Position numbers and translations under genes: made by a program
The notes under the pieces: generated by a model
Database searches by the model: none
What the model was told of the DNA's origin: nothing
Seen by the model: the letters and a program-made list of their open reading frames with translations, nothing else
Shown: in pieces, positions 1 to 64,000 of the stretch
Numbering within the stretch: position 1 is the first letter of the stretch
Layout of the letters: each line of letters begins with the position of its first letter
DNA from: Escherichia phage vB_EcoM_Schickermooser
Length of the DNA stretch: 64,000 bases
Sequence record: NC_048196.1
Direction: 5' to 3' (one strand)

Positions 1-1088
1 ACTTTTCTGGAAAAGCTACGGAAGAGTCACTAGGTGCTCATATTGCTTACACTTTTGATTTTCAAGGTGGAGCGGCATCTGGTTATAATACCCCCCTTTT
101 ATTTAAGTCAGACGGATCTCCAGACATAACTTTTGAAAAGTTAGAAGCTCTCACTAAAATGGGAGAAGATGTTACAGAGTTACGTAAAAGCTATATTCAA
201 CAAGTGATGGATCGCATTTCTGAAAAAGTGCGTGAAAAATTTGAAGCTGGTTGGGATTGGGTTTACGTTATTGATGCTGACTTCGATGCGAACGTTGCAA
301 TTTTCTGTTCAGATAACGGTATGTTCTCTGTTGGCTTTAAAGTTGACGGACTGAATGTTGAAGTTGAAGAGGTTGCTAAACCTGTTGTTCGTGTTACTGA
401 TTATCAAGTTGTTGATGGTGATGTAATGATCTCCATTGATTTCTTTGAGGACGTTTTAGACGATGCTTTGAGTAATCTCGTTAAGAGTTCCTTGAAACAA
501 AGTCAAGTTAAAGATTATTTAGTGAAAGCTCACGCTAAAGCTAATACAAACTCTGTGGATGCAGAGGCTAACCCCGCAGGTGATAAATCTGCAAACACAA
601 CTGGAATCAATAAAGGAGAAACCCCTTTGGAAAATATCAACAAAGAAGAATTCCTGAAATCTGCTGAATTCCAAGAACTGATGAAAGCACAGATCGCTGA
701 AGCTGTAGAAAAAGCAGCCGCAGATGCACGTGCAGCCGCAGAACTTGAAGCACAGGAAAAAATCGCTAAGGCAGAACAGGAAGCAGAAGAACTTCGTAAA
801 GCTGAACAAGCTCGTATCGAAGAAGAATATACAACTGTTGTTAAATCCTATTCTTTCGTAGAAGAAGACAAAGTTGAAGCTCTCGTTAAATATCTGGTAG
901 ACAATAAAGATATCGCTGAAACTATCGTCAAAGCATTCGAAAAAGCACGTGCAGAAGTGGACGCAGTTAAGAAAGAATTTGGAGCAGAACGTGGTGTTGA
1001 TGTGATCAATACTCAACCTGTAGCTAAATCTTCTTCTGAACTGATTAGTCAGAAAGCTGCTGAACTTAAAAAAGCCCAGAAACAATAA
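1..1088 (+). CDS. prohead protease/scaffolding protein, C-terminal part (5' end outside window); possible internal in-frame scaffold start at 159
   Basis: Frame 3 is open from nt 3 with no stop before the ATG at 159 and there is no good RBS at 159; A/E/K-rich coiled-coil C-terminus typical of scaffolds; lies directly upstream of decoration and capsid genes (lambda C/Nu3-D-E order). Confidence 0.5.
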   Translation, partial: FSGKATEESLGAHIAYTFDFQGGAASGYNTPLLFKSDGSPDITFEKLEALTKMGEDVTELRKSYIQQVMDRISEKVREKFEAGWDWVYVIDADFDANVAIFCSDNGMFSVGFKVDGLNVEVEEVAKPVVRVTDYQVVDGDVMISIDFFEDVLDDALSNLVKSSLKQSQVKDYLVKAHAKANTNSVDAEANPAGDKSANTTGINKGETPLENINKEEFLKSAEFQELMKAQIAEAVEKAAADARAAAELEAQEKIAKAEQEAEELRKAEQARIEEEYTTVVKSYSFVEEDKVEALVKYLVDNKDIAETIVKAFEKARAEVDAVKKEFGAERGVDVINTQPVAKSSSELISQKAAELKKAQKQ

Positions 1089-1107
1089 TCTTAGGAGATT
1101 AAATTAA

Positions 1108-1506
1108 ATGGCTAAAGGAATTACTTTATCTAACTCTCGCCAGGAATTCGGACACCTGGTTCTGGGTGGAGTGTTTAGCTCTGACCTTGGACACTGTGTA
1201 CGTGAAGTTAACCTGGTTAAAACAGCAACCATGAAAATTGGTTCTATCCTGAAAGCTGACAACACTGAAGCTGCTAAAGCTGAAGCTGCCGATGCTGCTA
1301 AAGTTCTGATTTGGACTGATGCTCTGTTCGGTATTGATGATGTAGCAGTAGGTGACACTTTCACCGCAGTTGTTGGCGTACGTGATCTTACTCTGAACCG
1401 CTTTGCAGTATACTACAAAGATGGCTCCCTGGTAGATGACGCTGGCGTAGCAGCACTGGAAACACATGATCTGAAACTGACCGAAAAAGTCGTTTTCACT
1501 TCTTAA
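1108..1506 (+). CDS. head decoration protein (gpD-like, by position and size)
   Basis: 132 aa ORF with AGGAGA RBS between scaffold and major capsid gene; call rests on synteny, not on a verified motif. Confidence 0.45.
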   Translation: MAKGITLSNSRQEFGHLVLGGVFSSDLGHCVREVNLVKTATMKIGSILKADNTEAAKAEAADAAKVLIWTDALFGIDDVAVGDTFTAVVGVRDLTLNRFAVYYKDGSLVDDAGVAALETHDLKLTEKVVFTS

Positions 1507-1527
1507 TTTTAATAGGAGATTAATATA

Positions 1528-2529
1528 ATGCCAGCAGTAATTTTAGATCAGGTTGTAGATTTCAGCCCTATGATCGAACTTCAGGATTCCCCTGATACAC
1601 TGATTGCCAGCCTGAATCTGTTCAGTGTTGACTATCATTCAACTACCGCTATTGAAATCGGTAAAGAAAAAGCTGAAGATGCTCTGATCTCCGCTCGTGA
1701 GCGTGGTGGTGAGCGTAACTTCCTGACCATGAAAAATCCAGAACTGAAAGCGTTCCGCATTCCGTTCTTCCCTCTGGATAAAAACATCAAAGCTCAAGAT
1801 ATTCAATCTTTCCGTAGCTTTGCAATGGCAGGAATCAATGACTCTCTGCGCACAGACGCTGAAGTTGTTAACCGTTATATGTCCCAGATTCTGCGTGACG
1901 TAGCAAAAACCAAAGAGAAAATCTTTGCAGAAGCAGTTATGGGTCGTGCCTATAACGGCGTAGGTGGTGCAGCTAACTCTGCATACAACTGGTATACCGA
2001 GTGGAATGCTACCCAGAAATCTGTTGCTGTAGACTTTGCTTCTACCACTGTTTCTCCAGCAGCCACTATCGAACAAGAAGCTCGTGCTTACATCATCGAT
2101 ACTAAACAAGATGGCTCTACCGCTACCCGTATCGTAGCTCTGTGTTCTCGTGAATTTTTCGCATCTCTGGTTAACTCTCCATTTGTTCGCCAGGCGTATC
2201 AGTATTTCCAGGGAACTCCTAACCTTCTGCGTGACCGCCTTAGCGGTAACATGGATGTTCAGGTGTTCGAATGGAACGGTGTAACTTACATTGAAGATAT
2301 CCACGGTAACATCCCTGCTGGTGAAGCATATGTTCTGCCTATGGGTATCGAAGGTATGTTCCAGGCGCACTACGCTCCTGCGGATACTCCAGAACTGGCT
2401 AACACCCAGGCTCGTGAACTGTATACCTTCATGATCAGCCAGCACCGCACTATTCAGCTTCAGTCTGAATTCTCGCTGCTCGCAGTTAACACCCGTCCAG
2501 AACTGGTAGTTAAACTGACTACGGCTTAA
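1528..2529 (+). CDS. major capsid protein (lambda gpE-like class)
   Basis: 333 aa, strong RBS (AGGAGA), followed by strong terminator; position after scaffold/decoration genes. Confidence 0.65.
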   Translation: MPAVILDQVVDFSPMIELQDSPDTLIASLNLFSVDYHSTTAIEIGKEKAEDALISARERGGERNFLTMKNPELKAFRIPFFPLDKNIKAQDIQSFRSFAMAGINDSLRTDAEVVNRYMSQILRDVAKTKEKIFAEAVMGRAYNGVGGAANSAYNWYTEWNATQKSVAVDFASTTVSPAATIEQEARAYIIDTKQDGSTATRIVALCSREFFASLVNSPFVRQAYQYFQGTPNLLRDRLSGNMDVQVFEWNGVTYIEDIHGNIPAGEAYVLPMGIEGMFQAHYAPADTPELANTQARELYTFMISQHRTIQLQSEFSLLAVNTRPELVVKLTTA

Positions 2530-2549
2530 CAGAACTCTGCTAATATTAG

Positions 2550-2583
2550 AGGCTCGTCCGTGATGGGCGAGCCTTTTCTGTTT
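2550..2583 (+). terminator. rho-independent terminator after capsid gene
   Basis: 10-bp GC-rich stem (AGGCTCGTCC / GGGCGAGCCT) with 5-nt loop followed by TTTTCTGTTT. Confidence 0.7.
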
Positions 2584-2613
2584 ACAATAAGAGTTTACAA
2601 TGAGGAGATTGAT

Positions 2614-2958
2614 ATGTCAAACCCAGAATTGAAACGTTACTTTAGTTATCACGAAATGATTCGTGATTTCGAATCGCTTTCACCACTGATTGATGCTGAT
2701 AAAACATTAGTATCTGCGCCACCAATGTCTTTCTATCTGAAAGATGGTCGTATTGCATTAGGTGGAAACTTCATTCACTTCCTCACGCGTTTGAGAGAAG
2801 AAACAGGTATTCTTGTGCATCCTTTTGCAAGTGAAGAACACATGGGTTACTATCTTGTAAGTTACGAAGACTATGCACCTGTAAAAATCAAAGAAGAAGT
2901 TTTAAAAGTAGAAGCGGTAGACACTCCAGCTAAAAAACGTTCCCTTCGTAAAAAATAA
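2614..2958 (+). CDS. hypothetical protein (head/neck module)
   Basis: ORF-track start 2560 lies inside the terminator hairpin; ATG at 2614 has GAGGAG RBS. Confidence 0.4.
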   Translation: MSNPELKRYFSYHEMIRDFESLSPLIDADKTLVSAPPMSFYLKDGRIALGGNFIHFLTRLREETGILVHPFASEEHMGYYLVSYEDYAPVKIKEEVLKVEAVDTPAKKRSLRKK

Positions 2959-2967
2959 GGTGGGCTT

Positions 2968-3516
2968 ATGCTGAATGCGGTAGAGTTGGCACCACTGATC
3001 CGAATTCTTGTTTATAACCCTTCTCAAGAAGTATTGCCAGATGCAATGCTGATTCAGATCGTCCAAACTTGGATTGATATTATAGGGAATGAAGATAAGG
3101 ATAAGTGTGCAGTATTGTGGAACAGCTTGATTTCTGTTTTAGAGTATTTATGGAACAACGATGTTCTTAATAACAATACTCAAACAGGAGGAGCTATGTC
3201 CCGCAGAGAAAAGATGGGTGAAGTCGAAGTTGAAGTTAAATTTAACAACGGTCAAGTAACTTATAAGTCTCCGTGGGAAGATATCTATCATAACTATTTA
3301 AATGGTCTTATGGTGATCCCTGGGTGCACGGCAGGACGAGGAGCAACCAGTAAAGTTCTTATTGGTGGTGTTGATGCTCGTGAGATTGATCGAGTAAACA
3401 GTGATCCTAACTCTGTAAATGGTCTTGGTAATGTTGCAAGTGTTGATCGTAATACACGCAACGTTAATTATTTGCGAAATTACGGACCTGTTTCTTTTTA
3501 TCGTAGGGACAAATAA
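2968..3516 (+). CDS. hypothetical structural protein (head completion/neck candidate)
   Basis: 182 aa ORF in capsid-to-sheath gene block. Confidence 0.4.
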   Translation: MLNAVELAPLIRILVYNPSQEVLPDAMLIQIVQTWIDIIGNEDKDKCAVLWNSLISVLEYLWNNDVLNNNTQTGGAMSRREKMGEVEVEVKFNNGQVTYKSPWEDIYHNYLNGLMVIPGCTAGRGATSKVLIGGVDAREIDRVNSDPNSVNGLGNVASVDRNTRNVNYLRNYGPVSFYRRDK

Positions 3517-4004
3517 TGGAAAGTGAGATCTTACCAGGTGACGATACAGATTGGGAAACCATTATCAAAAAGATGATGGACCTTGAACAAGTTCAAATCG
3601 AAGCTGGTTTTTTAACAAACAAAAGGCATCCTGAATCAGATCTCACTATTCCTGCAATAGCAGCTATTCAACAATATGGTAATGAAACAAACAACATACC
3701 TGCTCGCCCTTTTATAACAGATGGTGCTGTTATCTCACAGAACAATATCGCTAAAAAGATGAAGCAGGTGTTTGCAAATTACCTAATGAATAATGTCGGG
3801 TTAGCTGTTTTTGAGCCTATAGCGAGAGCCTCTAGAGAAGGAATAGCTCAAGCGATTGCAATGCAACGTTATCGTCCTTTATCTCCTGTGACAATTAAGA
3901 TACGACAAGATAAAGGCAACTATTCTAATCATATCTTAATAGATACGGCACACATGATAAATGCAATCGAAACAAAAATCACAAAAAGCAAGTCTAAAAA
4001 ATAA
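3516..4004 (+). CDS. hypothetical structural protein (neck/tail completion candidate)
   Basis: 162 aa; ATG overlaps stop of upstream gene (TAATG). Confidence 0.4.
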   Translation: MESEILPGDDTDWETIIKKMMDLEQVQIEAGFLTNKRHPESDLTIPAIAAIQQYGNETNNIPARPFITDGAVISQNNIAKKMKQVFANYLMNNVGLAVFEPIARASREGIAQAIAMQRYRPLSPVTIKIRQDKGNYSNHILIDTAHMINAIETKITKSKSKK

Positions 4005-4049
4005 CTTGCATAAACTTTGTTTTTGATGTATACTAAAAAGGAGATACAA

Positions 4050-4466
4050 GTGTTACTAGATCAATTTACTCTCCTTGATCTAACTGAATACCAAGGTCGT
4101 AGACGAGTCTACAAAGAGGCAGTTGGTTCAGTTATTGCTAACTTAGAAAGTAGTGTAGAGTATGAACCATTTACTATCGAAGCAGCAAGCTTACAACCGA
4201 TATCTGGTAAAACACTGAATGCACTACCTGAAGGTTACAGATCTAAGGCTCAATATAGTTTCTGGACTAAAACAGAAATGAAGGGGTTACAACAAGGAAC
4301 AGAACAGTTATCAGATCAGATATTGATAGATGGTAAATGGTATTCTGTTTATTCCCTTAAAGATTGGACCAGAACATCTTTCTTAGTCCATCATCACTGT
4401 GTTGCAATATTAGACGATCAAAACAACTCCTGGTCTTATGGAACAGAAGGAGGAAACTTTGGCTAA
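4050..4466 (+). CDS. hypothetical structural protein
   Basis: GTG at 4050 preceded by AAGGAGA RBS; ORF-track start 4017 lacks RBS. Confidence 0.4.
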   Translation: MLLDQFTLLDLTEYQGRRRVYKEAVGSVIANLESSVEYEPFTIEAASLQPISGKTLNALPEGYRSKAQYSFWTKTEMKGLQQGTEQLSDQILIDGKWYSVYSLKDWTRTSFLVHHHCVAILDDQNNSWSYGTEGGNFG

Positions 4467-5097
4467 TATTTACCAACAAATAGAAGCATACGAAAATGCC
4501 ATCTACTTAAATATAGGTGGCTTCCTTCAAGAATTAGTGGGGTTGCCAGTCTATGTTATGGATAAGCCATTCATTAAACCGGATACTCCTTACCTAGCAC
4601 TACGTATTATCACTTCCAGCGATTCTGGAGGTTGGTCTTACCGAAGTTCTATTCAAAATGATATGTATTCCTACGAGATGGATAATACCTACGAGATTGA
4701 ACTTGTAGCCTATCGTGGAAGACCTACCACTTTGATGAGCTATGTTCTGGCTGCTCTCCGTGGTGCAGAGGAATTAAAATACAAACATCTCTATTCTAAA
4801 GGTCTTGGTTTTTTAGGAGCCTCTAATATAGCTCAAGCCAATACAATTGTAGACGGAGATAAGACTGAATTAAGAGCGCGTATGGTTATGACGTTCAACA
4901 CTCGCATGAGTATTGAAGATATTGCTACTACACCAATAGAAGCAATCAACATGCACATCCGTTCATTCAGAGATAGTTACAATGATCCTATCCCTTTAGA
5001 TTTAATTCTAAACAGGGTTTATGCAATTACTTTGGTTCCAGGCGAATACTCGTCAGTTAATCAAAATGGATCATTATTTAACAACCCTACCGAATAA
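4438..5097 (+). CDS. hypothetical structural protein (tail terminator/neck candidate)
   Basis: 219 aa ORF immediately upstream of sheath gene. Confidence 0.4.
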   Translation: MEQKEETLANIYQQIEAYENAIYLNIGGFLQELVGLPVYVMDKPFIKPDTPYLALRIITSSDSGGWSYRSSIQNDMYSYEMDNTYEIELVAYRGRPTTLMSYVLAALRGAEELKYKHLYSKGLGFLGASNIAQANTIVDGDKTELRARMVMTFNTRMSIEDIATTPIEAINMHIRSFRDSYNDPIPLDLILNRVYAITLVPGEYSSVNQNGSLFNNPTE

Positions 5098-5131
5098 ACT
5101 CATTGGAATTAAGTTTCTAACAGGAGCATAA

Positions 5132-6505
5132 ATGGCAACTTTTCGTGAAAAGGTAGCAACCGTAACTTTACTGTATGGTGCTACATCAATTCGTGAAACC
5201 CAGTTCGATATTCCCCTGATCCTTACAGGTCAGAACGTAACTGGCGAAGCGATTCAATATTACTCTTCTTCCGATGCACTTTTGGAAGCAGGTTATGGAT
5301 TAAATGATCCAGCGTATATTATGGCAGTCAAACTGTTTAACGGTTTGTTCCCACCAGATCAAGTTATGGTTGGTAAGCGTGAAGTTACAAACTTTACTCT
5401 AACTCCAATCGTAGAAGATAGTGCAACTTACACAATTACCATCAAAAATGGTACCAAGAAAAAAGAATTTAAATTCATTGCTGATGACACTGCAACTGCA
5501 CAAGAGATTGTAGTTGGTCTGACTGAAATGATCAATGCAGATCTTGTTTATGGCCCACTGTTTACAGTAGCTAACAACGGCGCTGCAATGACTTTCACTC
5601 CAGTAGAAGGTAAGTTTGGTTCTATTGACAGCACAGGTTTCACTCAAGAAACTGTCTATGCTAATGCTATTACGGAAGATATTGCTGCTCTGCATGATAT
5701 TGATAGTAGCTGGTTCTGGACCCTTTCAGATTCCCATGAAACAGAAGATATTCTAGCTTTGGCTGCATGGGTAGAAGAGAATGATAAAGTTTACTTCTTC
5801 TCTAGTTCTGAACCTGGAATTAAAACGAAAGCAGAAGATAACGTTCTGGAACGACTGAATGATCTCGGTTATAATAACACTTGCTTTGCATTGTGGATGA
5901 CCGATGCAGATTCTGTATTCCCAGAAGCAGCAGTTGTTGGTGCTATCTGTTCTCGTCAACCTGGTTTAACTACCCTTCACGGTAAAACACTGGTAGGTGT
6001 AGAGATCGAGAAACTGGATCAGACTTCGGAAAACAATATTGTTCAACAGAACGGTAACATCTATCGTAAAGAGCATGGAACTCTGTTCTATCGTGATGGA
6101 TTGATGGTTAGCGGTTTCTTTGTTGACTATGTTGTTCATGCTTTGTGGTTTAAAGCTCGCACAGAAGAATCACTGTTTACACTGTTTAAACAACAGTCTA
6201 TGCTGGGTGGTGGTGTTCGTGCTACTTCAAACGGTCTAGCTTTGATTCGACAAGCTGTTCTGGCTAACCCGATCCAAGTAGGTATCCTCAACGGTTCCAT
6301 CGCTAATGAAGTTGTTACTTCTGAAGAGACTGGTTTGCGTGTCGATCTGAAACCTATTGTTTATATTCCTTCTCGTGCCGATATGACCGATGCGCAAATC
6401 AATGCTCGTCTGGTTGATGGGATGAAGATTGAATATGTTTACGCTGGCTTCTTCCATTACGTTAAAGTTCAGGTCAACGTCCTGACTAACCGTACTGCAA
6501 ACTAA
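5132..6505 (+). CDS. tail sheath protein
   Basis: 457 aa, strong RBS, followed by ~160 aa tube gene, chaperone pair and tape measure (canonical contractile-tail order). Confidence 0.7.
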   Translation: MATFREKVATVTLLYGATSIRETQFDIPLILTGQNVTGEAIQYYSSSDALLEAGYGLNDPAYIMAVKLFNGLFPPDQVMVGKREVTNFTLTPIVEDSATYTITIKNGTKKKEFKFIADDTATAQEIVVGLTEMINADLVYGPLFTVANNGAAMTFTPVEGKFGSIDSTGFTQETVYANAITEDIAALHDIDSSWFWTLSDSHETEDILALAAWVEENDKVYFFSSSEPGIKTKAEDNVLERLNDLGYNNTCFALWMTDADSVFPEAAVVGAICSRQPGLTTLHGKTLVGVEIEKLDQTSENNIVQQNGNIYRKEHGTLFYRDGLMVSGFFVDYVVHALWFKARTEESLFTLFKQQSMLGGGVRATSNGLALIRQAVLANPIQVGILNGSIANEVVTSEETGLRVDLKPIVYIPSRADMTDAQINARLVDGMKIEYVYAGFFHYVKVQVNVLTNRTAN

Positions 6506-6506
6506 T

Positions 6507-6535
6507 ACGGCGGGGGTTAAGCCCCCGTTATCAAA
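6507..6535 (+). terminator. hairpin between sheath and tube genes (weak terminator/attenuator)
   Basis: CGGGGG-TTAA-CCCCCG stem-loop; only a short T tract after it. Confidence 0.45.
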
Positions 6536-6551
6536 ATAAAGAGGATCTATA

Positions 6552-7031
6552 ATGGATAAAATGCTTACTGGCGTAATGGCCTACGACCCATCTCAAGTTA
6601 TCCTTTCATTAGGTGGTTGGGAACCGTGGGGTTTTGCGGCTGATACTAAAATCGTTATTGCTAAATCTAACGATATTATCAACCCTTATTCAGGGACTGA
6701 TGGGGACGTTTCATTAGCTTTGAGTCGTAACCGTTTGGGAACACTCACAATGTCTTTGCAACGCACATCTCCAGCTAACGAAGTACTTGCAACATATGCA
6801 CAAACAATGTATTCTACTCGTCAAGTAGCATTCAGTGTTTACTTGGAAGACCCACGTGGCTATTACATTAGCACGATTGGATGGATTCAAAGTCAGCCTG
6901 AAGATACTATTGGCGAAATGATTACAGAGAACCAATGGGTTATTGGTCTTAAAGATGCAAGCCTTCTGCGTAATGAAGTTGGTGTAGGTTTGAGCACCCT
7001 TAACTCAATCTCTGCTCTGACAATTCAATAA
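6552..7031 (+). CDS. tail tube protein
   Basis: 159 aa ORF directly after sheath gene. Confidence 0.6.
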   Translation: MDKMLTGVMAYDPSQVILSLGGWEPWGFAADTKIVIAKSNDIINPYSGTDGDVSLALSRNRLGTLTMSLQRTSPANEVLATYAQTMYSTRQVAFSVYLEDPRGYYISTIGWIQSQPEDTIGEMITENQWVIGLKDASLLRNEVGVGLSTLNSISALTIQ

Positions 7032-7036
7032 TAAAT

Positions 7037-7060
7037 AAAGGGCAGAAATGCCCTTTTTTA
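7037..7060 (+). terminator. rho-independent terminator after tube gene
   Basis: AAAGGGCA-GAAA-TGCCCTTT followed by TTTTTTA. Confidence 0.7.
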
Positions 7061-7077
7061 TCATTAGAGAGGAAAAT

Positions 7078-7560
7078 ATGTCACAAGAACAAGATAACAC
7101 AATTCAAAAATATGCTCGACCAGAAGAAGTAGTTGAGATTCCGTTAGATGGAAACAGATCTGTTACTTTCCGTATTATGAAGTGGAGTCCATCTAAAGTG
7201 TTTGACAGGATTCCAGAATTAGGTAGTGTTCTGGTTGTTCCTATGACTATGTATAGCACAGCAACAATGTCCGCAGACGAAGACCTTGAGTCACGTATTG
7301 CTATGGCACTGATCCAACTTTTTGCAGGTTTGGAAGAAAAGAATTTAACTGTCTTTTTGCGTAAAATTTTAGATGAGGTTTATACCCAAGACGGTTATAA
7401 CGTTGCAGAAAATTTTGATGAATTATTTATGGCTCACCCAGAACTAGTGTTAGATCTTACTGCTAAAGTTCTGGAGGTAAACTACGGCCCTTTTTTCAAA
7501 CGAGGTTTCGGAAAACTGTTCACACAGCTTCAGGCGATGACGAGTTTAGCAGCAAATTAA
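7078..7560 (+). CDS. tail assembly chaperone (G-like)
   Basis: ATG at 7078 with GAGAGG RBS (track start 7048 is inside terminator); located between tube and tape measure; contains slippery heptamer. Confidence 0.55.
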   Translation: MSQEQDNTIQKYARPEEVVEIPLDGNRSVTFRIMKWSPSKVFDRIPELGSVLVVPMTMYSTATMSADEDLESRIAMALIQLFAGLEEKNLTVFLRKILDEVYTQDGYNVAENFDELFMAHPELVLDLTAKVLEVNYGPFFKRGFGKLFTQLQAMTSLAAN

Positions 7561-7826
7561 CACCTGCGATTGAACATGCTATCGACACAGCAACGAAAAC
7601 CCTTACTTTGAAGTGGTATGAGGTTATTCTTTGCAAAGTCGTTAAAGATACCTCGGAAACACTGAAAACATTGGATAACTACGGTGTAGATTATCTTTTA
7701 AAACTATATGAGTATTTAACATACGAAGAGTATGTTGAAGCCATGTATGTTAAAGACACTTCAATAAAGAGAAAACATCAAAACCAGACAAATAAAATGT
7801 CAGATTTGTTTAAGAAACTTGTTTAA
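7467..7826 (+). CDS. -1 frame extension of tail assembly chaperone (GT-like fusion C-terminus)
   Basis: ORF in the -1 frame relative to 7078..7560, overlapping its 3' end and ending just before the tape measure gene; no independent ATG/RBS (track start 7608 is TTG). Confidence 0.5.
   Translation, partial: SSGGKLRPFFQTRFRKTVHTASGDDEFSSKLTPAIEHAIDTATKTLTLKWYEVILCKVVKDTSETLKTLDNYGVDYLLKLYEYLTYEEYVEAMYVKDTSIKRKHQNQTNKMSDLFKKLV
7491..7497 (+). other. candidate -1 programmed ribosomal frameshift site (TTTTTTC)
   Basis: X XXY YYZ heptamer T TTT TTC in the zero frame of the chaperone ORF; the -1 frame is open from 7467 to 7826. Confidence 0.5.
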
Positions 7827-7846
7827 TCCAACACGAGGAACATACT

Positions 7847-9835
7847 TTGTTAGAAATTAACGCCTCCAGAATTAGTAACGTGGTTACGTTTAAGGTGGAC
7901 AAGAACAGTCTCAAGGAAGCAAAAGATGCCGTGTTGAGTGTTCAGAAGTTTGCAAATAAAATGCAACCCACTATGAACATGACCAAGTTTAGACAACAAA
8001 TGAAAGAGATTGAGCGTGAACTTAAGAAAGCTCAAACTCAAAGTCAAAAACCTATGCGAGCACCTACTCCCGCCGGAGCGGGTGCTCCTGTAGGAGGATC
8101 TGGTAGACCTAGAACTCCTAAAACCCCGCAAGGAAGAGAAGAAGAAAAAGCTCGTAAAGCTGCTGAACGCGAAGCTAAAGCAGCAGCACGTAGGGAAGAT
8201 TTAGGTAATCTTCGTTTGCAGAACTTTAACTACAGAGCAAGAGCATTTAGTAAAGCCAGTCCTGGCGCTATGCAAGAAGCTAGGGACGTTATGGGTAAAG
8301 CTGTAGAGCAATACAAAAAGGGTGAAATAACTCTTCAACGTATGAACCAAGCTCTTGCTCACCAGTTGGATGCTTTACGCAGATCTCATCGTGAAAAGAA
8401 TGCTGAAATAGAAGACGAGGTTCGCGGTCGTCGCCGTATTCGTAGAGAGCTAGAAGCAGAAGCTAAAATGCGTATACGTATGCGAAATCGTGAACTTAGA
8501 GATATAGAACGCAACCGTAAGCGTGAATTAGCTCAACAGAAACGTGATCGTGATCGTAGATACGGACAATTAAAAGAAGGTGCAGCAGGTCTTAATCCAC
8601 GCATGATTGCATCCTCTTTGATAGGTGCTGGGCTGTTTGCAGGTGGTTCTGTAGTTGGTAACACGTTGATGAATACTAACGAAAGAATTAAACTTGTAAG
8701 TCGTGGTGCTGAAAACGTTCAGACAAACGCCAACGCTATTTTGGCAATGACAGCTTGGGGTGAACAGAACGGTGTAGACTCTGCAAATATTATTAAATCA
8801 ATAGATAATATTAAAGACGTTCGTGAACGTCTTGGTAATACCGTTTTAGCTGCAAAGTGGAATGAGAAAGAAGGGAAGTGGAAAGGCGGTGATAATGGCA
8901 TAACTGACATTATGAACTTGTTTGGATGGAATCCAGAACAGCTTAAACCTTTACAGAACGATCCTTTAGCTTTTATTCAGGCTACTGTTAATGAAGGTGA
9001 GCGTCGAGGTATGAACTCTGCTCAAATCGGGCGACTTCTTGAAAACCTTGGTGATGACCTTATGCACTACCAACGTATGTTTAGTAAAAACGGCGAAGGG
9101 TATAATGAAGTATTGAAAATGCTTCAAAGAACAGGTGCAACATTAACTCAAGAACAAATAGATGCTTCTAAAGAGTTTACTCGTTTTGCTGCAACAGTTC
9201 AGCTTGTAGGTCAAGGTATGCAGAACCACTTCTTAGAGGGTTTTGTGAAAGCCTTACCTAAAGATGATTCTTGGTTGGATAACGTTAAAGTGCTAGATCA
9301 GTTTGCCAAAGATTTAGGTGAAGAACTCGGTAAGACAACAGTTCAATTAGGAGGTTTTGCTAAAGAATTAGGAGATGGCTTCGGATCTTTTACCAATTGG
9401 CTTAAAGAAACATTCCCAGATACATTCGGAGACAACACAGATCCTAATAAATCTATGGCACAAAAAGCATACGAGGCAACGCAAAGTGGAGACAGCAATC
9501 CTGTAGCAGATTGGTTGTACAATTTAACAGGTATTGATACACAAGACATTGGTCGTATGTGGAGAGGAGAACAAACAAGGACACGTGCTTTTGGATTTGG
9601 TAATCCTCTTGAAGATTTACGTGAATCAGCCTATACACCTAACGTAAGTTTGGCTCGTAATCAACCTGTTGTTGAGAATACGGTAGCAATACCAAGTGAT
9701 CTTATCAAAGTTACGATCAGCCCTTCTTCAGAGTTTGGAAATATTCTTGATGCAAGAATTCAAAATAGCGGAAATAGCATTTTCCAACGTTTGTCTCTTT
9801 CAACTCTAAGTGGACAATCTAACACTGGTGGTTAA
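7847..9835 (+). CDS. tail tape measure protein
   Basis: 662 aa, long charged helical regions (R/E/K-rich), position after chaperone pair; TTG start with GAGGAA RBS. Confidence 0.75.
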   Translation: MLEINASRISNVVTFKVDKNSLKEAKDAVLSVQKFANKMQPTMNMTKFRQQMKEIERELKKAQTQSQKPMRAPTPAGAGAPVGGSGRPRTPKTPQGREEEKARKAAEREAKAAARREDLGNLRLQNFNYRARAFSKASPGAMQEARDVMGKAVEQYKKGEITLQRMNQALAHQLDALRRSHREKNAEIEDEVRGRRRIRRELEAEAKMRIRMRNRELRDIERNRKRELAQQKRDRDRRYGQLKEGAAGLNPRMIASSLIGAGLFAGGSVVGNTLMNTNERIKLVSRGAENVQTNANAILAMTAWGEQNGVDSANIIKSIDNIKDVRERLGNTVLAAKWNEKEGKWKGGDNGITDIMNLFGWNPEQLKPLQNDPLAFIQATVNEGERRGMNSAQIGRLLENLGDDLMHYQRMFSKNGEGYNEVLKMLQRTGATLTQEQIDASKEFTRFAATVQLVGQGMQNHFLEGFVKALPKDDSWLDNVKVLDQFAKDLGEELGKTTVQLGGFAKELGDGFGSFTNWLKETFPDTFGDNTDPNKSMAQKAYEATQSGDSNPVADWLYNLTGIDTQDIGRMWRGEQTRTRAFGFGNPLEDLRESAYTPNVSLARNQPVVENTVAIPSDLIKVTISPSSEFGNILDARIQNSGNSIFQRLSLSTLSGQSNTGG

Positions 9836-9842
9836 TAAAATA

Positions 9843-9866
9843 CCTCGCTTCGGCGGGGTTTTTTCG
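9843..9866 (+). terminator. rho-independent terminator after tape measure gene
   Basis: CCTCGC-TTCG-GCGGGG hairpin followed by TTTTTTCGTTT. Confidence 0.7.
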
Positions 9867-9872
9867 TTTCCC

Positions 9873-9902
9873 TTGACACGAAGTTTCTATATGTGTTACA
9901 AT
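9873..9902 (+). promoter_or_regulatory. sigma70-type promoter with extended -10 (TTGACA-N18-TGtTACAAT)
   Basis: Perfect -35 TTGACA at 9873-9878, TGn at 9894-9896, -10 TACAAT at 9897-9902. Confidence 0.6.
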
Positions 9903-9912
9903 AATCAATATG

Positions 9913-9935
9913 GGAAGATCTTGCATCTTCCTTTT
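9913..9935 (+). promoter_or_regulatory. 5' leader stem-loop with T tract (attenuator/antitermination target candidate)
   Basis: Perfect 7-bp inverted repeat GGAAGAT-cttgc-ATCTTCC followed by TTTT, ~10-30 nt downstream of predicted TSS and upstream of ATG 9962. Confidence 0.4.
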
Positions 9936-9961
9936 GGCATTATCATTACTACGAGGTTATC

Positions 9962-10663
9962 ATGGCAGCAATGACTCCACAACAGTCGGTGAGAGCCGTC
10001 TATAAGGCAGAACAGGAAATCAACTCTACCGAGAATAAAAATACCTCGGCATCTACTGTAAAGGGTGATAATGGTTTCTGCATTTTAGCAAGTGTTTATA
10101 ATAGTTCAAGTGATCAATACATTCAAAACTTTAAAGCAATTACTTTCGATTCGGTCCCTGAAGTAGGTGTAACTCGTGAGGCAGATGTTACAAGTTTTCC
10201 AGTAGAATCAGGATCGGATGTAAGTGACCACGTTCAAATAAAAAACAACAGATTTAAACTTTCAGGTATAATTACCGAAACACCAATTCGGCTTATGCGA
10301 GATCAATTATACAGTGCAGGTGTAAATGGGGCAAGGATTTCTCAAGCAATAGAATATCTAGATCAAATATTTGAGTCAAGACAACCAATAGTTCTTTTGA
10401 CAGAACACAGGACTTTTGAAAATGTTATTCTGAAAGGGTACTCTTATGATTATAAATCTGAATTTGCTATGCAATTTGATTTAGAGTTCGAACAAATTCG
10501 TCTAGTCTCTAAGGCCACTACTAATGCTATTGCTGTAAAAACAGCACCAAATAAGTCAACTGGTGGTGATGTGAAAGGTCAAGTCGCTTCTAATGGTCCT
10601 AAGTCAGATATTACAGTAAGAACTGCTGAAGCTACTAATACCCCAACAAACAACGGAGGTTAA
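9962..10663 (+). CDS. hypothetical tail/baseplate protein
   Basis: 233 aa, first gene after tape measure. Confidence 0.4.
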   Translation: MAAMTPQQSVRAVYKAEQEINSTENKNTSASTVKGDNGFCILASVYNSSSDQYIQNFKAITFDSVPEVGVTREADVTSFPVESGSDVSDHVQIKNNRFKLSGIITETPIRLMRDQLYSAGVNGARISQAIEYLDQIFESRQPIVLLTEHRTFENVILKGYSYDYKSEFAMQFDLEFEQIRLVSKATTNAIAVKTAPNKSTGGDVKGQVASNGPKSDITVRTAEATNTPTNNGG

Positions 10664-10665
10664 TA

Positions 10666-11079
10666 GTGACAACTTATTCTAAAACAACAAGGTCTACAAG
10701 TAATACTGGCTACAGTGCAGTTTATCTGGAGGACCATTCTACTTATTTTGCATGGTATCTGAAAACTGAAGAGTACCCTGATCAAACATATACAGTTACA
10801 TTGGATGGAGTTGATTATGACATTCGTTTAAGGTGGAACACTAGGGACGAGTCTTGGCAATGTCAGATAGGATTATCTGGAGATGATCCAAGTATAAGTT
10901 TCAAAGTTACAAATGGTTTAGATCTTCTTAAACCTTATAAATATCTTGAAAGTGTGCCAGATGGTCAATTGTATATAGTAGATACAGTTAAGATTAATGG
11001 TCGTCCTGGGTATACAACTACAGGTCGAGATAAACGTTTTGTATTGGTTTATATTGATAACAAACCTAATCAGGCGTAA
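10666..11079 (+). CDS. hypothetical tail/baseplate protein
   Basis: 137 aa ORF in baseplate block. Confidence 0.4.
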   Translation: MTTYSKTTRSTSNTGYSAVYLEDHSTYFAWYLKTEEYPDQTYTVTLDGVDYDIRLRWNTRDESWQCQIGLSGDDPSISFKVTNGLDLLKPYKYLESVPDGQLYIVDTVKINGRPGYTTTGRDKRFVLVYIDNKPNQA

Positions 11080-11088
11080 GGAGATAAT

Positions 11089-12099
11089 ATGGCAGAAAGA
11101 GAGTATACAAAAGCTCCCGCCCCTAATTTAAACAGGGCATACAAATTATTAATTGGTTCTGCCACAAACACAATACAGAAGAGAACTAAGAACTCGGCAT
11201 TTAAATCTACAGTAGATTTGGATACCAAGTTAGGGACAACAGAAAAATCCTCTTCTAATTTGTATTTGTTGCAAGACCATCAAATAACCTTCAGTATTAA
11301 GAAAGATAATAACAAAGATCCTAACCAAGCAGAGATTGTAGTTTATAACCTTTCGGATGATACTGTTAACTATATAAACCGTGGTATCCGAAATAACTTG
11401 GCTGTTGCTTTAGCGGTAGGATACGAAGGTGAAGAGTTGGTTATGGTCTTCAAAGGAACTATCCAGTGGGTTAGTGATACTTTTGACTCGGTAGACAGGA
11501 AAACCACTTTACACTGTTTGGATGGCGGTATTAACATTGCAGAAGCAAGAACAAGCCGCAGTTATCCAAAAGGAACTAAAATCAAACGTGTTGTGACAGA
11601 TTTGGTAAAGGATTTAGGAACTACAGAAGGTAATATACACGTAGATAATGATCAAACCTTATCTTCAGCAACAGCTATGTGTGGAAACACTTCACATTAC
11701 CTAGAACATATTTGTAAAAGTATTGATCACAATGTGTCGATACAAGATGGATCTGTTTATGTCACTCCTCGTTCACAAATGTCTAGTGCACGTAGCGCCT
11801 ACATTAGCCCTGAAACTGGTCTGATAGGAAGTCCAGAACCATTCCACAACGATATAAAACCTACTAAAAAAGTTACCAAGTCCTCTAAGAAGGCAAAGAA
11901 ACCTACAGATGGTGTTAAATTCAAATGCCAAATGAATGGTGCAATACTACCAGAAAAAACAATCTGGTTAAAAAGCCGAGATTATGATGGTCCATTTAAA
12001 GTTGTTTCTGTTTCTCACAATGGTGATAAAGAGGGTAAAGAGTGGGTTACTGAAGTGGAGTGTGTATCCGTGTCTGAAATAATGACTAAGGAGAAATAA
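11089..12099 (+). CDS. baseplate hub candidate (gpD/gp27-like by position)
   Basis: 336 aa ORF immediately upstream of spike gene. Confidence 0.4.
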   Translation: MAEREYTKAPAPNLNRAYKLLIGSATNTIQKRTKNSAFKSTVDLDTKLGTTEKSSSNLYLLQDHQITFSIKKDNNKDPNQAEIVVYNLSDDTVNYINRGIRNNLAVALAVGYEGEELVMVFKGTIQWVSDTFDSVDRKTTLHCLDGGINIAEARTSRSYPKGTKIKRVVTDLVKDLGTTEGNIHVDNDQTLSSATAMCGNTSHYLEHICKSIDHNVSIQDGSVYVTPRSQMSSARSAYISPETGLIGSPEPFHNDIKPTKKVTKSSKKAKKPTDGVKFKCQMNGAILPEKTIWLKSRDYDGPFKVVSVSHNGDKEGKEWVTEVECVSVSEIMTKEK

Positions 12100-12833
12100 T
12101 GGATGCATTGAATTTTGTCACAGCAATGCGCGGATTAATGACAGAACAATTAGCAGAAGTCCATACAGCCCTGCCAGTCCGTGTGACTGGCGTTAATTAT
12201 GGTGCTAAAACTGTCACTTTAGAATCTATTGTTAAAAACACACGATCTAGTGAAGATGAAATAGATTATCCTACTTTTGAAGATGTTCCTTTTATGGTTA
12301 ATGGGGGTGGGACAGGAAGAATCTCATTCCCTATTAAAGCTGGCGATTTAGGAACTGTTATATTTTCTGAAAGAGATCCTTCTAATGCACTGCAAACTAG
12401 TGGAGAAACCTCTTCATCATCCACTTTTATGCAGCCTTGTGGATTATACCCTATTTGTTTTATTCCCAAAATAGCTACAGGAACAGATTCAACAGAAGCC
12501 GTAGATTCTGAAAAGGTAGTTATTTCTAATAACAAAAACACGTACGCTTCTTTCGACCCTACAGGTAATATTTCAATATGGAATAGTCAAGGGATGAAAA
12601 TAGATATTACTACCTCCGGTATTACTATTACAGATGGCACAGGGACTTTGGATCTAAAAGGTGGTAATTTAACTTTCAAAGGCGGCGTGGCAGATATCAA
12701 TGGTCTTAAAATAGATCAGAACGGTTTGATGACAGATGGTAATGGCATCGGATTCCATACTCACACGCACACGGTTCGTAACATTCAGAGCGGTAACTCA
12801 AGTGCCGAGTCCTTAAAACCAACAGGAGCCTAA
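12099..12833 (+). CDS. baseplate central spike protein (gpV/gp5-like)
   Basis: N-terminal OB-fold-like region (PVRVTGVNYGAKTVTLESIV), Gly-rich beta region, C-terminal His-rich apex (GFHTHTHTV) as in metal-binding spike tips. Confidence 0.6.
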   Translation: MDALNFVTAMRGLMTEQLAEVHTALPVRVTGVNYGAKTVTLESIVKNTRSSEDEIDYPTFEDVPFMVNGGGTGRISFPIKAGDLGTVIFSERDPSNALQTSGETSSSSTFMQPCGLYPICFIPKIATGTDSTEAVDSEKVVISNNKNTYASFDPTGNISIWNSQGMKIDITTSGITITDGTGTLDLKGGNLTFKGGVADINGLKIDQNGLMTDGNGIGFHTHTHTVRNIQSGNSSAESLKPTGA

Positions 12834-12834
12834 C

Positions 12835-13461
12835 ATGGGAATCCCTTTTGACTTAAAACTTGGGCCAAACAACGACCTCATCATGGATGATGGGGATTTG
12901 GTCCTCACTACAACCAGAACAGAAATTGCAGCACAAACTCTTGGGATAACTCTGAACACGTATCGTGGGGAGTGGTTTTTAAATACTAACTTCGGTGTTC
13001 CTTACTTACAAGAGATTATTGGTGTTGCTAGAAAGAAAGATATTGTAGACAGAATATTTTTAGCAGAGATTGCCAAAAACGTTTACATAGATACAATAAA
13101 CAGTTATAAATCTGCTTATGATATGGATCAACGTTATTACTCAATGACAGTTATGGTCACAGTTGGAGCAGATACAGTAACATCTATATTCAATACTCAA
13201 CCTTCTGAAGAGTTTATTTACCCTGAAGCTGGTGAAGACAATGCAGCGATCACTTGTGAAGCTTACAGTATTGTTGAGAATTCGAATAGACTTTATCGCT
13301 TTATCAACTTTGTTGGTTTGCCACGTGATACCTACTCTACTTGGTGGAATGAATGGTCTACAGAGTCAGCAGTGGAAAGAATCATGGTTAACGAAAAAGG
13401 TGATGCATTAGCTACAAACAATAATTTCGGTATAACAGCTATGACAGGAGTAGAAGAGTAA
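12835..13461 (+). CDS. baseplate wedge protein (gp25/W-like region)
   Basis: Pattern DDGDLVL...EIAAQTLGITLNTYRGEWFLNTNFGVPY resembles gp25/W-family N-terminal signature; position after spike. Confidence 0.45.
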   Translation: MGIPFDLKLGPNNDLIMDDGDLVLTTTRTEIAAQTLGITLNTYRGEWFLNTNFGVPYLQEIIGVARKKDIVDRIFLAEIAKNVYIDTINSYKSAYDMDQRYYSMTVMVTVGADTVTSIFNTQPSEEFIYPEAGEDNAAITCEAYSIVENSNRLYRFINFVGLPRDTYSTWWNEWSTESAVERIMVNEKGDALATNNNFGITAMTGVEE

Positions 13462-13934
13462 TGGCAGATTTAACTACGATCAAAGTTTCTGATCTTACAC
13501 AAACAACCTCTGTGTCTGATACAGATTTCTTTGTAACAGATCAGGCTGGAATAACAAAGAAAACTTCTTTGAAAGTGCTGTTGAGTGGTGCAGGGGTAAC
13601 TAGAAACCGTCTGAATGCACGGGGAACAGTAACTAGCACCCTGGCATTAGATATTAGTTTGGCAGAATATTTTTCAGCAACTTTATCTTCTGCAACGTGC
13701 ACAATTAGTTTTACTAATATTCCAGTAGCAACAAATGCAGTTTTAAACTTTACTTTAGCTTTGCGTCAAGGAAGTGGTGCAAATAAAGTCGTATGGCCTT
13801 CTTCTGTAAAATGGAGTTTTGGTCGTTCCCCAGTTTTGAGTTATCGTCAAGGTGCAACAGACACTTTTGAGTTTATCAGTTATGATAATGGAGCAACTTG
13901 GACAGGTAGCTTAGTTTTAGCAGGAGTTATTTAA
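13461..13934 (+). CDS. hypothetical baseplate/tail protein
   Basis: 157 aa ORF. Confidence 0.4.
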   Translation: MADLTTIKVSDLTQTTSVSDTDFFVTDQAGITKKTSLKVLLSGAGVTRNRLNARGTVTSTLALDISLAEYFSATLSSATCTISFTNIPVATNAVLNFTLALRQGSGANKVVWPSSVKWSFGRSPVLSYRQGATDTFEFISYDNGATWTGSLVLAGVI

Positions 13935-16810
13935 TGTCAAGAGTTAAGCACAATATTGACAACACGTTTCAGTTGATTGAAGGGTTGGTTCAGTTTTTGG
14001 AAAGAAATACTGGGCTTACCATAGATCCTACGGTTCAGCATTACATTATCAACCCACAAAACGTATTGGCGAACAACAGACACTTTATTAACTGGACAGC
14101 GCAGGAAGGGCAACCAAACGGTGACGCTACTACCGAAGGTCAATCTGTGCTTATCACTGGTTTTGCTTATGCATATTTGGCTACAGGGGATAAAAAATAT
14201 CTTGAATCTGCCGAGAAGTATTGGCAAGCCTATATAGATCACTTCTTCGGGGGCCAACCTATTCCTGATCCTCCGGCTAAGTATCGTCCCAACTGGATCA
14301 TCAATGGTAAAGAACCACGTTTAGCACATTACCCTCTCACAGATGATGGGTATCCTACGCACGGTGGGTTCAAAGGTAGCATGATGACTTGGATTAACGG
14401 AAGGACTGTTATTCCTAAAGGTGCACCGCATTGGGGAGAATACTTAGATAAAGCTTGGTTTGCTTTCAATGGTAATCTTGGTTGGAACTCCGTTAACGCA
14501 ACAGTTTATGCAACTAACCCAGATGGTTCAACTAACTGGAAAGAATATGGAGATCAGTGGGACGTTGAATGGATTATAGATCGTCTAGGACGTAAAGTTG
14601 ATTGGGATGGTAACATTTTATCTACAGGGCACAGCTTCGCAGAATATGGAACAGTGCAACTTAAAAATGCTTCTGTGAACGGTGATTATAAATTCAACTA
14701 CGCTACATGCAACCCTGTAGAACACGGTGGATATCTGCTTAAGCGTAATGAGATGTGGCATAACCGTCCTGTAAACGTTCCGGTAGAGTTAGGCTATCAA
14801 GATAATGCTTCCGATGCTGAAACGTGGTGGTGTGATGCAAACTACTTGATGTATCAGATCACAGGAGAGAGAAAATACTGGCTTTGCTGGCAATCTTCTT
14901 TATTGTTGTGTCAAGACTACTCAAACATCGATATGTTTGATAAATTCTTCCGTAGATCTACGACAGCAATAATTCCTTTTACAGATGGTATCTCGTATGA
15001 TTACTCATACCCATCTACAGCAATACCTAAATATTCTCGTGACGAATTAGGATATACAGTAATTCGCCAAGATGTTTCAGCACAAACAACTCTAGAACAA
15101 CAGGCAGTTTGGTTCAGAGTGGATCAGAATTCAAAACTGCGTATTGAGTTTCAAGGTGTAGATGATGCAGGGGAAGGTGTTCTTTTCCGTCCAGAGTTAG
15201 AATTAAGCAAGACTAAGAGTGAAACAGACACAGTGACATATCGTTGTGGCTTACCTCTTGGTGCAGCTAATATGACTAAGATGGATATACCTTTATCTAG
15301 TTTTATGCGCACCGAACCTCCTGGAGGTGGTGTATATATTATTGCTGAACCTAGAATCATTGTTGACTGGGGAAGCAATACTGTGATACAATATAAATAT
15401 GCAACTGGTATTGCTGGGACAAATAGTGATCAGATAGTTTCTGCTAATATGGATTCAGATGGTGGTTTTACTATTGGATTTTGGTTAACACCAACTAAAA
15501 CAGCCAATTTAAAATCTATTACCTATCGTTCATACGCAGATGATTTTAACATCACTATTACGGATTCCGCAGGTTGGAGATGGTGGGCCATGTTAGAAAA
15601 AACAAATTCTGCATGGGTTACTAAAGTTTTAAGTCCTGCTGATTTCAAATTAAGTACTTGGCAACCTAATCACAATGACACAGAGACAAAACCTTCGTCA
15701 ATAAACCTGACTGCTGTTGATCAGATCAACATTGCATTGGATTCTGAACCTGCAAATGGCTTGACAGGGGCAATCGACTTTTATTGCGTTAACGATATCC
15801 CATCTTTGTATTCTTCAGCCGCTGGTGATGATTACACAATGTATTTCAGGGTTACAGTTTCATCTGAAAATCCTTATACAGCAAAACTTGGAGATTGTAC
15901 AATACTGGACTACAAACTTGACAGTTTGAATTATACTCCAGGAATCATTCCATTTTCCAATATTAGTGATCCTAACACAGCATTATATGACGGTTGGCGT
16001 GGTATTCCTTACCCAGGTTATCAATACCCATCCTTATATTGTTTTAAAGGGAGAGATATTGACTGGGTTCGTATGAACAACAGTATAGACTTTTTATATG
16101 ATTCACAAATGTGGTTTTATAATAAGTTTGCCCCTGTGATGCCTGGGCCAATGGCACAAGCTTATGTTTGGGATCGTTGGGATGCTCATAAATACGGAAA
16201 CAAGAATGAGTTCACAATGTATCATTGGAACGATAAAGCTTGGGATGGTTATGAAGCACGAGCATTCTTCTGTGCATGTCATACAGTATACGAACTGAAA
16301 CAACGAGGAGCAGAAGTTCCTGCAAAACTTTTAACAGTTTGTAAAAACTGGATCAACTATCTGAAATGGTTCCAAGATAACAACGAAGGAAGAACACCAA
16401 CAATATTTTATCCCAATGGAGAAGTGGCTGCGCCTGTAGATGACTTTACAAGTCACATGTCTGCGCTCTTTATGGCGGGATGTGCTATAATGGGGATGGC
16501 TGGATATGATTCAGAAATTCCTAACATTAGAATAGTAGCAGACCGCTGTTTTGAACTTATTCAGGAAAACTATATTGTTCTTGGTCCTAATCACGTCATG
16601 AATGGTTGTTGGAGTGCCGCTCCTAGACCAGACAGTGATAACGGAGTCTTCTTTGGCTTCCACGCTGGAGAGTTGTTACGTGGTTTTGGGTTGTATGCTT
16701 TATACAAAAAACTTAATCCCCAAAATGCATTACCTGTTTTGGATTCGAGCAATATTCCTGCACTTACTGTTTTGACAATGGCAAACATTAGTGTGGACGT
16801 TACCGAGTAA
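13934..16810 (+). CDS. large virion protein (958 aa); possible carbohydrate-active domain
   Basis: Long ORF in baseplate block; W/Y-rich segments; enzymatic domain not verified. Confidence 0.35.
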   Translation: MSRVKHNIDNTFQLIEGLVQFLERNTGLTIDPTVQHYIINPQNVLANNRHFINWTAQEGQPNGDATTEGQSVLITGFAYAYLATGDKKYLESAEKYWQAYIDHFFGGQPIPDPPAKYRPNWIINGKEPRLAHYPLTDDGYPTHGGFKGSMMTWINGRTVIPKGAPHWGEYLDKAWFAFNGNLGWNSVNATVYATNPDGSTNWKEYGDQWDVEWIIDRLGRKVDWDGNILSTGHSFAEYGTVQLKNASVNGDYKFNYATCNPVEHGGYLLKRNEMWHNRPVNVPVELGYQDNASDAETWWCDANYLMYQITGERKYWLCWQSSLLLCQDYSNIDMFDKFFRRSTTAIIPFTDGISYDYSYPSTAIPKYSRDELGYTVIRQDVSAQTTLEQQAVWFRVDQNSKLRIEFQGVDDAGEGVLFRPELELSKTKSETDTVTYRCGLPLGAANMTKMDIPLSSFMRTEPPGGGVYIIAEPRIIVDWGSNTVIQYKYATGIAGTNSDQIVSANMDSDGGFTIGFWLTPTKTANLKSITYRSYADDFNITITDSAGWRWWAMLEKTNSAWVTKVLSPADFKLSTWQPNHNDTETKPSSINLTAVDQINIALDSEPANGLTGAIDFYCVNDIPSLYSSAAGDDYTMYFRVTVSSENPYTAKLGDCTILDYKLDSLNYTPGIIPFSNISDPNTALYDGWRGIPYPGYQYPSLYCFKGRDIDWVRMNNSIDFLYDSQMWFYNKFAPVMPGPMAQAYVWDRWDAHKYGNKNEFTMYHWNDKAWDGYEARAFFCACHTVYELKQRGAEVPAKLLTVCKNWINYLKWFQDNNEGRTPTIFYPNGEVAAPVDDFTSHMSALFMAGCAIMGMAGYDSEIPNIRIVADRCFELIQENYIVLGPNHVMNGCWSAAPRPDSDNGVFFGFHAGELLRGFGLYALYKKLNPQNALPVLDSSNIPALTVLTMANISVDVTE

Positions 16811-16818
16811 GGGGTAAA

Positions 16819-18882
16819 ATGAAACAAGCTATATTTACTGTCACGCGAGACAAGAGAGTAAATGCGAGTTCATTTAACTACACGACTGTTGACGGAACAG
16901 CAGTCGCTGGTAGAGATTATATAGCAAAATCGGGAACACTTGTGTTCCCTGATGATGCTGATTCTGCTACCATTGTGGTTGAAGTATTTGAACGACCAAA
17001 GAACTCAATAGATCTTAACTTCTCCCTCCAAGTTTCAGGGATTAGTCAAAATAACATGATGGTTGAAACGACCATCAATTGTATTATAACTACTATCCAA
17101 GAAAACACTACTCCAATAACTTGGACTACAAAAGACGTTAAAATGTTCTCTCCTATGTATTGGACAATAGACTCTCAAGCAACGGAAAGTTGTTCTATTG
17201 TATCTCATGGAGACTCTTTTACTGCAAGATTTGTAAACAGAACAGCAGCAGGTTTGGCAGGGGTTATCTGGAGCACAGTTGACAAATATGATCACAAAGG
17301 AGTTGGGTATTTACCCCACACAGATTTAAGTTCAGAGAAACTTTGGTTTAAAATGGAAATTAGTCAAAACATGCCAGGTTTTAAAGAAGAACCTTTGGTG
17401 CCGACTTTGACTGTAACTCTCCTGGATAAAAGTGTTCATTATGTCAGTTTAGGATTCTACGCTTCAGATATTTCAGAAGATGGTAAAACAGCCACAATCA
17501 AGTTAGATTTTGGTAATATCTTTTCTGGCCCTAATAATGATATTCCTTTGGATATGAGTGCTGTAGATAATATTTTCTTCTCTTTGATTACAGCAAGGTA
17601 TGAAGAAATAGAAGAGATTGTACCTATTGCCAGTCAAGAGGCTTGGTTTACTTTCACTCTTCTTGAACCTACTTCTGGTTACAGTATGATGAAAGTCAGC
17701 AACCTTGTCCAGCCTGAACATGATATTCGCATGTGCACATCTTATGATGATATGTATAACCTGACTCCAGAGAGAGTTATTTATAATACGTATGCACTAG
17801 GTTATCGTGGAATGATTAACCATTACAACGGAATGTCTCACTATTATGAGTTCTCATGGAACGGAACATCTTGGGCTTTAAATAGATCTGTTTTCCTGAA
17901 TCCGGCTACAGAAGCTTGGCTTAACAGTTTCCATTCTATAGCTAATGAAAATGGCTACACAATAATGAACTCTTTGAGTTTTGAGTTGATGAGCACAGTT
18001 TGTCCTGTAGAATGGGTTCAACATGATTGGAACGATGCTCTTGCAGCAACAGGTTATGAGCCGCCTAGTTATGTGTTATCTCCAACAATTGATGAAGGTA
18101 TGGAATATTTGCAAAATGTTATTAACAAAATAGCATCTATTTCTCAAGCTAACAATATTCCAGTCGTCATTCAAATTGGTGAACCTTGGTGGTGGTATAA
18201 TACAGCAAGTAAAATGCCTTGTATATATGATTACACTACCAAACTAGCATTCAATACAGAAACAGGCTTATTTGCACAAGATGCAGGAACAATAGATAAT
18301 TATAAAACAGGAACACCGTTTGACGAATACTATGCATTTTTGTCTCGTAAACTAGGATTAAGAGTTACAAAGTTTGCAACAGACACTAGAGCAACTTATC
18401 CAGGAGCTAAAGTAACATTGCTTCCGTTCTTACCGTCAATTATTGGCAACGGTTTGATGGAGAAAGTTAACTTTCCGTCTGATTACTACATTCCTGAAGC
18501 TTTTGATTTTTACTGTTCAGAGTGTTACGACTGGCTTCTGGAAGGTAAAATGATGAAAGCATTTGATGCAATTACCATACCACATGAAAAATTAGGTTTT
18601 GAATATTCTGATATTCACTATCTTTCAGGTTTTGTTCCAGATGCTACTCTTGCACCTTTGTATGGCTTCGATCCTGAATCAAACTACCGCACGTATCTTT
18701 GGAAAATGATTATAGGTAATATAGTGTTGAACGCCAATAAGTTCAATGGACTTACACAATATATATGGGCCTATCCTCAAATAATGCACGATTCCATCAC
18801 GGTAGTTAATTCTCAATCCCAAGTTTTCTATATGGGTAACGTGCCTTTGAACGTTTATTTACAGGATACAGTATATGCCTAA
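16819..18882 (+). CDS. large virion protein with N-terminal Calx-beta-like domain
   Basis: N-terminus DGTAVAGRDYIAKSGTLVFPDDADSATIVVEVFER matches Calx-beta-like pattern. Confidence 0.4.
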   Translation: MKQAIFTVTRDKRVNASSFNYTTVDGTAVAGRDYIAKSGTLVFPDDADSATIVVEVFERPKNSIDLNFSLQVSGISQNNMMVETTINCIITTIQENTTPITWTTKDVKMFSPMYWTIDSQATESCSIVSHGDSFTARFVNRTAAGLAGVIWSTVDKYDHKGVGYLPHTDLSSEKLWFKMEISQNMPGFKEEPLVPTLTVTLLDKSVHYVSLGFYASDISEDGKTATIKLDFGNIFSGPNNDIPLDMSAVDNIFFSLITARYEEIEEIVPIASQEAWFTFTLLEPTSGYSMMKVSNLVQPEHDIRMCTSYDDMYNLTPERVIYNTYALGYRGMINHYNGMSHYYEFSWNGTSWALNRSVFLNPATEAWLNSFHSIANENGYTIMNSLSFELMSTVCPVEWVQHDWNDALAATGYEPPSYVLSPTIDEGMEYLQNVINKIASISQANNIPVVIQIGEPWWWYNTASKMPCIYDYTTKLAFNTETGLFAQDAGTIDNYKTGTPFDEYYAFLSRKLGLRVTKFATDTRATYPGAKVTLLPFLPSIIGNGLMEKVNFPSDYYIPEAFDFYCSECYDWLLEGKMMKAFDAITIPHEKLGFEYSDIHYLSGFVPDATLAPLYGFDPESNYRTYLWKMIIGNIVLNANKFNGLTQYIWAYPQIMHDSITVVNSQSQVFYMGNVPLNVYLQDTVYA

Positions 18883-19135
18883 AGAAAGTGGTTTTAAAAA
18901 ATTTATTCGCGGAATGTTCTGCACTTACCCTGGCAACGGGGTAAGCTCTACAAAAGTCTGGAACGCTGTAGGCATGTCTGTTATGACAGGCATGTTTATC
19001 TTTTTAGGAATAGAAAAAGAAATTCCTGAATGGATGGGTTGGGCTTTTGTTTTCATGATAACTCCTTCTCGCCTCATGAAAAATCTTATTGATTTACGCT
19101 GGGGCAGATCACAATCTACCAAAGAGGATGACTAA
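18875..19135 (+). CDS. small membrane protein
   Basis: 86 aa with one hydrophobic segment (VWNAVGMSVMTGMFIFLGI). Confidence 0.4.
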   Translation: MPKESGFKKFIRGMFCTYPGNGVSSTKVWNAVGMSVMTGMFIFLGIEKEIPEWMGWAFVFMITPSRLMKNLIDLRWGRSQSTKEDD

Positions 19136-20622
19136 TGGATGAATATGGTTTGACAGATGCGGGATTTGTAATCCCGACTTTTGACGATGTTCTAAACAAC
19201 TATATGACAGCAGTAAAAAACACATTTGGTGCAGATGCAGCCACTTCGGAAGATACTGTGATCGGACAACTGTTTAGAATAATTGCATACACAGATTACA
19301 CATTGTGGGAAGGTATGCAAGGTGTTTATAATACTCAAACACTGGATGGTGCAGAAGGTATTTATCTTGATGAAATCTTTTCTAAACGCGGTTTCTATCG
19401 AGCAGGGGCAGCAGCAAGTACAGGTTATGCCTATGTTAAGAGTAATAACAAAGCAGCTTGGACTTATGAGTTAGGCACGGATATTTACTTCAACTCTGAT
19501 AGTGATATGAACTACTATGTTAGCACACCAACTATGTTGAATGCTAAGATTGCAGCTTATCAAATCTCTCGTGCTAATGCAACTGCTACAGGTGTTCCAA
19601 ATATTACTTTTTATGCACAAAGTGCGGTGGATGGAGGACTAAACAGTAAAACACTTGCACCTGGTTCTTCTACATTTATAACCGATCTTGAAACTTTTAT
19701 CAAGGCGAATTTAACAGAAGCTGATCGTAGTCTTGTATTTTCTGATTCAGGTAACTTATCAATTGGTTTTACTTCTTTAACCAGTGATACTCCAGTGGGG
19801 CTGGTAACTCCTATTAAATTTTATGCTAGTGTTCCGGTTGGAACCAAGTGGAGTGAGATTCCGGTAGTTGCAGCAGAGAAAGGATACAATCCTGTTGGTG
19901 TGGAGTCTATTACAGGGATATCTTCTACCTTTACAGGTTATCTTGATAGTGGTAACTTCTATTCATTTTCCCCTGGTCGAGATGTTGAGACAGACGCAGA
20001 ATTCCGCTCTCGTTTCAATGACAACGTTGACGAAGCTAACGCAGGGACACGAGCAGCTATTGTGAAAGCTCTGCTACTTACAGATGGTGTTACTAAGGTG
20101 AAGATTTATGATAACCCTACATTACATGATCAAGAACATGCTCCAGCTATGACTTTCCAGACTATAGTTTATGGTGGCAGTGCAGAAGAAATTGCAAATG
20201 TTATCTATAAAACCAAACCAATCAACACTTTGACACACGGAACAACAAACATAACAGTTACAACAGAAGATGGAGGACAAGAAATTATTCGCTTCTCTCC
20301 TGGTGCTTCTGCTATGTATTCCGTAAAACTTGTTTATCAAACTGTCAACGGAACAACTTTAAGTGGAACAGAAAAACAAAACATCGTAGAAGCTTTACAA
20401 AACCTGCAAGCTTACTTTGAGTTAGGTTCTTCAGTAACGAACGATCAAATCAAAGGTGTTATTTATGCAGCACTTGCTTTTGGACGCTTGACTTCTCTTC
20501 GTGTTTATGTTAAACTTAATACTGAGGATGACAGTAAATATACAGAGAATAATATAGTTCCTGCTTATAATGTTGTCCCTTCTTTTGACCTTGATAACAT
20601 TTCTTACGAGTATGGAGTGTAA
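19135..20622 (+). CDS. baseplate protein (gpJ/gp6-like candidate)
   Basis: 495 aa, followed by gpI-like, fiber and fiber-assembly genes (P2/Mu-like J-I-H-G order). Confidence 0.5.
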   Translation: MDEYGLTDAGFVIPTFDDVLNNYMTAVKNTFGADAATSEDTVIGQLFRIIAYTDYTLWEGMQGVYNTQTLDGAEGIYLDEIFSKRGFYRAGAAASTGYAYVKSNNKAAWTYELGTDIYFNSDSDMNYYVSTPTMLNAKIAAYQISRANATATGVPNITFYAQSAVDGGLNSKTLAPGSSTFITDLETFIKANLTEADRSLVFSDSGNLSIGFTSLTSDTPVGLVTPIKFYASVPVGTKWSEIPVVAAEKGYNPVGVESITGISSTFTGYLDSGNFYSFSPGRDVETDAEFRSRFNDNVDEANAGTRAAIVKALLLTDGVTKVKIYDNPTLHDQEHAPAMTFQTIVYGGSAEEIANVIYKTKPINTLTHGTTNITVTTEDGGQEIIRFSPGASAMYSVKLVYQTVNGTTLSGTEKQNIVEALQNLQAYFELGSSVTNDQIKGVIYAALAFGRLTSLRVYVKLNTEDDSKYTENNIVPAYNVVPSFDLDNISYEYGV

Positions 20623-20624
20623 AA

Positions 20625-21254
20625 ATGGCAGTGAGTGTTGACCATGTAACAACTTGGGCCAGTATCAATGAAGACGTTAAAAACCTTCTGATTGAAGATT
20701 TTAAATCTTCTCCTAACATTGTCAAGCTCCTCTACATCGTATCCAGTGAAAAGCAAAAGATAGATCAGGCAATGATCTATCTTGCTAAACACCGCTTGAT
20801 CTCCACAGCCACAGGCAAATACCTAGATATCTTAGGAGAAGAAATGGGGATCGAACGTAATGGCTCTGATGATGAAGAGTATAGAACAATATTAAAAATC
20901 AGGGCTTACCGCGTAGCCTCATCGGGGACTCGTGGTGACATAATTGATATCTTCGCCCGTTTCACAGGAACAGAGCGTGAAACGCTTAATACTTACGTAG
21001 GTTTGAATAAAACCTTTGATGTGTTTTTCTACAACCTGTGTCTTCAATCTGATCAAGCTTTAGAGCAGTTGCTAAGTGTTTTCCCTATTATTAGTAGCTA
21101 CCGTCTTGGAGCAAAAGCAGGATCAGCTTTTGGTTTTAGTTCTTATTATGCTACCAAACCGCCTCATGGTATTGGTGGTTTAGGTTCCCTGTACATGGAA
21201 TCTACTGGGGATGAAACAGGACGCATGTGTACGCTTCTCAAGCAAATAGATTAA
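20625..21254 (+). CDS. baseplate/tail protein (gpI-like candidate)
   Basis: 209 aa between J-like gene and tail fiber. Confidence 0.4.
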   Translation: MAVSVDHVTTWASINEDVKNLLIEDFKSSPNIVKLLYIVSSEKQKIDQAMIYLAKHRLISTATGKYLDILGEEMGIERNGSDDEEYRTILKIRAYRVASSGTRGDIIDIFARFTGTERETLNTYVGLNKTFDVFFYNLCLQSDQALEQLLSVFPIISSYRLGAKAGSAFGFSSYYATKPPHGIGGLGSLYMESTGDETGRMCTLLKQID

Positions 21255-21263
21255 GGAGTTTAA

Positions 21264-22325
21264 ATGGCGAAGCCAATATATTATCCTGACTGGGCTACAC
21301 AAACTGTAACGCTCCCAGGAACTTTAAACACAAACAAAATTAGACCTAAAGAAACCATCCGCACAGTTGGTATGGATTATGGTCAAATCATGACTTGCGA
21401 AGAAATGAACTGGATTCTTAATAATATCGGTTTATGGATTCGCTATTTGGTGGATGACTTTCTTCCAACTTTACCTAATACCTACTTGCCTTTAGTGGGA
21501 ACTAAGATTACAATGGCAGGTGATGCTACTGGTGAGGCTACTTGGAACGGTAACAAAGAAGTTACTTTATCTATCCAGGTTCAAGATAACAGTCATAATC
21601 ACTTGTCGGCAAACATTACGGATGCCACTAGTTCAACAGTAACACCAAACGTGTTGGTAAAACGTGATGCGGGTGGTGCTATTTATGGTGGTGATGTTTA
21701 TGTTAACGGTACTTCCACAACAGATCCTGCAACACTGTTCTTCAAAAACTTTGCAGGACAAACGAATGGTGAGATTTCTGCCGAGTATCAAAGCGGAGGT
21801 CAGCTTTACATCTACCGTAGAAATCCTAGCACAGGTAGTGTATCGGCAGGTGTTCGTTTATATGATGCAGGTTATGTTCTAATAGATAATCCAAGATCAA
21901 ACAGTGGACAAGACACTTCTAACGGAAATGCTTTAGTTCGTTTAGATTATCTGAACTCTCGTTTGACTTCCCTTCAGAACACATTGCAGACGAATATTAA
22001 CACTGTTCAAAACAACTTGAATAATGTTAACAACAACCTCTCTTCTCGTATAAACAATGTAGAAAGTAATCATCAAAGTCAGATTACAAATAACTACAAC
22101 TATGCTAACGGAACCTTTGTAAGAGATATTCGTTATACTAGCCAAGGTGTGTATTATCCACCAGGGAACGAGGTTTCTTGGACTTATATCTGTTCTTCTG
22201 GTTATGTTCTTTCTGGTATTATCGTACAGGAAACAGGACGTAGCTCTGCGGATAACATCGGTGGGGTTTACTTCAAACGCCTCCAGCGCAACGTTAACGG
22301 AAACTGGTACGATATTGGAGGCTAA
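21264..22325 (+). CDS. tail fiber protein
   Basis: 353 aa; N/Q/T-rich heptad-like stretch (NTLQTNINTVQNNLNNVNNNLSSRINNVESNH); followed by assembly chaperone. Confidence 0.6.
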   Translation: MAKPIYYPDWATQTVTLPGTLNTNKIRPKETIRTVGMDYGQIMTCEEMNWILNNIGLWIRYLVDDFLPTLPNTYLPLVGTKITMAGDATGEATWNGNKEVTLSIQVQDNSHNHLSANITDATSSTVTPNVLVKRDAGGAIYGGDVYVNGTSTTDPATLFFKNFAGQTNGEISAEYQSGGQLYIYRRNPSTGSVSAGVRLYDAGYVLIDNPRSNSGQDTSNGNALVRLDYLNSRLTSLQNTLQTNINTVQNNLNNVNNNLSSRINNVESNHQSQITNNYNYANGTFVRDIRYTSQGVYYPPGNEVSWTYICSSGYVLSGIIVQETGRSSADNIGGVYFKRLQRNVNGNWYDIGG

Positions 22326-22871
22326 ATGATATTTACAAACTTTAAAAAATATATTCCTGAAGACCCTGAACTAAAAGAATTGGTAGAAGCAGAGAACATT
22401 CTTTTTCTTCGTTGCGATCAAGGTTACGATTGGTATGATTTACGTAGCACAGAATTCAATAACGATAAAATGAAAGTCGTTTTTGATGATCAAAATCGTA
22501 TTGTGTTTTGGAATACTGATCCTACACTACTTTGCCCTGAAGATCTTTCTATAGCACAAGTAGACTTTAACATAGATACTTTTGAGGATATTAGGAACAA
22601 GGTTCTGGATTTAGAAACCTTAACTCTTAAGAATAAAGAGTATTCCCGTGAAGAGTTGATGACACAAGCTAGTGCAAAAATTCGCTCTTTACAAGAAACA
22701 GCGGTAGCACTTATAACACCTTTACAGTATGCTAAAGATTTAGAAATGGCTACTGAAGACGAATTAGCTTATCTTAAAAATCTTCAAGTTTATGTAGTTA
22801 AACTAAATCGTGTTCCGCTTCAAAAAGACTATCCTTACGCTATAGATTGGCCTACATTACCGACAGAATAA
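22326..22871 (+). CDS. tail fiber assembly protein
   Basis: 181 aa immediately downstream of fiber gene; conserved-looking C-terminal region (YPYAIDWPTLP). Confidence 0.5.
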   Translation: MIFTNFKKYIPEDPELKELVEAENILFLRCDQGYDWYDLRSTEFNNDKMKVVFDDQNRIVFWNTDPTLLCPEDLSIAQVDFNIDTFEDIRNKVLDLETLTLKNKEYSREELMTQASAKIRSLQETAVALITPLQYAKDLEMATEDELAYLKNLQVYVVKLNRVPLQKDYPYAIDWPTLPTE

Positions 22872-22880
22872 GGGATCACT

Positions 22881-23216
22881 ATGGAATTTCAAGAAGCATG
22901 GGGACTTGCAAAGGATGCAATAATCCCTTTAATCGGAGTCATCTGGTTCTTTTTCAAACAAAAAATGGATAAATTCGGCTCTGATCTTGAGGAAATGGAG
23001 GAGAAAAGTCGAGAGCTAGAGAAGAAGTTGGTCTTTGTTGAATCAACTTATGCAACTAAAGCCGAACTTACCCAGATGCTAAATCAAATTAACTCTACAT
23101 TAATGGCAAATAATAACACCCTTGAGCAAAAAATTGAAAAGATTATGGACCTCAAGAATGCGACTATCCAAATGATGCTAGATGACATAGTTAAACGTAC
23201 ACAGAATAAGGGGTAA
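22881..23216 (+). CDS. membrane-anchored coiled-coil protein
   Basis: N-terminal hydrophobic segment (IIPLIGVIWFFF) followed by charged helical region. Confidence 0.4.
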   Translation: MEFQEAWGLAKDAIIPLIGVIWFFFKQKMDKFGSDLEEMEEKSRELEKKLVFVESTYATKAELTQMLNQINSTLMANNNTLEQKIEKIMDLKNATIQMMLDDIVKRTQNKG

Positions 23217-23219
23217 TTA

Positions 23220-26200
23220 ATGGCAACATTCCCAACATATCCAGCAACGTCTCTCGAACAGGGCGTAGACCTGGTTATTTTCTCATCTAACCAACTCCAT
23301 GATGTTATTAATGGAAGTGCTACAGAGAGTATTGAAACAGAATCAGGGTTGATACCAACCCTGAGAAAAGCCCTTGTTGACAACTTTTTCTTTAAAAGCC
23401 CATTGGATTGGGCGCAAGGCACAAACGAAACAGTTTTTAACCAACTACGTTATTTTCAGAATGGGGTATTGAGCGGTTATTATTATGCTCCTAATGCTAC
23501 ATTGGTAAACCCAATCCCTATGCAAGGTACTCCAGTAGGAGATAACAACTGGGTATTGTGGGGATTGAAGACAGAACAATTGGCAACAGAAGTCACACCT
23601 TGGGTATATTCTGGTGCAACGGGTTATGAAACAGTAATTAGTCCTCCTTACATCTTTGATAGTGCTATTGTTACGATCAATGGTGTTATTCAGGTTCTGG
23701 GGGAAGCTTTCCGTATAGAAGATAGTAAGATCATCTTATCTGAACCTTTGGGACACGATCCTGCAACAGGACTGCCAAACAAACTTTTTGCTTATATTGG
23801 CAAAATCGTAGCTTCAGCAGATACAGATCCTAATCTAGAGAACCGTCTTGTTAGTTTAGAAACAAAAACGGAAGAACTAACAGAAAGTATGGATAAAGTC
23901 CCTCTGCAAACTATTGCTCGTAAGTATGGTTTGTTAGATGATGAGGTGGCTTACGCAACAGCAGGTCAATCGTTAACAGGGATTAAAGCTCTATATGATC
24001 CGGTAGCGCAGTCTTCCTACACATTACCTCCTAACATTACAGGCACTTTAACATCCCTGTCTGTTTCTGGAGTAATGACTTATTCTGGAGGATCTGTAGA
24101 CCTTTCTGCACTGGCTGTTGAGCGTGGACAGTTTGTTCATTTGCCTACAAGCTTTGGTAATAATGTAACTCTGACAGCTAAAAATCAGACGATTGGACGT
24201 GGCGCTGGTCGTTATCGTTGGGCTGGAAGTTTACCAAAAAGTATTTTGGCTTCTGATACATTGGAGACGAGCGGAGGATTAGGTCCAAATGCATGGGTTC
24301 TGACTAATACAGAAGGACTGTTAACCCCTCGTGGTGGAACATACAACGATTTATTCGATGTTGTCTACTTGTCCGAATTTGCTAACAATACAACTACCTA
24401 TACCACACCAGAAGCAGCTTTCCAGGCGGCACTGTTAGCAGCAAAAGCTTCGAAAAGCAAGATTCTCGATGCTTACGGTTGCGATATGACTTTCACGACA
24501 AGCTCTTTTGATATTCAAGGTATCACTTTGCGTGGGGGTGTGTTCCGTGGTCAACGCGACTATCGTGTGCAAAATGCTACGGTAGAAGGCACAACTTTCC
24601 GTAACTCTCGTGTTATGTATTGGGGTGGTGCTGTGCGCATGTTCGATTGTTTATGGGATGGTGCTCCTCGCGCAGGTCAAGTTGGTAGCTTGGTATTCCA
24701 AGGCAACCCAATATCAGGTACTTTTGAAATTGATAATTGTACTTTTAAAAACGGGTTATATGGCATTCTTCAACAAGGAACAGGGGAACCAGTAACACGT
24801 GGTGTCTTCCGTAACCTTACCTTCATGGACATGCAAGGTGATGCAATAGAACTGAACGTCATCAATAAACATTATGACGATGGTTGTGTGATTGAGAATA
24901 TTTACCTGTCTAATATCGATGGAACTAATGCTCCTATTCCTCTGTCGAACTGGGGTATCGGTATCGGTGTAGCTGGTAAAGGACCATATGGTTACGGAAT
25001 TCCTGATGATCAATATTGCAAGAATATTACAATTCGTAACGTTTTTGCAAAACGTTGCCGTCAGATTGTCCACGTAGAAGTTGGTCGTAATATTTCTATC
25101 GAAAACATTCATGGCGATCCAGATCAAACCGTATCTGTTGGGACAGGTTTGGCAACTGGCGCAGTTGTAATGTATGGAAGTAAAGATTTTACGATTGACG
25201 GTGTTTATGGAGAGCCTAAAACAGACGGTAGCACACTTGCAAGTAATATCCGTATGATTTATTTGGAGTGGGGAACTAACGCAGTTCTGGACGAAGAGGG
25301 TAATCCGGTAGTTCCGGCACAGGGTAGACCTTCAAACCCATGTTTTAACTATTCTGTTCGTAACATTCACACCAAAACTGGGCGTGTTTTTGCGGGAGTT
25401 TCCGCTGGGCCAGGTTATGAAAACAGAGTTAGCTTTGAAAATATTCGTTGCGCTGCATTGCAGTTGTTCGGTATAGCTTCTTGGCTTTCAATGTCTAACA
25501 TCACCTGTAATATCTTCGATTGTGTTGGTCAACCTGAATCTGGTCCAGGAACATTTTATGATGGATTCTTCCGTAGAGAAAAATCTGTTCTTGAAATGGT
25601 TAACGTAAACTGTTACCCAGATGGCAAGACGATGGTTACTGGTCGTCCACAGTGGAGCCGTTGCCGTTACTCGGATATTCATCGTGTCAACTGTAATGTT
25701 GAAGCTAATATGTATACCAATATCGCAGGTGGTATTGGAGCTATTGTAGGGACAACGGGCAAAGTTTATTACTTAGAGCCTAATCCTAGTCGAAACATTG
25801 ATGGAATGCATTTCCCAACAGGGAAAGAGTTTGACAAAGGTGATATGATAGTCAAAGCGGATAATACGTTCTTCCTTGTAACAACAAGTGGGGCATATAT
25901 TCCAGATATCCCAGCTTTCGGTATTCGAGCTACACAGGCAGGAGATACCTTCCTGACACAGAACTTGACTCCTAACGGGACAGCAACAAATGCTTCTTGG
26001 TTGTATCATTACCCTCTGTCAGCAGGGACACGTATCCGTATTCCTGGTGCTGGCGTAGGTGGAGCAGATTTGGACACAGTTATTACTCGTGCACCTTATC
26101 AAGATAATGATACGTGGACTAACCCAGTTAAAATAGACATTGCAGATCCAATTGTAACGCCTACAAGTGCTGGAGTTAGAATTAAAACCATACCTAATGA

Positions 26201-26273
26201 TTCCAGTAATGTTTCTGTAGGTAATACTGCGGTTATTCGCCCAACGCCAGTAGTAGATGTGCCAACAACCTAA
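23220..26273 (+). CDS. tailspike protein with right-handed beta-helix (pectate-lyase-like) depolymerase domain
   Basis: 1017 aa; repetitive N/G/T-rich beta-helix-like segments (NCTFKNGLYGI, NITIRNVFAKRC, ISIENIHGD). Confidence 0.65.
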   Translation: MATFPTYPATSLEQGVDLVIFSSNQLHDVINGSATESIETESGLIPTLRKALVDNFFFKSPLDWAQGTNETVFNQLRYFQNGVLSGYYYAPNATLVNPIPMQGTPVGDNNWVLWGLKTEQLATEVTPWVYSGATGYETVISPPYIFDSAIVTINGVIQVLGEAFRIEDSKIILSEPLGHDPATGLPNKLFAYIGKIVASADTDPNLENRLVSLETKTEELTESMDKVPLQTIARKYGLLDDEVAYATAGQSLTGIKALYDPVAQSSYTLPPNITGTLTSLSVSGVMTYSGGSVDLSALAVERGQFVHLPTSFGNNVTLTAKNQTIGRGAGRYRWAGSLPKSILASDTLETSGGLGPNAWVLTNTEGLLTPRGGTYNDLFDVVYLSEFANNTTTYTTPEAAFQAALLAAKASKSKILDAYGCDMTFTTSSFDIQGITLRGGVFRGQRDYRVQNATVEGTTFRNSRVMYWGGAVRMFDCLWDGAPRAGQVGSLVFQGNPISGTFEIDNCTFKNGLYGILQQGTGEPVTRGVFRNLTFMDMQGDAIELNVINKHYDDGCVIENIYLSNIDGTNAPIPLSNWGIGIGVAGKGPYGYGIPDDQYCKNITIRNVFAKRCRQIVHVEVGRNISIENIHGDPDQTVSVGTGLATGAVVMYGSKDFTIDGVYGEPKTDGSTLASNIRMIYLEWGTNAVLDEEGNPVVPAQGRPSNPCFNYSVRNIHTKTGRVFAGVSAGPGYENRVSFENIRCAALQLFGIASWLSMSNITCNIFDCVGQPESGPGTFYDGFFRREKSVLEMVNVNCYPDGKTMVTGRPQWSRCRYSDIHRVNCNVEANMYTNIAGGIGAIVGTTGKVYYLEPNPSRNIDGMHFPTGKEFDKGDMIVKADNTFFLVTTSGAYIPDIPAFGIRATQAGDTFLTQNLTPNGTATNASWLYHYPLSAGTRIRIPGAGVGGADLDTVITRAPYQDNDTWTNPVKIDIADPIVTPTSAGVRIKTIPNDSSNVSVGNTAVIRPTPVVDVPTT

Positions 26274-26278
26274 TGGAA

Positions 26279-26304
26279 TAGAGGGGGATTCCCCCTCTTC
26301 TTCC
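26279..26304 (+). terminator. rho-independent terminator after tailspike
   Basis: GAGGGGG-ATT-CCCCCTC hairpin followed by TTCTTCC. Confidence 0.55.
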
Positions 26305-26334
26305 AATAGAATGGTCTAATGATAGGAGAGATAA

Positions 26335-28359
26335 ATGAATTTAACAAGACCTAATAGTGCGATAGCCGATCTGGTAGAAGCTACTTATCGAAAACGTCGC
26401 AGCTTTGAGGCAGGTTTTACATTACGTAATTCCCGTGAAGTTTTGCTGTTAGCAGCAGAAGGGAATTATTACCAATGGAAAGGAACTTTTCCTAAAGTGG
26501 TTCCAGCAAACTCTACGCCAGCCACCACAGGTGGTATTTCTTCCCTTGCATGGCAAAGTGTTGGGACCGCTGATGATATAGCAATTATCAATGCCAAGTT
26601 TACGGCAATGCAGCAACAAATTGATGATCTGTCGGAAACAATACCTGAAGCTGGTAAATCGGCTTATCAGATCGCACTTGATAATGGTTTTGTTGGAACA
26701 GAAGCACAGTGGCTTGCCTCTTTGAAAGGGGATACTGGTGCTCAACTTAATATTAAAGGATCATTAGCAAGTACTAGTGAACTACCATCCACAGGTAACG
26801 TTGCAGGGGATGGTTATATCGTAGGTGATGTAATCTACGCTTGGGATGGTTCTGTTTGGAAACTTATTTCTTCTCTTGGGCCAGAAGGTAAATCAGCTTA
26901 CGAGGTATGGTTGGCAGATGGTAATACAGGATCTGTTTATGATTTCCTTACCTCTATAAAAGGTGATAAAGGCGATGTTGGTCCTACAGGGCCACAGGGA
27001 GCACCTGGTGTTAACGCCAACGGTTTTGATTATCGTGGAGATTTGCCTTCTACAAGTAACTTACCACAACCTAACTCTGAAAACGTAAGCCAAGCTTATT
27101 CTATCAATGGAAATCTTTATGTCTCTAATGGGACAGCTTGGGTCAACATGGGTAATATTGTTGGTCCTCAAGGTCCACAAGGTGAGGCAGGTAAAGACGG
27201 TCTAGATGGAACAGATGGAGATGAAGGGAAATCTGCATATCAAAGTTGGCTGGATGCTGGTAATGAAGGGACAGAAGTAGATTTTATTGCCTCGCTTAAA
27301 GGTCCAAAAGGAGACAAGGGTGATCAAGGAGAGCAAGGTCCACAAGGTGAATTAGGTCCACAAGGACCAGTAGGTGCAACAGGATCAGGCTTAGAGATTA
27401 TCGGGGTTCTGAACAGCGAAGCTGAACTTCCTCCGACTGGAGAAGTAGGTGACGCATATAAAATTAATAATGATTTATATGTTTGGGTCCAAGATGCTAC
27501 GGAATGGATGAATGTTGGCAGTCTTGGAGGAACATCAATTACAGCTAAAGGTCATGTTCCGAACAGTGAAGCTCTCCCTGTTTACAATAACTATGGTGAT
27601 GCTTACTTAACTGAAGACACTAGTAATCTTTACATCTATACCTACGATCAAGACACCAATTCCGCATCTTTTGTTGACATGGGAAGTATTAAAGGCGACA
27701 AAGGTGAAAAAGGGGATAAAGGAGATAAGGGTGATCCTGGAACAAACGGAACCAACGGTACTGATGGGACCAACGGTAAGGATGGCGCACAGTGGTTTGT
27801 AGCAACAACTAATCCAGTCACAGGAGACGGTGTTATCAATGATTACGCCTTCAATACTACCACTGGAGCAGTATTTAAGAAAACAGATTCTTCTACGTGG
27901 ACACTTATAGGAACTCTTCCTAGTATACCAGAAGCCCCTCAAGACGGCTTGACGTATGGTCGTTCTGATGGAAACTGGATCGAACTATCAGGATCAGATC
28001 CTACGGAAGCTATAACACCAACTAGAGTTACAGCAGGTTTCATGGAACTTGAAACAACTACTGCCAACTCTGGAGCATCTTGGACTCCTTCTGGAACTTC
28101 CAATATGTATGTTGTTACAGTAACTGACGCTCTGACAGTTGGAGCATGGCCTGGTGTCACTGGCTCTACAAAACCTAAAGCGTTTTCAGCAATGATTTAT
28201 TTGATTCAAGATACAACGGGACACACGGTTACACTAGATGCGTCTTATGGAGCACTAAATGATACAGAAATAGCAACTACTGCTAACGCAGTAACAATTT
28301 TGCAATTAACGTATCCTGGTGTGGGTGATATCGTGGACATGGTTGTTGTAACACGATAA
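26335..28359 (+). CDS. tail fiber protein with collagen-like repeats and phage fiber repeats
   Basis: Multiple G-X-Y runs (GPQGPQGEAGKDGLDGTDGDEG; GDKGEKGDKGDKGDPGTNGTNGTDGTNGKDG); three copies of KSAY..WL..GN.G...DF..SLKG repeat. Confidence 0.75.
   Translation: MNLTRPNSAIADLVEATYRKRRSFEAGFTLRNSREVLLLAAEGNYYQWKGTFPKVVPANSTPATTGGISSLAWQSVGTADDIAIINAKFTAMQQQIDDLSETIPEAGKSAYQIALDNGFVGTEAQWLASLKGDTGAQLNIKGSLASTSELPSTGNVAGDGYIVGDVIYAWDGSVWKLISSLGPEGKSAYEVWLADGNTGSVYDFLTSIKGDKGDVGPTGPQGAPGVNANGFDYRGDLPSTSNLPQPNSENVSQAYSINGNLYVSNGTAWVNMGNIVGPQGPQGEAGKDGLDGTDGDEGKSAYQSWLDAGNEGTEVDFIASLKGPKGDKGDQGEQGPQGELGPQGPVGATGSGLEIIGVLNSEAELPPTGEVGDAYKINNDLYVWVQDATEWMNVGSLGGTSITAKGHVPNSEALPVYNNYGDAYLTEDTSNLYIYTYDQDTNSASFVDMGSIKGDKGEKGDKGDKGDPGTNGTNGTDGTNGKDGAQWFVATTNPVTGDGVINDYAFNTTTGAVFKKTDSSTWTLIGTLPSIPEAPQDGLTYGRSDGNWIELSGSDPTEAITPTRVTAGFMELETTTANSGASWTPSGTSNMYVVTVTDALTVGAWPGVTGSTKPKAFSAMIYLIQDTTGHTVTLDASYGALNDTEIATTANAVTILQLTYPGVGDIVDMVVVTR
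26959..27790 (+). repeat. collagen-like G-X-Y triplet repeat tracts (coding)
   Basis: Interrupted Gly-X-Y runs within fiber ORF. Confidence 0.7.
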
Positions 28360-28361
28360 CA

Positions 28362-28388
28362 GAAGCCCCGAAAGGGGCTTTCTTTTTA
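28362..28388 (+). terminator. rho-independent terminator after collagen-like fiber
   Basis: GAAGCCCC-GAAA-GGGGCTTT hairpin followed by TCTTTTTAT. Confidence 0.7.
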
Positions 28389-28400
28389 TGGAGGGTTTAA

Positions 28401-31076
28401 ATGTTTCCAATTCCAATATTTACTATTATGACCAGCACTGGTGTCGTTCCTCTGCCAGCAGGTATTGTTAAAAAAGTAATCACTCTAGATTACCCAGATA
28501 ATGCTGGCAATTCTAATAGCAGTTTAGCAATTTTGCTTAATGATGGTAGATTGTTTACTCAAGGCGCAAACCTTTTTGGTGAGATTGCAGATGGAACTCG
28601 TAGTGCACGATTCAATAATTTCCACTTAGCTTCTACTGTAGTAGCGGATGTGTTTACCGCAGATCGTTGTTTTGTTATTAAAACTAACAGTGGGGGATGG
28701 CAATATTCAGGATTGACAGCAGGGTTGGTAGGATCTATAGCAGCAGGTGGTACGGATGCATGTGTAACCACTTGGACCAGCTTTCCATCTGTAATAACAG
28801 GGACTATCTCTTTAGCCAATCTTAAAGAGGTTAAGGGAGGATATAACAATACTCTCTGGTTAATGAATAGTGGTGTTCTTTATGGATCGGGTCAAAACAC
28901 AGTAGGCAGTTTAGGTGCAAGCACTACTAACGAAGTTTCTACTCCTCGTCAGATAACAAGCGCAGCAGTTGCTTTTGATGCAGGTTACAACCAATGTTCT
29001 TATGTCAACAATGTGGGAACCTTGCGTGTTTGTGGAGCCAGTAAAGGTTTAGCAGGTAATAATAACACAACAACAGCTTTTGTCAATGCCAAGATATCCG
29101 CTACTGAAACAGTGTATGTCAAAGATTACATCAATACAGTTTCCCAGACAATAGTTGTAGGAGATACCTCCGGTGGCACGGGTACAGTAAACTACTTATA
29201 TGTTAGATCTAATACAGAAACAACCTACACTAAACTGGATACCTTTGCAGCAGGTTTCTCAACATGGAAGTTTCCACCAAGCCGCCACTCTTTTTTCGTT
29301 GGGATTAATAATTCCTTGTGGGCTATTGGTAAGAACTACACTGCAAACTTAGGTTTGGGGTATGATTCTGCGAGCGGAGATCCACTCCAAGTGGGAAAAC
29401 CAGTTAAACCTGAAGGAGTGGGTTCTTGGGATATAAACAAGCTCACAAGCGTTCATACGCTGAATATGGATGTTACTAACCAATTAGGTTATCAAGGAAC
29501 CTTTTTCGTTTATAATGGAGATATGTATTATTCCGGTATTTGGAAAGATGGGAAAGCCTCGTATCTGTTCAATAGTGGTCTAAACTATAATAAATTCACA
29601 CCAATAGCAAGCTCCGTGATTACGGGCGATATTCTGGCAACTGGCTTAACTACAGATTCTTTAGGAATTTGTATTGTAGGTGGAACTAAACAGTTGACAC
29701 ATTCTGTTAGCCCAGAAGGAGGTAAACTTTTCAATATTAAATACACTTCTTCTGCCCCTGCAAACATGACAATATCATCTACTGGTTTAATGACTTTCCA
29801 TGCAGAAGGTGGTTTTGATGCAGGTATGACAGCCTTAAACGCTGAAGGAACAACTTTATCAGATACCTCTGGAGGATATGCTTCAACATTGAGCGTTTAC
29901 ACCCCTAGCTTATCTGCGATGGATGTAGGAACAACACAAACAATGGTAGCAGAAATAACGCCAACAGGAGCAGCAAGCTTACCTGGTATGGTTGTTGAGT
30001 ATTTCTCTAATGACCCTACGGTAGCAACAGTTGACCCCGTTACAGGCGTTATTACAGCGGTTGCTGATGGGGATTGTCGTATCGGTTGTAGAGCAACTTA
30101 TCAAGGTGTGGTAACTGCCGAAGATAGTTCTTATCTCGCAGTGAATGCTGTGGTGATTGTGATGGACTATGATTTGACGCAAGAAACTATTCCAACGGAT
30201 GTAAAGGTCAATAGGAGTAACCGTTATGCCAGGGCTTCTGGAGATATCCTTGTACCTACAGAGAGTTCTGCTCCCGTAGCACCTTTAGAATATGTTGGTA
30301 CAACTCCACAAGGTAGACGTGTTGTAGCAGCCAACCGTACACATATCTTTATCAACAATAACTTGACAACAGCTTCCCCGTGGTTGAAGACGAACTTGAC
30401 AGTCACAGCATCAACAATCAACTCTCCGGTTGGAACTACGGCTAACACTTACAAGTTAACACCTTCTACAACTTCAGGACAACATATTTTATCAGCAGTG
30501 AATACAGCCTCTGATATTACAGCAGGTAAGCACTGGGCGGCATCCGTATTCTTGAAGACAGACGGGATCACTAAAGTTAAACTCAAATTGACTTCAGGAG
30601 ATGAGATTAACGAAGGGACTTATGATCTTGTAGCTGGAACATTTACAGGTGCAGATGCAAACATAATCGATATGGGGAATGGTTGGTATCGTGTAATTCT
30701 ACACAAAGTGACAGTTGCCAAACAAGCATCTATAACCTATGAGATTATAGCTTTGAATGCAAGTGGATCAGACACTTTCGCAGGAGATGGTACGGCAGGT
30801 CTTATTGCTTGGGTTCCACAGCTTGAGATGGGTGATATGACAAATCCAGTTTGGGCGGGGACACCATTTGTTTGTTCTTATGCACGAGACACTACCAGTG
30901 CTGTTACCTTCACTATTCCTAAGAATGGACATACTGGCGTGGACATTTACCACACCGATGGTACTGTGCAACGAGAGGTCTTCACTGGTACAGCTACAAC
31001 TTGGATGTTGACGTTCACCGCCGCAAGTGCGGATTGGGGATCGAAGTTCATTACAGGTTTGAAATATTACGACTAA
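28401..31076 (+). CDS. tail fiber / receptor-binding protein with bacterial Ig-like (Big_2-type) domain
   Basis: 891 aa; segment TPTGAASLPGMVVEYFSNDPTVATVDPVTGVITAVADGDCRIGCRATYQGV matches Big_2 pattern. Confidence 0.6.
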   Translation: MFPIPIFTIMTSTGVVPLPAGIVKKVITLDYPDNAGNSNSSLAILLNDGRLFTQGANLFGEIADGTRSARFNNFHLASTVVADVFTADRCFVIKTNSGGWQYSGLTAGLVGSIAAGGTDACVTTWTSFPSVITGTISLANLKEVKGGYNNTLWLMNSGVLYGSGQNTVGSLGASTTNEVSTPRQITSAAVAFDAGYNQCSYVNNVGTLRVCGASKGLAGNNNTTTAFVNAKISATETVYVKDYINTVSQTIVVGDTSGGTGTVNYLYVRSNTETTYTKLDTFAAGFSTWKFPPSRHSFFVGINNSLWAIGKNYTANLGLGYDSASGDPLQVGKPVKPEGVGSWDINKLTSVHTLNMDVTNQLGYQGTFFVYNGDMYYSGIWKDGKASYLFNSGLNYNKFTPIASSVITGDILATGLTTDSLGICIVGGTKQLTHSVSPEGGKLFNIKYTSSAPANMTISSTGLMTFHAEGGFDAGMTALNAEGTTLSDTSGGYASTLSVYTPSLSAMDVGTTQTMVAEITPTGAASLPGMVVEYFSNDPTVATVDPVTGVITAVADGDCRIGCRATYQGVVTAEDSSYLAVNAVVIVMDYDLTQETIPTDVKVNRSNRYARASGDILVPTESSAPVAPLEYVGTTPQGRRVVAANRTHIFINNNLTTASPWLKTNLTVTASTINSPVGTTANTYKLTPSTTSGQHILSAVNTASDITAGKHWAASVFLKTDGITKVKLKLTSGDEINEGTYDLVAGTFTGADANIIDMGNGWYRVILHKVTVAKQASITYEIIALNASGSDTFAGDGTAGLIAWVPQLEMGDMTNPVWAGTPFVCSYARDTTSAVTFTIPKNGHTGVDIYHTDGTVQREVFTGTATTWMLTFTAASADWGSKFITGLKYYD

Positions 31077-31112
31077 TAAAAAAGGGAACCCGCAAAGGTT
31101 CCCTTTTCTTTT
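31077..31112. terminator. bidirectional rho-independent terminator at convergence of late (+) and early (-) modules
   Basis: GGGAACC-cgcaaa-GGTTCCC hairpin flanked by AAAA upstream and TTTTCTTTT downstream. Confidence 0.7.
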
Positions 31113-31139
31113 ATAAAAACTCTTTATAAATCAATAAGA

Positions 31140-32027
31140 TCAGAATGGAATATCATCGTCGAAGTCCATTGGAGGTTCTTCTTGATTACTTGGAGTTGGT
31201 TCTGGTTGTGGTTCAGGTTTCTTAACTTCTTTCTTCTCTTCTTTCTTAGGCTGTTCTGCGGAACCACGAATGGCAGCAGCAACTTTATCAGACAGAGCCA
31301 GAACTTTACGAGCAGAATCAATCAGATCTTCTACAGAGACAGTCTTGATGGTATGGTCTTTACAAGCATTGAGAATAGCGTGACCAACAGATGCCCCAAG
31401 ATCATAATCATTAATATCAACGCCACGAGATTCAGCAATTTCAGATTTCAGCGTGACAGTTGCAGATTGAACAACCCCAGCGATATCGAAAGCATCGCCT
31501 TTAACACCATTACGAATCAGTTCCAGTGCACCATTTACTGCGTGACCAGTTTCCAGACCTACAGTATCACGTTTTTTATAGGACTGCTTAGGAGCAGCAT
31601 CGTTGGAACCTTTATTGCCAGAAGATTTGTTAGACTTCTGAACACCATCGGTAGACAATACTGTAATACGAGATTTTTTAGTATTGTAGTAAGTTTTACC
31701 GCCTTTATTATCAACGCGATCAATATCAATACTTACTTCTACACCTTTTTCAATAGTGATCCAATTATCACCTTCTTTGACTTGCAGGTTTTCATAACCT
31801 TCTTTCAGTTCAATGTCACCAAGAGAAATCCAAACACCTTTCTCATCTGGTTTAGCACCTTTCTCTTTCAGAACAAGAGAAGCTCGGTGAGTTGAAACAA
31901 TCGTTTTTCCTTCCCAATGGAAGGTTTTAGGTTCAGCGAATTTATCCAGTTTAACGTAGTCTACGATACCAGTTGCATAAGTTACGGTTTTGCCTTTACG
32001 ATCAGTTTCAGTATTAATTACGGACAT
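31140..32027 (-). CDS. ssb: single-stranded DNA-binding protein
   Basis: C-terminal acidic tail DFDDDIPF (bacterial/phage SSB C-terminal motif) preceded by Pro/Glu/Lys-rich linker. Confidence 0.7.
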   Translation of the reverse strand: MSVINTETDRKGKTVTYATGIVDYVKLDKFAEPKTFHWEGKTIVSTHRASLVLKEKGAKPDEKGVWISLGDIELKEGYENLQVKEGDNWITIEKGVEVSIDIDRVDNKGGKTYYNTKKSRITVLSTDGVQKSNKSSGNKGSNDAAPKQSYKKRDTVGLETGHAVNGALELIRNGVKGDAFDIAGVVQSATVTLKSEIAESRGVDINDYDLGASVGHAILNACKDHTIKTVSVEDLIDSARKVLALSDKVAAAIRGSAEQPKKEEKKEVKKPEPQPEPTPSNQEEPPMDFDDDIPF

Positions 32028-32043
32028 TATTATCTCCTCTACA

Positions 32044-32436
32044 TTACATTAATTTTGCACAGAAAGAGCGGAGTCTTTCCATATCATCTTGCTCTAACAG
32101 GTATTTACCTTTACCTATTCCAACCCCAATTTCACCATTAGGAAAATGAACTATTTGCACTGGGAAACCTCCGAGTTTAATTGTGGCAGCTTTGCCTTCT
32201 TCGTCTATAACGTTTCGGATTGTATCTTGCAGTGAAATGAATTCTTTGTTTGTAACAGTGGTTTCAATTATTTCAGATGTTTCAACACGAGCAGTTAGCT
32301 TCTTGTTTCCACCTTGAATAACCAAAATTTGAAAATAAAAAGAGTTGTCAAGACCTACAACATTTTTCTCAACTAGTGTCAAACTGGTATAGTTTCCATA
32401 AACAGTTTCAACAGCTATCTTAGAACGTTCAGTCAT
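32044..32436 (-). CDS. hypothetical protein
   Basis: 130 aa ORF. Confidence 0.4.
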   Translation of the reverse strand: MTERSKIAVETVYGNYTSLTLVEKNVVGLDNSFYFQILVIQGGNKKLTARVETSEIIETTVTNKEFISLQDTIRNVIDEEGKAATIKLGGFPVQIVHFPNGEIGVGIGKGKYLLEQDDMERLRSFCAKLM

Positions 32437-32481
32437 TGAATGCTATCCTATCATAAAATGTTTAATATTGTCAAGCTTTAA

Positions 32482-33078
32482 TTACCAAGGAATATCATCT
32501 TCTTCTTCCGATTTGGTATCTACTTGAGGTGGACGTGGAACCTTAACCTCTTTAACAAAGCGAAGATATGGGAAACGCGTAGCGATTTTAATAACATGTT
32601 TGGCATCTTCTCTAACATCTTTGTGCAAGAAGCAGATCCCTGTTTCCAAAGTTGTTTCAAAATCTTTAGAGTAATAACAATCCTTTCCATCAAATGCAGC
32701 CTGGCAGATGGACAGATCAAACTCATTCAGAAAGGTTGTCATTACATTTGGGTCCATAATCATAAGGTTGCAAAGCTGACCATCACGTTCAAATTCAAAA
32801 ACGTGTTTAAGACCAGTAACACCCTCGTAGTTATCAGAAGCATCTTTGTTTCCTAGTTTACGAATATTAGTTCCCATCAAAGCAGATGCAATCAAGTCTT
32901 GTATTTGCTCTTCTGATCGATGTGCAGGAAGAGACGTGTAAAAATCCAGATCACGTCCAGCAATATCAAGAATACGCCAATCACGAACAGCACCGCCAGC
33001 CAAGACAGAATTAGGATCAGCGATCTTTAATACGGTAAGAATTTCTTTGGCAATATTGATTTGTTTTGATTTAGTCAT
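32482..33078 (-). CDS. minimal nucleotidyltransferase (Pol-beta/CCA-head-like) with SSB-like acidic C-terminal tail
   Basis: LAGGAVRDWRILDIAGRDLDF matches GGxVRD...DxD NTase head motif; C-terminus EEEDDIPW resembles SSB tail. Confidence 0.5.
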   Translation of the reverse strand: MTKSKQINIAKEILTVLKIADPNSVLAGGAVRDWRILDIAGRDLDFYTSLPAHRSEEQIQDLIASALMGTNIRKLGNKDASDNYEGVTGLKHVFEFERDGQLCNLMIMDPNVMTTFLNEFDLSICQAAFDGKDCYYSKDFETTLETGICFLHKDVREDAKHVIKIATRFPYLRFVKEVKVPRPPQVDTKSEEEDDIPW

Positions 33079-33289
33079 TGATACGCTCCACAGTTACTTT
33101 AACAATATCGTCCATATTAATCTCATCTCCCAAGACTTCAATAACACCTTCCTCATAAAGTCGAGCACATTCTTCCCATACTTCTGCTTCCGTCATTCCA
33201 CCTTCAATCTTATTTGCAAGACCTTTAATAACATCTTCATTTTGTTCATCAATAAGAATTGAAACATTAAAGCTCACTAGTTTACGCAT
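33071..33289 (-). CDS. hypothetical acidic protein
   Basis: 72 aa, acidic. Confidence 0.4.
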   Translation of the reverse strand: MRKLVSFNVSILIDEQNEDVIKGLANKIEGGMTEAEVWEECARLYEEGVIEVLGDEINMDDIVKVTVERIND

Positions 33290-33299
33290 TGTTTTCTCC

Positions 33300-33467
33300 T
33301 TATACCTCTAAACGGAAAGTTTCTTTAGATACAAAATCGTATCCACCTTTTTCAAGCCAGCCATTGTAAACCTCATCGGCTTGAGACTCTATCATAAAAT
33401 ACCGAGTGGTAACTTCGTCTCCGACAATACGCACAATTTTATAGCAAATCATGATACCATTTCCCAT
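33300..33467 (-). CDS. hypothetical small protein (55 aa, not in ORF track)
   Basis: ATG at 33467 preceded by GGAGGA RBS; fills the gap in a tightly packed operon. Confidence 0.4.
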   Translation of the reverse strand: MGNGIMICYKIVRIVGDEVTTRYFMIESQADEVYNGWLEKGGYDFVSKETFRLEV

Positions 33468-33658
33468 TAATCTTCCTCCAGATCAATTTCATTATAACAA
33501 TGTATGCAGAAACCATCATTGTGCATATGTTGTTCATAAGACATATCTTTACCACAAGACCAACAACGGATATCCCCATCGTCCCATTCACGTTCTTCTT
33601 CACCTTCAAATTCATCTGGTAGGTAAGGCATACCAAGACAATCTAAATCGTAATGCAT
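33467..33658 (-). CDS. small zinc-ribbon protein
   Basis: CWSC...CIHC pairs. Confidence 0.45.
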   Translation of the reverse strand: MHYDLDCLGMPYLPDEFEGEEEREWDDGDIRCWSCGKDMSYEQHMHNDGFCIHCYNEIDLEED

Positions 33659-33670
33659 ATCTCCTCCTAT

Positions 33671-33690
33671 AAAGGGGCAGAAGCCCCTTA
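33671..33690 (-). terminator. hairpin after DNA polymerase gene (weak terminator)
   Basis: GGGGC-AGAA-GCCCC stem-loop with short T/A flanks. Confidence 0.4.
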
Positions 33691-33706
33691 TAAAACAATG
33701 AGTTAA

Positions 33707-36304
33707 CTAGTGACAGGACGCCCAGGAGTTACCCACATCATATCCGGCAGTAAGCTGAACGTTAAGATTGTAAAATTCTCCAGCCTTAGTAACAGCTAAA
33801 GCAGCAAGTTCACCTGCCCGACTATAGGCTGTAAACCATCCACCTTTGGGAGATTCATGAATGTTAGCCCAAATTTGCCCTGTCTCTTTTTCCTTATTAT
33901 GCTTCCATTCTTCGACTTTAGCAAGGCATTCTTTATCAATTTTCTTTTGTTCTTCAGGATCGTCTACTTTTTTCCAACCTAATGATTCGGGTGAAAACCA
34001 TTTAAATTCTACAAGGTTACGAGAAACTTCAAGCTGGGCTTCATCGTGATATGCAATCATTTGTTGTACGAAGTCTTTATTCTTCCAGTCATCTTTAAAG
34101 AAGTCAACACTTAGTCCTTCTTCTTCGATCATATCATCATAAATAACCATTGCACGTTTAGCACAGATAACCCCACCGCTTTGGAACAGAGAGTTAAGAA
34201 TCGCATGAGCAGAACGAGTAGGAACCTTACGACCGTCAATACCCAAAACATATTGTTTACCAGTCTTAACCCAGAAATCGTTTAAACGTTCTTTAAGACG
34301 CGCCAATGGGAATGCAGCTTCCCAGAAAGCATCGAACACCAATTGACCTGTAAACTTATCGCTACCAATTGTTTTAGCAACCTTGTCGGCTTGTGCACCA
34401 TAGGTAATACCATACTTAACAGATTTAGCAGGACTACGTTCAAATTTACGTCCAATAGTTTCAGTGATACGTTTTGCCATCATTGTGTGAACATCATTAG
34501 GTTTCTCTAACAACAGAGCGTTACAATATTCGTGTGGCTCCGGCTCGTATCGCCAACAGTAGTGTGATTCAATTTTTGCTTCCAAAGAGTCGAAGTCGTA
34601 GCCAATCTGGAAGTATTTAGGAACCTCTACACCAAACAAGTTACGCATCTCCCATCCAAACAAAGATGTGACACGAGGAATATTAGCTACAGACCTATGC
34701 TTCATACGAGAGGTTGCAGCATCACATGTAGCGGCTGGTGTAGGAATACGCCCATCCGCCCTTACTGCGGCTAAGAAACCTTTATCATATTCTTGGTCTT
34801 CTTCATCTTCTTCCCAATCAGCACCACCACCTAAAATAGAGTTCCTACGATGCTTATACGTTAAGTATTCTACAATCTGTGTAGCATAAGGGAATTTCTC
34901 ACCCAAAGCTTGCAGGTTAGGACAGATTTCTTTTTCCTGACCTTTGGTAAAACATGGGTTAGTCAATACTTTAAGACCGCGACCTTTACCTTTTGCTATA
35001 CGCTCTTGAATCTTCCTTTCCAAGGTTTCCGGTGTGCACTCCAGATGATCACAACGGTCCTGACAAAAATTAGAAGATAAAGTTTGCTCAACGTAAGCTC
35101 GAATACCTTTCTGAAGTTCTTCCTCGCTCTTTTTAATCTTGGTGCCAGATTTAAGAGTCAAATCTTTATCTTTATATTCCGATGGTACCCAACCTAATCC
35201 TACAAGCCAGTTTTTAATATGGGTTGTATCGTTTAATGTTGCAGGGATGTGAGGATCACATAAAGGCTCATCTGCTGCAACTGGCAGTTTCCACTCTTTC
35301 CCCAACATAACTAACCACCAATCTCCATCCCTCTCTTCCAAATGACCATCATGTTTCTTAGCAAAATTGATCATATGGTTAGTTGGTTCTAAGTTCTTTT
35401 TAATTTGCAACTTAGGTGGAATAAAAGCTTTAAGATAACCTTTTGTTGCTGGTTTAGGTGGCAAAATAGGCTCAACGAGTAAACGAAGACGCTCCATTTC
35501 TGCATCCAAAAAAGCAAGGTTCTCTTCTGCTTGCTTCATGTTAAAAGCAAACCCACGGTGTTCCTGGCGCGTGATAATGTCTGCTACACGTTGTTCAAGT
35601 TCAAATGGACCTTCCCATTTATCATAATCACCCCATTCTTCCATGAGGTAATTATATACACTTGTGTTGGCTTTGTTATCATAGATACAGTAATAAAGCA
35701 TATCCGCAGCAAAAGTCTTAAATCGATCTTCTTCTGGAATCTCTTTACGGAAATCTATTTTTACATCACCGCCTGCTTTTCGAGAAAGTGCTGCCAAGCT
35801 ATGTCCTGATTTGCCCTCAATCTTTCGATCTGGGTTTAACACTTTACTCAAAATCAAAGAGTCAATAAGTTTTACCTTATTTTTGCCCCACGTGTTATAT
35901 TTAACACTGTAATCTAATCCATAAAACAGTTTTGTAGCCAACCAGTCATAGTTGATACCGTTGTGTGCCACAGCCATTTCAACCAAATATTCAGGCTTGT
36001 CTTTAAAATAACCTTCATGATTAATAAAGTCTGGGAAATCTTTTAGTTGAAAATGTGTGTAATCTTGCGCCACATATTCTTTAAGAACATACGTGTATTT
36101 ACCATCTGATTCTTCATAAGGACGCCCGTCAAAAATATACTTAGGGCCATCGTGGAAAGCTACTATCTCTCCTGTTTCATGGTTCTCTAAGACAATACAG
36201 TGCATTTGAAATGTGTCTTTGAGACGATAAGGACTAGCTAAATAATCGATAGTGTCATTATTCAACAATCCGTTTGCTTCAATATCCCATGTAAACTTAC
36301 TCAC
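33707..36304 (-). CDS. DNA polymerase, family A (T7 gp5-like) with 3'-5' exonuclease domain
   Basis: Exo I motif WDIEANGL; motif B RSPAKSVKYGITYG; motif C HDEAQLEV. Confidence 0.85.
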   Translation of the reverse strand: MSKFTWDIEANGLLNNDTIDYLASPYRLKDTFQMHCIVLENHETGEIVAFHDGPKYIFDGRPYEESDGKYTYVLKEYVAQDYTHFQLKDFPDFINHEGYFKDKPEYLVEMAVAHNGINYDWLATKLFYGLDYSVKYNTWGKNKVKLIDSLILSKVLNPDRKIEGKSGHSLAALSRKAGGDVKIDFRKEIPEEDRFKTFAADMLYYCIYDNKANTSVYNYLMEEWGDYDKWEGPFELEQRVADIITRQEHRGFAFNMKQAEENLAFLDAEMERLRLLVEPILPPKPATKGYLKAFIPPKLQIKKNLEPTNHMINFAKKHDGHLEERDGDWWLVMLGKEWKLPVAADEPLCDPHIPATLNDTTHIKNWLVGLGWVPSEYKDKDLTLKSGTKIKKSEEELQKGIRAYVEQTLSSNFCQDRCDHLECTPETLERKIQERIAKGKGRGLKVLTNPCFTKGQEKEICPNLQALGEKFPYATQIVEYLTYKHRRNSILGGGADWEEDEEDQEYDKGFLAAVRADGRIPTPAATCDAATSRMKHRSVANIPRVTSLFGWEMRNLFGVEVPKYFQIGYDFDSLEAKIESHYCWRYEPEPHEYCNALLLEKPNDVHTMMAKRITETIGRKFERSPAKSVKYGITYGAQADKVAKTIGSDKFTGQLVFDAFWEAAFPLARLKERLNDFWVKTGKQYVLGIDGRKVPTRSAHAILNSLFQSGGVICAKRAMVIYDDMIEEEGLSVDFFKDDWKNKDFVQQMIAYHDEAQLEVSRNLVEFKWFSPESLGWKKVDDPEEQKKIDKECLAKVEEWKHNKEKETGQIWANIHESPKGGWFTAYSRAGELAALAVTKAGEFYNLNVQLTAGYDVGNSWASCH

Positions 36305-37098
36305 TATTCCTCCTTTCTAATGTTCTCCAGAACCCACTGAAGTTCTTTTAAACTTAAACTTCTTACTCCCGCAGTTTTACTAGCTTCGGCTTTAAGTAAC
36401 GGGTAAGCCTCAATGATACGCGTTTTAAGATCAGAAGTCAAGGCTTTTAAAAAATAGGTAGATGCTTCAGATAAAGAATCTTCTTCTGATAACACTTTAC
36501 CTGCACTTGCTCCCGCTCTCCTAACGGCTATGTCGTAGTCTTTACTGTTGCCTAATACGAATAGTCGATTTTCTCCTAAAACAACGGGAGAACGCTTCTC
36601 GTTGCGTTTAATCCATACCTGGAATACACAAGGAACATCCCAAGGTTCTCCATGAAGAATAAAAGATCCTTTTGGACATTCTTCTTCGTAAAGAAGATGC
36701 ATGTGGGGATTTAGTTTGTGTGCAAAAAAGATTTTTTGAAATGTGCGAGGCAAGATAAAACAAATACCACCTTCGTTATCCAACATTTCAGCACAATGGT
36801 TAAAGAACTTAATGGCAAGACTAGCATTTTTTCCAAACGGAGGATTACCGACAAAAGCAGTTACACTACCAACAGACTCAACAGATTGAGCTAAAAAATC
36901 TGCCTCAATACAATCTTCAAACTTAGGGTCAATATCAAAAGAAGTTATGTTTTTAAAACAAGAAGAGAAAGCTCCTTCTCCCGCAGATGGTTCTACGTAG
37001 TTAGCTTCCTCTCCAAAAATTTCTTTGATCTTATCACATAAGAACCCCGCATAAGCGGGGTTAGTGTAATATTGATCAAGTGTGTTCAACTTGCTCAA
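36304..37098 (-). CDS. DNA methyltransferase (N6-adenine type, NPPF)
   Basis: Motif I EPSAGEGAF followed by motif IV GNPPFGK. Confidence 0.7.
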   Translation of the reverse strand: MSKLNTLDQYYTNPAYAGFLCDKIKEIFGEEANYVEPSAGEGAFSSCFKNITSFDIDPKFEDCIEADFLAQSVESVGSVTAFVGNPPFGKNASLAIKFFNHCAEMLDNEGGICFILPRTFQKIFFAHKLNPHMHLLYEEECPKGSFILHGEPWDVPCVFQVWIKRNEKRSPVVLGENRLFVLGNSKDYDIAVRRAGASAGKVLSEEDSLSEASTYFLKALTSDLKTRIIEAYPLLKAEASKTAGVRSLSLKELQWVLENIRKEE

Positions 37099-37107
37099 TA
37101 GTCCTCC

Positions 37108-37539
37108 TTAGTTGTTAGCGAACTCAATAGTGAGGTCAACTTTACCATCGTCAGAAATAACCATGTTTTTGGTATTTTTAAAGATGATATCTACTTTACC
37201 TTCACTTACACGACAGAATGCAACACCATCTGCAACTTTATCGATATAATATTTGTAAGAAAGAATACCCACTTTACTACGACCAGCACCTTTTGTGAAA
37301 GAAGGGCTTACATCGAAACGGAAACCTTTAGAAGAAACAACACGGTAAGAACGTCCAGTTGGAAGATGTTCAATAACAGAGACATTGTTCTCAACAACTT
37401 TTACAGCAAACTCTTCAGGATGATCCTCAACAATCATATGTGGGATGGCAAATGCCAACGCTTGTTTGTGTTTAATAACACCAGCACCCAGAGCACCAGC
37501 AGCTTTAACTTTTGCATTCAGATCGATTGTCATACGCAT
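37108..37539 (-). CDS. hypothetical protein
   Basis: 143 aa, first gene after promoter. Confidence 0.4.
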   Translation of the reverse strand: MRMTIDLNAKVKAAGALGAGVIKHKQALAFAIPHMIVEDHPEEFAVKVVENNVSVIEHLPTGRSYRVVSSKGFRFDVSPSFTKGAGRSKVGILSYKYYIDKVADGVAFCRVSEGKVDIIFKNTKNMVISDDGKVDLTIEFANN

Positions 37540-37572
37540 TTTTACTTCTCCTCTTGTTTGGTTGATGAGACA

Positions 37573-37601
37573 AGTATAAGTCCCTTCCGTAAAGTTGTCA
37601 A
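37573..37601 (-). promoter_or_regulatory. sigma70-type promoter (TTGACA-N17-TATACT)
   Basis: On minus strand: -35 TTGACA (37601..37596), 17-nt spacer, -10 TATACT (37578..37573). Confidence 0.6.
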
Positions 37602-37615
37602 CAGGTATTTTTAAT

Positions 37616-37634
37616 AAAAGGGCCGAAGCCCTTA
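37616..37634 (-). terminator. terminator after primase-helicase gene
   Basis: AAGGGC-CGAA-GCCCTT hairpin overlapping stop codon, followed on minus strand by TTATTAAAAA. Confidence 0.5.
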
Positions 37635-39410
37635 ATAGTTGCTATCCGTAGGCAAATTAGCAGGATTGTTGAAATACTGCTCTTTGTCATGCAGAGTTGC
37701 AGTTCTAATGTCATAGTAAAACTGCCCTGCCGGACCCGTTTCCGAGAACTCACGGTTTTTTAGGATAAAGCAATGAGTCGTATTGCGTTCTACAGGGTCT
37801 TCAGCGGCTTTATCTCGTTCCAAAGCCAAGGTAATACCAGCACCTTTAGCCAAGAAACTACTACCCATTGCATCGTCCTCTGTTAAGTGTTCATTGCCAC
37901 CATTAGCTGACTTCTTAACGTGTGAGATGACGATAATAGTTATAGCATACTCTTTCATGATTCGCTTCAACCATGTTGCTAACTCTTCCTGGGCTTGAAC
38001 ATCCATACCAGAAAGCAAATCAGAATAAGGGTCGATAACAAGAATTGTTACTCCAAAATAGATGATCATCTCCAAAACTTTTTCTTTGATAGACTCCACA
38101 TCTGCTCCACGATCATCACACACATAAAAACGTGGTGATCCATCTTCTCTTTCGTAAAAATCTAGGATTTTTTCTTTATTCTCTTCCAAGATTTGAAATT
38201 TCTCTTCCGGTGTTTTCCTGTGTAGAGGAATATGCAAGAAAGAGGACAACAGGTTACGAGAATATTTCTTATAAGTTGCTTCCAAGGACAGAATACCTAG
38301 GGTATGTTCTGGGTGTGCAACGATAATATGTTTGGTGATCTCGTTCACCATCAAAGTTTTACCGATACTGGTCTTTGCCAGGATGACTGTAATCTCTTCC
38401 TCTACTAAACCACCACCCAGCATATTTGCAGCAACACGCATAAAAGGAGGCAAGGTAATCATCTTGGATTCCAAGCATTCTAATGCAGCTTCATACAAGA
38501 CATTAGAAGCATAAACACCTGCTGGGGTGTATAGACGAGCACTCCAAAAAGCTTTTACGAAATCTTTTGCACGACCTTCTTCCAGATACTGATTGGCATC
38601 CTTAAGATCCATCTGCATACGGTAGACTTTGTTACGAGGCAGCACCTTAACAATATTTTCAAATGCCTCATTACCTGCTTTGTCATTATCCATGCAAACA
38701 ATAATCTTCTTAAATTTTTCAAAGAAAGGATATTGTGCCTGAACTTGTTTATACATACTGGTTTCACCAGTTGTGCCACTAACTACTGCTGGAAGTTCAT
38801 ATTTGTTGTCCAAGTTTTCAGACAGCATTTGATAAGCTGCCAGAGCATCGTGTTCACCACCTGTAATTACCACAGTATGAGAACGGTCTGCAAAACGAAT
38901 TTGTCCAAAAAGATCTACATCTTTACCTACTTGACCAATAGGTTTACTGAAATCTTTAGGATGAATACGACGCTTAAAACCAACCAATTCTTTACCGATA
39001 GTAGTCGGATATAAACAACTTTCTACTACCATCTGATCCCCTTCCTGACGGTATTCATAACGAACACCATAGAAAGATGAAACTTTTTCTTTAATGCCTC
39101 GATAACCACGTGGGTTGGTTGATGTTTCTTGAACAATTTTACGATGAATCTGTTTATTAAATTCCGAACCCACAATCTCCTCCTCTTCTTCTAAAACTTC
39201 ACCATTTTCTCGTAACCATTCTACGCTAGGAATAGTGTATTCACACGCAAAGCACTTAGCACCTTTATGCTCTCCATTAGAATCTAATCCATAAACCATC
39301 AGGTTATTACGAGAGCGATCCTTGCCATTTTTCATGCAGCGCGGACAACCTGTATGCCCTTCCTTGCTAAGATCAACATCAAATCCATATTTAGTTATAA
39401 TGTGCGACAC
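37632..39410 (-). CDS. DNA primase-helicase (T7 gp4-like)
   Basis: N-terminal Cys4 zinc ribbon (CPRCMKNG...CFACEY); C-terminal helicase with Walker A (SIGKT) and Walker B-like (VIDPYSDL). Confidence 0.85.
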   Translation of the reverse strand: MSHIITKYGFDVDLSKEGHTGCPRCMKNGKDRSRNNLMVYGLDSNGEHKGAKCFACEYTIPSVEWLRENGEVLEEEEEIVGSEFNKQIHRKIVQETSTNPRGYRGIKEKVSSFYGVRYEYRQEGDQMVVESCLYPTTIGKELVGFKRRIHPKDFSKPIGQVGKDVDLFGQIRFADRSHTVVITGGEHDALAAYQMLSENLDNKYELPAVVSGTTGETSMYKQVQAQYPFFEKFKKIIVCMDNDKAGNEAFENIVKVLPRNKVYRMQMDLKDANQYLEEGRAKDFVKAFWSARLYTPAGVYASNVLYEAALECLESKMITLPPFMRVAANMLGGGLVEEEITVILAKTSIGKTLMVNEITKHIIVAHPEHTLGILSLEATYKKYSRNLLSSFLHIPLHRKTPEEKFQILEENKEKILDFYEREDGSPRFYVCDDRGADVESIKEKVLEMIIYFGVTILVIDPYSDLLSGMDVQAQEELATWLKRIMKEYAITIIVISHVKKSANGGNEHLTEDDAMGSSFLAKGAGITLALERDKAAEDPVERNTTHCFILKNREFSETGPAGQFYYDIRTATLHDKEQYFNNPANLPTDSNY

Positions 39411-39422
39411 TTTGTTCTCCTG

Positions 39423-39701
39423 TTAAAATGGTTCGTTAGTCTCCATCATATATTCTGCTTCTAGTTCTTCCATATGCTTTCTAAATTGGAAAGCAATTTC
39501 TGCTACAGTTACATTTAAATCTTTTTCAAAAACTTCTGTAGAGCCTTCATAAAAACGAATACCGTCAATTAAAAGCCCTCCGTGGTAATCCCAATCACTT
39601 TCACGAGAAAGCGGGTTAGGCTCTTCATAATAGTAATCCACCTCCACGACTAAAGCTTTCCCGTTACGAGTGGTGTATTCAAAATCAAAAGTGTTAATCA
39701 T
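39423..39701 (-). CDS. hypothetical protein
   Basis: 92 aa. Confidence 0.4.
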   Translation of the reverse strand: MINTFDFEYTTRNGKALVVEVDYYYEEPNPLSRESDWDYHGGLLIDGIRFYEGSTEVFEKDLNVTVAEIAFQFRKHMEELEAEYMMETNEPF

Positions 39702-40645
39702 TATAGCTCCTCAAATAAAAGTCTACGACGCTCATTCAACACATCAATGTGATAATGAGTCCTGACATACTTAGCTAATGCTAATCCTTTCTCCATGCAA
39801 ACATCGGGAGCACTTAATAAGTATTCCGTAATATCTTTCCACTCGGAAGGTGTTTCAGCAAAGAATAACAAATCTTTAAACTCTTGTGTATGATAATTCT
39901 CACGAGGAGAACAGATCAAAGGTAAACCCTTAGCACCTGCCTCAAGAATTTTAAGATTGCTTTTTGCATTATTAAACACGTTATCAATCAATGGCGCAAG
40001 ACTGATTTGATGACCATCGTAAGATTCCATGTAGTTGGCATATGGTCTTACACCTTCATAAACACAAGTTGGTGCTACATTTTCTCTGATTACAGACCAT
40101 TCACGACTACTTAAAACTTCAGAATCCCTACGAAAACCACATATTGTAAGATCTTTACCAAAATCGGGCAAGATAGCCAAATCTTGTTTATGTGTTTCAC
40201 TTCCAGCCCAGACTAATGGAGTTTTGGAGTAGCGATCACGGGTCAACACAAATTGACCTTCCTCGTAAGGAAGTCCATTAGGGATTATGTGCACATTATC
40301 ATTGTATTGTGAAAGTTCAACTTGCAAGGCAGGTGTCGTAGTTGTAACAAGATCACTGTGCTCTAAAAACCATTTTAAATGTTCACGAATACCTGATTCA
40401 AAAATACCTTCTAACATGTGTCCTTTTGGAATAACTAAAGAGTCATCCAAATCCATAACCATTTTAAAGCCTAGGTTTTTAAGGGCTAAAAAGCCCTCTT
40501 TACCTTTTGTTGGCACTCCGTTAAAAACGAAAACGTTGTGTTTAGGTTGTGAAGAGAACTGCCTTGAGTAAGGCAGCACTACCCTATGGAAATCGCAGAC
40601 ACTATAATTGATTCCGTTACGATTGTCAAGAATTATTTGTCCCAT
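39701..40645 (-). CDS. glycosyltransferase, GT-B fold (paralog 1)
   Basis: C-terminal KSNLKILEAGAKGLPLICS matches GT-B sugar-donor-binding motif; paralogous to next gene. Confidence 0.55.
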   Translation of the reverse strand: MGQIILDNRNGINYSVCDFHRVVLPYSRQFSSQPKHNVFVFNGVPTKGKEGFLALKNLGFKMVMDLDDSLVIPKGHMLEGIFESGIREHLKWFLEHSDLVTTTTPALQVELSQYNDNVHIIPNGLPYEEGQFVLTRDRYSKTPLVWAGSETHKQDLAILPDFGKDLTICGFRRDSEVLSSREWSVIRENVAPTCVYEGVRPYANYMESYDGHQISLAPLIDNVFNNAKSNLKILEAGAKGLPLICSPRENYHTQEFKDLLFFAETPSEWKDITEYLLSAPDVCMEKGLALAKYVRTHYHIDVLNERRRLLFEEL

Positions 40646-40652
40646 ACTTCAC

Positions 40653-41600
40653 CTACAAACTTTCAATAACCTGGCGTCGCAATTCGTTTGCATCTGCCAG
40701 ATTATAATGTGTTCGAACATGTTCCGCTAAGAACAAGCCGCGATCTTCCCGATAGTTCGGATTGCGAAGAAGCTTAACAATTTCGTAATGCCATTCTGCT
40801 TTATTCTCTGCATAAGCAACAGCGCGAGCATCTACAGGGTTAAAATAAGGTAATACCTTAGAACAAACAATCGGAATACCTTTTGCCCCAGCTTCAAGGA
40901 TTTTGAGATTACTTTTACAATTATTAAAATCATTATCTACCAAAGGAGCTATAGCAATAGCATGACTTTCGTAAACACTCATGTAATTATCTAAATCTTT
41001 TACAGCAGCTTTATATTTGGCATTTGGTAAATTTCTACGGATCTTAATCCACTCTTGCCCTGTGATACTCTGCGAAGCTTCATACCCCGCAATAGTAAGA
41101 AGTTCATCATCAAAAGTGTTAGAGACTAGTCGTAAATCAGGTTCATGACTAGCACCTCCAGCCCATACAATAGGGGTACCGGATGAACGGTCATTTGACA
41201 AAGTAAATTGTCCGCTATCAAAAGGAAGTGCATTTCGGATTACAACAACATTTCTATTTAAATGACGGATTTTATATGCCAAATATTCCGTAGTCACAAT
41301 GACCACATCAGCAAGCTTAACCATAGCCACAATAGCGTGAGTGTTTGACTCATATAAACTTGCTAAATAATGTTCTGGATTAAGTTGGTAGAAATCATCT
41401 AAATCTACAACAATCTTAACACCTTGACGTTTCAGGGACAGAACATATTCTGCACCTTTAGAATGAATACGGTTAAACACGACAACATCTTTCTTAGGCT
41501 GAAAATTATTGTTGTTAAATGGTATAACAATACGATGATAATCACAACCGCTGTGAGGTTTTGCATCAATTTTCAGTTTAGTCCATTTTTTATTTGACAT
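40653..41600 (-). CDS. glycosyltransferase, GT-B fold (paralog 2)
   Basis: KSNLKILEAGAKGIPIVCS motif; start moved to ATG 41600 (GAGGAGG RBS) to avoid 50-nt overlap. Confidence 0.55.
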   Translation of the reverse strand: MSNKKWTKLKIDAKPHSGCDYHRIVIPFNNNNFQPKKDVVVFNRIHSKGAEYVLSLKRQGVKIVVDLDDFYQLNPEHYLASLYESNTHAIVAMVKLADVVIVTTEYLAYKIRHLNRNVVVIRNALPFDSGQFTLSNDRSSGTPIVWAGGASHEPDLRLVSNTFDDELLTIAGYEASQSITGQEWIKIRRNLPNAKYKAAVKDLDNYMSVYESHAIAIAPLVDNDFNNCKSNLKILEAGAKGIPIVCSKVLPYFNPVDARAVAYAENKAEWHYEIVKLLRNPNYREDRGLFLAEHVRTHYNLADANELRRQVIESL

Positions 41601-42273
41601 GTGCCAGTGCCTCCTCATAAGAAATTCGGATTTTCCCATTTTTAATATCTTCTAAAGACGCTTTATATTCTTCCCAGTTAATGCCAATAGCAGCTTCTTT
41701 CTCTTCTTTTGTCAGGTTAGCAAAAGGCATAGGATTGTTTCCAAAAACATCGTCTGGGTGGATATAAGCCATGATACGAAGTGGACAAGGTATTGCCTGA
41801 ATACCCTGATTCAAACCAGCAGCTTTCAAACGGTGTACCCATTCAGCATCTTCAAAACCATAGCCGTGAGTGTAAGGGCGGAAATAACCCATCTTCTCAA
41901 CAACGGCACGAGAATACATTGCAAATTGACACATTGCAAGCTCCCAGAGAATAACTTCTCCTTTACTCCCAACAACTTTATCTTTGAAATACTCCGGCAT
42001 ACCAAAGAAATCCCATCCTCCAGAGACAGCTTGATCTACAAAATATGTTTCCCATCCCTCCATGATTGGGTAGCAATCGTCGTCAAAAATAAACCAATAA
42101 TCATAACCTTCTTCATAAAACTGGTGCATAAGTTCATTCCTGGCGTAAGCTACACCTTTACGATCTGGATCGTTGAATACTCGAAAATCTGCATGTGGAT
42201 CTGTTACAAGATAGTCTTTAAGTGGACGGACACCTACAGTGATAACACCCACTCCGATTTTAATATTTTCCAT
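41590..42273 (-). CDS. glycosyltransferase, GT-A fold (GT2-like)
   Basis: KGVAYARNELMHQFYEEGYDYWFIFDDDCYP resembles GT2 nucleotide-sugar binding region with DxD. Confidence 0.5.
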   Translation of the reverse strand: MENIKIGVGVITVGVRPLKDYLVTDPHADFRVFNDPDRKGVAYARNELMHQFYEEGYDYWFIFDDDCYPIMEGWETYFVDQAVSGGWDFFGMPEYFKDKVVGSKGEVILWELAMCQFAMYSRAVVEKMGYFRPYTHGYGFEDAEWVHRLKAAGLNQGIQAIPCPLRIMAYIHPDDVFGNNPMPFANLTKEEKEAAIGINWEEYKASLEDIKNGKIRISYEEALAHVK

Positions 42274-42281
42274 TTTCTCTC

Positions 42282-42845
42282 CTAGATAGTTTTACTGTGA
42301 TCGTGACAGTGTAATAAATGATGTATAGACCGTTGAGGATTTGTTTGACCTAATCTGTAAATGTGAAACAGATACATTCCCCGCATCAATCCTAACCTCT
42401 TTCCTTTTTCATGTAAAGTGCGAGAGAAAATTAAGTCGAATTGGATAGATTTTTCTTCGAAAGGAATTTCATTCCACAATGATTTTCTAAAAAGCAAAAA
42501 GAAACCTGCCAGAGGTGTTCCGAAAGGAACTTCTTCAACACTCACTTTATGATATTCTCTTGCAATCTTAGCATATTCTATATGGTTTAGAATGTCTGGA
42601 TCATCGTTAATTTGGTTAGAGAAAAGCTGATAACCACTACCTAACCTGTTACAAGTTGCACCTATTACATCAAAAGGCGGGTTTGACATAACAAGCTCTT
42701 CAAGCATAGATGGTTGATCAGGTAGGAGGAACATCGTATCGGTATCTCTTAAACACACCCAACTATCATCTGGAAGAACGGCAATAGCTTCATTGATAGC
42801 CTTGCCGATATTTCCTGTCAGATAGGGAGTAATATAATAAATCAT
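42282..42845 (-). CDS. putative glycosyltransferase-like protein (weak)
   Basis: DxD-like LRDTDTMF; strong RBS. Confidence 0.3.
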   Translation of the reverse strand: MIYYITPYLTGNIGKAINEAIAVLPDDSWVCLRDTDTMFLLPDQPSMLEELVMSNPPFDVIGATCNRLGSGYQLFSNQINDDPDILNHIEYAKIAREYHKVSVEEVPFGTPLAGFFLLFRKSLWNEIPFEEKSIQFDLIFSRTLHEKGKRLGLMRGMYLFHIYRLGQTNPQRSIHHLLHCHDHSKTI

Positions 42846-42861
42846 TCTCCCCTCCGTTATA

Positions 42862-43053
42862 TTAACTGTCAGCTACAATCCCACGTTTAATCATTTCTTG
42901 TTGGATTTGGATGACACGATCTCGTGCTTCCATATATTCTTTAAAAGATTCTTGTAGATGGTCACGAGCTACATCCCGTAGTTTAATCAGTTTGTCGTTT
43001 GTCACTTCTTGAAGAGAGATCTCGCCAGTTTCATTGGTCCCAAGCGTTTTCAT
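42862..43053 (-). CDS. hypothetical protein
   Basis: 63 aa helical. Confidence 0.35.
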   Translation of the reverse strand: MKTLGTNETGEISLQEVTNDKLIKLRDVARDHLQESFKEYMEARDRVIQIQQEMIKRGIVADS

Positions 43054-43261
43054 TTACAACCTCCTTAATAGCTACTGCACAGTTCTTACAAATACATTGA
43101 CCTTTGTTCTTAGAAATTTCAATGTAAGGTTCATTTTCGTTTTCTCCGCGTCGTGAATCGTATATTACAGTATTGAAGCAGACAACGCAAATGTTTTTAA
43201 TAACGACATATTTTTGCACTTTTTGTTTAGTGCGAAAATTGACTTCAATGACTTCTCCCAT
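43031..43261 (-). CDS. small zinc-ribbon protein
   Basis: CVVC...CKNC; start at ATG overlapping upstream stop (TGATG). Confidence 0.4.
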   Translation of the reverse strand: MGEVIEVNFRTKQKVQKYVVIKNICVVCFNTVIYDSRRGENENEPYIEISKNKGQCICKNCAVAIKEVVNENAWDQ

Positions 43262-43545
43262 CAGTGAATCTCCCCTAAAATGTTGTTTTGAGACATTACT
43301 GCGGAGCATTCTACAGCATCATGAGTCCTTGCAAAACGCTCCCACAACACAGCATCTACTTTAAGAACCATACAAGGATAAATACTGTCGTTGATCATAT
43401 CAATGCTATATTTATCTACATCCTTTTCATCTTCCATAAACAAAGTAGCGTATGCTTCCAAATGTTTACGGGTGTAGTATACGTCCTCTTCGGTAAGACC
43501 GACAACCAGGTAACTTGCTACAACAACAGTATTATCTTCTTGCAT
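43261..43545 (-). CDS. hypothetical protein
   Basis: ATG at 43545 with AAGGGGAG RBS. Confidence 0.4.
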   Translation of the reverse strand: MQEDNTVVVASYLVVGLTEEDVYYTRKHLEAYATLFMEDEKDVDKYSIDMINDSIYPCMVLKVDAVLWERFARTHDAVECSAVMSQNNILGEIH

Positions 43546-43546
43546 T

Positions 43547-44068
43547 TTAACTCCCCTTTGGTAGATAGAAACCATGCACTTTATCTCGATAAACAAGACG
43601 CATATCACGCTCCCAGTGTGTCCTTATATTCCGTTTCTTGAAGTATAGAGCACCTTTAGTAACATCTAAAACAGACCGCAATTCAGGAAAATGTTTCTCT
43701 AAATAAAGTAAACGCTCCGCTATTGCTTTTGCTTCCTGCCACTTATCTTTCTCTGTCACGTTAAAAGTTTTCGCATATGAGAATTGCCCTTTCTGGAACA
43801 AGACTCCCTTGACTGTGTTAGGGAAGTAGGCATCATTTCTTCTGTTGATTACCACATTCCCAACGGCATTCATTCCTTTTTTACCCAGACCGCGACCTTC
43901 TGCGTAAATTGCACAAGCTAATAGAATTTTATCATTATATTGCTTTGTACATTTGTGAACTACTTTAGCGGTTTTTACGTTTGCAGCTTCGGCTTTCGCC
44001 ACAACAGGTGTAAATGTAAAAGCAGTTAAGGATAGTAACGCAACTGTTACAAAGTTTTTTATCAGCAA
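43547..44068 (-). CDS. cell wall hydrolase, SleB-like, with N-terminal signal peptide (candidate endolysin)
   Basis: Signal-like N-terminus (VTVALLSLTAFTFTPVVAKA); AIYAEGRG...GMNAVGNVVINRRN...GQFS matches SleB-like signature. Confidence 0.65.
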   Translation of the reverse strand: MLIKNFVTVALLSLTAFTFTPVVAKAEAANVKTAKVVHKCTKQYNDKILLACAIYAEGRGLGKKGMNAVGNVVINRRNDAYFPNTVKGVLFQKGQFSYAKTFNVTEKDKWQEAKAIAERLLYLEKHFPELRSVLDVTKGALYFKKRNIRTHWERDMRLVYRDKVHGFYLPKGS

Positions 44069-44100
44069 ATTTTGCCTCCTTTTTAAGTTAACGAACTTCT

Positions 44101-44129
44101 AGTATAACACGATAGAGGCTTTATTGCAA
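44101..44129 (-). promoter_or_regulatory. sigma70-type promoter (TTGCAA-N17-TATACT)
   Basis: On minus strand -35 TTGCAA (44129..44124), -10 TATACT (44106..44101); ~30 nt upstream of RBS/ATG at 44068. Confidence 0.5.
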
Positions 44130-44150
44130 GAGGGGGGATTTCTCCCCCTC
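44130..44150 (-). terminator. hairpin downstream of terD (weak terminator)
   Basis: GAGGGGGG-att-TCTCCCCCTC stem; weak U tract. Confidence 0.4.
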
Positions 44151-44168
44151 AAAATCATTTGTTAATTA

Positions 44169-44771
44169 TTATGGACATTCATACCATTCTTTTTTACCAC
44201 CGAAGGCCATCACCACATCGCAAATATCCAGACCAGCTTTACCTACACCATATGCTTTCAGCTTCCATTCTCCATCTTCACGAACCAGGGAAGCCACGTG
44301 GCAGATTGTGTTGCCAGCTACTTCAGGAGCCAGGAAGTCAAAATCCAGAATTTCCACATTACGCTCGGAGTCGAAGATTTTAAGCATACCTTCAGAAGCA
44401 TGACCAAAACGTTTCAGACCTGTATCATCATCAATAGTCAGAACAAAGGCAATCTCTTGTGCATCAGGAGAGATTTTAGCCAGAGTAATATCAATCTGCT
44501 CCATGCTGCCAGTTCCATCACGAACATCGTCACCAGCAAAGGTAGAACGTTCAGGATCAAACTTATTAGCATAGCAAACCAGATGACGTGCAGACAGCAT
44601 TTCAGGATTGCCAGCGGCATTGTGACGACAAACCAGTGCACTTACATCCAGATCCAGTTTAGAATCAGATTTCCAAGAGAATTCCAGGCGTAGTTCTTTC
44701 AGAGCCGGAGCAACTTTCTTCAGGGAAATTTTTTCGCTAGAGCCTTTTTTCAGGGAAATTTTATCAGTCAT
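44169..44771 (-). CDS. terD: TerD-family stress-response protein
   Basis: N-terminal ISLKKG...ISLKK, DLDVSALVC, and C-terminal EDGEWKLKAYGVGKAGL match TerD-domain signatures. Confidence 0.85.
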   Translation of the reverse strand: MTDKISLKKGSSEKISLKKVAPALKELRLEFSWKSDSKLDLDVSALVCRHNAAGNPEMLSARHLVCYANKFDPERSTFAGDDVRDGTGSMEQIDITLAKISPDAQEIAFVLTIDDDTGLKRFGHASEGMLKIFDSERNVEILDFDFLAPEVAGNTICHVASLVREDGEWKLKAYGVGKAGLDICDVVMAFGGKKEWYECP

Positions 44772-44786
44772 CTTTTGTCTCCTCTA

Positions 44787-45056
44787 TTATTTAAGTGTAA
44801 TACCAGTTACAGTCAATTCTACTTCCAAAAGCTTAGATGTGTTTTGGATTGCTACTAATTGTGCATGATGGTTTAGTTCTACAGCAGAATAATCATTTTC
44901 CCCATCATCTACTTTTAAATAAACAATTACTTCACTAAGGTCTAAACCATTTTCGTCAAATGCATTTTCATAGACGAAAGTATCTCCTACATCCAAATCT
45001 TTAATGGTAAGGCATCGTTTATTTACTTTTTGCTCATCAATTTCGAAGTTTAACAC
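44787..45056 (-). CDS. hypothetical protein, paralog B of 46078..46356
   Basis: Shares DLDVGDTFVYENAFDENGLD and EVELTVTGITLK with paralog A. Confidence 0.45.
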   Translation of the reverse strand: MLNFEIDEQKVNKRCLTIKDLDVGDTFVYENAFDENGLDLSEVIVYLKVDDGENDYSAVELNHHAQLVAIQNTSKLLEVELTVTGITLK

Positions 45057-45285
45057 TTCTTCCTCCTAATGTTATCTCCGGTTTGTATATACGAAGAATT
45101 ATAGCATTTTCATTTTCTTTGTCAACCCATTCTTCATAATCAGGCCATACATGAATCTCTACTCTACTTACAATATCTTCCATCCGCACAGTCCCAATGA
45201 AATATTCTTTGAGACTGCGCATAATGAAAGCTTCTCTCTCGCGCCAATAATTTTCTACGACTTGAGAGGCAAGCTCGTCGATCAT
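45037..45285 (-). CDS. hypothetical protein
   Basis: 82 aa. Confidence 0.35.
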   Translation of the reverse strand: MIDELASQVVENYWREREAFIMRSLKEYFIGTVRMEDIVSRVEIHVWPDYEEWVDKENENAIILRIYKPEITLGGRSVKLRN

Positions 45286-46076
45286 TTTTTAGCACCTACT
45301 TTAACAACCCACTCTCCGAACTCTTCAGATAAGAGTTTGTCATAAAGCTCTGAATCTGTCAAGTCTAAATCTTTAATGCCAATAAAACCAACATTGTCAT
45401 AAGCATTTGCCAGTTCTTTCAGGAAGCTGAACTTCTCATTACCAACGCCAACCATGAACCAATAGATAGGCTTATTCTTATTCTCTTCAATAAGACGACG
45501 AACAGCACTAGGATCACCATTCTCACCGTCTGTCTGGAAGAATACAACGCCAGGAGTAACATCAGCACCTGGTTCAGATACAGCTACAACTTTTTCACGC
45601 TCTACCGATACTGTTTCAGTTTTACCAAGCAGACGATTAAAGAAGCCTTTCTTTGGAGCCTCCTCTTGTACCACTTGTTTAGTGGTAACATATTTGGTAA
45701 CAGTGCCAAAATACTCATCGTAGATATCTGCCATTACAGGGGCGTAATTTGTTCCACCTCCGATACGAACATTACGCATACATTTACCAACGTAGTCATC
45801 GTAAACGTCTGCTGTTGCTGGAGTAAGCTCTTGAGAACTCGTATTGAAGGCCCACATGTCAATTTGTTCATTATCGTCGAACAGCATACCAAAAGGAAGC
45901 AGTTTACCTACAAAATCACTCACTACCCCACGAGTATATAGACCATGCATACTACCAGAAATATCTAGAGCACATGCTACACGAAGAACAATCTTACCTT
46001 CGTTCAGGTTCTTATTCTTTTTCAGAGAGAAAGCAAGGTTTTCTTGACGTTTTTTCAGGCTGATTTTCTCGGACAT
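45282..46076 (-). CDS. von Willebrand factor A domain protein (TerF/TerY-like)
   Basis: MIDAS motif DISGSM; N-terminal EKISLKK...SLKK resembles TerD leader. Confidence 0.6.
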   Translation of the reverse strand: MSEKISLKKRQENLAFSLKKNKNLNEGKIVLRVACALDISGSMHGLYTRGVVSDFVGKLLPFGMLFDDNEQIDMWAFNTSSQELTPATADVYDDYVGKCMRNVRIGGGTNYAPVMADIYDEYFGTVTKYVTTKQVVQEEAPKKGFFNRLLGKTETVSVEREKVVAVSEPGADVTPGVVFFQTDGENGDPSAVRRLIEENKNKPIYWFMVGVGNEKFSFLKELANAYDNVGFIGIKDLDLTDSELYDKLLSEEFGEWVVKVGAKK

Positions 46077-46077
46077 A

Positions 46078-46356
46078 TTATTTCTCCTTCTTAAGTGTAA
46101 TATTGGTAACTTCTAAATCTACTTCCACCATATTTGTATCTGGTGGGATGCAATGAGTATAGCCTCGTTGTGCTAGTGATCCATTAATACAGATCGCACT
46201 GTTTGTGGAATTTTTAATGAACACCAAGTTACGGTAGGTATCCAACCCTGCGTCTTCATAGGCATCATAATACATGAATGTGTCCCCTATGCCAAGGTCT
46301 TCGAAAGCAATAGGTAAATCCTGACACTTTTCTTCTTGAATATTGAATCTAAACAC
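46078..46356 (-). CDS. hypothetical protein, paralog A of 44787..45056
   Basis: GTG start at 46356 with GGAGG RBS gives 92 aa aligned with paralog B; track ATG 46422 would overlap upstream gene by 74 nt. Confidence 0.4.
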   Translation of the reverse strand: MFRFNIQEEKCQDLPIAFEDLGIGDTFMYYDAYEDAGLDTYRNLVFIKNSTNSAICINGSLAQRGYTHCIPPDTNMVEVDLEVTNITLKKEK

Positions 46357-46912
46357 GCATACCTCCTCTACCAATTTTGAAGCCCAAATCGTAAGCTTCC
46401 TTAGTGATCTTTTGTAACTCACTTATAGGAAGTGTTACAAGAGGATCATCTTCTTCAATTTCCATCTTGTCATCTTCTGTTTCAATGAGAGTATTATGCA
46501 CTTTGTGATAAGGGTTGTCAACACGTTTAAACTTATTCTTTTCTGTGCTGAAAAAACAATCTGGATCTTCTTCGCCATCACCCCAACCTTGGTTAGGATC
46601 TCCGTCAGATTGTTCTGTAGGGATTTCACCTGTAAAATACTCTTCCAGCACCATAGCGATACCGTCCCTTGGATTCGAGGAATGCATTAAATCACAAACC
46701 TTACCCCAATCCATAGCCCATTCGAACCGTTCACGAACGCCATTTTCATCCTCCTTTCCAGAGAAAACACAACCATAACTATCATAGTTGCCATACATCT
46801 CTTCAATAACAACACCATCCTTCAAAAGAAAGAGATAGCAAGGTGATCCGTCGAAAGAAGTAGAAAGGGCAGCTTTGCCCGATTCCTTACACAAAAAGCT
46901 AAAACAACCCAT
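46349..46912 (-). CDS. hypothetical acidic protein
   Basis: 187 aa, D/E-rich. Confidence 0.4.
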   Translation of the reverse strand: MGCFSFLCKESGKAALSTSFDGSPCYLFLLKDGVVIEEMYGNYDSYGCVFSGKEDENGVRERFEWAMDWGKVCDLMHSSNPRDGIAMVLEEYFTGEIPTEQSDGDPNQGWGDGEEDPDCFFSTEKNKFKRVDNPYHKVHNTLIETEDDKMEIEEDDPLVTLPISELQKITKEAYDLGFKIGRGGMRV

Positions 46913-47109
46913 TACAAACCCTCCTTCAGATTATCAAGAGCTACAGTGGTTTCACAAAATTCTCCATACGCTTTATGATGTTCTAGAAAAGCTTCAGGTC
47001 CACCCCAATCATTATCTTGTGTATTCCAACCATCAATAAAAGCATCTTCAATGATTGTGATCAGTTCCTGTCGAGTCAACGTAATGGTATCAGGTTTTGG
47101 ATTATGCAT
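46912..47109 (-). CDS. hypothetical small acidic protein
   Basis: 65 aa. Confidence 0.35.
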   Translation of the reverse strand: MHNPKPDTITLTRQELITIIEDAFIDGWNTQDNDWGGPEAFLEHHKAYGEFCETTVALDNLKEGL

Positions 47110-47275
47110 CTTCTTTCTCCTCTAAAATATGAAACCCATAGCTACAATAGTCCTGAAAGGTTTCGTGTGCAAGATCTTCTATATCCTCTTGAGACATATC
47201 ATCTTCAATTTCGATATCCACAACCTCATTGCATCCACACCAAGCAGTTTCAATATTCACTCGTAAAGTTTTCAT
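47102..47275 (-). CDS. hypothetical small acidic protein (57 aa, not in ORF track)
   Basis: ATG overlaps upstream stop (ATGA); very acidic. Confidence 0.35.
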   Translation of the reverse strand: MKTLRVNIETAWCGCNEVVDIEIEDDMSQEDIEDLAHETFQDYCSYGFHILEEKEDA

Positions 47276-47469
47276 TCTTCTTCCTCATTGAAGTCAATAT
47301 CTGCAAGGAGTTGAAATTTACGGAAGTTACGACAACCTTCATAAATATAACAATCACGACAAACTGCTAGAACACTTGGGGGATATATGCCTCCCATCGG
47401 TGCGAATCGTTTTTCGTCATCATAACGGACACCAATGTCTTCATCAATTATATAGATACGGATTCTCAT
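47272..47469 (-). CDS. hypothetical small Cys-containing protein
   Basis: 65 aa. Confidence 0.35.
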   Translation of the reverse strand: MRIRIYIIDEDIGVRYDDEKRFAPMGGIYPPSVLAVCRDCYIYEGCRNFRKFQLLADIDFNEEEE

Positions 47470-48578
47470 TTACCAAGCCCTCGTTTCACAGCAGCTACCA
47501 TCCCGTCTTCCAGAGATTGAACTTCATTAATATAATCAACACGAGCAGCACGGGCTTCCGTATTGATGCGGTTAGTTTCTTCCAACATCTTAACCAAGTT
47601 TTCCTGATCGTGACGCAGAGTTTCAATATCCAACACTTGACGGTTAGCCAGTGCTGCTGCTTCGATCTGATTCTGTGTGGCAAGATCGCTACCCAGTTTA
47701 ATTGCCAGGTTAAATTCATCAAGAACGTTATTCTGCGTCTCTGCTGCTTTCATTTGACGTAAGCTCTCGATATACATTGAGAAGTTAGCAGAGTAAGCAG
47801 GAATAACATTATTTACTATGTTACGCGCAGATCGCATTAAGCTTGCAGAAACTTTTTGCATACCTTGCACACGTGGTCCCATTTGGACACACAGTAGGCG
47901 CAATGCTTTTAAATCGGCAATACGAATCTCCAGAAGATCCAAAGTATCTCGGATCACTTGTCGCTGTTCTACTGCATCTTCTGGAAGAGCAGCCAAAGCT
48001 TGTTCTTCTTTTTCATAGGTTGCTGTTAGAAGCTGCATATCTCGGTTCAAACTTGCAGCATATTGTCCAATAGCTTGATGCAGTTTTTCAAGATATACCA
48101 AGGAATCTTCTTCTTTGCGAATATCCATTTGAAGGTTCTTTACCAACTCTTCAATACGGTTATTAACATTATCAAACTCCCCAAACAGGTCTTCTTTCAT
48201 ACCCATAACTTTTTTAATGAGTTTAGTAATACCTTTGCTTTGTTTAATAGAGTTTGGATCAAGTTGTTTTGCCTGTTTAATCAAAGCTGTGAGTCGTTCA
48301 CTCATCTGATCGCCTTGATTACTACGTTGATGTTTTAATACCTCGGCATTCAAGGAACGCAAGGTTGTCCCTGCCTCTGCCCCGATCTCTTCGATCTCTT
48401 GTCGGGTCATAGAAGGCAAAACTGGGACTTCTTGCGGTGCGGCTGGTGCATAAACAGGACTGGCATCTAATACGCTTGGAGCGAATACAGATTTACTTGC
48501 ATCTGTTGTTGCAGTGAATACACTCATTTCAGACTTCTTCTGACCACCAGTAGCTGCTTTTAAAAACGGACTTGTCAT
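47466..48578 (-). CDS. TelA-like (toxic anion resistance family) coiled-coil protein, tentative
   Basis: 370 aa, predominantly helical/coiled-coil, size and context (between terC and terD) consistent with TelA/KlaA family; not motif-verified. Confidence 0.4.
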   Translation of the reverse strand: MTSPFLKAATGGQKKSEMSVFTATTDASKSVFAPSVLDASPVYAPAAPQEVPVLPSMTRQEIEEIGAEAGTTLRSLNAEVLKHQRSNQGDQMSERLTALIKQAKQLDPNSIKQSKGITKLIKKVMGMKEDLFGEFDNVNNRIEELVKNLQMDIRKEEDSLVYLEKLHQAIGQYAASLNRDMQLLTATYEKEEQALAALPEDAVEQRQVIRDTLDLLEIRIADLKALRLLCVQMGPRVQGMQKVSASLMRSARNIVNNVIPAYSANFSMYIESLRQMKAAETQNNVLDEFNLAIKLGSDLATQNQIEAAALANRQVLDIETLRHDQENLVKMLEETNRINTEARAARVDYINEVQSLEDGMVAAVKRGLGK

Positions 48579-49165
48579 TCTTCATTCTCCTCTTCTGCAT
48601 CTCTTATGTATGGTGAAACACCGTATTCTTTAGCTACTTTAACCCAATCGTCCCATTTATACAACCATAATTTTCCTTCTGTTCCTTCTTTATCTGATTT
48701 TAACCACATATTAGGTTGCTTACCTGGATACATGCGATTAGGTTTACGATTATACCCTCTAACACATCTTGTCGCAAACCTATCCACCAAAACAAGAACA
48801 TATTTATATTCATGGTTCAACGGCTCTTTGGAAGTAGCTTTAGGGTTTGCCCCTAATTCTGCTGCCAGTTTTTGCCAATGAGCACCGTGCCGACTAAACT
48901 TACCCATACAACCATCAATAGCATGAGCAATTTCGTGCTTCATTGTATCCACGATCATATCTCTTGTAGAGTTCTTATGCAAGTGCCAATTTACAACAAC
49001 AATTTTATCTCGGTAGTTGCACCAACCGAAAGAGTTATTCACTTTGTTTCTAACGCAAGCTTTATATCCTGCTTCACGTAACATGTTGTAGTAAACAGGA
49101 AAATCTTCTTTTATTTCCTGCATCACTTCCCACCACAAGAGTTGCAAGTCTCTCTCGGTATACAT
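48575..49165 (-). CDS. SprT-like zinc metallopeptidase (HExxH)
   Basis: MKHEIAHAIDGCMGKFSRHGAHWQKLAAELG contains HExxH followed by HG..W. Confidence 0.55.
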   Translation of the reverse strand: MYTERDLQLLWWEVMQEIKEDFPVYYNMLREAGYKACVRNKVNNSFGWCNYRDKIVVVNWHLHKNSTRDMIVDTMKHEIAHAIDGCMGKFSRHGAHWQKLAAELGANPKATSKEPLNHEYKYVLVLVDRFATRCVRGYNRKPNRMYPGKQPNMWLKSDKEGTEGKLWLYKWDDWVKVAKEYGVSPYIRDAEEENEE

Positions 49166-49168
49166 AAC

Positions 49169-49762
49169 TTACACCTTAAAAGTGAAATGCGTGGTCGTGG
49201 CTTCAAAATCAGGGCCAGATAAACGTGCACTGAAATCTGAAATATTTGTAATTAAAAAGCTTTTATGCATACCCAACACAGCCACGCTTTCAATATCTTC
49301 TACTAACATTTCAATCATGTTAGAAACATGGCTGAACGTAGTGTTTTGTTTTTTGATGGTGTAGAAAGAAAGATTCCCACCTGCTGTATAAGATACTTCT
49401 TCAAAATCTTTAATCGTATACTGTGTCCCATCAGTAAAGAAAATGGTAGCTTTATTAGTAGCACGTTTCTTGTTTTTTGGTCCTTTTTTACGTTTACTGC
49501 GAGTAGGAAAACCATTTGGGAATACCGTAGCTACAAATTCTTCAGGAGAAACCTCCTTACCGAAATCATAACCATAAGAAACAGCATCTATAAACTCATC
49601 GTCCTCATTTTTAAAATAATGGAAATAGGGCCAATTTGAAAGATTATCAAGCATCTTATGCTCGTCCACAGCAGAGAATGTATCCCTCAAAGCGCGTGTG
49701 ATTTGCAAAGCATTAGGCAACCTTTTAACACCTACGATGGAAGTACGAATAGAAATTGTCAT
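49169..49762 (-). CDS. hypothetical protein
   Basis: 197 aa. Confidence 0.4.
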   Translation of the reverse strand: MTISIRTSIVGVKRLPNALQITRALRDTFSAVDEHKMLDNLSNWPYFHYFKNEDDEFIDAVSYGYDFGKEVSPEEFVATVFPNGFPTRSKRKKGPKNKKRATNKATIFFTDGTQYTIKDFEEVSYTAGGNLSFYTIKKQNTTFSHVSNMIEMLVEDIESVAVLGMHKSFLITNISDFSARLSGPDFEATTTHFTFKV

Positions 49763-49776
49763 TGTTTTTCTCCTTA

Positions 49777-50214
49777 TTAACGTCGCTTGCTACGAGATGA
49801 ACTCTTTTTACTTAAAGGGCTATTGTAAGATTTACGAGTTGTATAGCTACTATTTGTTTTAAAAGTTTGTCTCGGCTTTTCATAAGTTTTTATCTCTTGT
49901 TTAGGCTTACTATAAAAATTAGTTTTCGGTTTAGGTGTGTTATAATGTTTATTAATAATCGTTCTGTTATCGTTATAATCCCCGCCGCTACGATTACTAC
50001 TACCGCTCATCATATGTCCTAACAACATACCTGTAGCAAACTCACCAACACCGCTACTACTAGAACCGCCACCATTGTTGATAATAGTTGTATCTCCGTC
50101 AGATCCTTGTTGAGCGTATTGTTGAGGAGGTTGTTGATATTGTGTAGGATTTGTTTCATCCTCGCAAGCTGTTAAAAAGATACAACCAATTAAAATCAGG
50201 GCTAGTTTTTTCAT
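49777..50214 (-). CDS. lipoprotein (Gly/Ser-rich, glycine-zipper-like)
   Basis: Start at ATG 50214 (GAGGAA RBS): MKKLALILIGCIFLTAC lipobox; GGGSSSSGVGEFATGMLLGHMMSG. Confidence 0.55.
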   Translation of the reverse strand: MKKLALILIGCIFLTACEDETNPTQYQQPPQQYAQQGSDGDTTIINNGGGSSSSGVGEFATGMLLGHMMSGSSNRSGGDYNDNRTIINKHYNTPKPKTNFYSKPKQEIKTYEKPRQTFKTNSSYTTRKSYNSPLSKKSSSRSKRR

Positions 50215-50401
50215 ATTTGCTTTCCTCGTTTTGACTATTAATACATCTGTGTTTGAAATCTCCAGAGAAGCAATAAAGCTGCTCTCCATCTCGGTATAAA
50301 CTCACTTTACTGCCGTTGATTACGCTTGTCAATACAAAAATTACAACAAACAACCCTATTGCAAAACAAATATTTTCAAACACAACCAACAAGTATTTCA
50401 T
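50156..50401 (-). CDS. small N-terminally membrane-anchored protein overlapping lipoprotein start
   Basis: ATG overlaps upstream stop (ATGA); N-terminal TM (LLVVFENICFAIGLFVVIFVL); overlaps lipoprotein gene by 59 nt in another frame. Confidence 0.45.
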   Translation of the reverse strand: MKYLLVVFENICFAIGLFVVIFVLTSVINGSKVSLYRDGEQLYCFSGDFKHRCINSQNEESKYEKTSPDFNWLYLFNSLRG

Positions 50402-50748
50402 TTTAAAAATACCTCATCATCAGTTTCATTATCCCAGAAGAACAAATCCCAACCATTAGGATCATTCCACTTGGCGGTTGGAGAAGTCCAAATTTGTTCG
50501 ATATCAATATTCAAAACTTCGCCGTTTCGTTTTGAAACAGCCTTGGTTAATTCCCAACGAGATACAGGTTCTACCTCTCCTGAACCACTCCCACAACAAG
50601 CTACTACATTAGGAGGAAGGTTAATTGGATCTTTGGTCACAATCATAACGCTTACCCCAGGGTAAACTTTTGAAAGATAATCTGAAACGTAATCAACATC
50701 ACCAGGTAAATCCCAAACAAGTTTTTGAATTTCATCGAAATTGCTCAT
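50398..50748 (-). CDS. hypothetical protein
   Basis: 116 aa; GGAGAG RBS. Confidence 0.4.
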   Translation of the reverse strand: MSNFDEIQKLVWDLPGDVDYVSDYLSKVYPGVSVMIVTKDPINLPPNVVACCGSGSGEVEPVSRWELTKAVSKRNGEVLNIDIEQIWTSPTAKWNDPNGWDLFFWDNETDDEVFLK

Positions 50749-50766
50749 AAGTCTCTCCTATAAAAT

Positions 50767-50784
50767 AGCCTCCCGAAGGAGGCT
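50767..50784 (-). terminator. terminator/attenuator hairpin after terC
   Basis: AGCCTCC-CGAA-GGAGGCT followed on minus strand by ATTTTAT. Confidence 0.5.
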
Positions 50785-50790
50785 CATCTA

Positions 50791-51765
50791 TTAAACAGCA
50801 GCTTGTTCTTTTTCAGGGAAGATAAAGCTTGCAATAACACCAAGAGCTAATGTGCCTAGAACAATCATCAGACTTACGTTAGGGGAAATATCATGCGGAA
50901 GGAATGACCACTTGGCATGAAGTGTTTCACCGAACGGGTGATACATAAGTTTAGCACCAACAAACACCAGAACCACAGCAACAGCTTTCTCTAAGTGAAC
51001 CAAATATTTCACAGCTACACTTAACACAAAGAAAAGTGCACGTAAACCAAGAACAGCCATCAGCATTGCAGAATAAACTAGCAGAGGTTCTTGTGTCACA
51101 CCGATCACAGCCGGAACTGAATCAAAAGAGAAGACAATATCTGTAAGCTCAATAACAAACACACAAAGAAGAGCAGGAGTTGCATATTTAATACCATTCT
51201 TAATGGTAATGAACTTTTCACCATCCAGTGCATTGTGCACAGGCAGAACTTTACCTACTAAACGAACAGCCCAATGCTTAGAGTAATCAATATCCTCTTC
51301 TTCGTCACAACCTTTGATGATAGCCACGGCAGACCAAGCTACAATCAAACCGAACAACACTTGGACCGACCAATGAAGGTTAAACAAAGCGGTCCCTGCT
51401 GCAACAAAAATACCTCGGAAAACAATGGCTCCTGCAATCCCCCAAAGTAAAATCTTATGTTGGAGATGTGTGCTCTTAATTCCAAAGCTTGCAAAAATTG
51501 CCATGAACACCATCAGGTTATCTACAGAAAGACTCTTTTCCAACACATAGCCGCTTAGGAAAAGCGCGGCAAACTCTTTACCATGTTCTACCCAAATGAA
51601 TGCGTAATATCCTAAAGCTAAAGCAATCCAAAAAACAGACCAAAGCAAAGCAGATTTAATTCCAATTTCTTTATTCTCTTTATGACCAAAGAAATCGATA
51701 CCAATAGACAATGCTAAAATACCAACTAAAACAACTACATCAATAATTGGGAAACCAAGTTGCAT
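50791..51765 (-). CDS. terC: TerC-family integral membrane protein
   Basis: Multi-pass membrane protein with EKSLSVDN and FSFDSVPAV motifs characteristic of TerC family. Confidence 0.85.
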   Translation of the reverse strand: MQLGFPIIDVVVLVGILALSIGIDFFGHKENKEIGIKSALLWSVFWIALALGYYAFIWVEHGKEFAALFLSGYVLEKSLSVDNLMVFMAIFASFGIKSTHLQHKILLWGIAGAIVFRGIFVAAGTALFNLHWSVQVLFGLIVAWSAVAIIKGCDEEEDIDYSKHWAVRLVGKVLPVHNALDGEKFITIKNGIKYATPALLCVFVIELTDIVFSFDSVPAVIGVTQEPLLVYSAMLMAVLGLRALFFVLSVAVKYLVHLEKAVAVVLVFVGAKLMYHPFGETLHAKWSFLPHDISPNVSLMIVLGTLALGVIASFIFPEKEQAAV

Positions 51766-51844
51766 TCTTTTCTCCTCTCTTTGCGGGGAACTATTCCCCG
51801 CTTCATGTGATATATCTTACTCTTTTTAAGAACTATGTCAACAC

Positions 51845-52066
51845 TTATTTTGTTGAATGAGAGGAAAAGATTCCTCGTAATACAGCCAGAATAAACGAAA
51901 CACAAACCACGGTCCAGAAGGTTACTGGAACAGTGATATCTGCATGACCCATAACTTCAGCAACATAGTTGTAAGCCAGCAACAGTAACCAAGCTGGAAT
52001 CAAACTAAGCATAAAAGCAATAACAAAAAAGCTTACCACTGCAACAATACCTGCAAAAACACCCAT
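51845..52066 (-). CDS. small membrane protein (2 predicted TM segments)
   Basis: 73 aa; two hydrophobic helices. Confidence 0.45.
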   Translation of the reverse strand: MGVFAGIVAVVSFFVIAFMLSLIPAWLLLLAYNYVAEVMGHADITVPVTFWTVVCVSFILAVLRGIFSSHSTK

Positions 52067-52078
52067 ACTAATCTCCTC

Positions 52079-52564
52079 TTAAAGTTTATAAATAGTCACA
52101 TCGTGACCAGCTTTTACTAAAGTTTCTTTGATCATGACTTCAATGATAGCCCAATTACCTCCAGCATGACCTGCACCTATCATAGGTAGACCAATCTTAT
52201 GTGCTGGCTGATCTCCTTTATCGTAATTGTGTAAGTCCATTGCCATAGCTGCAAGAGCATCATACAGCGCATCATAATCTAGTTGACGACCTTTACTATT
52301 GTATCCATAACGATACTGTCCATAAAGGTTGTATACCATAGGGTTAGGATAATCTTCTGGTTCCCCTAAACTAAAAGAACCAAGCTTTTTCTGGTTTCCT
52401 GCTCCTGTAGCTAAATCTGCTTCGTATGCATATGGAAACGCATATTTTATTTGTGGGGCAATACCTGCCCCCATATTACACATACAGTTGCAACAATGAG
52501 CAATAACAGTTACTTCACCTGTTTTAGCGGCATCAATAAGATTACCTGTTTTCATTTTAAGCAT
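52079..52564 (-). CDS. macrodomain protein (TARG1/OARD1/DarG-like)
   Basis: VIAHCCNCMCNMGAGIA and PMIGAGHAGGNW...VTIYKL resemble TARG1-type macrodomain motifs; start at ATG 52564 with AAGGAG RBS. Confidence 0.65.
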   Translation of the reverse strand: MLKMKTGNLIDAAKTGEVTVIAHCCNCMCNMGAGIAPQIKYAFPYAYEADLATGAGNQKKLGSFSLGEPEDYPNPMVYNLYGQYRYGYNSKGRQLDYDALYDALAAMAMDLHNYDKGDQPAHKIGLPMIGAGHAGGNWAIIEVMIKETLVKAGHDVTIYKL

Positions 52565-52577
52565 TTTTAGCTCCTTA

Positions 52578-53405
52578 TTACAGAATGTGTTGTTTTGTGT
52601 AACGATCCAAGAATTCAAAGTTTTCAGCATACTTTGCAATTCGATTGTAGCCTTCAGCTAAACAGCCGAAGAAAAGTTGTTCCACATAGTAGTGTGGCAA
52701 TTGGCTAAGAATGATTTTGAAGTCTTCATGATTTTGGCCCATAAGATACTTAATAGGACGAACAAGGCACTGTGCATCACGTTCTTCATTAATCATTTTA
52801 ACAAACGCTTCTGGTGTATTAATGTAGTTAAAATTCAGTTTAGCTTCAGTATCTGCTTGATTACCTTCGTATTTTGCAAAATACAAGAAGTAAACATCAT
52901 TTTTAACTTGATTTTCATCAAGAATCTCAATCAGTTTGTCTTCATGCGTTCCGGTGATATTTACATCATCAATGAACACCAACTTCTTATCACCCCAGAA
53001 TTCTTTGTTGCAGTAGAATGTATCCCCATCAATAAGTTTCTTACGACTAGCTTTATCCAAGAAGCCATAATCGTTAATATAACTAACTTTACGATGAATA
53101 ATATCCAGTTCTGCTGAACGACCTTGATCATATTGTGCTTGCAACATATTAAAGTAATTAATAAAATGATCTGTCATCATTGTTGCAGCATTATGCACAT
53201 GGTTATAAGGAGAAGGAATGATAACAAATTGTTCCCCAATATGTTTCATTGCCACTTGAGCAAAAAACTGAAGTGCCAATTCTTTACCCATACGACGCGC
53301 AGCTTGGTTACTGCCAAATTTCAATTTTGAATAATCTTTGATATCAAAAGTAGCAGTTTCCAGGTCATCAAATTTATTTGCAAAAATTTGAGTTTGATTA
53401 CGCAT
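52578..53405 (-). CDS. phosphoribosyltransferase-type (PRT type I fold) protein
   Basis: KLVFIDDVNITGTH matches PRPP-binding motif of type I PRTases/PRPP synthetases. Confidence 0.5.
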   Translation of the reverse strand: MRNQTQIFANKFDDLETATFDIKDYSKLKFGSNQAARRMGKELALQFFAQVAMKHIGEQFVIIPSPYNHVHNAATMMTDHFINYFNMLQAQYDQGRSAELDIIHRKVSYINDYGFLDKASRKKLIDGDTFYCNKEFWGDKKLVFIDDVNITGTHEDKLIEILDENQVKNDVYFLYFAKYEGNQADTEAKLNFNYINTPEAFVKMINEERDAQCLVRPIKYLMGQNHEDFKIILSQLPHYYVEQLFFGCLAEGYNRIAKYAENFEFLDRYTKQHIL

Positions 53406-54054
53406 TTACAATTTCTCCTCTTTTAAGTTTCTCTAGTAAGTCGTTAGGGTTCTTAATATGACAGAAGTTAATCCCTATGTCAACACATTTTCCATCAAAT
53501 TCTTCGCTGTCCCCAACATGTAAAATCTCTTCAGCCTTCAAAGGAATGCTTGAATATGTGGCGGTCCTAACAAAGAATCTAGGATCTGGTTTACACAACA
53601 GATGTTCGTCTGAAAAATGCATAAATTCAAAACAATTCCAACTGTCAAACATACAAGCACGACGCAAAATATCCCCAGATATGAAATTAGTATTGCTTTT
53701 AATACTAAGATCATATTTACCAGACAAGTATAGCAAACAAACTGGCAAATCTAAAGCAATATGTGGAGGAAATTTAAGAAACCATTGTTCACACTCAAAA
53801 CGCATTTGTGCAGATTCTACAGGGGTTAAACCTATCTTTCTTCCCAACATGTTCCATGCATATGCTACGCCTTCTGCACACCCATTTAGTGCAGCATTAT
53901 CCATAATTTCTTTGGCATCTTTATATGCTTCTTTTGCGGCACGTTCAGACATTCTACCATATGTGGCAATAGTGTGCGTACGTGCATCTGCATAGTTTTG
54001 ATTGGCAGAAATAAGAGTATTCCATACATCAAAAGAGATATGTTTTATTGTCAT
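53398..54054 (-). CDS. HAD-superfamily hydrolase
   Basis: Motif I-like ISFDVWNTL and motif IV-like HVGDSEEFD. Confidence 0.5.
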   Translation of the reverse strand: MTIKHISFDVWNTLISANQNYADARTHTIATYGRMSERAAKEAYKDAKEIMDNAALNGCAEGVAYAWNMLGRKIGLTPVESAQMRFECEQWFLKFPPHIALDLPVCLLYLSGKYDLSIKSNTNFISGDILRRACMFDSWNCFEFMHFSDEHLLCKPDPRFFVRTATYSSIPLKAEEILHVGDSEEFDGKCVDIGINFCHIKNPNDLLEKLKRGEIVNA

Positions 54055-54055
54055 A

Positions 54056-54661
54056 TTAGGCCCACCATGCATCAAGATTTAAGTTACTGTCTACCACAAC
54101 TTGCTCTATGTGGTAGCCTTTTATCTGTATCCCACTGTTCAAGAGCATACCATATGCCTCATTGAAACGCAACTTATCTTCTGCGGAATATAAGCGAGCA
54201 TTGTAAAATCGGTAATCAAGTTCTTCAGCATTAGAAGAAATACGGAAGAAGTTTGTTTCTACTTCAGGATCACTTGCTGAAGTTTTAATGTGAACTTCTC
54301 CGTAATTTTCTTTGCTTAGATCCATGAAAAGAACACAGGCAACATGTTTGAACATTCGTTCTAGTTTGTAACGAACAACATTGAAACCTGCATTCTCAAG
54401 TTTTTCTACACATTGCAACATTAACGTAGTGTCGAGATCGCTTTGATACTTTGTTAACATACGATCACGTTGAGACTTTGTATCCCGATGTAAATCAATT
54501 GTTGTGCATTTGGCACCAATGATCTTAGCTGCTTTCATCAACTCTTCAGAACTAACGTTAGATAAAGTAAGATGAAAATGGGCTTTCCACACTTTTTGAG
54601 TAGGGACACCAAAAGATTTATCCCCACTATTCGGCATGTTAACTACTACACTATGTTGCAT
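54056..54661 (-). CDS. hypothetical protein (one HxT motif; possible 2H-phosphoesterase relative, weak)
   Basis: AHFHLTL motif; second HxT motif not found. Confidence 0.3.
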   Translation of the reverse strand: MQHSVVVNMPNSGDKSFGVPTQKVWKAHFHLTLSNVSSEELMKAAKIIGAKCTTIDLHRDTKSQRDRMLTKYQSDLDTTLMLQCVEKLENAGFNVVRYKLERMFKHVACVLFMDLSKENYGEVHIKTSASDPEVETNFFRISSNAEELDYRFYNARLYSAEDKLRFNEAYGMLLNSGIQIKGYHIEQVVVDSNLNLDAWWA

Positions 54662-54676
54662 TACTTATCTCCTCAC

Positions 54677-54868
54677 TTAAAATGGAAGTCTTTGAAGTTC
54701 ATCTCCTCCGATATCAAGTAATTTAGCAACATCTCGATCAGAAAGCAACTCTTTTCTTTGTAAAATATCCACAAGGGTTGCAAGAATCTCCTTAACGTCT
54801 CGATCACTGTTCTTCAAAAGTTCTCCCGCTGTTCCTACCTTGTCTCCTACAGCAAAGTATGTAACCAT
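54677..54868 (-). CDS. hypothetical small protein
   Basis: ATG at 54868 with AGGAGG RBS. Confidence 0.4.
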   Translation of the reverse strand: MVTYFAVGDKVGTAGELLKNSDRDVKEILATLVDILQRKELLSDRDVAKLLDIGGDELQRLPF

Positions 54869-54881
54869 ACAACCTCCTACG

Positions 54882-55352
54882 CTAATCTGATTGCCAACCA
54901 CTCGCCGTTTTGGTCCATAATCTTTGATTATCTGATCCTCTGAAAGGTTTTGTGGTTGGATTGTTTATTTCATACTTTCCGTCTACAATAATGTCAACAA
55001 GATTTTTAATATACAAAGGCACTTCCTCAAAAGTATATCCTGTATACACCATTATATCTTTGCTTGACCCATAAACGTCTCTAACCTTTTCTATAAGGTT
55101 TTTAACATTGTAAATATTCTGCGGATCTAATGGTTCTCCTCCTAAAATTGTTAAACCTTTTACAAACGGTCTTGACAAATCTTTTAAAACTTGTTCTACA
55201 TTTTCGTTAGTGAACGGTTTCCCATAAGAATAAGACCAGGCTTTCTGGTTAAAACAGCCACGACAACCGTGGCTACAACCACTAACCCAGAGGGAGCACC
55301 TAACTCCCTCACCATTAATAAGATCTACAGGTTCATATCCTGCAAAATTCAA
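54882..55352 (-). CDS. nrdG: anaerobic ribonucleotide reductase activating protein (radical SAM)
   Basis: CSHGCRGC (CxxxCxxC) near N-terminus; 156 aa; directly downstream of nrdD. Confidence 0.8.
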   Translation of the reverse strand: MNFAGYEPVDLINGEGVRCSLWVSGCSHGCRGCFNQKAWSYSYGKPFTNENVEQVLKDLSRPFVKGLTILGGEPLDPQNIYNVKNLIEKVRDVYGSSKDIMVYTGYTFEEVPLYIKNLVDIIVDGKYEINNPTTKPFRGSDNQRLWTKTASGWQSD

Positions 55353-57163
55353 AGATGTTTCTCCCTTTGCAAAACTTCCTGCATTTTACCTTTGTTATAA
55401 GGCCGTGAATTAGGGGCAGAAAGATACCCTGATACACGTCTAACTACAGAAATAGTTTCTTCTTCATGGTTGCCACAATTAGGACACTCAAACCCTTTAG
55501 CCGTTGCCTTAAATTCTCCATGAAAACCACACTTAAAGCATTGATCCACGGGCTGATTAATACCAAAATAGTGAATATGTTCATAAGCGTAGTCTACTAA
55601 AGTCTCCAAAGCTTCTAAGTTATTCTTTAAGTTTGATGTTTCGACATAACTTATGTTACCACCATTGCTAATCTGTGCAAAACCTGCTTCATAATCCCAT
55701 TTTTCAAAAGGATTTGTTACCAACCATACAGGTTGATGAAAAGAATTAGTAAGATAGTCTCTTTCTACCAGACCTGGATATTTTTCATTTAAAGCTGTTG
55801 CAAATTTATAGCACAAGGATTCTGCTGGAGTTCCATAAAGACTAAATGCCAACTTAGATCGTTCTTTAAACACAGCACACACATCTTTCATATGTTGCAG
55901 AATGTTTTTACCTAGTTCCTTTTTATCTTTTTCCTCTGGATAAAGAATTTCCAAGGCTTCGGCAAGACCTACATAACCAATACTAATAGAAGCATAACCA
56001 CCTTCAAACAAAACACCAATTTCATCGTTGGCATTTAAACGCGCTAAAGCACCTTCCATGAAAAGAATAGGGTTTTCAGATGCTTTGGTATGTCTAATAC
56101 GGTTTACACGTAGCATGTGAGCATCGTAGGCTATCTCCATATGTTTATTAAGAAGATCGGTGAAAGATTCTCCTTTACTTCTCGCTTCCGCAGCAATCAG
56201 AGGCAAGTTGATAGAAACTACTCCAAGGTTGAATCGTCCATCATATTTTTCTCCTTGTTCGGTGGCATAGTACGACAAAAAGGAACGACAACCCATACTC
56301 GTAACGGTACCATCTGCTGATCCCGTAACTTCTTTGTTCAAAGGAACAGAAATAAAATCTGGATAAATACGATCAGCACAACATGCCAAAGCTTGTTGCT
56401 TAAGGTCGTAGTTAGGATCACTAGGTTTCATGTTAACACCTTCTTGTAAAAAGAAAATAACTTTAGGGAATACAGGCGTTACATGATCTTTGCCTAGACC
56501 GTTACTATGCACTTTAAGATAGTTAGCTGTGATCATTCTGCCAAAAACAGAGGTATCCAGACCCATACTGATTGTAATAAAAGGAGATTGTCCATTAACA
56601 CTCATTAAAGTGTTAACCTGATACAAGAGAGTTTGCATAGCGTCATATACATCTTGTTCGGTCATTTCTAGAGCTTCTTTCCTTGCATAACAACCGTAGC
56701 GACGTTTGGTTATCTCCATGTTTTTAAGGAAACTGGCTTCAACATAAGGACTAAGACCTTTATCAATGTGAGCACACGTCTGACCTCCATACTGACTGGA
56801 GGCAACAGCTTGGATGATTTGAGTTAGCACTGTAGTAGCTACTCCAATAGATTTTGGTTTTTCTATCTGTGCAGCACCGATCTTAAAACCATTCTCTAAC
56901 ATATCTTGATAATTAACAAGACAACAGTTTGTAAGAGGAGAGAGCAGATAATCCAAGTCGTGAATATGTCCAAAACCTTCTGTATGCCATTCTGACAAGT
57001 TTTTTGGCAGTATCTGTGTCATTGCCATATGTTTGCTTAAAATCCCCGCCAAGAGATCCCTATGCGTGTTAACGAGGTGGGAAGGTTTGTTTGCATTCTC
57101 TCTGGTGTATGTTTCTGAAGTGCGATCTAAAAAAGAAAAAACATCTTGGTACAAATCTTTCAT
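55349..57163 (-). CDS. nrdD: anaerobic ribonucleoside-triphosphate reductase (class III)
   Basis: 604 aa; C-terminal zinc site CFKCG...CPNCG and glycyl-radical motif RRVSGYL. Confidence 0.85.
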   Translation of the reverse strand: MKDLYQDVFSFLDRTSETYTRENANKPSHLVNTHRDLLAGILSKHMAMTQILPKNLSEWHTEGFGHIHDLDYLLSPLTNCCLVNYQDMLENGFKIGAAQIEKPKSIGVATTVLTQIIQAVASSQYGGQTCAHIDKGLSPYVEASFLKNMEITKRRYGCYARKEALEMTEQDVYDAMQTLLYQVNTLMSVNGQSPFITISMGLDTSVFGRMITANYLKVHSNGLGKDHVTPVFPKVIFFLQEGVNMKPSDPNYDLKQQALACCADRIYPDFISVPLNKEVTGSADGTVTSMGCRSFLSYYATEQGEKYDGRFNLGVVSINLPLIAAEARSKGESFTDLLNKHMEIAYDAHMLRVNRIRHTKASENPILFMEGALARLNANDEIGVLFEGGYASISIGYVGLAEALEILYPEEKDKKELGKNILQHMKDVCAVFKERSKLAFSLYGTPAESLCYKFATALNEKYPGLVERDYLTNSFHQPVWLVTNPFEKWDYEAGFAQISNGGNISYVETSNLKNNLEALETLVDYAYEHIHYFGINQPVDQCFKCGFHGEFKATAKGFECPNCGNHEEETISVVRRVSGYLSAPNSRPYNKGKMQEVLQREKHL

Positions 57164-57224
57164 TATTAATCCTTATTTTGTGAGTAGAACTATTATTCTA
57201 CCTCTTCCAACCGAAAAAAGCTTT

Positions 57225-57246
57225 GAGGGAAATCAAAAAAGGCGCA
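57225..57246 (-). terminator. rho-independent terminator upstream of nrdD block
   Basis: GGCGC-aaagt-GCGCC hairpin followed on minus strand by TTTTTTGATTT. Confidence 0.65.
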
Positions 57247-57266
57247 AAGTGCGCCTTTAAGTTTTA

Positions 57267-58652
57267 TCATTTGGAGAGGAATTGTCTTCCCATGATCTTA
57301 CCGTTCTTCACAGCGGTCCCATCGTGTCCATTGTAATCCCAGGTTCCATCGATATTACGCAAGAAGCTATCACGAACAGTATAGGCTTTACCGTTCTCTA
57401 CTTTACTTTCTTCCACAATGATTGCCATAACAAGCTTATTTTCAATTTCGGTAGTAACCGATTCTTTGATACCCTCTGTAACTTCACGATCATATTGGAT
57501 ATAAACTCGCTCCTCGGTTACTTGCACGTCTACCACATTTTTAAATGTGTAGGTCTGTTGCGTAGTGTAGAGGACACGAACGACACTCTTCTTACCTACC
57601 GGAGGCTTCTTACGAGGCTTACGGTAACGTGGTTTAGGGTTGTTAGTTGGAAGCCAACCAACAATATCCCGATCATATCCAACATGACCCCAAGTGAAAT
57701 GCGTAGCCGATCCACTATCCGTAGTTCCGTCACGAAAGAGAACTTCTACGTGACCACCACAAGGGCGGTGTCCACCATTATTATAGTTGTATTTTGCCGT
57801 GCGCGGGAGAATGAAGTATTCTTTAATCGCCCACTCTTCCAGATTGTCGATATTCCAAGTGAATACTGTTCCCTTAGCAACATCTGTTTGACCATTGTTG
57901 AAGCGAACCTGCACGAAATCTTCTGAAGGCATAACACCTGTGTTCGGCAGATATTCAAATGCAGTATCTTCCGCTACAAACTGTTCTTCCTCTTGCTCCT
58001 CAATACTTGGCACAGGCGCAGCTTCATCGTATTTCGCAGCAAACATATTTTTAAATTCTTGAGCCGTGACTTCTACAAGGCCGCGATCACCAGTAGCAGC
58101 AGAGTGTGGGCGTGGTAAATCCCCAACTTCAATATGCATTGCATCTAAGCCTGCTTGACGATCAAAGAAGATAACCTTGCGGAATTGTTTATCTTTATAT
58201 TGTGGCAGTTCATACATACTTGGATCGATTGTCTTCAAACGTTCAGCATCTTCTGGCTTCCAGAAGCTTTTACCTGTTGCAAATCTAAAGTCTACCAGTA
58301 GTTTAACAACATCTCCTAATGATAAACTATCTGCATCTACGAAAACGTCTTCGATTCCCAATAACCCTGATTTCTTAAGAATCAGATCTAACATGTAACC
58401 TCCTGTGGTTTGTTCTGCATCTGGATAACGATCAACACTGGTGCTGGTTACACCGTTTATTTCACCAGTGGAGGCATTGTAGGAAATATATGGGAAGGTC
58501 ATATCGTTCATTGCAAAATCACCTGAACAGGTTGGATCATCTTCTCCCTCCCAGCCATACACCTTCACAATACCTTCACACAATTTGTCATACACACCAG
58601 CGCGACGTGCTGCTTCAGCAACTTCCTGTTTACGGGCAAATTTATTAATCAT
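57267..58652 (-). CDS. hypothetical protein (461 aa)
   Basis: Start at ATG 58652 with AGGAGG RBS. Confidence 0.4.
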   Translation of the reverse strand: MINKFARKQEVAEAARRAGVYDKLCEGIVKVYGWEGEDDPTCSGDFAMNDMTFPYISYNASTGEINGVTSTSVDRYPDAEQTTGGYMLDLILKKSGLLGIEDVFVDADSLSLGDVVKLLVDFRFATGKSFWKPEDAERLKTIDPSMYELPQYKDKQFRKVIFFDRQAGLDAMHIEVGDLPRPHSAATGDRGLVEVTAQEFKNMFAAKYDEAAPVPSIEEQEEEQFVAEDTAFEYLPNTGVMPSEDFVQVRFNNGQTDVAKGTVFTWNIDNLEEWAIKEYFILPRTAKYNYNNGGHRPCGGHVEVLFRDGTTDSGSATHFTWGHVGYDRDIVGWLPTNNPKPRYRKPRKKPPVGKKSVVRVLYTTQQTYTFKNVVDVQVTEERVYIQYDREVTEGIKESVTTEIENKLVMAIIVEESKVENGKAYTVRDSFLRNIDGTWDYNGHDGTAVKNGKIMGRQFLSK

Positions 58653-59199
58653 GATTCCTCCTGTTAATTGCCATAGATGCACGAGGTTCGGCTATGGCTG
58701 TTGCATAAATATATGGATGACCTTGTGGAGAAGTTCTCATCCCAAACGAACCTAATTCTAACCCATACATATCTTCCACGTCAAGACCAATATCTGTCTC
58801 TATGATTTGAGTTTGAACTTTGTAATACGTCCAAAAGAAATAGCGCATAGTTTCGGCATATTCTTTGACGGACGCTCCTGGATAAAACTCAATAATTTCC
58901 AACTTTAAGAAAATGTTAAAATGAGCATCATCCAACTCTTCTTCTGTTCGGTAGCAAGGTGTTAGAGCCATATAAGGATGATCTGTTGAAAATTCAAACC
59001 CATCTTTCTCCATCTGAAGGAAAGACTGCTCTGCACTAGCTACGTAGAACTTACCATTAGGATGCCCCAAGGGGCGATCCTCTTTACCTTCTGGTAATGT
59101 ATATGCAAGGATATCCGCATCTACAAGATAAGGGACTTCCAACATCTCCGCAAATCGCCCGTAGTAATCAATAGCTTGAGCAATAACAGCTACGTTCAT
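58645..59199 (-). CDS. hypothetical protein
   Basis: 184 aa. Confidence 0.4.
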   Translation of the reverse strand: MNVAVIAQAIDYYGRFAEMLEVPYLVDADILAYTLPEGKEDRPLGHPNGKFYVASAEQSFLQMEKDGFEFSTDHPYMALTPCYRTEEELDDAHFNIFLKLEIIEFYPGASVKEYAETMRYFFWTYYKVQTQIIETDIGLDVEDMYGLELGSFGMRTSPQGHPYIYATAIAEPRASMAINRRNHD

Positions 59200-59447
59200 G
59201 ATCTTCCTCCTGTGCGGAAAGCGCGTTTAGTAATGTTGGACATAATGATTAAATCTTGTAAAGTCATATCTGGGAACTGTTGTTCTAAAACTCCCTCAAC
59301 AGCACCTATAATATCTGATAATTCAACAAGTTGCATTATTTTGCAATCCTGTTCAACAGCATCAAAAAGTTCTTCTACTTCCTCTTTAATCTTTTCTATG
59401 CTGCCATAAGGTTGTTTCTTAATGTCTGTTATGTGATACCCCGCCAT
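59196..59447 (-). CDS. MazG-like nucleotide pyrophosphohydrolase (tentative)
   Basis: 83 aa helical protein with EEVEEL...E..D acidic motifs reminiscent of MazG/HisE fold. Confidence 0.35.
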   Translation of the reverse strand: MAGYHITDIKKQPYGSIEKIKEEVEELFDAVEQDCKIMQLVELSDIIGAVEGVLEQQFPDMTLQDLIIMSNITKRAFRTGGRS

Positions 59448-61040
59448 TTAACGATCCTCTCTGATTTGATTAATCTTACGAGCAAGGGCAGCTATAAGCT
59501 TATCTTCTTCGGATACAGGAGCCGTGCTCTTACCTAAACGATGCATGTCTAGAATCTCTTGAACAGTCCGGTTCCATTGTAGACATTTAATACAACGTGT
59601 ATGTGCAACATACAGAAGGTTTCGTTCTGATTCTTCAAGACCTACCCACTCACCCTTCTTATCATAATTAGAAGGGAAGTCATTTGCAACAATAACCTGA
59701 TCCCATTCCAAACCTTTTGATTTGTGGGCTGTAGTTAAAGTAACTTTAGCCGTTGGAGAGTTACGGTGCATACGTAAAGTGTATGCAATATTATTAGCTT
59801 TACCAGAAACAACAATGTTTAAAAGTCGTTTTGCATCAGGATCTGATTCTGCACACTCTACAAATTCTTCCCAAGAAGTGTAAGGTAGAACTGTCTCATG
59901 CTTAACTTTGTCCAAATCACCTCTACGTAAAGCATTAACACTATCAACCATAGAAATGAAATCTTTGGTATCTACGTTAATAATAATCTCTTCTCCGTTA
60001 GCGATTCGGTCCATAGCTTCGAGCAACAGAGTCAAATTCTTACGGAAAATAATGGTGTAAGGTTTACTATAATCTACTACATCAGAATGAAAACTTCCAG
60101 TGACAGTATCATAACCTTTGCCTACCAGCGGATGCTTCAGAGGTGAGCGATCAGAAAGGATCGCATTGGCAATGTCCGCAACTTTAGGACCAAAGCGAAA
60201 ACAAGCTGTCAGAGGCAACTCAACCCCATATGTAGCCGTTTGCTTCATCATGTTCTGGCTTCCACGGAACTGATAAATACTCTGAAATTCATCACCCACA
60301 ACAACAATACGTTTAGCCGATTTAGCATTGCGAAGGATAGACAGGAATGCAGGGTTAACATCCTGGAATTCATCTCCAAAAATAATATCGTATCCTAAAT
60401 CTTCTTTACTCAATTCAAAGAGTTTCACATAGGTGTCATGAGTCATAATGGTTTCTGATTTAGGATCAATACGCTCACGCCAAAGTTGCTTCGCATATTT
60501 AACAACTTCATTAATAAGTTTTTGTTCGTTGATGTTCTTACGTTTAAGATCTGACATATGCACTTTAGGAAAATGTTTATGTCCAATATGTTCATCGTCA
60601 GAAAACTCATATTTAGCTAAAGTTTGTTTTACCATTAGCCCGATCATTGCACGAGTCAGTAGCACTTTACCATTCTTATCAATCAAATTCTGAATCTTGA
60701 ATTTTTTGGCAATCTCACTACCAGTTCCAGCTACGTTAACATATTGACCTTCTGGACGAGACAATTTGTGTCGAAGGTTTTGTGGAAGACGTTGGTAACA
60801 GATTGAATGTAGCGTTCGGCACATAACGTTAGGCGGCATTTTACGTCGAGCTTCCTCTGCCATACTTTTGTTAAACGCCAAGTATAGAATACTATCATTT
60901 GTGCCATTAGCCAACATATATAGTGTTGACGTTTTACCTGATCCAGATTTAGCTTGAATTGTAACGAAACGATTTTCTTTATACCCGCTTTCAATAGCGT
61001 ATTGTTCCTCGGTAGGTGTAAAACTCAATTGTGTAGACAC
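59448..61040 (-). CDS. UvrD/Rep-type superfamily 1 DNA helicase
   Basis: Walker A AKSGSGKT; motif II FGDEFQD; 530 aa. Confidence 0.75.
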   Translation of the reverse strand: MSTQLSFTPTEEQYAIESGYKENRFVTIQAKSGSGKTSTLYMLANGTNDSILYLAFNKSMAEEARRKMPPNVMCRTLHSICYQRLPQNLRHKLSRPEGQYVNVAGTGSEIAKKFKIQNLIDKNGKVLLTRAMIGLMVKQTLAKYEFSDDEHIGHKHFPKVHMSDLKRKNINEQKLINEVVKYAKQLWRERIDPKSETIMTHDTYVKLFELSKEDLGYDIIFGDEFQDVNPAFLSILRNAKSAKRIVVVGDEFQSIYQFRGSQNMMKQTATYGVELPLTACFRFGPKVADIANAILSDRSPLKHPLVGKGYDTVTGSFHSDVVDYSKPYTIIFRKNLTLLLEAMDRIANGEEIIINVDTKDFISMVDSVNALRRGDLDKVKHETVLPYTSWEEFVECAESDPDAKRLLNIVVSGKANNIAYTLRMHRNSPTAKVTLTTAHKSKGLEWDQVIVANDFPSNYDKKGEWVGLEESERNLLYVAHTRCIKCLQWNRTVQEILDMHRLGKSTAPVSEEDKLIAALARKINQIREDR

Positions 61041-61054
61041 GTATTTCTCCTCTC

Positions 61055-61570
61055 TTAATAAAAACTCTTGACAATCCTCATCATTTCCTTAGCTCTGCTG
61101 GCATAAGGTTCTTTTAGATTAGGTGGCAAATGTGCATTAATGTACCCCATTTGTTTTTCCCATGTCCACTTATCTTTAAATCTTGGCATGGTGTCTCCTG
61201 CTAAACTGTTTTCTTTTCGTGTTTGAATAATCCAATTACATGGAAAATGCACACCACCTTTACGGAAGGGAATATAATGTCCCAATGTGAATGCCTTATT
61301 GTTCTTTAAACGTCCAGCTAAATTAAGATTAACAATAAGACTACGAAACACGTAGTATTGATAAAGATTGTCAACAGTATATACAGAGTAGTATGCTCTA
61401 AGTGCATTATCTCTACTAAGATTACCAACATCCAAACTGCACCAGTTTAAATTACTTGGATCGTAGTTGTGATTATCAATCCATTCTTCTCTTTCCTCAA
61501 ATTCTGCATTAACAGCAGACTGCCCTGCTGTAGATACAAAAAGAGAATTTGCATCAAAGAACATACTCAC
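61055..61570 (-). CDS. HNH endonuclease-like protein (tentative)
   Basis: GHYIPFRKGGVHFPCNWIIQTRKEN resembles H-N-N/H core. Confidence 0.4.
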   Translation of the reverse strand: MSMFFDANSLFVSTAGQSAVNAEFEEREEWIDNHNYDPSNLNWCSLDVGNLSRDNALRAYYSVYTVDNLYQYYVFRSLIVNLNLAGRLKNNKAFTLGHYIPFRKGGVHFPCNWIIQTRKENSLAGDTMPRFKDKWTWEKQMGYINAHLPPNLKEPYASRAKEMMRIVKSFY

Positions 61571-61577
61571 TCCCCCT

Positions 61578-61931
61578 TTAGTTTACATCGTTTAGAGCAT
61601 TACCAATCTTTAAGATAATAACATCATTAAGAGCTTCTTCTCCATTAAGACCAGAGAAAGCAGGAGTAACGAAAGTTACCATATAATAATGGTCTTCTTG
61701 TAGGATTGCGATAACGCCGTCTAGTTTAACATCTCCTGTGAAACGAAAAACTTTCAACTTTTGTTCTAAAGGGAGATCTCCTTCAACATTTAAAACCATA
61801 TCTCCGACACCAAACTTTTCTGCCCCGATGTAGATGTAAGCTTGGTCCTCTTTTTTATGATAATACAGTGTTGCTTGTTTGTCTTGTAGTGTTGTGATAC
61901 CAAACACATCTACATCAATAATATTTTTCAA
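61578..61931 (-). CDS. hypothetical protein
   Basis: 117 aa. Confidence 0.4.
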   Translation of the reverse strand: MKNIIDVDVFGITTLQDKQATLYYHKKEDQAYIYIGAEKFGVGDMVLNVEGDLPLEQKLKVFRFTGDVKLDGVIAILQEDHYYMVTFVTPAFSGLNGEEALNDVIILKIGNALNDVN

Positions 61932-61942
61932 AAATTCTCCTC

Positions 61943-62485
61943 TTATTTTGTGTTGACCTTATTTCGCATTAACCTGTGGGATACAGAGTTGCGAGATCTG
62001 TTTAGAACCTTACCAATCCCTGCATGACTATACCCTTCACTATTTAACTTTTCAAGAATCTGGTCTTCTTCCTCTGTCCAGTAGCGGCGTTTAGCTTGTC
62101 TATCATCCACACCATACATGATAGGTTGCTTTACATCCATCACTTTTAGCAATCTGACAGCCTCTTCCGCTTTCTCTTTTTTGAAACGGAGATAAGGGAT
62201 TAAATTCTCAAGCAATCTTATCACACTTTCTCTGCTGCTAACATTGATATTATACATCAAATTATCATATTTTTCAGCCCAAGCTACGCGCGATGTGAAA
62301 GAGACAGTATATCCATAACTTTCCAACTCTTTAGCCAAATCGGTCATTTCTTCTGCCGATCTCTCGTGTTGTGTAAGGTTTACTGTGTAGGAGTCTGAAG
62401 TCTCCCTGTTTCTGCTTATAATAGACCCATCACAATCTATGCAACCTGCGTAGTAAGCATAAAACAGTTGTTCTTTTATGTCCAC
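61943..62485 (-). CDS. LAGLIDADG-like homing endonuclease candidate with C-terminal Myb/SANT-like segment
   Basis: YYAGCIDCDGSI resembles LAGLIDADG motif; C-terminal WTEEEDQILEKL resembles Myb/SANT helix. Confidence 0.4.
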   Translation of the reverse strand: MDIKEQLFYAYYAGCIDCDGSIISRNRETSDSYTVNLTQHERSAEEMTDLAKELESYGYTVSFTSRVAWAEKYDNLMYNINVSSRESVIRLLENLIPYLRFKKEKAEEAVRLLKVMDVKQPIMYGVDDRQAKRRYWTEEEDQILEKLNSEGYSHAGIGKVLNRSRNSVSHRLMRNKVNTK

Positions 62486-62489
62486 AATA

Positions 62490-62852
62490 TTAACCTAAAC
62501 ACATACGTGCGATCAGACCCTGGATGAGTTTATCTGCTTCTTCGCGATCATAGTCGGTATCTTCTATACCACCATCTTCGTCACGATAAACTTTACCTTC
62601 CAGGTACCCAGCATCGATCAAACCAATAATCAAATCGAACTGCCAGCAAGAGTTACCGAAAGGACGTTTTCCACTGAAACTGTCTTCTTCTTCCCAAAGT
62701 GTAGAGAGCAGTCGTCTGAAATATTCACGCACAGTAACAGTGCCAAGATCATCGTCTTCAAAAACAACATCTAAAGCATCTGGTTCAGCTTTCTCTACAA
62801 CAGGCACATAACGTTGACCATTAATAACAACATCTACAATCGTTTCTCTCAT
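62490..62852 (-). CDS. hypothetical acidic protein
   Basis: 120 aa, D/E-rich. Confidence 0.4.
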   Translation of the reverse strand: MRETIVDVVINGQRYVPVVEKAEPDALDVVFEDDDLGTVTVREYFRRLLSTLWEEEDSFSGKRPFGNSCWQFDLIIGLIDAGYLEGKVYRDEDGGIEDTDYDREEADKLIQGLIARMCLG

Positions 62853-63211
62853 TTTTCCTCCTTCTTGTATTCTAAGAACATGTCAACTTCATAAGCTGTC
62901 CGTTCATCAAATTTGCTAGGATCTACTAAAATAAAAAGTTGTTTATTTATATCTTGAAACTCTTTTACTACAATGTAAAGGTGTTTCTTACAAGAGAAGC
63001 TTGTTGCTTGATAAGCATCACCCCAATTATCCACACCTTTTAATGTTTCTACATACTTACATTTTATTTTATCTTTACCATCTTGGTAAAGTGCTTCACC
63101 TCCGAACCATGTGAAGAATTTAGTGCGATCTGCCCCAACCTTAAAGCCGTCACGAGCAAAAACACCAGTAGAGGCTAGTAACAGCAAGGCAAACAGCACT
63201 TTTCTCATCAC
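62849..63211 (-). CDS. secreted/periplasmic protein with signal peptide
   Basis: N-terminal MMRKVLFALLLLASTGVFA signal-like sequence. Confidence 0.5.
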   Translation of the reverse strand: MMRKVLFALLLLASTGVFARDGFKVGADRTKFFTWFGGEALYQDGKDKIKCKYVETLKGVDNWGDAYQATSFSCKKHLYIVVKEFQDINKQLFILVDPSKFDERTAYEVDMFLEYKKEEK

Positions 63212-63516
63212 ATCTCCTCGTCGGACTTCAAGGCTTTAGAGAATACTACATTAAACATTTCACCGCAACCATTATTAACATAATACATGATGTAATTATC
63301 ATCTTCATCTACAGGCGCACGATACTCCAATTCATAACTATACAAATTAGAATTACTTGTGCAACCTTGTGGATACCAAAAGTAAAGTTCACCCCAAGAT
63401 TCTACCCATTTAAGACCAGTCCGATCTTCAAACACCAATGTAGAAGGGTTTTCTGAATCTTTCACAGCTTCTTCATACTGTTGATGTACCATGACTGCTA
63501 ATGACAATGTACTCAT
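63208..63516 (-). CDS. hypothetical protein
   Basis: ATG at 63516 overlaps upstream stop; track GTG start 63519 less likely. Confidence 0.4.
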   Translation of the reverse strand: MSTLSLAVMVHQQYEEAVKDSENPSTLVFEDRTGLKWVESWGELYFWYPQGCTSNSNLYSYELEYRAPVDEDDNYIMYYVNNGCGEMFNVVFSKALKSDEEM

Positions 63517-63689
63517 CACGCCTCCAAATAGTGTTTACAAATGACAAAACGCCATGTTTGTTTGTAATAGTCTCTTTTTTCAAGAGCCTCTTTGTAAGAG
63601 GGTATACGTTGCGACAGAAGCATCCATTCACAATCTGCACCCATTCTTCCATAAAGCGCGTAACGGATGTTACTTTGTTTATCTCCCAT
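63516..63689 (-). CDS. hypothetical small protein (57 aa, not in ORF track)
   Basis: ATG at 63689 with AAGGAGG RBS; stop overlaps next start. Confidence 0.4.
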   Translation of the reverse strand: MGDKQSNIRYALYGRMGADCEWMLLSQRIPSYKEALEKRDYYKQTWRFVICKHYLEA

Positions 63690-63732
63690 AAATGCCTCCT
63701 TAATCTTGTTTACAAGTATACCCTCTAATTAG

Positions 63733-63930
63733 TTACACTTTTTCCCAAGTACCAAAAGCACAGGAAGGGTAGATTCCAACTTGAGGGTTTCCGTTATCAT
63801 CTTTGAAAGTAAAACTGTTGTTGTCTTTATCAAGAACTGTAGAATAAATCTTACCAACAGTAACGCAGTTGGAAGCTTGACCCAGTTCAGTAAGAGTAAG
63901 ACATTTCATTTTCTGTTTCTTTGTAGCCAT
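63733..63930 (-). CDS. hypothetical small protein
   Basis: 65 aa; AAGGAGA RBS; first gene after promoter. Confidence 0.45.
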   Translation of the reverse strand: MATKKQKMKCLTLTELGQASNCVTVGKIYSTVLDKDNNSFTFKDDNGNPQVGIYPSCAFGTWEKV

Positions 63931-63960
63931 TTATAAAGTCTCCTTAGTAAGTGAATCTTT

Positions 63961-63990
63961 ATTCTACACAAAGAGCTTTGCACATGTCAA
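63961..63990 (-). promoter_or_regulatory. sigma70-type promoter (TTGACA-N18-TAGAAT)
   Basis: On minus strand -35 TTGACA (63990..63985), -10 TAGAAT (63966..63961). Confidence 0.6.
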
Positions 63991-64000
63991 GTAACTCTTT

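What the first reader, a model, noticed from the sequence alone, without database searches (positions are those of the whole stretch)
7467..7826. Programmed -1 frameshift in the tail assembly chaperone gene
The heptamer T TTT TTC (7491-7497) lies about 21 codons before the stop of the G-like ORF, and the -1 frame is open from 7467 to 7826, ending 20 nt before the tape measure gene. The 72-aa track ORF (7608..7826) has no ATG or RBS of its own. This is the conserved G/GT arrangement of tailed phages; worth confirming because the slippery sequence is an unusual all-T variant.
Basis: partly seen in the sequence, partly recalled or inferred. Interest (0 to 1): 0.4.

Follow-up and report, generated by a model that had tools for sequence, protein, structure and literature searches.

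The report
Tail chaperone G/GT -1 frameshift site
This is the ordinary, widely conserved programmed -1 ribosomal frameshift that lets a contractile-tailed E. coli phage (phAPEC8) make a short and a long form of its tail assembly chaperone; the signal is real but unannotated in public records and unremarkable.

Summary
The window is Escherichia phage phAPEC8_ev052. Its tail module runs sheath, tube, chaperone (7078-7560, Pfam Phage_TAC_15), a -1 frame open 7467-7826, then the tape measure gene at 7847. T TTT TTC (7491-7497) is in the X XXY YYZ phase. It overlaps a second valid heptamer, C CCT TTT (7488-7494).

Comparative evidence is decisive. In 59 related loci (46 unique alleles; chaperone identity down to about 28%) the in-phase T TTT TTC is invariant at its synonymous positions. 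The -1 frame stays open for about 102-127 codons after the heptamer. No start codon is conserved in it. Protein conservation in the -1 frame begins right after the heptamer.

More distant relatives keep the architecture but use other heptamers (G GGA AAG, A AAT TTT). That favours ribosomal slippage over transcriptional slippage.

No 3' RNA structure was found. An SD-like GGAGGT lies 12 nt upstream and may stimulate the shift.

The predicted products are G (160 aa) and GT (249 aa). The "unusual all-T" claim is wrong: U_UU.U_UU.C is in the most efficient E. coli motif class, and poly-T sites were recently proposed for sister clades. This is a new member of a known kind, of low interest, useful mainly as an annotation fix.

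The parts
5132..6505 (+). Tail sheath gene (synteny context)
   Evidence: phrog_205 tail sheath, E 2e-100; Pfam DUF3383. Annotated 'Sheath protein' in LR597654.1.
6552..7031 (+). Tail tube gene (synteny context)
   Evidence: phrog_280, E 3e-35; weak Pfam KPP10_Orf10 hit (24.4 bits, just under the 25-bit cut-off). Annotated 'Major tail protein'.
7037..7062 (+). Terminator-like hairpin plus T run between the tube and chaperone genes
   Evidence: 8-bp stem AAAGGGCAGAAATGCCCTTT followed by TTTTAT. It probably lowers transcription into the chaperone and tape measure genes (inference).
7078..7560 (+). Tail assembly chaperone gene, zero-frame product G (160 aa)
   Evidence: Pfam PF21822 Phage_TAC_15, 84.3 bits (cut-off 22), E 1.3e-23; phrog_3840 tail assembly chaperone, E 2.8e-55.
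7473..7478 (+). Internal Shine-Dalgarno-like GGAGGT, 12 nt 5' of the heptamer (candidate stimulator)
   Evidence: Position. Anti-SD duplex -10.6 kcal/mol. 25 of 35 unique alleles carry some SD-like element 11-13 nt upstream. Its function is inferred by analogy with dnaX.
7488..7497 (+). Slippery decamer CCCTTTTTTC, made of two overlapping in-phase heptamers: C CCT TTT (7488-7494) and T TTT TTC (7491-7497)
   Evidence: T TTT TTC is invariant in 46 of 46 unique alleles.
7497..7826 (+). -1 frame T segment: 109 codons read after the slip (7497-7823) plus the stop at 7824-7826. It contains the annotated 72-aa 'hypothetical protein' ORF at 7608-7826.
   Evidence: phrog_16039. The conserved RFR and SSLxW.DY motifs lie upstream of any conserved start codon.
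7078..7826 (+). Predicted GT fusion: join(7078..7497, 7497..7826), 249 aa, junction ...VLEVNYGPFF|QTRFRK...
   Evidence: tblastn of the fusion always matches relatives as two pieces in two frames. The exact fusion sequence is absent from a 15-billion-protein collection.
7847..9835 (+). Tape measure protein gene (synteny context)
   Evidence: phrog_16051 tail length tape measure protein, E 0. Annotated as such.

Best explanation
During translation of the phAPEC8 tail assembly chaperone mRNA, most ribosomes read 7078-7560 and make G (160 aa).

A minority slip back one nucleotide. This happens when the P and A sites hold tRNAs on CCT-TTT or TTT-TTC within CCCTTTTTTC (7488-7497). Both slips give the same protein. 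These ribosomes then continue in the -1 frame to 7826 and make GT (249 aa). GT consists of G residues 1-140 plus a 109-aa T extension.

By analogy with lambda G/GT and P2 E/E+E', the shared G domain would coat the tape measure protein, which is encoded immediately downstream. The T domain would recruit the tail tube protein. The fixed frameshift rate would set the G:GT ratio, and neither protein would end up in the virion.

The slip appears to rely on the intrinsically efficient U-rich heptamers, possibly helped by the GGAGGT element 12 nt upstream pairing with 16S rRNA. There is no 3' hairpin or pseudoknot.

What is shown: the anatomy, the family assignment and the evolutionary conservation. 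What is inferred: that the fusion is made, its ratio to G, the roles of the two domains, and any stimulatory role of the SD-like element.
For: (1) Position and family. The order sheath-tube-chaperone-(-1 ORF)-tape measure and the Pfam/PHROG chaperone assignment are established.

(2) The heptamer is in the correct phase and the -1 frame is open from 24 nt upstream of it to 20 nt before the tape measure gene.

(3) Conservation of the site. In 59 loci (46 unique alleles) from Stephanstirmvirinae and Vequintavirinae, taken from GenBank and IMG/VR, the in-phase T TTT TTC is always present and the -1 frame continues for about 102-127 codons after it. Chaperone identity to the window falls to about 28%.

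(4) Synonymous sites are frozen.
- The two Phe codons are TTT in 45/45 and TTC in 45/45 alleles.
- Another invariant Phe column uses TTT 14 / TTC 31.
- The preceding codon always ends in T even though its amino acid changes: CCT Pro 18/18, TGT Cys 28/28, and AGT Ser in Aeromonas phage 4L372D.

(5) Dual coding starts immediately after the slip.
- The -1 frame motif RFR is conserved.
- It fixes zero-frame third positions: GGT 45/45 and TTC 40/40.
- The -1 frame motif FRxPSG is shared by rV5 and Rheinheimera phage Barba.

(6) No start codon is conserved in the -1 frame. In several alleles the first ATG/GTG/TTG lies at extension codon 58-83. That is downstream of the most conserved T-domain motif, SSLxW.DY.

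(7) Heptamer turnover with the architecture kept: Barba has G GGA AAG and Vibrio S4-7 has A AAT TTT at the equivalent place.

(8) U_UU.U_UU.C and C_CC.U_UU.U both belong to the H_HH.U_UU.Y class, listed among the most efficient in E. coli (PMC4066793).

(9) In the Pectobacterium CB7 record, sheath, tube and tape measure are marked 'MS/MS confirmed' but the two chaperone ORFs are not. This fits non-virion chaperones.
Against: There is no direct protein evidence.

No 3' stimulatory structure was found. The z-score is +0.4 against shuffles, and RNAalifold predicts 0 pairs over 35 alleles. Efficiency is therefore unknown and could be low.

The FF dipeptide is itself conserved in the zero frame, which explains part of the nucleotide conservation (though not the synonymous positions).

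The alleles are phylogenetically related, so counts such as 45/45 are not independent events.

One of the two peptide patterns used to fetch the IMG/VR loci contained NYG[CP]FF. That biases the sample towards loci that keep FF, but not towards particular codons.

The SD-like element overlaps the conserved codons L-E-V and is weak or absent in about 10 of 35 alleles.
Confidence: 0.88

Rival explanations
1. Transcriptional slippage. RNA polymerase occasionally adds one extra U while copying the T6 run. Standard translation of that minority mRNA then gives exactly the same GT protein (GGC CCU UUU UUU CAA reads G P F F Q).
For: The site is a homopolymeric T6 run. The product would be indistinguishable from the frameshift product (inference). 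[quoted passage not shown] 2022, cited). UUUUUUU runs are under-represented in E. coli genes, possibly for this reason.
Against: Six T is shorter than the runs of about 8-9 usually needed for efficient bacterial RNA polymerase slippage (my own knowledge, Baranov et al. 2005). Homologous loci use G GGA AAG (Barba) and A AAT TTT (Vibrio S4-7). Those sequences are tandem-slippage heptamers and are not homopolymers. The run is always in the X XXY YYZ phase. Z is always C, so the run never extends to T7.
Confidence: 0.07
2. The downstream ORF is an independent small gene, as annotated in GenBank. It would start at TTG 7608 (72 aa, LR597654.1) or at the ATT-start 85-aa version annotated in ESCO13, perhaps by reinitiation after the G stop.
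For: Public records annotate it this way. The 72-aa protein is in databases as 'hypothetical protein'. PHROG 16039 is built from such 72-aa entries.
Against: There is no SD before 7608. Annotated starts differ between relatives, and no start codon is conserved. In KB57, the Erwinia phage pEp_SNUABM_01, CB7 and others the first possible start lies after the conserved core of the domain. Conservation in the -1 frame (PAIEHAIDTATKTL in the window, RFR right after the heptamer) extends upstream of 7608 and even upstream of the G stop.
Confidence: 0.03
3. Chance coincidence or sequence artefact: a random heptamer next to a fortuitously open frame, or an indel error in a T run that splits one gene.
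For: TTTTTTC alone is common (18 in the window). ORFs of at least 100 aa contain 85 in-phase heptamers. Homopolymer runs are prone to sequencing errors.
Against: The same two-frame arrangement is present in 357 GenBank records and in independent metagenome contigs. No in-frame fusion appears in any of the 47 listed records where both halves matched. Only this heptamer in the window is followed by more than 100 open -1 codons.
Confidence: 0.01

Closest known systems
Phage lambda G/GT tail assembly chaperone frameshift (Levin, Hendrix & Casjens 1993; Xu, Hendrix & Duda 2004, 2013, 2014)
   Same: Two overlapping ORFs lie between the major tail gene and the tape measure gene. [quoted passage not shown] No 3' structure is required. 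The downstream ORF lacks its own start. The review summary is in PMC5009743.
   Different: The heptamer is T TTT TTC (plus overlapping C CCT TTT) rather than G GGA AAG. The phage has a contractile tail. The chaperone belongs to Pfam Phage_TAC_15 and shows no detectable sequence similarity to lambda gpG. A possible upstream SD-like stimulator is present.
Phage P2 E / E+E' frameshift in the FETUD tail operon (Christie et al. 2002; my own knowledge, reference listed)
   Same: Contractile-tailed phage with the same gene order, sheath-tube-chaperone(-1 extension)-tape measure. It uses a poly-T slippery heptamer.
   Different: The P2 site is T TTT TTG. The proteins are not detectably homologous to those here. 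This comparison rests on recall and was not tested with the tools.
Proposed conserved -1 frameshift with a GTTTTT motif in the chaperone genes of Vandenendeviridae (Pakpunavirus Adele) and Andersonviridae (PMC12846349, Dec 2025)
   Same: These are sister clades of Vequintavirinae and Stephanstirmvirinae with orthologous virion modules. The downstream 'hypothetical protein' is reinterpreted as the C-terminal part of the long isoform. There is an invariant poly-T motif at the 3' end of the short-isoform gene. The evidence is the same kind: an uninterrupted -1 frame across divergent alleles.
   Different: That paper analysed Vandenendeviridae and Andersonviridae, not the phAPEC8, phi92 or rV5 groups. 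Here the run is six T, giving a perfect X XXY YYZ heptamer, and in Stephanstirmvirinae it is preceded by CCC, which creates a second heptamer.
E. coli dnaX gamma/tau -1 frameshift (Larsen et al. 1994; my own knowledge)
   Same: An internal SD-like sequence lies 10-14 nt 5' of the heptamer. Here GGAGGT is 12 nt upstream.
   Different: dnaX also needs a strong 3' hairpin and shifts at about 50-80%. No 3' structure exists here. The SD-like element is only partly conserved.

Membership tests
G/GT-type tail assembly chaperone with programmed -1 frameshift | A pair of overlapping ORFs located between the major tail (tube) gene and the tape measure gene | tested here: met
   Tube 6552-7031, G 7078-7560, -1 ORF to 7826, tape measure from 7847.
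G/GT-type tail assembly chaperone with programmed -1 frameshift | The second ORF is in the -1 frame, overlaps the 3' end of the first, and lacks its own initiation signals | tested here: met
   The -1 frame is open 7467-7826 and overlaps G by 94 nt. There is no SD before TTG 7608. No start codon is conserved among 46 alleles.
G/GT-type tail assembly chaperone with programmed -1 frameshift | A canonical slippery heptamer X XXY YYZ in zero-frame phase inside the overlap | tested here: met
   T TTT TTC at 7491-7497 and C CCT TTT at 7488-7494. Both are in the efficient E. coli class H_HH.U_UU.Y.
G/GT-type tail assembly chaperone with programmed -1 frameshift | The arrangement and the slip site are conserved among diverged relatives | tested here: met
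   59 loci, 46 unique alleles, synonymous sites invariant. The heptamer is replaced by G GGA AAG or A AAT TTT in more distant relatives.
G/GT-type tail assembly chaperone with programmed -1 frameshift | The first ORF's product belongs to a tail assembly chaperone protein family | tested here: met
   PF21822 Phage_TAC_15, 84.3 bits against a cut-off of 22; phrog_3840, E 2.8e-55.
G/GT-type tail assembly chaperone with programmed -1 frameshift | The fusion protein is actually made at a low fixed ratio, is required for tail assembly, and is absent from virions | not testable with these tools
   Only indirect evidence exists. In the CB7 record the flanking structural proteins are marked MS/MS-confirmed and the two chaperone ORFs are not.
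dnaX-type stimulated -1 frameshift | An internal SD-like sequence 10-14 nt 5' of the heptamer | tested here: inconclusive
   GGAGGT at 7473-7478 is 12 nt upstream with a -10.6 kcal/mol duplex. 25 of 35 alleles carry some SD-like element at 11-13 nt, but it overlaps the conserved L-E-V codons.
dnaX-type stimulated -1 frameshift | A stable 3' hairpin or pseudoknot 5-9 nt after the heptamer | tested here: not met
   MFE -11.2 kcal/mol against a shuffle mean of -12.1 (z +0.41). RNAalifold predicts 0 pairs in 35 alleles. In the 12 Stephanstirmvirinae-like alleles it finds only a marginal 5-pair helix about 85 nt downstream.
Programmed transcriptional slippage | A long homopolymeric run (typically at least 8-9 A or T) whose reading phase is irrelevant | tested here: not met
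   The run is T6 and never T7 in 46 alleles. Distant homologues use non-homopolymeric heptamers. The length threshold comes from my own knowledge.

The most novel reading that the evidence does not exclude
The frameshift may not be driven by the heptamer alone. It could use an unusual combination of three elements with no 3' RNA structure. First, two overlapping slippery heptamers in one decamer (CCCTTTTTTC) would give ribosomes two consecutive chances to slip. Second, a dnaX-like upstream SD:anti-SD interaction (GGAGGT, 12 nt 5') could stimulate the shift. Third, the invariant GGTTTCG element 6-9 nt downstream could act at the RNA level rather than merely reflecting dual coding. Together these would make an efficient 5'-stimulated frameshift cassette specific to the Stephanstirmvirinae/Vequintavirinae lineage.
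Probability: 0.2. Interest if true: 0.35.

Novelty: new member of a known kind. Interest (0 to 1): 0.15.

Why it matters
The main value is annotation. In the phAPEC8-, phi92- and rV5-like records I inspected, the gene is not joined. The 3' part is variously called an independent 'hypothetical protein', with inconsistent and sometimes non-canonical starts, or is left unannotated. The 249-aa GT product is absent from a 15-billion-protein collection.

These phages are widely used in phage-therapy and biocontrol work, so a correct structural-gene inventory is useful.

The comparative series is a clean natural example of slip-site turnover. The heptamer T TTT TTC is kept through Pro, Cys and Ser codons, and is replaced by G GGA AAG or A AAT TTT in more distant relatives, all under a conserved recoding architecture.

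It does not change the understanding of tail assembly or of frameshifting.

Tried and rejected
- **3' stimulatory structure.** Single-sequence folds of 7498-7570 and 7460-7640 are no better than shuffles. RNAalifold on 35 and on 12 alleles finds nothing near the site. Rejected.
- **Independent initiation of the 72-aa ORF.** Rejected: no SD, and no conserved start codon.
- **+1 frame alternative.** That frame is closed.
- **Naturally in-frame G-T fusions in GenBank phages.** tblastn of the fusion gave two pieces in every one of the 47 listed records where both halves matched. The exact fusion is not in the protein collection.
- **Prior description for this group.** Literature searches for phAPEC8, rV5, Phapecoctavirus, Justusliebigvirus or Stephanstirmvirinae with 'frameshift' found nothing specific. 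Only the sister-clade paper turned up. Searches for 'TTTTTTC' with chaperone or slippery terms found nothing relevant.
- **NCBIfam.** No family for G or T.
- **PDB by sequence profile.** Only a marginal hit, 5ir0_A 'Uncharacterized protein ORF19', E 0.011. Not followed up.
- **Structure prediction.** Not run. The alignments made here contain locus-derived sequences that the tool would refuse, and the fold would not bear on the frameshift question.
- **P2 paper.** The Christie et al. 2002 paper could not be retrieved.

Full report
**1. Origin of the window**

Region 5000-10000 is 100% identical to Escherichia phage phAPEC8_ev052 (LR597654.1; Phapecoctavirus, Stephanstirmvirinae). It is 99% or more identical to about 30 other phage records.

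**2. The observation**

Gene layout:
- The sequence and ORF list show a contractile-tail module.
- The genes are sheath 5132-6505 (phrog_205, DUF3383), tube 6552-7031 (phrog_280), and a 160-aa ORF at 7078-7560.
- Next come a -1 frame stretch ending at 7826 and the tape measure gene from TTG 7847 (phrog_16051).
- The ORF finder's 170-aa version starts at an ATG (7048) inside a terminator-like hairpin (7037-7056 plus a T run).
- The real start is ATG 7078, behind AGAGGA.

Frames:
- Translation of the three frames confirms that the -1 frame is open from 7467 to the stop at 7824-7826.
- The +1 frame is full of stops.

The heptamer:
- TTTTTTC occupies 7491-7497 and the zero-frame codons are CCT TTT TTC. 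This is the X XXY YYZ phase, with 20 sense codons before the G stop.
- The preceding bases make a second in-phase heptamer, C CCT TTT (7488-7494).
- Slipping at either heptamer gives the same protein: G residues 1-140 (...VLEVNYGPFF), then QTRFRKTVHTASGDDEFSSKLTPAIEHAIDTATKTLTLKWYEV...KKLV. The total is 249 aa.

The 72-aa ORF that GenBank annotates (7608-7826) begins with TTG and has no SD-like sequence in the 20 nt before it.

**3. Chance**

- The heptamer alone means little. There are 18 copies in the window against 31 +/- 4.6 expected, so it is actually depleted.
- ORFs of at least 100 aa contain 85 in-phase XXXYYYZ motifs.
- Open -1 frames are short in this 39% G+C genome. The median is 6 codons, and only 0.6% of codon positions have 100 or more open codons ahead.
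- This is the only heptamer in the window followed by more than 100 open codons. It also lies in the single gene between tube and tape measure.

**4. What the gene is**

- The 160-aa product matches Pfam PF21822 (Phage_TAC_15; 84.3 bits, cut-off 22) and phrog_3840 'tail assembly chaperone' (E 2.8e-55).
- The -1 segment matches phrog_16039, an unknown-function family built from the 72-aa annotated fragments.

**5. Comparative test**

*Sampling.*
- tblastn of G found 357 phage records. These include Stephanstirmvirinae (Phapecoctavirus, Justusliebigvirus/phi92-like, Klebsiella phages) and Vequintavirinae (rV5, Seunavirus, Mydovirus, Certrevirus, Henunavirus, Avunavirus).
- I fetched 16 representatives and 44 IMG/VR loci.

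*Result.*
- In every enterobacterial-phage locus (59 loci, 46 unique alleles, G identity to the window down to about 28%) an in-phase T TTT TTC sits 20-35 codons before the G stop.
- After the heptamer the -1 frame continues for about 102-127 codons (the full open stretch is about 109-149 codons).
- In most loci it ends 11-67 nt before the tape measure gene. Larger gaps occur in FKP3, CR9 and CB7 (section 11).

*Synonymous positions are frozen.*
- Phe-Phe is TTT (45/45) and TTC (45/45).
- Another invariant Phe column uses TTT 14 / TTC 31.
- Nearby Tyr, Gly and Glu columns do vary.
- The codon before the Phe pair always ends in T although its amino acid differs: CCT Pro 18/18 and TGT Cys 28/28, and AGT Ser in Aeromonas phage 4L372D.

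*Conservation in the -1 frame starts at once.*
- Directly after the slip the -1 frame encodes a conserved R-F-R.
- This fixes zero-frame third positions: GGT 45/45 and TTC 40/40.
- In a 35-allele nucleotide alignment of the 100 nt from the site, the only invariant blocks are TTTTTTC and GGTTT.
- The T-domain core (consensus SSLxW.DY...LK..EYLD) is conserved in all alleles.

*No conserved start codon exists in the -1 frame.*
- In KB57, the Erwinia phage pEp_SNUABM_01, CB7, L028, L036 and L054 the first ATG/GTG/TTG is at extension codon 58-83, downstream of that core.
- In the window, conserved residues (PAIEHAIDTATKTL) lie upstream of the annotated TTG.

*Slip-site turnover.*
- More distant relatives keep the architecture but change the slip site.
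- Rheinheimera phage Barba has the lambda heptamer G GGA AAG two codons further on. It is followed in the -1 frame by VFRIPSG, compared with rV5 RFRKPSG.
- Vibrio phage S4-7 has A AAT TTT.

*Annotation status.*
- tblastn with the fusion matched as two pieces in two frames in every one of the 47 listed records where both halves were found. No in-frame fusion was seen.
- The exact fusion sequence is absent from a 15-billion-protein collection, whereas G and the 72-aa fragment are present as 'hypothetical protein' or 'tail assembly chaperone'.
- None of the records inspected carries a joined CDS.

**6. Stimulators**

7498-7570 folds at -11.2 kcal/mol against -12.1 +/- 2.3 for shuffles (z +0.41). 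The 181-nt context gives z +0.60.
- RNAalifold predicts no pairs over 35 alleles. Over the 12 Stephanstirmvirinae-like alleles it gives only a marginal helix about 85 nt downstream.
- Upstream, GGAGGT (7473-7478) lies 12 nt before the heptamer. That is within the 10-14 nt range known for dnaX (my own knowledge).
- 25 of 35 unique alleles have some SD-like element 11-13 nt upstream. The element overlaps the conserved Leu-Glu-Val codons and is weak in the Certrevirus group. I treat it as a candidate only.

**7. Mechanism**

The best explanation is tandem -1 ribosomal slippage on the U-rich heptamer(s), giving G and GT. It is lambda-like in needing no 3' structure.

The functional roles are inferred from lambda (review PMC5009743). 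G would coat the tape measure protein. T would recruit the tube protein. Neither would be in the virion.

One indirect observation fits. The CB7 record marks sheath, tube and tape measure as MS/MS-confirmed but not the two chaperone ORFs.

**8. Rivals**

- **Transcriptional slippage.** It would give the identical protein, so mass spectrometry cannot separate the two. It is disfavoured by the short T6 run, which is never T7, and by the non-homopolymeric heptamers in homologous loci.
- **Independent initiation.** Disfavoured by the lack of an SD or a conserved start, and by conservation upstream of the annotated starts.
- **Chance or sequencing artefact.** Excluded by the comparative data.

**9. 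Comparison with known systems**

- This is the G/GT arrangement of Xu, Hendrix & Duda (2004).
- Among contractile-tailed phages it parallels P2 E/E+E', whose site is T TTT TTG (recalled from memory; the paper could not be retrieved).
- The heptamer is not unusual. Sharma et al. 2014 list H_HH.U_UU.Y among the most efficient E. coli motifs and find U_UU.U_UU.C in IS elements.
- A December 2025 paper proposes, on the same kind of evidence, a conserved -1 frameshift with an invariant GTTTTT motif in the chaperone genes of Vandenendeviridae and Andersonviridae. It describes those clades as relatives of Vequintavirinae and Stephanstirmvirinae.
- The Vequintavirinae sequence GGC TGT TTT TTC contains that motif, so the site is probably ancestral to the whole assemblage (inference).
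- I found no paper describing it for the phAPEC8, phi92 or rV5 groups.

**10. Verdict**

This is a new, unannotated member of a very well known kind, of low interest. The practical outcome is a corrected annotation: join(7078..7497, 7497..7826), with ribosomal slippage.

**11. Items noticed along the way**

- A terminator-like hairpin lies between the tube and chaperone genes.
- GenBank 'Campylobacter phage' records carry rV5-like or phi92-like chaperone genes, some 100% identical to the coliphage gene.
- The WPEC1 record loses collinearity with the window inside the T segment, at about window 7700.
- In CB7 and phiTE-like phages about 1.1 kb with extra ORFs separates the T segment from the tape measure gene.
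- There is a weak PDB hit to 5ir0_A.

Noticed in passing
window 7037-7062: A terminator-like hairpin (AAAGGGCAGAAATGCCCTTT plus a T run) lies between the tail tube gene and the chaperone gene. The ORF finder's ATG at 7048 lies inside it, so the 170-aa ORF version is spurious and 7078 is the real start. It probably attenuates transcription into the chaperone and tape measure genes relative to sheath and tube.
   Followed up: partly
GenBank MG0656xx records (e.g. MG065652.1, MG065682.1, MG065644.1, MG065639.1): Records named 'Campylobacter phage' with host Campylobacter jejuni carry rV5-like or phi92-like chaperone genes. Some are 100% identical to the rV5 gene. This suggests mislabelled hosts or contaminating coliphages.
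   Followed up: no
L004 (PV659873.1 Escherichia phage WPEC1), locus ~2123 = window ~7700: The WPEC1 record (161 kb) is collinear with the window through the chaperone gene, then diverges completely in the middle of the T segment. After that point it has minus-strand hypothetical ORFs and a tRNA-Gln. This is a likely assembly chimera or rearrangement.
   Followed up: partly
L013 (Pectobacterium phage CB7) 2223-3369; also L017 (CR9) and L007 (FKP3): In CB7 and phiTE-like Certrevirus, about 1.1 kb with two extra ORFs sits between the end of the T segment and the tape measure gene. CR9 has a 226-nt gap and FKP3 a 144-nt gap. Tight T-to-tape-measure spacing is therefore not universal.
   Followed up: no
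window 7504-7511 (GGTTTCGG) and homologous positions in all loci: The GGTTT(C) block 6-9 nt after the heptamer is invariant across 35 alleles. It is explained here as dual coding (zero frame G-F-G, -1 frame R-F-R). An RNA-level role was not excluded. Its spacing to the heptamer differs by one codon between the two subfamilies.
   Followed up: partly
PDB 5ir0_A: A profile of the chaperone family gives a marginal hit (E 0.011) over nearly its full length to a 161-aa 'Uncharacterized protein ORF19'. This may be a solved structure of a related chaperone. Not verified.
   Followed up: no
L010 (rV5, NC_011041.1) 1851-2219; L019 (Vibrio S4-7) 1818-2138: The rV5 and S4-7 annotators called the whole -1 ORF as a separate gene that overlaps the chaperone gene by about 100 nt. 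In rV5 it starts 3 nt before the heptamer, at a non-standard codon. The overlap was evidently seen but not interpreted as a frameshift.
   Followed up: no
window, whole: TTTTTTC is under-represented in the window: 18 observed against 31 +/- 4.6 expected from dinucleotide shuffles. This is consistent with general avoidance of slippery U-runs.
   Followed up: no

Follow-up and report, generated by a model that had tools for sequence, protein, structure and literature searches.

Locus and gene order

The window, i.e. the entire stretch of 64,000 nucleotides that was analysed, carries two large genes, ORF1 (958 residues) and ORF2 (687 residues), which both start with ATG and have the boundaries given in the initial annotation (Table 1). 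At 99.9% identity, the window matches Escherichia phage ESCO13 (Phapecoctavirus), whose annotated genes are likewise 99.9% identical to ORF1 and ORF2. In tblastn searches, 532 phage records matched ORF1 and 330 matched ORF2. Moreover, the homologues of phage rV5 were found in virions by mass spectrometry (PMC3606486), the entry for rV5 gp34 reading 'structural protein (MS evidence)'. Taken together, this identifies ORF1 and ORF2 as real genes and not chance open reading frames. ORF1 is the orthologue of phi92 gp141 and rV5 gp42, and ORF2 is the orthologue of phi92 gp142 and rV5 gp34.

The genes for tape measure, tube initiator (Dit_like), plug (Pam3_gp18), hub, spike and gp25-like wedge protein are followed by those for a 157-residue adaptor, ORF1, ORF2 and an 86-residue protein, and then by those for the Baseplate_J wedge protein, a second wedge protein, the short fibre and a fibre chaperone. 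The order is conserved in phi92 (gp134-gp148), which supports the assignment of ORF1 and ORF2 to the baseplate region. All sequence motifs pointed out initially were located, that is, FAYAYLATGDKKYLESAEKYWQAY (from residue 77; 14162-14233) and HWNDKAWDGYEARAFFCACH (from residue 764; 16223-16282) in ORF1, and GEPWWWYNT (from residue 454; 18178-18204) in ORF2. The aromatic enrichment is also borne out: Trp and Tyr account for 9.5% of ORF1 and 8.4% of ORF2, whereas 14 other structural proteins encoded in the window have values of 2.0-7.9%.

Table 1. Features discussed in the text, numbered from the first nucleotide of the window.
Feature	Position	Strand	Basis
157-aa adaptor or mini-fibre protein, phi92 gp140 orthologue	13461-13934	+	phrog_9017 'tail fiber protein', E=2.8e-68
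ORF1, predicted six-hairpin (α/α)6 barrel with β-sandwich insertions	13934-16810	+	
ORF1 toroid segment 1, aa 1-135; helices 7-24, 67-84, 87-104	13934-14338	+	DSSP of model
ORF1 TTEGQS, aa 66-71; candidate catalytic acid E68	14129-14146	+	conservation, BcsZ-like motif
ORF1 β insertion A, aa 136-283	14339-14782	+	model, conservation
ORF1 toroid segment 2, aa 284-345; helices 293-310, 313-329	14783-14968	+	DSSP of model
ORF1 ASDAE, aa 292-296; D294 and E296 invariant	14807-14821	+	conservation
ORF1 β-sandwich region, aa 346-689	14969-16000	+	
ORF1 toroid segment 3, aa 690-930; helices 711-732, 773-790, 797-815, 840-855, 865-878, 908-927	16001-16723	+	
ORF2, Calx-β + NCTSP_N β-sandwich + (β/α)8 barrel	16819-18882	+	
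ORF2 Calx-β, aa 4-82	16828-17064	+	Pfam PF03160
ORF2 NCTSP_N β-sandwich, aa 107-292	17137-17694	+	Pfam PF23844, 60.1 bits, E=2.1e-16
ORF2 (β/α)8 barrel, aa 299-658	17713-18792	+	Pfam PF23845 TIM-barrel_NCTSP, 266.7 bits, E=3.8e-79
ORF2 D310/D311 within SYDDMYNLTPER, catalytic face	17740-17775	+	
ORF2 GMSHY, catalytic face	17830-17847	+	
ORF2 E389, catalytic face	17977-17994	+	
ORF2 E455 in GEPWWW, catalytic face	18178-18204	+	
ORF2 E568 in SECYDW, catalytic face	18517-18534	+	
86-aa ORF, phi92 gp144 orthologue	18875-19135	+	phrog_1322 'membrane protein', E=2.9e-26; phi92 synteny
Short fibre	21264-22325		
Colanidase-like tailspike (predicted), same locus as ORF1/ORF2	23220-26273		

The stop codon of the adaptor gene overlaps the start codon of ORF1 (TAATG). 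The N-terminus of the adaptor is variable, and its conserved C-terminal domain (∼100 residues, with the Asp-box SYDNGATW) also occurs directly upstream of ORF1-like genes in BP63, rV5 (gp43), Vibrio Vp_R1, a SU10-like contig and ST-3. The N-terminus of rV5 gp43, a protein found in virions, matches Tail_spike_N at 2e-10. In one record the adaptor is named 'tail protein I', that is, a homologue of P2 gpI; we reject this assignment, as six upstream proteins of other phages align with the adaptor, unlike the gpI domain of P0086. On the other side of the pair, the 86-residue ORF overlaps the end of ORF2 by 8 nt, and its membership in the ORF1/ORF2 module is uncertain.

ORF1 has the predicted fold of a GH8/GH48-like barrel

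The resemblance of ORF1 to α/α-toroid enzymes, initially proposed from its Trp/Tyr-rich segments, is supported by its predicted structure, which contains the (α/α)6 barrel that characterizes GH8 (clan GH-M). Unlike in GH8, the barrel is built from three segments, split by ∼490 residues of β-sandwich insertions. Invariant residues are dense in insertion A (0.128 per residue; among them HNRP at residues 276-279), the β-sandwich region of residues 346-689 comprises at least one jelly-roll similar to carbohydrate-binding module CBM11, and the third toroid segment contributes the invariant residues R748, D750, W770, Y773, R776, W893 and E913. Conservation is concentrated at the helix N-termini which form the funnel.

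Two motifs recall GH8. TTEGQS resembles TTSEGQS of E. coli BcsZ, and E68 is the counterpart of what we take to be the GH8 proton donor, namely the Glu of an [ST]-E-G-Q motif found where helix α2 begins; E68 and Q70 are kept in 7/7 divergent lineages, with E68 being at least 90% conserved in alignment A1. ASDAE resembles the BcsZ/GH8 motif SASDGD. When compared with the GH8 PROSITE signature, A-[ST]-D-[AG]-D-x(2)-[IM]-A..., the first four positions of A-S-D-A-E agree, the fifth is Glu in ORF1 and Asp in GH8, and the remainder diverges. Both motifs were aligned with their BcsZ counterparts by hhalign in alignments that are non-significant overall.

Sequence similarity to GH8 and clan GH-M, represented by BcsZ, C. 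thermocellum CelA, Listeria PssZ and GH48 Cel48F, is indeed not significant. ORF1, which belongs to phrog_2871, matched no Pfam domain; the spliced toroid segments gave only sub-threshold matches to GH76 and GH127, and none to PF01270 (GH8) even at E<=10. Searches of ORF1 against PDB sequences returned nothing at E<=1 with single-sequence phmmer, and only GH76 with a profile (E=0.061, not significant). With hhalign, the full-length ORF1 profile yielded only a spurious 15-column match to BcsZ, because the β insertions break collinearity, and the spliced profile aligned collinearly but not significantly (E=0.12 and 0.037, the latter with a probability of 1.4%) with a BcsZ profile that is shallow, all relatives found being at least 60% identical to BcsZ. 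Since this alignment is not significant, ORF1 is not filed here as a member of GH8. It is the predicted fold, together with the conserved residues, that supports the description of ORF1 as a GH8/GH48-like helical barrel of predicted enzymatic character.

ORF2 combines Calx-β, NCTSP_N and TIM-barrel domains

The AF2 model of ORF2 is of high confidence (pLDDT 93.6, pTM 0.87). The Calx-β-like motif noticed initially at the N-terminus is indeed such a domain (42.3 bits, E=8.6e-11; cut-off 27 bits), and PDB chains of the NCX Calx-β domain (NCX1 CBD) match ORF2 at ∼1e-4. It is limited to the myophage homologues P0121-P0129 and absent from the Acinetobacter and N4 homologues as well as from P0106, an ORF1::NCTSP fusion, and may serve as a docking or spacer domain. 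The two following domains score above the Pfam gathering score of 27 bits for NCTSP_N and TIM-barrel_NCTSP, and relate ORF2 to the sheath subunits gp65 and gp64 of phage N4, for which structures are available; in tblastn, residues 51-190 of N4 gp65 match the NCTSP_N domain.

The catalytic face of the barrel is crowded with invariant residues, including E455 and E568 (p=3e-10 for clustering by secondary-structure position). E455 directly follows β4 (450-454) and E568 is located at the end of β6. In clan GH-A enzymes, β4 ends with the acid/base Glu and β7 with the nucleophile Glu; in ORF2, by contrast, the second invariant Glu is on β6, and the end of β7 (599-602) presents Tyr601 and no carboxylate. 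The barrel is similar in fold to GH42, GH14 and the PgaB/BpsB hydrolase domain, with identities of only 7-13% to the PgaB/BpsB GH153 domain, GH42, GH5 mannanases, GH164, GH14 β-amylase and Cwp19. The hhalign comparison with PgaB domains was not significant, and no GH family was matched in the Pfam search of ORF2.

Hence, the suggestion that both proteins act on glycans stands as far as enzyme-like folds and conserved residues are concerned, but neither ORF1 nor ORF2 has a significant sequence match to a CAZy family.

Proposed role of the cassette

Adaptor, ORF1 and ORF2 form a portable cassette, whose members occur side by side or as fusions in P2-like, SU10-like, rV5-like and other phages; ORF1-family matches also occur in many prophages, besides more than 500 phage records (tblastn). 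We lean towards the view that this cassette sits at the edge of the baseplate, where it binds, and probably cuts, a host surface glycan that is conserved. The three translationally coupled genes would then encode the proximal, conserved portion of the 'lateral fibres' in myophages of the phi92/rV5 type, at a position on the baseplate that is presumed here. In ORF1, E68 would be the candidate proton donor and D294/E296 putative helper carboxylates of a presumptive catalytic centre, with the CBM-like β-sandwiches placed in loops, while ORF2 would provide an N4-type β-sandwich and TIM-barrel module with a conserved pocket around E455 and E568. The NGR exopolysaccharide (nfrB/wecB) is needed by N4, phi92-like phages and Vequintavirinae, and this common dependence makes NGR, or a similar N-acetylated polymer, the most likely target for recognition or hydrolysis by the ORF2 barrel. 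Peptidoglycan appears unlikely as a substrate of ORF1, since the periplasm would be out of reach for a protein at the baseplate periphery. Recognition or cutting of the glycan would allow the particle to work its way to the outer membrane, at which the short fibre would trigger contraction.

It is tempting to go further and to consider phrog_2871 as an undescribed family of the GH8/GH48 clan that resides on the virions of myo- and podophages (possibly also on other tails), travels with the adaptor and targets a chemically invariant polymer of the surface, with the barrel of ORF2 and gp64-gp65 being an NGR hydrolase and the 'structural' sheath of N4 hence an enzyme, possibly with one barrel assembled from two polypeptides; this wider proposal is conceivable yet doubtful.

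We regard it as somewhat less probable still that ORF1 and ORF2 are lectin-like, catalytically inert proteins which hold the particle on the exopolysaccharide or its exporter without cutting. N4 gp65 is an established receptor-binding protein that binds NfrA (PMC13434306), and the CBM11-like domain of ORF1, the missing β7 carboxylate of ORF2 and the fact that no GH8-type general base was identified in the hhalign alignments of ORF1 to BcsZ all accord with mere binding, which also predicts conserved pockets equally well. However, both folds carry paired invariant carboxylates at the canonical catalytic positions: E68 with D294/E296, and E455 with E568, together with E389 and D310/D311. No lineage has lost them, even at identities as low as 27-32%. 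In lectin-like descendants of GH folds that have become inactive, such residues are usually lost. That the two proteins are purely architectural, an arm or branching hub carrying variable tailspikes with the enzyme-like folds as relics, strikes us as distinctly unlikely. The high conservation of ORF1 across hosts (∼44% identity among phages of very different hosts) is atypical of depolymerases and fits a structural role as well; the phi92 endosialidase gene gp143 is inserted directly after gp142; L-shaped densities on the phi92 wedge protein gp145, called 'fibre I' and 'fibre II', have no assigned protein (PMC13450770); the sequence of the N4 barrel is apparently split over two chains, suggestive of structural glue; and a fusion of a cassette protein to the wedge protein gpI is seen. 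Against this, conservation in ORF2 sits on the catalytic face of the barrel instead of being spread over surfaces, and in ORF1 it marks the funnel. Moreover, the cassette moves among tails of myo- and podophages whose attachment sites are unrelated, so that the conserved part cannot be the specific docking surface of one baseplate.

Finally, the ORF2 barrel might be a polysaccharide deacetylase that acts on the acetyl groups of NGR in the way the G7C tail fibre deacetylates O-antigen. The BASEL papers do assign a 'poly-GlcNAc deacetylase domain' by Phyre2, but ORF2 exhibits neither the NodB-homology fold nor the Pfam Polysacc_deac_1 match of CE4 enzymes, and we consider this activity very improbable. 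We suggest that the label 'deacetylase' for the ORF2/gp64 barrel should read hydrolase-like.

An enzymatic reading of these loci has precedents: glycosidase and 'deacetylase' domains, as well as homology to gp64, are given in the BASEL annotation and by Maffei et al. 2021. Since glycan-active lateral fibres are thus already part of the literature and of curated annotation, the initial annotation made a correct call on a known feature and no discovery. Only two refinements are added here, that is, the fold assignment for ORF1 and the hydrolase-like re-reading of the barrel, which together turn a vague annotation into named candidate residues that can be altered by point mutation. Phages like phi92, phAPEC8 and rV5 are valued in phage therapy for their very broad host range, and NGR is a poorly characterised exopolysaccharide. 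If ORF1 and ORF2 recognise or cut a conserved glycan, a shared entry route would be explained, and the two proteins might become engineering targets or usable anti-biofilm enzymes.

Comparison with phi92, rV5, N4 and tailspikes

ORF1 and ORF2 share 83% and 76% identity, respectively, with Justusliebigvirus proteins, and 35-37% and 43% with rV5 gp42 and gp34. The gene order is the same in phi92, rV5 and the BASEL phage PaulScherrer (bas60_0025, bas60_0026), and the Bas60 notes describe the two proteins as 'lateral tail fiber protein with several glycosidase domains' and 'with glycosidase and deacetylase domains'. The window phage, a Phapecoctavirus, has no counterpart of the endosialidase gene located after gp142 in phi92. 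In the cryo-EM study of phi92, gp141 and gp142 were not located.

The non-contractile sheath of N4 consists of gp65 (major, receptor-binding) and gp64 (minor; PDB 9lc0, 9yf4), and the homologous module has been described there as structural sheath and binder of a protein receptor (PMC13434306). In contrast, ORF2 is a single chain on the baseplate of a contractile tail and possesses the additional Calx-β domain, whereas the N4 barrel sequence appears to be divided between two polypeptides; ORF2 also lacks the gp65 domains past ∼residue 416, including the C-terminal D9-D10 which bind the tail plug. A role as non-contractile podophage sheath does not apply to ORF2, the window phage being a myophage with its own contractile sheath gene (5132-6505). 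The name NCTSP describes N4 and not the role of ORF2. For the N4 gp66 appendage, considered as a 'deacetylase tailspike', no homologue was found in the window, and the label in the literature refers to gp64.

Tailspike depolymerases, trimeric β-helix proteins such as the one predicted in the same locus, share with ORF1 and ORF2 that all are virion-borne with predicted roles in glycan processing. The folds are entirely different: the models of ORF1 and ORF2 contain no right-handed β-helix, and neither protein matches Beta_helix or Pectate_lyase in Pfam. ORF1, in addition, is a virion protein, while GH8 enzymes are secreted or periplasmic. The pattern of variation also differs, with tailspike depolymerases varying at the level of the serotype and ORF1 and ORF2 being highly conserved across hosts.

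Results

The initial annotation had described two large open reading frames, ORF1 and ORF2, in a baseplate region, with several characteristic motifs, a richness in W and Y, and a Calx-beta-like start of ORF2. All of this is borne out: both frames have exactly the coordinates and lengths that it gave, every quoted motif was found, W and Y make up 9.5% of ORF1 and 8.4% of ORF2 (the top two among the structural proteins compared), Pfam places a Calx-beta domain at the start of ORF2, and both genes lie inside a canonical myophage baseplate gene block. There, the genes for a tape measure, a Dit-like tube initiator, a Pam3_gp18-type plug, the hub and a phi92-type spike are followed by those for a gp25-like protein, a 157-aa 'tail fibre' protein (the adaptor), ORF1, ORF2 and an 86-aa ORF, and then by those for two wedge proteins (the first of the Baseplate_J type), a short fibre plus its chaperone, and large tailspikes/fibres. 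Across the 4.9-kb stretch, identity is 99.9% with Escherichia phage ESCO13 and 97-98% with phAPEC8 (genus Phapecoctavirus, subfamily Stephanstirmvirinae), and the block is syntenic with phi92 gp134-gp150, the difference being an endosialidase gene inserted directly after gp142 in phi92. A 2026 cryo-EM study of phi92 presents models for the hub, spike, wedge (gp145/gp146) and fibre III (gp147), nowhere mentions gp141 or gp142, and gives no gene to fibres I and II.

Coordinates of genes and domains (window positions unless marked aa)
Feature	Position	Strand	Length	Pfam E-value	Remark
Adaptor	13461-13934		157 aa		C-terminal Asp-box domain (SYDNGATW)
ORF1	13934-16810	+	958 aa		phi92 gp141 ortholog
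ORF2	16819-18882	+	687 aa		phi92 gp142 ortholog
Calx-beta	ORF2 aa 4-82			8.6e-11	
NCTSP_N	ORF2 aa 107-292			2e-16	
TIM-barrel_NCTSP	ORF2 aa 299-658			3.8e-79	
Tailspike	23220-26273		1017 aa		colanidase-like
Fibre	26335-28359		674 aa		
Tail protein	28401-31076		891 aa		phrog_11922

Among the other tail genes, the 1017-aa spike carries its Tail_spike_N anchor internally (aa 302-361), not N-terminally, and in the adjacent 674-aa fibre this anchor is N-terminal and accompanied by a collagen-repeat stretch, which suggests a branched, spike-to-spike attachment. In the 891-aa protein an RCC1-like beta-propeller (sub-threshold WD40_RLD/RCC1 Pfam matches, aa 40-331) is joined to a Big_2 Ig-like domain, an unusual pairing in a phage fibre. 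At ~31000-32500 all large ORFs flip from the + to the - strand, and there the sign of the GC skew turns over as well, with the cumulative skew at its maximum near 30-32 kb. This is where the structural module meets a divergently transcribed one.

Pfam yielded no family match for ORF1, and single-sequence phmmer against PDB sequences nothing at E<=1; the sole sequence-level echoes are sub-threshold matches of one hairpin, containing a motif of the initial annotation, to GH76 (E=0.061 in the PDB, 4.9e-4 in Pfam) and GH127. Its family (phrog_2871, 'tail protein') is large and unusually conserved: members from Escherichia, Enterobacter, Pseudomonas and marine bacteria, in phages as well as prophages, share ~44% identity, and 532 phage records give tblastn matches, among them Vequintavirinae, Rosemountvirus, Kolesnikvirus, jumbo phages and Vibrio phages. 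The AlphaFold2 model (54-sequence alignment) is confident (pLDDT 87.6, pTM 0.84) and comprises eleven long helices from three chain segments (aa 1-135, 284-345 and 690-930) separated by beta-rich insertions. Foldseek independently returned both GH48 Cel48F and CBM11 with probability 1.00.

The invariant residues of ORF1 sit at the N-termini of alternate helices (2, 4, 7, 9 and 11), as would be expected of the catalytic funnel in such barrels. TTEGQS (E68) and ASDAE (D294, E296) closely resemble TTSEGQS and SASDGD, the two conserved acidic motifs of the real GH8 enzyme BcsZ of E. coli. With its insertions spliced out, ORF1 is collinear with BcsZ in hhalign over ~300 columns with both motifs superposed, at a score that is not significant (single sequence E=0.12; shallow profile E=0.037, probability 1.4%). 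Even the most divergent homologs, taken from six further lineages, keep E68, Q70, D294 and E296; several other motifs are missing in rV5. We conclude that the fold of ORF1 is of the GH8/GH48 type and that its acidic centre is plausibly intact.

In ORF2, Calx-beta is followed by two modules named for the non-contractile sheath of phage N4, and a PDB sequence search matched both N4 sheath subunits, gp64 (7.6e-30) and gp65 (2.6e-12). These form a heterodimer in which gp65 is the receptor-binding protein (PMC13434306). Other likenesses are to Cwp19, GH5 mannanases, GH20 and PslG. Comparison of N4 8758-14192 with window 17119-18798 places the barrel sequence on two N4 proteins, gp65 aa 374-416 corresponding to positions 4-46 of Pfam TIM-barrel_NCTSP and gp64 aa 109-407 to positions 60-347, both collinear with single-chain ORF2. 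Hence, the sheath heterodimer may complete one barrel from two chains; alternatively, each subunit may carry its own diverged barrel remainder.

In a 43-sequence alignment reaching down to 27% identity, 22 of the 37 invariant ORF2 barrel residues lie within -2 to +5 of a strand C-terminus (6.1 expected; p=2.8e-10), with no enrichment on the opposite face. The invariant set includes D310/D311, GMSHY, E389, E455 and E568, and is kept entirely in N4 (D-D...R and GMSHY in gp65; E, GEPWWW and E-x-Y-D-W in gp64). E455 is the glutamate in GEPWWW, immediately follows beta4 and is reminiscent of the clan GH-A motif N-E-P; E568 lies at the end of beta6. Since Tyr601, and no carboxylate, occupies the end of beta7, the arrangement is not canonical clan GH-A.

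Public names for ORF2 and its homologs are inconsistent: RefSeq labels it 'capsid protein' in ESCO13 (16886-18949), many Acinetobacter prophage homologs are likewise 'phage capsid protein', and others are 'non-contractile tail sheath', 'adaptator protein' or 'baseplate protein with EPS depolymerase activity'. Among these names, 'capsid' is almost certainly an error. Homologs also occur in 'Campylobacter phage' records MG065689, MG065635 and MG065677, whose C. jejuni host labels look doubtful, the identities (75% / 43%) being at E. coli Justusliebigvirus / Vequintavirus levels and genome sizes also similar.

The adaptor, ORF1 and ORF2 genes are tightly coupled in the window, through a TAATG overlap (adaptor/ORF1), an 8-nt gap (ORF1/ORF2) and an 8-nt overlap with the next ORF. 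Upstream of ORF1-like genes in phAPEC8-like phages, BP63, rV5, Vibrio phage Vp_R1, an SU10-like contig and ST-3 lies a small protein with a variable N-terminus, which in rV5 is Tail_spike_N, a P22-tailspike-like particle-binding domain, and a conserved ~100-aa C-terminal Asp-box domain. Mass spectrometry of rV5 virions detected gp43, gp42 and gp34, the homologs of adaptor, ORF1 and ORF2. Natural fusions occur as well: a metagenomic 1557-aa protein (P0106), encoded just downstream of an adjoining adaptor gene in an SU10-like podophage, joins an ORF1-like part, NCTSP_N and the barrel, and in a P2-like prophage a P2 gpI wedge domain is fused to an ORF1-like protein (P0086) directly after gpV-gpW-gpJ. 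The NCTSP module stands alone in Acinetobacter prophages, and in alphaproteobacterial contigs NCTSP_N and TIM-barrel are fused to DUF2460 (PF09343; proteins P0202-P0224), which we take to be the distal-tail-protein family of gene-transfer-agent-like tails; this would give the module a third tail context.

SYDNGATW-type domains are common to at least eight PHROG 'tail fibre'/virion families, one of which (phrog_3904, 1086-aa fibres) has the domain at its extreme C-terminus, and public records name the adaptor variously 'tail fiber protein', 'tail protein I' or 'sialidase domain protein'. In Salmonella phage BP63 (4336-7916) and Vp_R1 (4122-7865) the adaptor and ORF1-like pair adjoins head-completion/neck genes upstream of the tail sheath, outside any baseplate block, so that the attachment site of the cassette may differ between lineages.

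Discussion

The observations of the initial annotation are thus confirmed, and its enzymatic interpretation is supported in part. For ORF1, the alpha/alpha-toroid fold is upheld by the model and Foldseek, and membership in a CAZy/GH family has no significant sequence support; for ORF2, a barrel with conserved catalytic-face residues stands, in an arrangement that departs from canonical clan GH-A at beta7. On balance we lean towards a virion-borne module that binds, and is predicted probably to cut, a conserved glycan polymer. The GH8/CBM11 resemblance of ORF1 would point to a beta-linked glycan, and the leading candidate for ORF2 would be NGR, the nfrB/wecB-dependent exopolysaccharide that Sellner et al. 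(2021) identified, rather than ECA, as the glycan for N4, Vequintavirinae and phi92-like phages.

That both proteins bind glycan without catalysis is a less probable reading, to be set beside Tyr601 on one side and the retained acidic residues on the other. A purely architectural arm bearing the variable tailspikes is improbable: the mobility of the cassette between unrelated tail types argues for a role of its conserved parts at the host surface, not as pieces fitted to one baseplate. A true deacetylase is least probable of all. Maffei et al. (2021) labelled the shared region a 'poly-GlcNAc deacetylase domain' from Phyre2. The best PgaB-family match of ORF2 is a hydrolase-only construct, ORF2 matches no CE4 structure and no CE4 Pfam model, and PgaB itself is by now both a deacetylase and a glycoside hydrolase by its RefSeq name. 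The label thus probably goes back to the titles given to PgaB entries.

The curated record of Bas60 (BASEL phage PaulScherrer) describes the ORF1 ortholog as 'lateral tail fiber protein with several glycosidase domains' and the ORF2 ortholog as 'lateral tail fiber with glycosidase and deacetylase domains', and the Calx-beta domain of rV5 gp34 was already listed in 2013. Together with the label of Maffei et al., this makes the inference of the initial annotation a correct rediscovery; in this phage group such a feature is nothing out of the ordinary, and its annotation at the level of prediction already existed. The refinements, modest as they are, comprise a specific fold for ORF1 with candidate catalytic residues, the cassette of adaptor, ORF1 and ORF2 together with its fusions, evidence on the likely origin of the 'deacetylase' label and, in comparison with N4, a barrel carried by ORF2 on one chain and seemingly split there between gp65 and gp64.

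Follow-up and report, generated by a model that had tools for sequence, protein, structure and literature searches.

Host-recognition proteins in the distal part of the adsorption cluster of Escherichia phage vB_EcoM_Schickermooser

Introduction

The adsorption apparatus of phi92, a Justusliebigvirus, has been published as a "Swiss army knife" of nanometre size, and adsorption in phi92 and Phapecoctavirus is viewed as multivalent (PMC8594841, PMC10844046, PMC13450770). Three sets of fibres have been visualised in phi92: cryo-EM identified gp147 as fiber III, and gp150 is a colanic-acid hydrolase (PMC13450770). The placement of gp150 and gp151 in the virion is not settled, and their predicted structures did not fit the density of fiber II (PMC13450770). 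More generally, the Stephanstirmvirinae carry several sets of fibres and spikes and have a broad host range (PMC10844046, PMC8594841). Proteins of the locus described here have been catalogued as TfpS1, TfpM2, and TfpM1 (PMC12695924).

In phiTE, a Vequintavirinae-like phage (PDB 9CUY), residues 14-171 of the long tail fibre make up the modelled N-terminal part, the region bound to the outer wedge and to the sheath initiator (PMC11972413). Appendages related to a module described below occur in virions as single polypeptides (PMC7296036, PMC12724387).

Results

The window, a 64,000-nucleotide stretch of NC_048196.1, is from a Phapecoctavirus, a phAPEC8/ESCO13-like myophage of the subfamily Stephanstirmvirinae. 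Positions 21264-31076 are very probably the distal half of the conserved Phapecoctavirus host-adsorption cluster and the counterpart of phi92 gp147-gp153. Over the full 9.8 kb, this segment was 98-99% identical in nucleotide sequence to >50 deposited phages, including phAPEC8_ev052, Ro121lw, ESCO13, and phAPEC8. Synteny extended gene by gene to phAPEC8, PHB05, and phi92, where the same order is found within gp141-gp153 (orthologues gp147, gp148, gp149, gp150, and gp151). Within the genus, 21264-30151 was conserved at 95-99%. All of the features below lie on the + strand, and the ORF list gave exactly the lengths of 353, 181, 1017, 674, and 891 aa that had been reported for the genes in the first-pass annotation.

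That annotation had counted four receptor-binding proteins, which is an incomplete set: the syntenic locus also encodes proteins of 958 and 687 aa further upstream (13934-18882). The former, a tail protein, is the counterpart of phi92 gp141. The latter corresponds to gp142, combining Calx-beta with an N4 gp65/gp64-like part (Gp64, PDB 9lc0_M, E = 8e-30), minus the last 33 aa. Directly after the 687-aa gene, the variable tailspike slot has been deleted, with the junction at 18868/18875 in comparisons with phAPEC8, ESCO5, AV125, ukendt, and ECO340P1. The slot is likewise empty in Ro121lw, phAPEC8_ev052, and ESCO13, the last of which has been described as lacking the endosialidase (PMC5374246). 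In contrast, phAPEC8 and ESCO5 have an endosialidase in this slot, which corresponds to phi92 gp143.

The 353-aa short tail fibre (21264-22325; PHROG 4465, E = 3e-108) is the orthologue of phi92 gp147. Residues 1-271 were 76% identical to gp147, whereas the C-terminal tip had no similarity to that of gp147. Instead, aa 286-353 matched the tip of the phiTE short tail fibre (PDB 9cuy_c, E = 5e-23). The protein is Mu-S-like and consists of a conserved N-terminal 271 aa and an exchanged tip. It is very probably folded by a chaperone of the lambda-gpK type: the next gene (22326-22871) encodes a 181-aa tail fibre assembly chaperone (Pfam Caudo_TAP, E = 5e-13; PHROG 136, E = 7e-42), bearing out the reported pairing of fibre and chaperone. 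The gene that follows (22881-23216) was absent from the first-pass annotation. It encodes a 111-aa membrane protein annotated as 'lipoprotein' (PHROG 15210, E = 4e-70) and equivalent to phi92 gp149; the protein has a hydrophobic helix at its N-terminus as well as a coiled coil. Its position between chaperone and tailspike is kept in phAPEC8, PHB05, and phi92.

The tailspike gene (23220-26273) encodes 1017 aa. Its N-terminal baseplate-anchor module (aa 1-195; 23220-23804) was 79% identical to that of phi92 gp150, and aa 11-127 matched residues 14-132 of the phiTE long tail fibre (PDB 9cuy_g, E = 2.6e-19). The first ~130 residues are homologous to the N-terminus through which the phiTE fibre is attached to the wedge and sheath initiator of the baseplate. 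The two phages differ in that the 793-aa phiTE fibre unites the anchor with a C-terminal knob, whereas here these are on two proteins and the anchor bears an enzyme. The anchor is followed by an insert (aa ~196-425; 23805-24494) composed of a coiled coil, with a helix at 204-235 in the AlphaFold2 model, and CBA120/G7C-type N-terminal domains. Specifically, aa 226-370 matched CBA120 TSP1/TSP3/TSP4, G7C gp63.1, and Shigella phage B2 Gp48 (PDB, E = 1e-24 to 1e-30), and Pfam Tail_spike_N was found at aa 302-361 (E = 2e-9). Homologues of the tailspike have two architectures: ~1010-1060 aa with PF18668, and ~804 aa without it. The phi92-type 804-aa protein lacks the ~210-aa insert.

The remainder of the tailspike (aa ~426-1017; 24495-26273) is made up of a depolymerase body with a right-handed beta-helix fold and a C-terminal domain, and belongs to the colanidase family. 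Residues 426-1000 matched crystallised phi92 gp150 (PDB 6E0V, E = 1.4e-79), and Foldseek ranked the same structure first for the AlphaFold2 model (E = 2e-37, TM(target) = 0.67), followed by the tailspikes of CBA120, Sf6, and HK620 and by PL6 lyases. The body also matched PHROG 6117 (E = 1e-282), a family annotated 'colanic acid degradation'. The beta-helix tailspike proposed earlier is thus upheld, and we predict with high confidence that the protein is an exopolysaccharide depolymerase of the phi92 colanidase family.

The substrate may nevertheless differ from that of the colanidase, because the catalytic body was only 22-52% identical to gp150 by block (~33% overall). DNA similarity to phi92 stopped at 23805, was lost over 23806-26323, including the enzyme region, and returned at 26324. 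Moreover, the ~200-aa N-terminus fronts many proteins with different enzymatic C-termini in related phages. These data would be in keeping with a tailspike that degrades a non-colanic polysaccharide, such as O-antigen or group 1/4 capsule, to which the name 'colanic acid-degrading' was carried over by annotation. We consider this rather unlikely. The best-conserved blocks (aa 515-634, 50%; aa 901-1000, 52%) cover central turns of the beta-helix and hold the motifs GDAIELNV and NWGIGIGVAG. Further, in the nearest clusters of homologues, found on contigs of phage size (~150 kb), the tailspike was 84-100% conserved, which is consistent with a target that is ubiquitous, e.g., colanic acid.

The 674-aa protein (26335-28359) was 60% identical to phi92 gp151 over its full length. 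It comprises an N-terminal Tail_spike_N domain (aa 12-77, Pfam E = 1.5e-19), four or five beta modules of ~45 aa, and a C-terminal knob, and it matched Pfam Collagen (E = 4e-12), with four G-X-Y runs of 6, 8, 10, and 11 triplets. The three KSAY motifs claimed for this fibre are present, at aa 108, 186, and 299, and the copies shared 13-17 of 29 residues pairwise as compared to ≤11 in 20 shuffles. The exact repeat pattern given with that claim fits copies 2 and 3 only. Its C-terminus (aa 561-671) matched that of the phiTE long tail fibre (9cuy_g 681-790, E = 4e-8). The reading of the protein as a collagen-like fibre is borne out; its build is that of beads on a string, with an N-terminal domain of the tailspike type.

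Domains of the Tail_spike_N or D1-D2 type, present in the tailspike as well as in the 674-aa protein, recall the branched complexes of CBA120 (Ackermannviridae) and G7C. By this comparison, the tailspike alone would be fixed to the wedge, and its aa ~226-370 would carry the 674-aa fibre, which docks via its own Tail_spike_N. We regard this arrangement as doubtful; it would be a refinement of the best explanation, with which it is compatible. The order of domains in the tailspike, a wedge anchor like that of the phiTE long fibre and then N-terminal domains like those of CBA120 TSP1/3/4 and G7C gp63.1, agrees with it. So does the 674-aa protein, which starts nearly at Tail_spike_N and has no recognisable wedge anchor, and so does the phi92 map, in which fiber II is suspended from the base of fiber I (PMC13450770). 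However, phi92 gp150 (804 aa) is without the PF18668 insert although phi92 gp151 has the matching N-terminus; thus, the insert is not a universal docking site. In addition, only a weak match (6w4q, E = 1e-7) was obtained to the branching domains that resemble T4 gp10 in CBA120 TSP2/TSP4, and, apart from belonging to another virion family, the branched complexes differ in their TSP2/TSP4-style multi-XD hub, which is not evident here. Structure models were of AlphaFold2 monomers, for which oligomeric state and partner binding are out of reach.

The 891-aa ORF (28401-31076) consists of a conserved and an exchangeable part. The conserved part (28401-30151) contains an RCC1-like seven-blade propeller (aa ~1-400) and two Ig-like/Big_2 domains (aa ~410-582), with pLDDT mostly >85 in the AlphaFold2 model. 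Pfam reported WD40_RLD/RCC1 and Big_2 (E = 4e-10), and the propeller matched UVR8, RCC1, and HERC2 in Foldseek at E down to 2e-14 and TM(target) ~0.7. In 38 homologues, the first 65% of the protein was conserved. The exchangeable part (30152-31076) is a disordered linker (aa 584-650) and a beta-sandwich module (aa ~650-891) homologous to Sf11 gp17 residues 195-455 (PDB, E = 1e-20) and the RcGTA head fibre Rcc01080 (PDB, E = 3e-14); other homologues have different C-termini, e.g., DUF285 and PKD. In RcGTA, each head spike bears a single Rcc01080 subunit; in Sf11, every subunit of Dit (gp17) has an appendage of its own. These systems differ from the present one in N-terminal attachment, as here the module sits on the propeller and two Ig domains. 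Of the earlier label "Ig-like-domain fiber", the Ig-like domain stands; the model has no fibre shaft, and the protein as modelled does not qualify as a conventional trimeric fibre. It is very probably an accessory adhesin with an exchangeable module of a glycan-binding type. The gene is intact here, whereas its phi92 counterpart is only two small ORFs, gp152 and gp153; thus, it is dispensable for the phi92 virion.

A reading in which the 891-aa protein, perhaps together with the 674-aa protein, is not a tail receptor-binding protein appears quite unlikely. Under it, the protein would be attached to the head or neck as a decoration or an adhesin, or would be no part of the virion. Homology of the 891-aa C-terminal module to a head spike fibre is in keeping with such a role, and phi92 gp151, which misfits the tail fibre density, has been reported to resemble the Pa223 phage head spike, gp52, in structure (PMC13450770). 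The phi92 record labels the gp151 N-terminus 'potential capsid binding domain', and RCC1-like propellers of other phages are annotated as DNA-condensation proteins. Nevertheless, both genes lie within the tail-fibre operon, and the C-terminal module is found on the Sf11 tail tip and in an annotated tail fibre of RcapMu. Tail_spike_N elsewhere occurs on tail-mounted spikes, and aa 1-185 of the 891-aa protein are found again in the product of a Vequintavirus gene whose annotation is lateral tail fibre protein. Finally, C-terminal alleles of the 891-aa protein are swapped between near-identical phages, as is typical of host-range determinants. The tail-associated adhesin remains the preferred reading.

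The genes had been described as each separated by terminator hairpins. GC-rich hairpins do follow the last three genes, but the gaps among the short fibre, chaperone, 111-aa, and tailspike genes are 0-9 nt and contain none. The hairpin 3' of the tailspike gene (26283-26301) is GC-rich, with an 8-bp stem, 3-nt loop, and poor U-tract, and was not called by the terminator scan. Its stem lies within a longer helix of the 61-nt spacer (26274-26334; MFE -21.3 kcal/mol, z = -1.3). At the 674-aa/891-aa junction, an intrinsic-terminator-like hairpin with a U-tract (28362-28381; -15.2 kcal/mol, z = -2.0) is at a position equivalent to that of an annotated terminator in phAPEC8. The late tail operon ends in a strong bidirectional terminator (31080-31107; -18.4 kcal/mol, z = -5.2) with an 11-bp stem between A- and T-tracts, where the sign of the GC skew flips. 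In phi92, the end of the late operon likewise precedes divergent replication genes.

The suggestion that these genes are exchanged horizontally proved sound, but not with terminator-bounded genes as the units: in the phage comparison, the breakpoints were intragenic and at domain boundaries. They were located at aa 584/585 of the 891-aa gene, at ~aa 195 of the tailspike, and at the C-terminal tip of the short fibre. In two exchange cassettes, a terminator hairpin was present at the right-hand edge only. For the 891-aa protein, tblastn coverage ended at aa 584 in approximately half of the relatives. In ESCO5, DNA similarity was absent exactly across 30152-31104, and ESCO5-type phages have another C-terminal module on this protein.

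Discussion

The presence of several different host-recognition proteins, and hence multivalent adsorption, had been proposed from the first reading of the DNA and agrees with the published view of phi92 and Phapecoctavirus and with the fold and homology results. The cluster is a late, co-oriented operon ending in the bidirectional terminator. By analogy with phi92, phiTE, CBA120, and RcGTA, the baseplate wedges would bear six copies of each trimeric component. Surface glycans may be touched reversibly by the collagen fibre and by the 891-aa adhesin, the tailspike may remove colanic-acid-like slime or capsule, and binding of the short fibre to the LPS core may trigger contraction.

As it is almost identical to that of dozens of sequenced phages, this host-recognition cluster is real but ordinary, and it was already known. 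Of remaining value are the 891-aa adhesin, which is uncharacterised, and the phiTE-based clue to how the tailspike is anchored. Host range would evolve by swaps of distal domains, namely the tip of the short fibre, the body of the tailspike beyond aa ~195, the C-terminus of the 891-aa protein beyond aa 584, and the tailspike slot located upstream, empty in the present phage.

Gene content and conservation of the locus

An ORF scan of 21264-31076 placed the following genes on the + strand: a 353-aa short fibre (21264-22325), its 181-aa chaperone (22326-22871), a 111-aa protein (22881-23216), a 1017-aa tailspike (23220-26273), a 674-aa collagen-like fibre (26335-28359), and an 891-aa propeller-Ig protein (28401-31076). 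All but the 111-aa gene had been described in the first-pass annotation, and the coordinates and lengths of those five ORFs were exact to the base. The 111-aa protein, situated between chaperone and tailspike, has a hydrophobic N-terminal helix and a coiled coil, and is kept in phi92 as gp149, where it is labelled 'lipoprotein'. Opposite-strand ORFs of 95-123 aa in the region were judged spurious solely on the grounds of their position within strongly supported genes.

Using megablast, the 9.8-kb region matched 89 phage records, 67 of which cover at least 80% of the query. The nucleotide identity was 99.1% for phAPEC8_ev052, 99.0% for vB_EcoM-Ro121lw, 98.5% for ESCO13, and 98.1% for phAPEC8, the type phage of Phapecoctavirus (Stephanstirmvirinae). 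Annotations and a BLAST map indicated that the gene order, wedge protein, short fibre, chaperone, small protein, tailspike, collagen fibre, last tail protein, is kept in phAPEC8, PHB05, phi92, and ESCO5. The synteny with the sister genus Justusliebigvirus (PHB05, phi92) is gene for gene: the phi92 counterparts are gp147 (short fibre), gp148 (chaperone), gp149 (small 'lipoprotein'), gp150 (colanidase tailspike), and gp151 (collagen-like fibre), followed by the gp152/gp153 position. By identity and gene order, the region is the adsorption locus of the phi92/phAPEC8-type Stephanstirmvirinae, with an unfilled variable tailspike slot upstream. The locus is near-identical in dozens of GenBank phages and does not represent a novel kind of system. 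Accounts of the multi-fibre apparatus go back to 2012, and further work on it appeared in 2021-2026 (PMC8594841, PMC10844046, PMC12695924, PMC13450770); proteins of the locus have been catalogued as TfpS1, TfpM2, and TfpM1 (PMC12695924).

The sign of the GC skew flips just past 31 kb, at the junction of the late operon with the oppositely transcribed replication genes. The G+C content is 0.43 at 24001-28000, spanning the tailspike body and the collagen fibre, versus 0.38-0.40 in the flanks. This rise fits either a separate origin of these modules or the many glycine and proline codons that the collagen repeats require.

Short fibre, chaperone and upstream proteins

The proposal of a short fibre with its assembly chaperone was upheld: the 353-aa protein matched PHROG 4465 ('tail fiber', E=3e-108) and the 181-aa protein matched the Caudo_TAP chaperone family (Pfam, E=5e-13). 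The chaperone gene lies directly 3' of the short-fibre gene in an arrangement of the Mu S/U type, and homology of the locus to Mu GpS/GpU has been stated (PMC8594841). Over residues 1-271, the short fibre is 76% identical to phi92 gp147. The final ~80 residues bear no relation to phi92 and match the tip of the short tail fibre (STF) of phiTE (PDB 9cuy_c, E=5e-23); the tip has therefore been swapped. In the cryo-EM structure of phi92, gp147 is assigned to fiber III, which points downward and sits on the wedge protein gp145 (PMC13450770).

Upstream, the 687-aa homologue of phi92 gp142 (16819-18882) contains a Calx-beta domain, an N4 gp65-like N-terminal domain, and an N4 gp64-like TIM barrel (PDB 9lc0_M, E=8e-30). 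It is a further candidate receptor-binding protein. It may be the component tied to enterobacterial common antigen in the BASEL study, which linked this antigen to relatives of the protein (PMC8594841). The 958-aa 'tail protein' (13934-16810; phi92 gp141, 'TfpL') is the largest conserved protein of the locus, and searches of Pfam and of PDB sequences returned no match to it.

Tailspike

Both homology and modelling bear out the first-pass reading of the 1017-aa protein as a beta-helix depolymerase, which we consider sound at the level of prediction. Residues 426-1000 and the body of the crystallised colanidase (6E0V, E=1.4e-79) are homologous. The AlphaFold2 model (mean pLDDT 71, body mostly 80-95) has regular short strands at aa 415-800 in a parallel beta-helix fold. 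Foldseek ranked 6E0V as the best match to the model (E=2e-37, TM 0.67), and the matches behind it were all beta-helix tailspikes or lyases (CBA120 TSPs, Sf6, HK620, and PL6 lyases). The Pfam Beta_helix match was sub-threshold (E=0.009). Because the identity of phi92 gp150 to the body is just 22-52% by block (50% in aa 515-634), colanic acid is a putative substrate. A literature search found no paper giving the catalytic residues of gp150.

Residues 1-195 share 79% identity with phi92 gp150, and residues 11-127 align with the long tail fibre (LTF) of phiTE in the solved baseplate, over LTF residues 14-132 (PDB 9cuy_g, E=2.6e-19). This ~200-residue head recurs on many metagenomic proteins with pectate-lyase, NosD, GDSL, and other C-termini; residues 1-195 therefore constitute a constant anchor. 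Residues ~196-425 are an insertion relative to the phi92-type 804-aa protein. The insert has a long helix at 204-235 in the AlphaFold2 model and a Pfam Tail_spike_N match (E=2e-9); it also holds homologues of the N-terminal domains of CBA120 TSP1/3/4 and G7C gp63.1 (E=1e-26 to 1e-30).

Collagen-like fibre

The 674-aa protein, with 60% identity to phi92 gp151 from end to end, conformed to its earlier description as a collagen-like fibre with three KSAY...SLKG repeats. The 29-residue motif GKSAY...SLKG occurs at aa 106, 184, and 297, the copies sharing 13-17 of 29 residues pairwise versus at most 11 in shuffles. Four G-X-Y runs of 6, 8, 10, and 11 triplets (aa 210-225, 277-298, 323-350, and 454-484) and a Pfam Collagen match (E=4e-12) predict uninterrupted stretches long enough for a triple helix. 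The protein also contains four or five modules, each ~45 residues long and following the pattern LP..G..GDAY..LY.W...W..G, as well as a C-terminal domain (aa 561-671) resembling that of the phiTE LTF. Its N-terminal Tail_spike_N match (aa 12-77, E=1.5e-19) is a predicted virion-attachment domain.

The D1/D2 domains (PF18668) of the branched CBA120 and G7C tailspikes occur in both the tailspike (aa 226-370) and the collagen-like fibre (aa 12-77). The fibre may hang from the inserted domains of the tailspike in a CBA120-style branch. For a T4 gp10-like XD hub, the match of tailspike aa 215-315 to full-length TSP2 was weak (6w4q, E=1e-7). However, phi92 has gp151 and lacks the tailspike insert, which counts against such a branch as a general mechanism.

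The 891-aa protein

Described in the first-pass annotation as an Ig-like-domain fibre, the 891-aa protein does have Ig-like domains, but its model is not that of a fibre. In the AlphaFold2 model (mean pLDDT 77), aa ~1-400 form a seven-blade RCC1-like propeller (Foldseek matches to UVR8, RCC1, and HERC2; E to 2e-14, TM ~0.7). Two Ig-like domains (aa ~410-582; Pfam Big_2, E=4e-10) and a disordered linker (aa 584-650) precede a beta-sandwich module extending to the C-terminus. No trimerising shaft, whether coiled coil, triple beta-helix, or collagen, was present in the model, so that the protein does not resemble a canonical trimeric fibre. Searching the literature for phage tail proteins with RCC1-like propellers returned nothing relevant.

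The terminal module matched the C-terminal 'extra appendage' of Sf11 gp17 (PDB 9occ_C, E=1e-20). Sf11 is a Shigella siphophage, with gp17 as its distal tail protein (Dit). The module also matched Rcc01080, the head spike fibre of RcGTA (E=3e-14). In RcGTA, one Rcc01080 subunit is present per head spike and mediates capsule binding (PMC7296036); the Dit of Sf11 forms a hexameric ring whose subunits bear one appendage each (PMC12724387). Both papers describe the solved homologue of the module as a single polypeptide.

What the protein shares with fibres is a conserved proximal part (aa 1-584) and an exchangeable distal part (aa 585-891), the latter being replaced in metagenomic homologues as well as in ESCO5-type phages. 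Among 38 homologues, the first 65% is conserved and the C-terminus is variable (e.g., DUF285, PKD). Within Phapecoctavirus, ESCO5-type phages diverge from the window exactly over 30152-31104, corresponding to aa 585-891 and the terminator. Judging from this pattern of conservation, the protein still appears to behave like a host-range determinant despite its shaftless model. In PHB05, the counterpart has 939 aa and its propeller is replaced. In phi92, by contrast, all that stands for the gene (at 21321-22983 of the phi92 stretch) is a pair of small ORFs, gp152 (202 aa, Big_2) and gp153 (295 aa), which are separated by a 166-nt gap and lack the propeller. This pair looks like a decayed or reduced form of a gene that PHB05 carries intact.

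Hairpins and exchange boundaries

Three GC-rich stem-loops were found in the region. The first, at 26283-26301, has an 8-bp stem and a U-poor tail (UCUUCC), was missed by the scanner, and gave z=-1.3 for the folded 61-nt spacer. The other two combine a stem with a U-tract: 28362-28381 (z=-2.0), where a terminator is annotated in phAPEC8, and 31080-31107 (z=-5.2), which is flanked by A and T tracts. The three upstream junctions contained no hairpin, the first four genes being 0-9 nt apart and the junctions unstructured. The idea that terminators separate each of the genes was thus half right: it applies at 28362-28381 and 31080-31107, not at the upstream junctions, and 26283-26301 is U-poor. 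A scanner site at 22161-22181, within the short-fibre ORF, was discounted as a coincidental match. The total of 15 terminator-like sites is what shuffles lead one to expect (12.9 ± 3.2). The strong hairpin at 31080-31107 lies at the meeting point of the late genes (+ strand) and the replication genes (- strand) and probably acts as a bidirectional terminator. The ESCO5-type cassette swap has its right-hand border at this hairpin.

Modular exchange was likewise predicted, and comparison with relatives confirmed that exchange occurs; the units, however, are domains inside genes rather than terminator-bounded genes. Conservation within the genus is a uniform 95-99% over 21264-30151. In the tailspike, the breakpoint falls after aa ~195: DNA similarity with phi92 stops at 23805 and restarts at 26324. 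Other breakpoints at domain borders are at aa 584/585 of the 891-aa protein and at the short-fibre tip. Since breakpoints relative to phAPEC8, ESCO5, PHB05, and phi92 lie within genes, terminator-bounded cassettes were rejected as a general rule. Just two swapped segments have a hairpin at a border, in each case the right one (26324 and 31105).

From the genome comparisons, the true exchange hot spot is outside the region, in the slot between the gp142 and gp144 homologues. The slot tailspikes of relatives are different proteins of 537-922 aa with a common ~50-aa N-terminus (MSTTITNLPETSKVNGSDYLVLDQ...). In phAPEC8, ESCO5, and phi92 the slot encodes an endosialidase; in AV125, ukendt, and ECO340P1 it holds other spikes, which range from 537 to 805 aa. 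In the window, the slot tailspike is deleted together with the 33 conserved residues that end the gp142 homologue, with the junction at 18868/18875 (within 16819-19135). Because the slot spikes share their ~50-aa N-terminus, the lost gp142 tail might be their docking site. ESCO13 carries the same slot deletion, and its endosialidase has been reported as missing (PMC5374246). The empty slot is a known natural variant and no ground for exclusion from the genus. As to its consequences, phAPEC8 and ESCO5 have a K1-capsule-digesting endosialidase, whereas the window phage does not; the authors of the ESCO13 study proposed that, without this enzyme, ESCO13 reaches its receptor on K1 strains less well than does ESCO5 (PMC5374246).

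Implications

This analysis established which genes the locus contains, the folds and homologies of their products, and where exchange has occurred; a likely mode of action can be proposed by analogy with phi92, phiTE, CBA120, and RcGTA. The tailspike would dock on the wedge and sheath initiator and clear colanic-acid-like exopolysaccharide. The collagen fibre and the 891-aa protein would make reversible glycan contacts, and the short fibre would bind the LPS core and pass on the contraction trigger.

Two residual points merit attention: the non-fibrous architecture of the 891-aa protein and the phiTE-type anchor of the gp150 family. The 891-aa protein ('TfpM1') is predicted to run from an RCC1-like propeller through two Ig domains and a flexible linker to an exchangeable module, which it has in common with the RcGTA head fibre and the Sf11 Dit appendage. 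Taken jointly, it is possible, if somewhat short of probable, that this protein is a non-fibrous, probably monomeric accessory adhesin and that the gp150-type tailspike is bolted on through its phiTE LTF-like N-terminus. Neither reading was found stated in the literature examined.

The locus is a textbook case of multivalent host recognition, the property for which these phages go into therapy and biocontrol cocktails. For host-range engineering, precise boundaries are available at aa ~195 in the tailspike, at aa 584/585 in the 891-aa protein, and past aa ~271 at the short-fibre tip; the upstream slot, whose spikes have a 50-aa adaptor in common, could also be used. If the above readings are correct, the 891-aa adhesin would represent a kind of host-range determinant not yet characterised, present in Phapecoctavirus and in PVP-SE1-like phages. 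Similarly, anchoring to the wedge and sheath initiator would put the gp150-type tailspike at the root of the unassigned lateral fibre density of phi92-like virions, the phiTE homology being a testable hint on the placement of gp150 and gp151.
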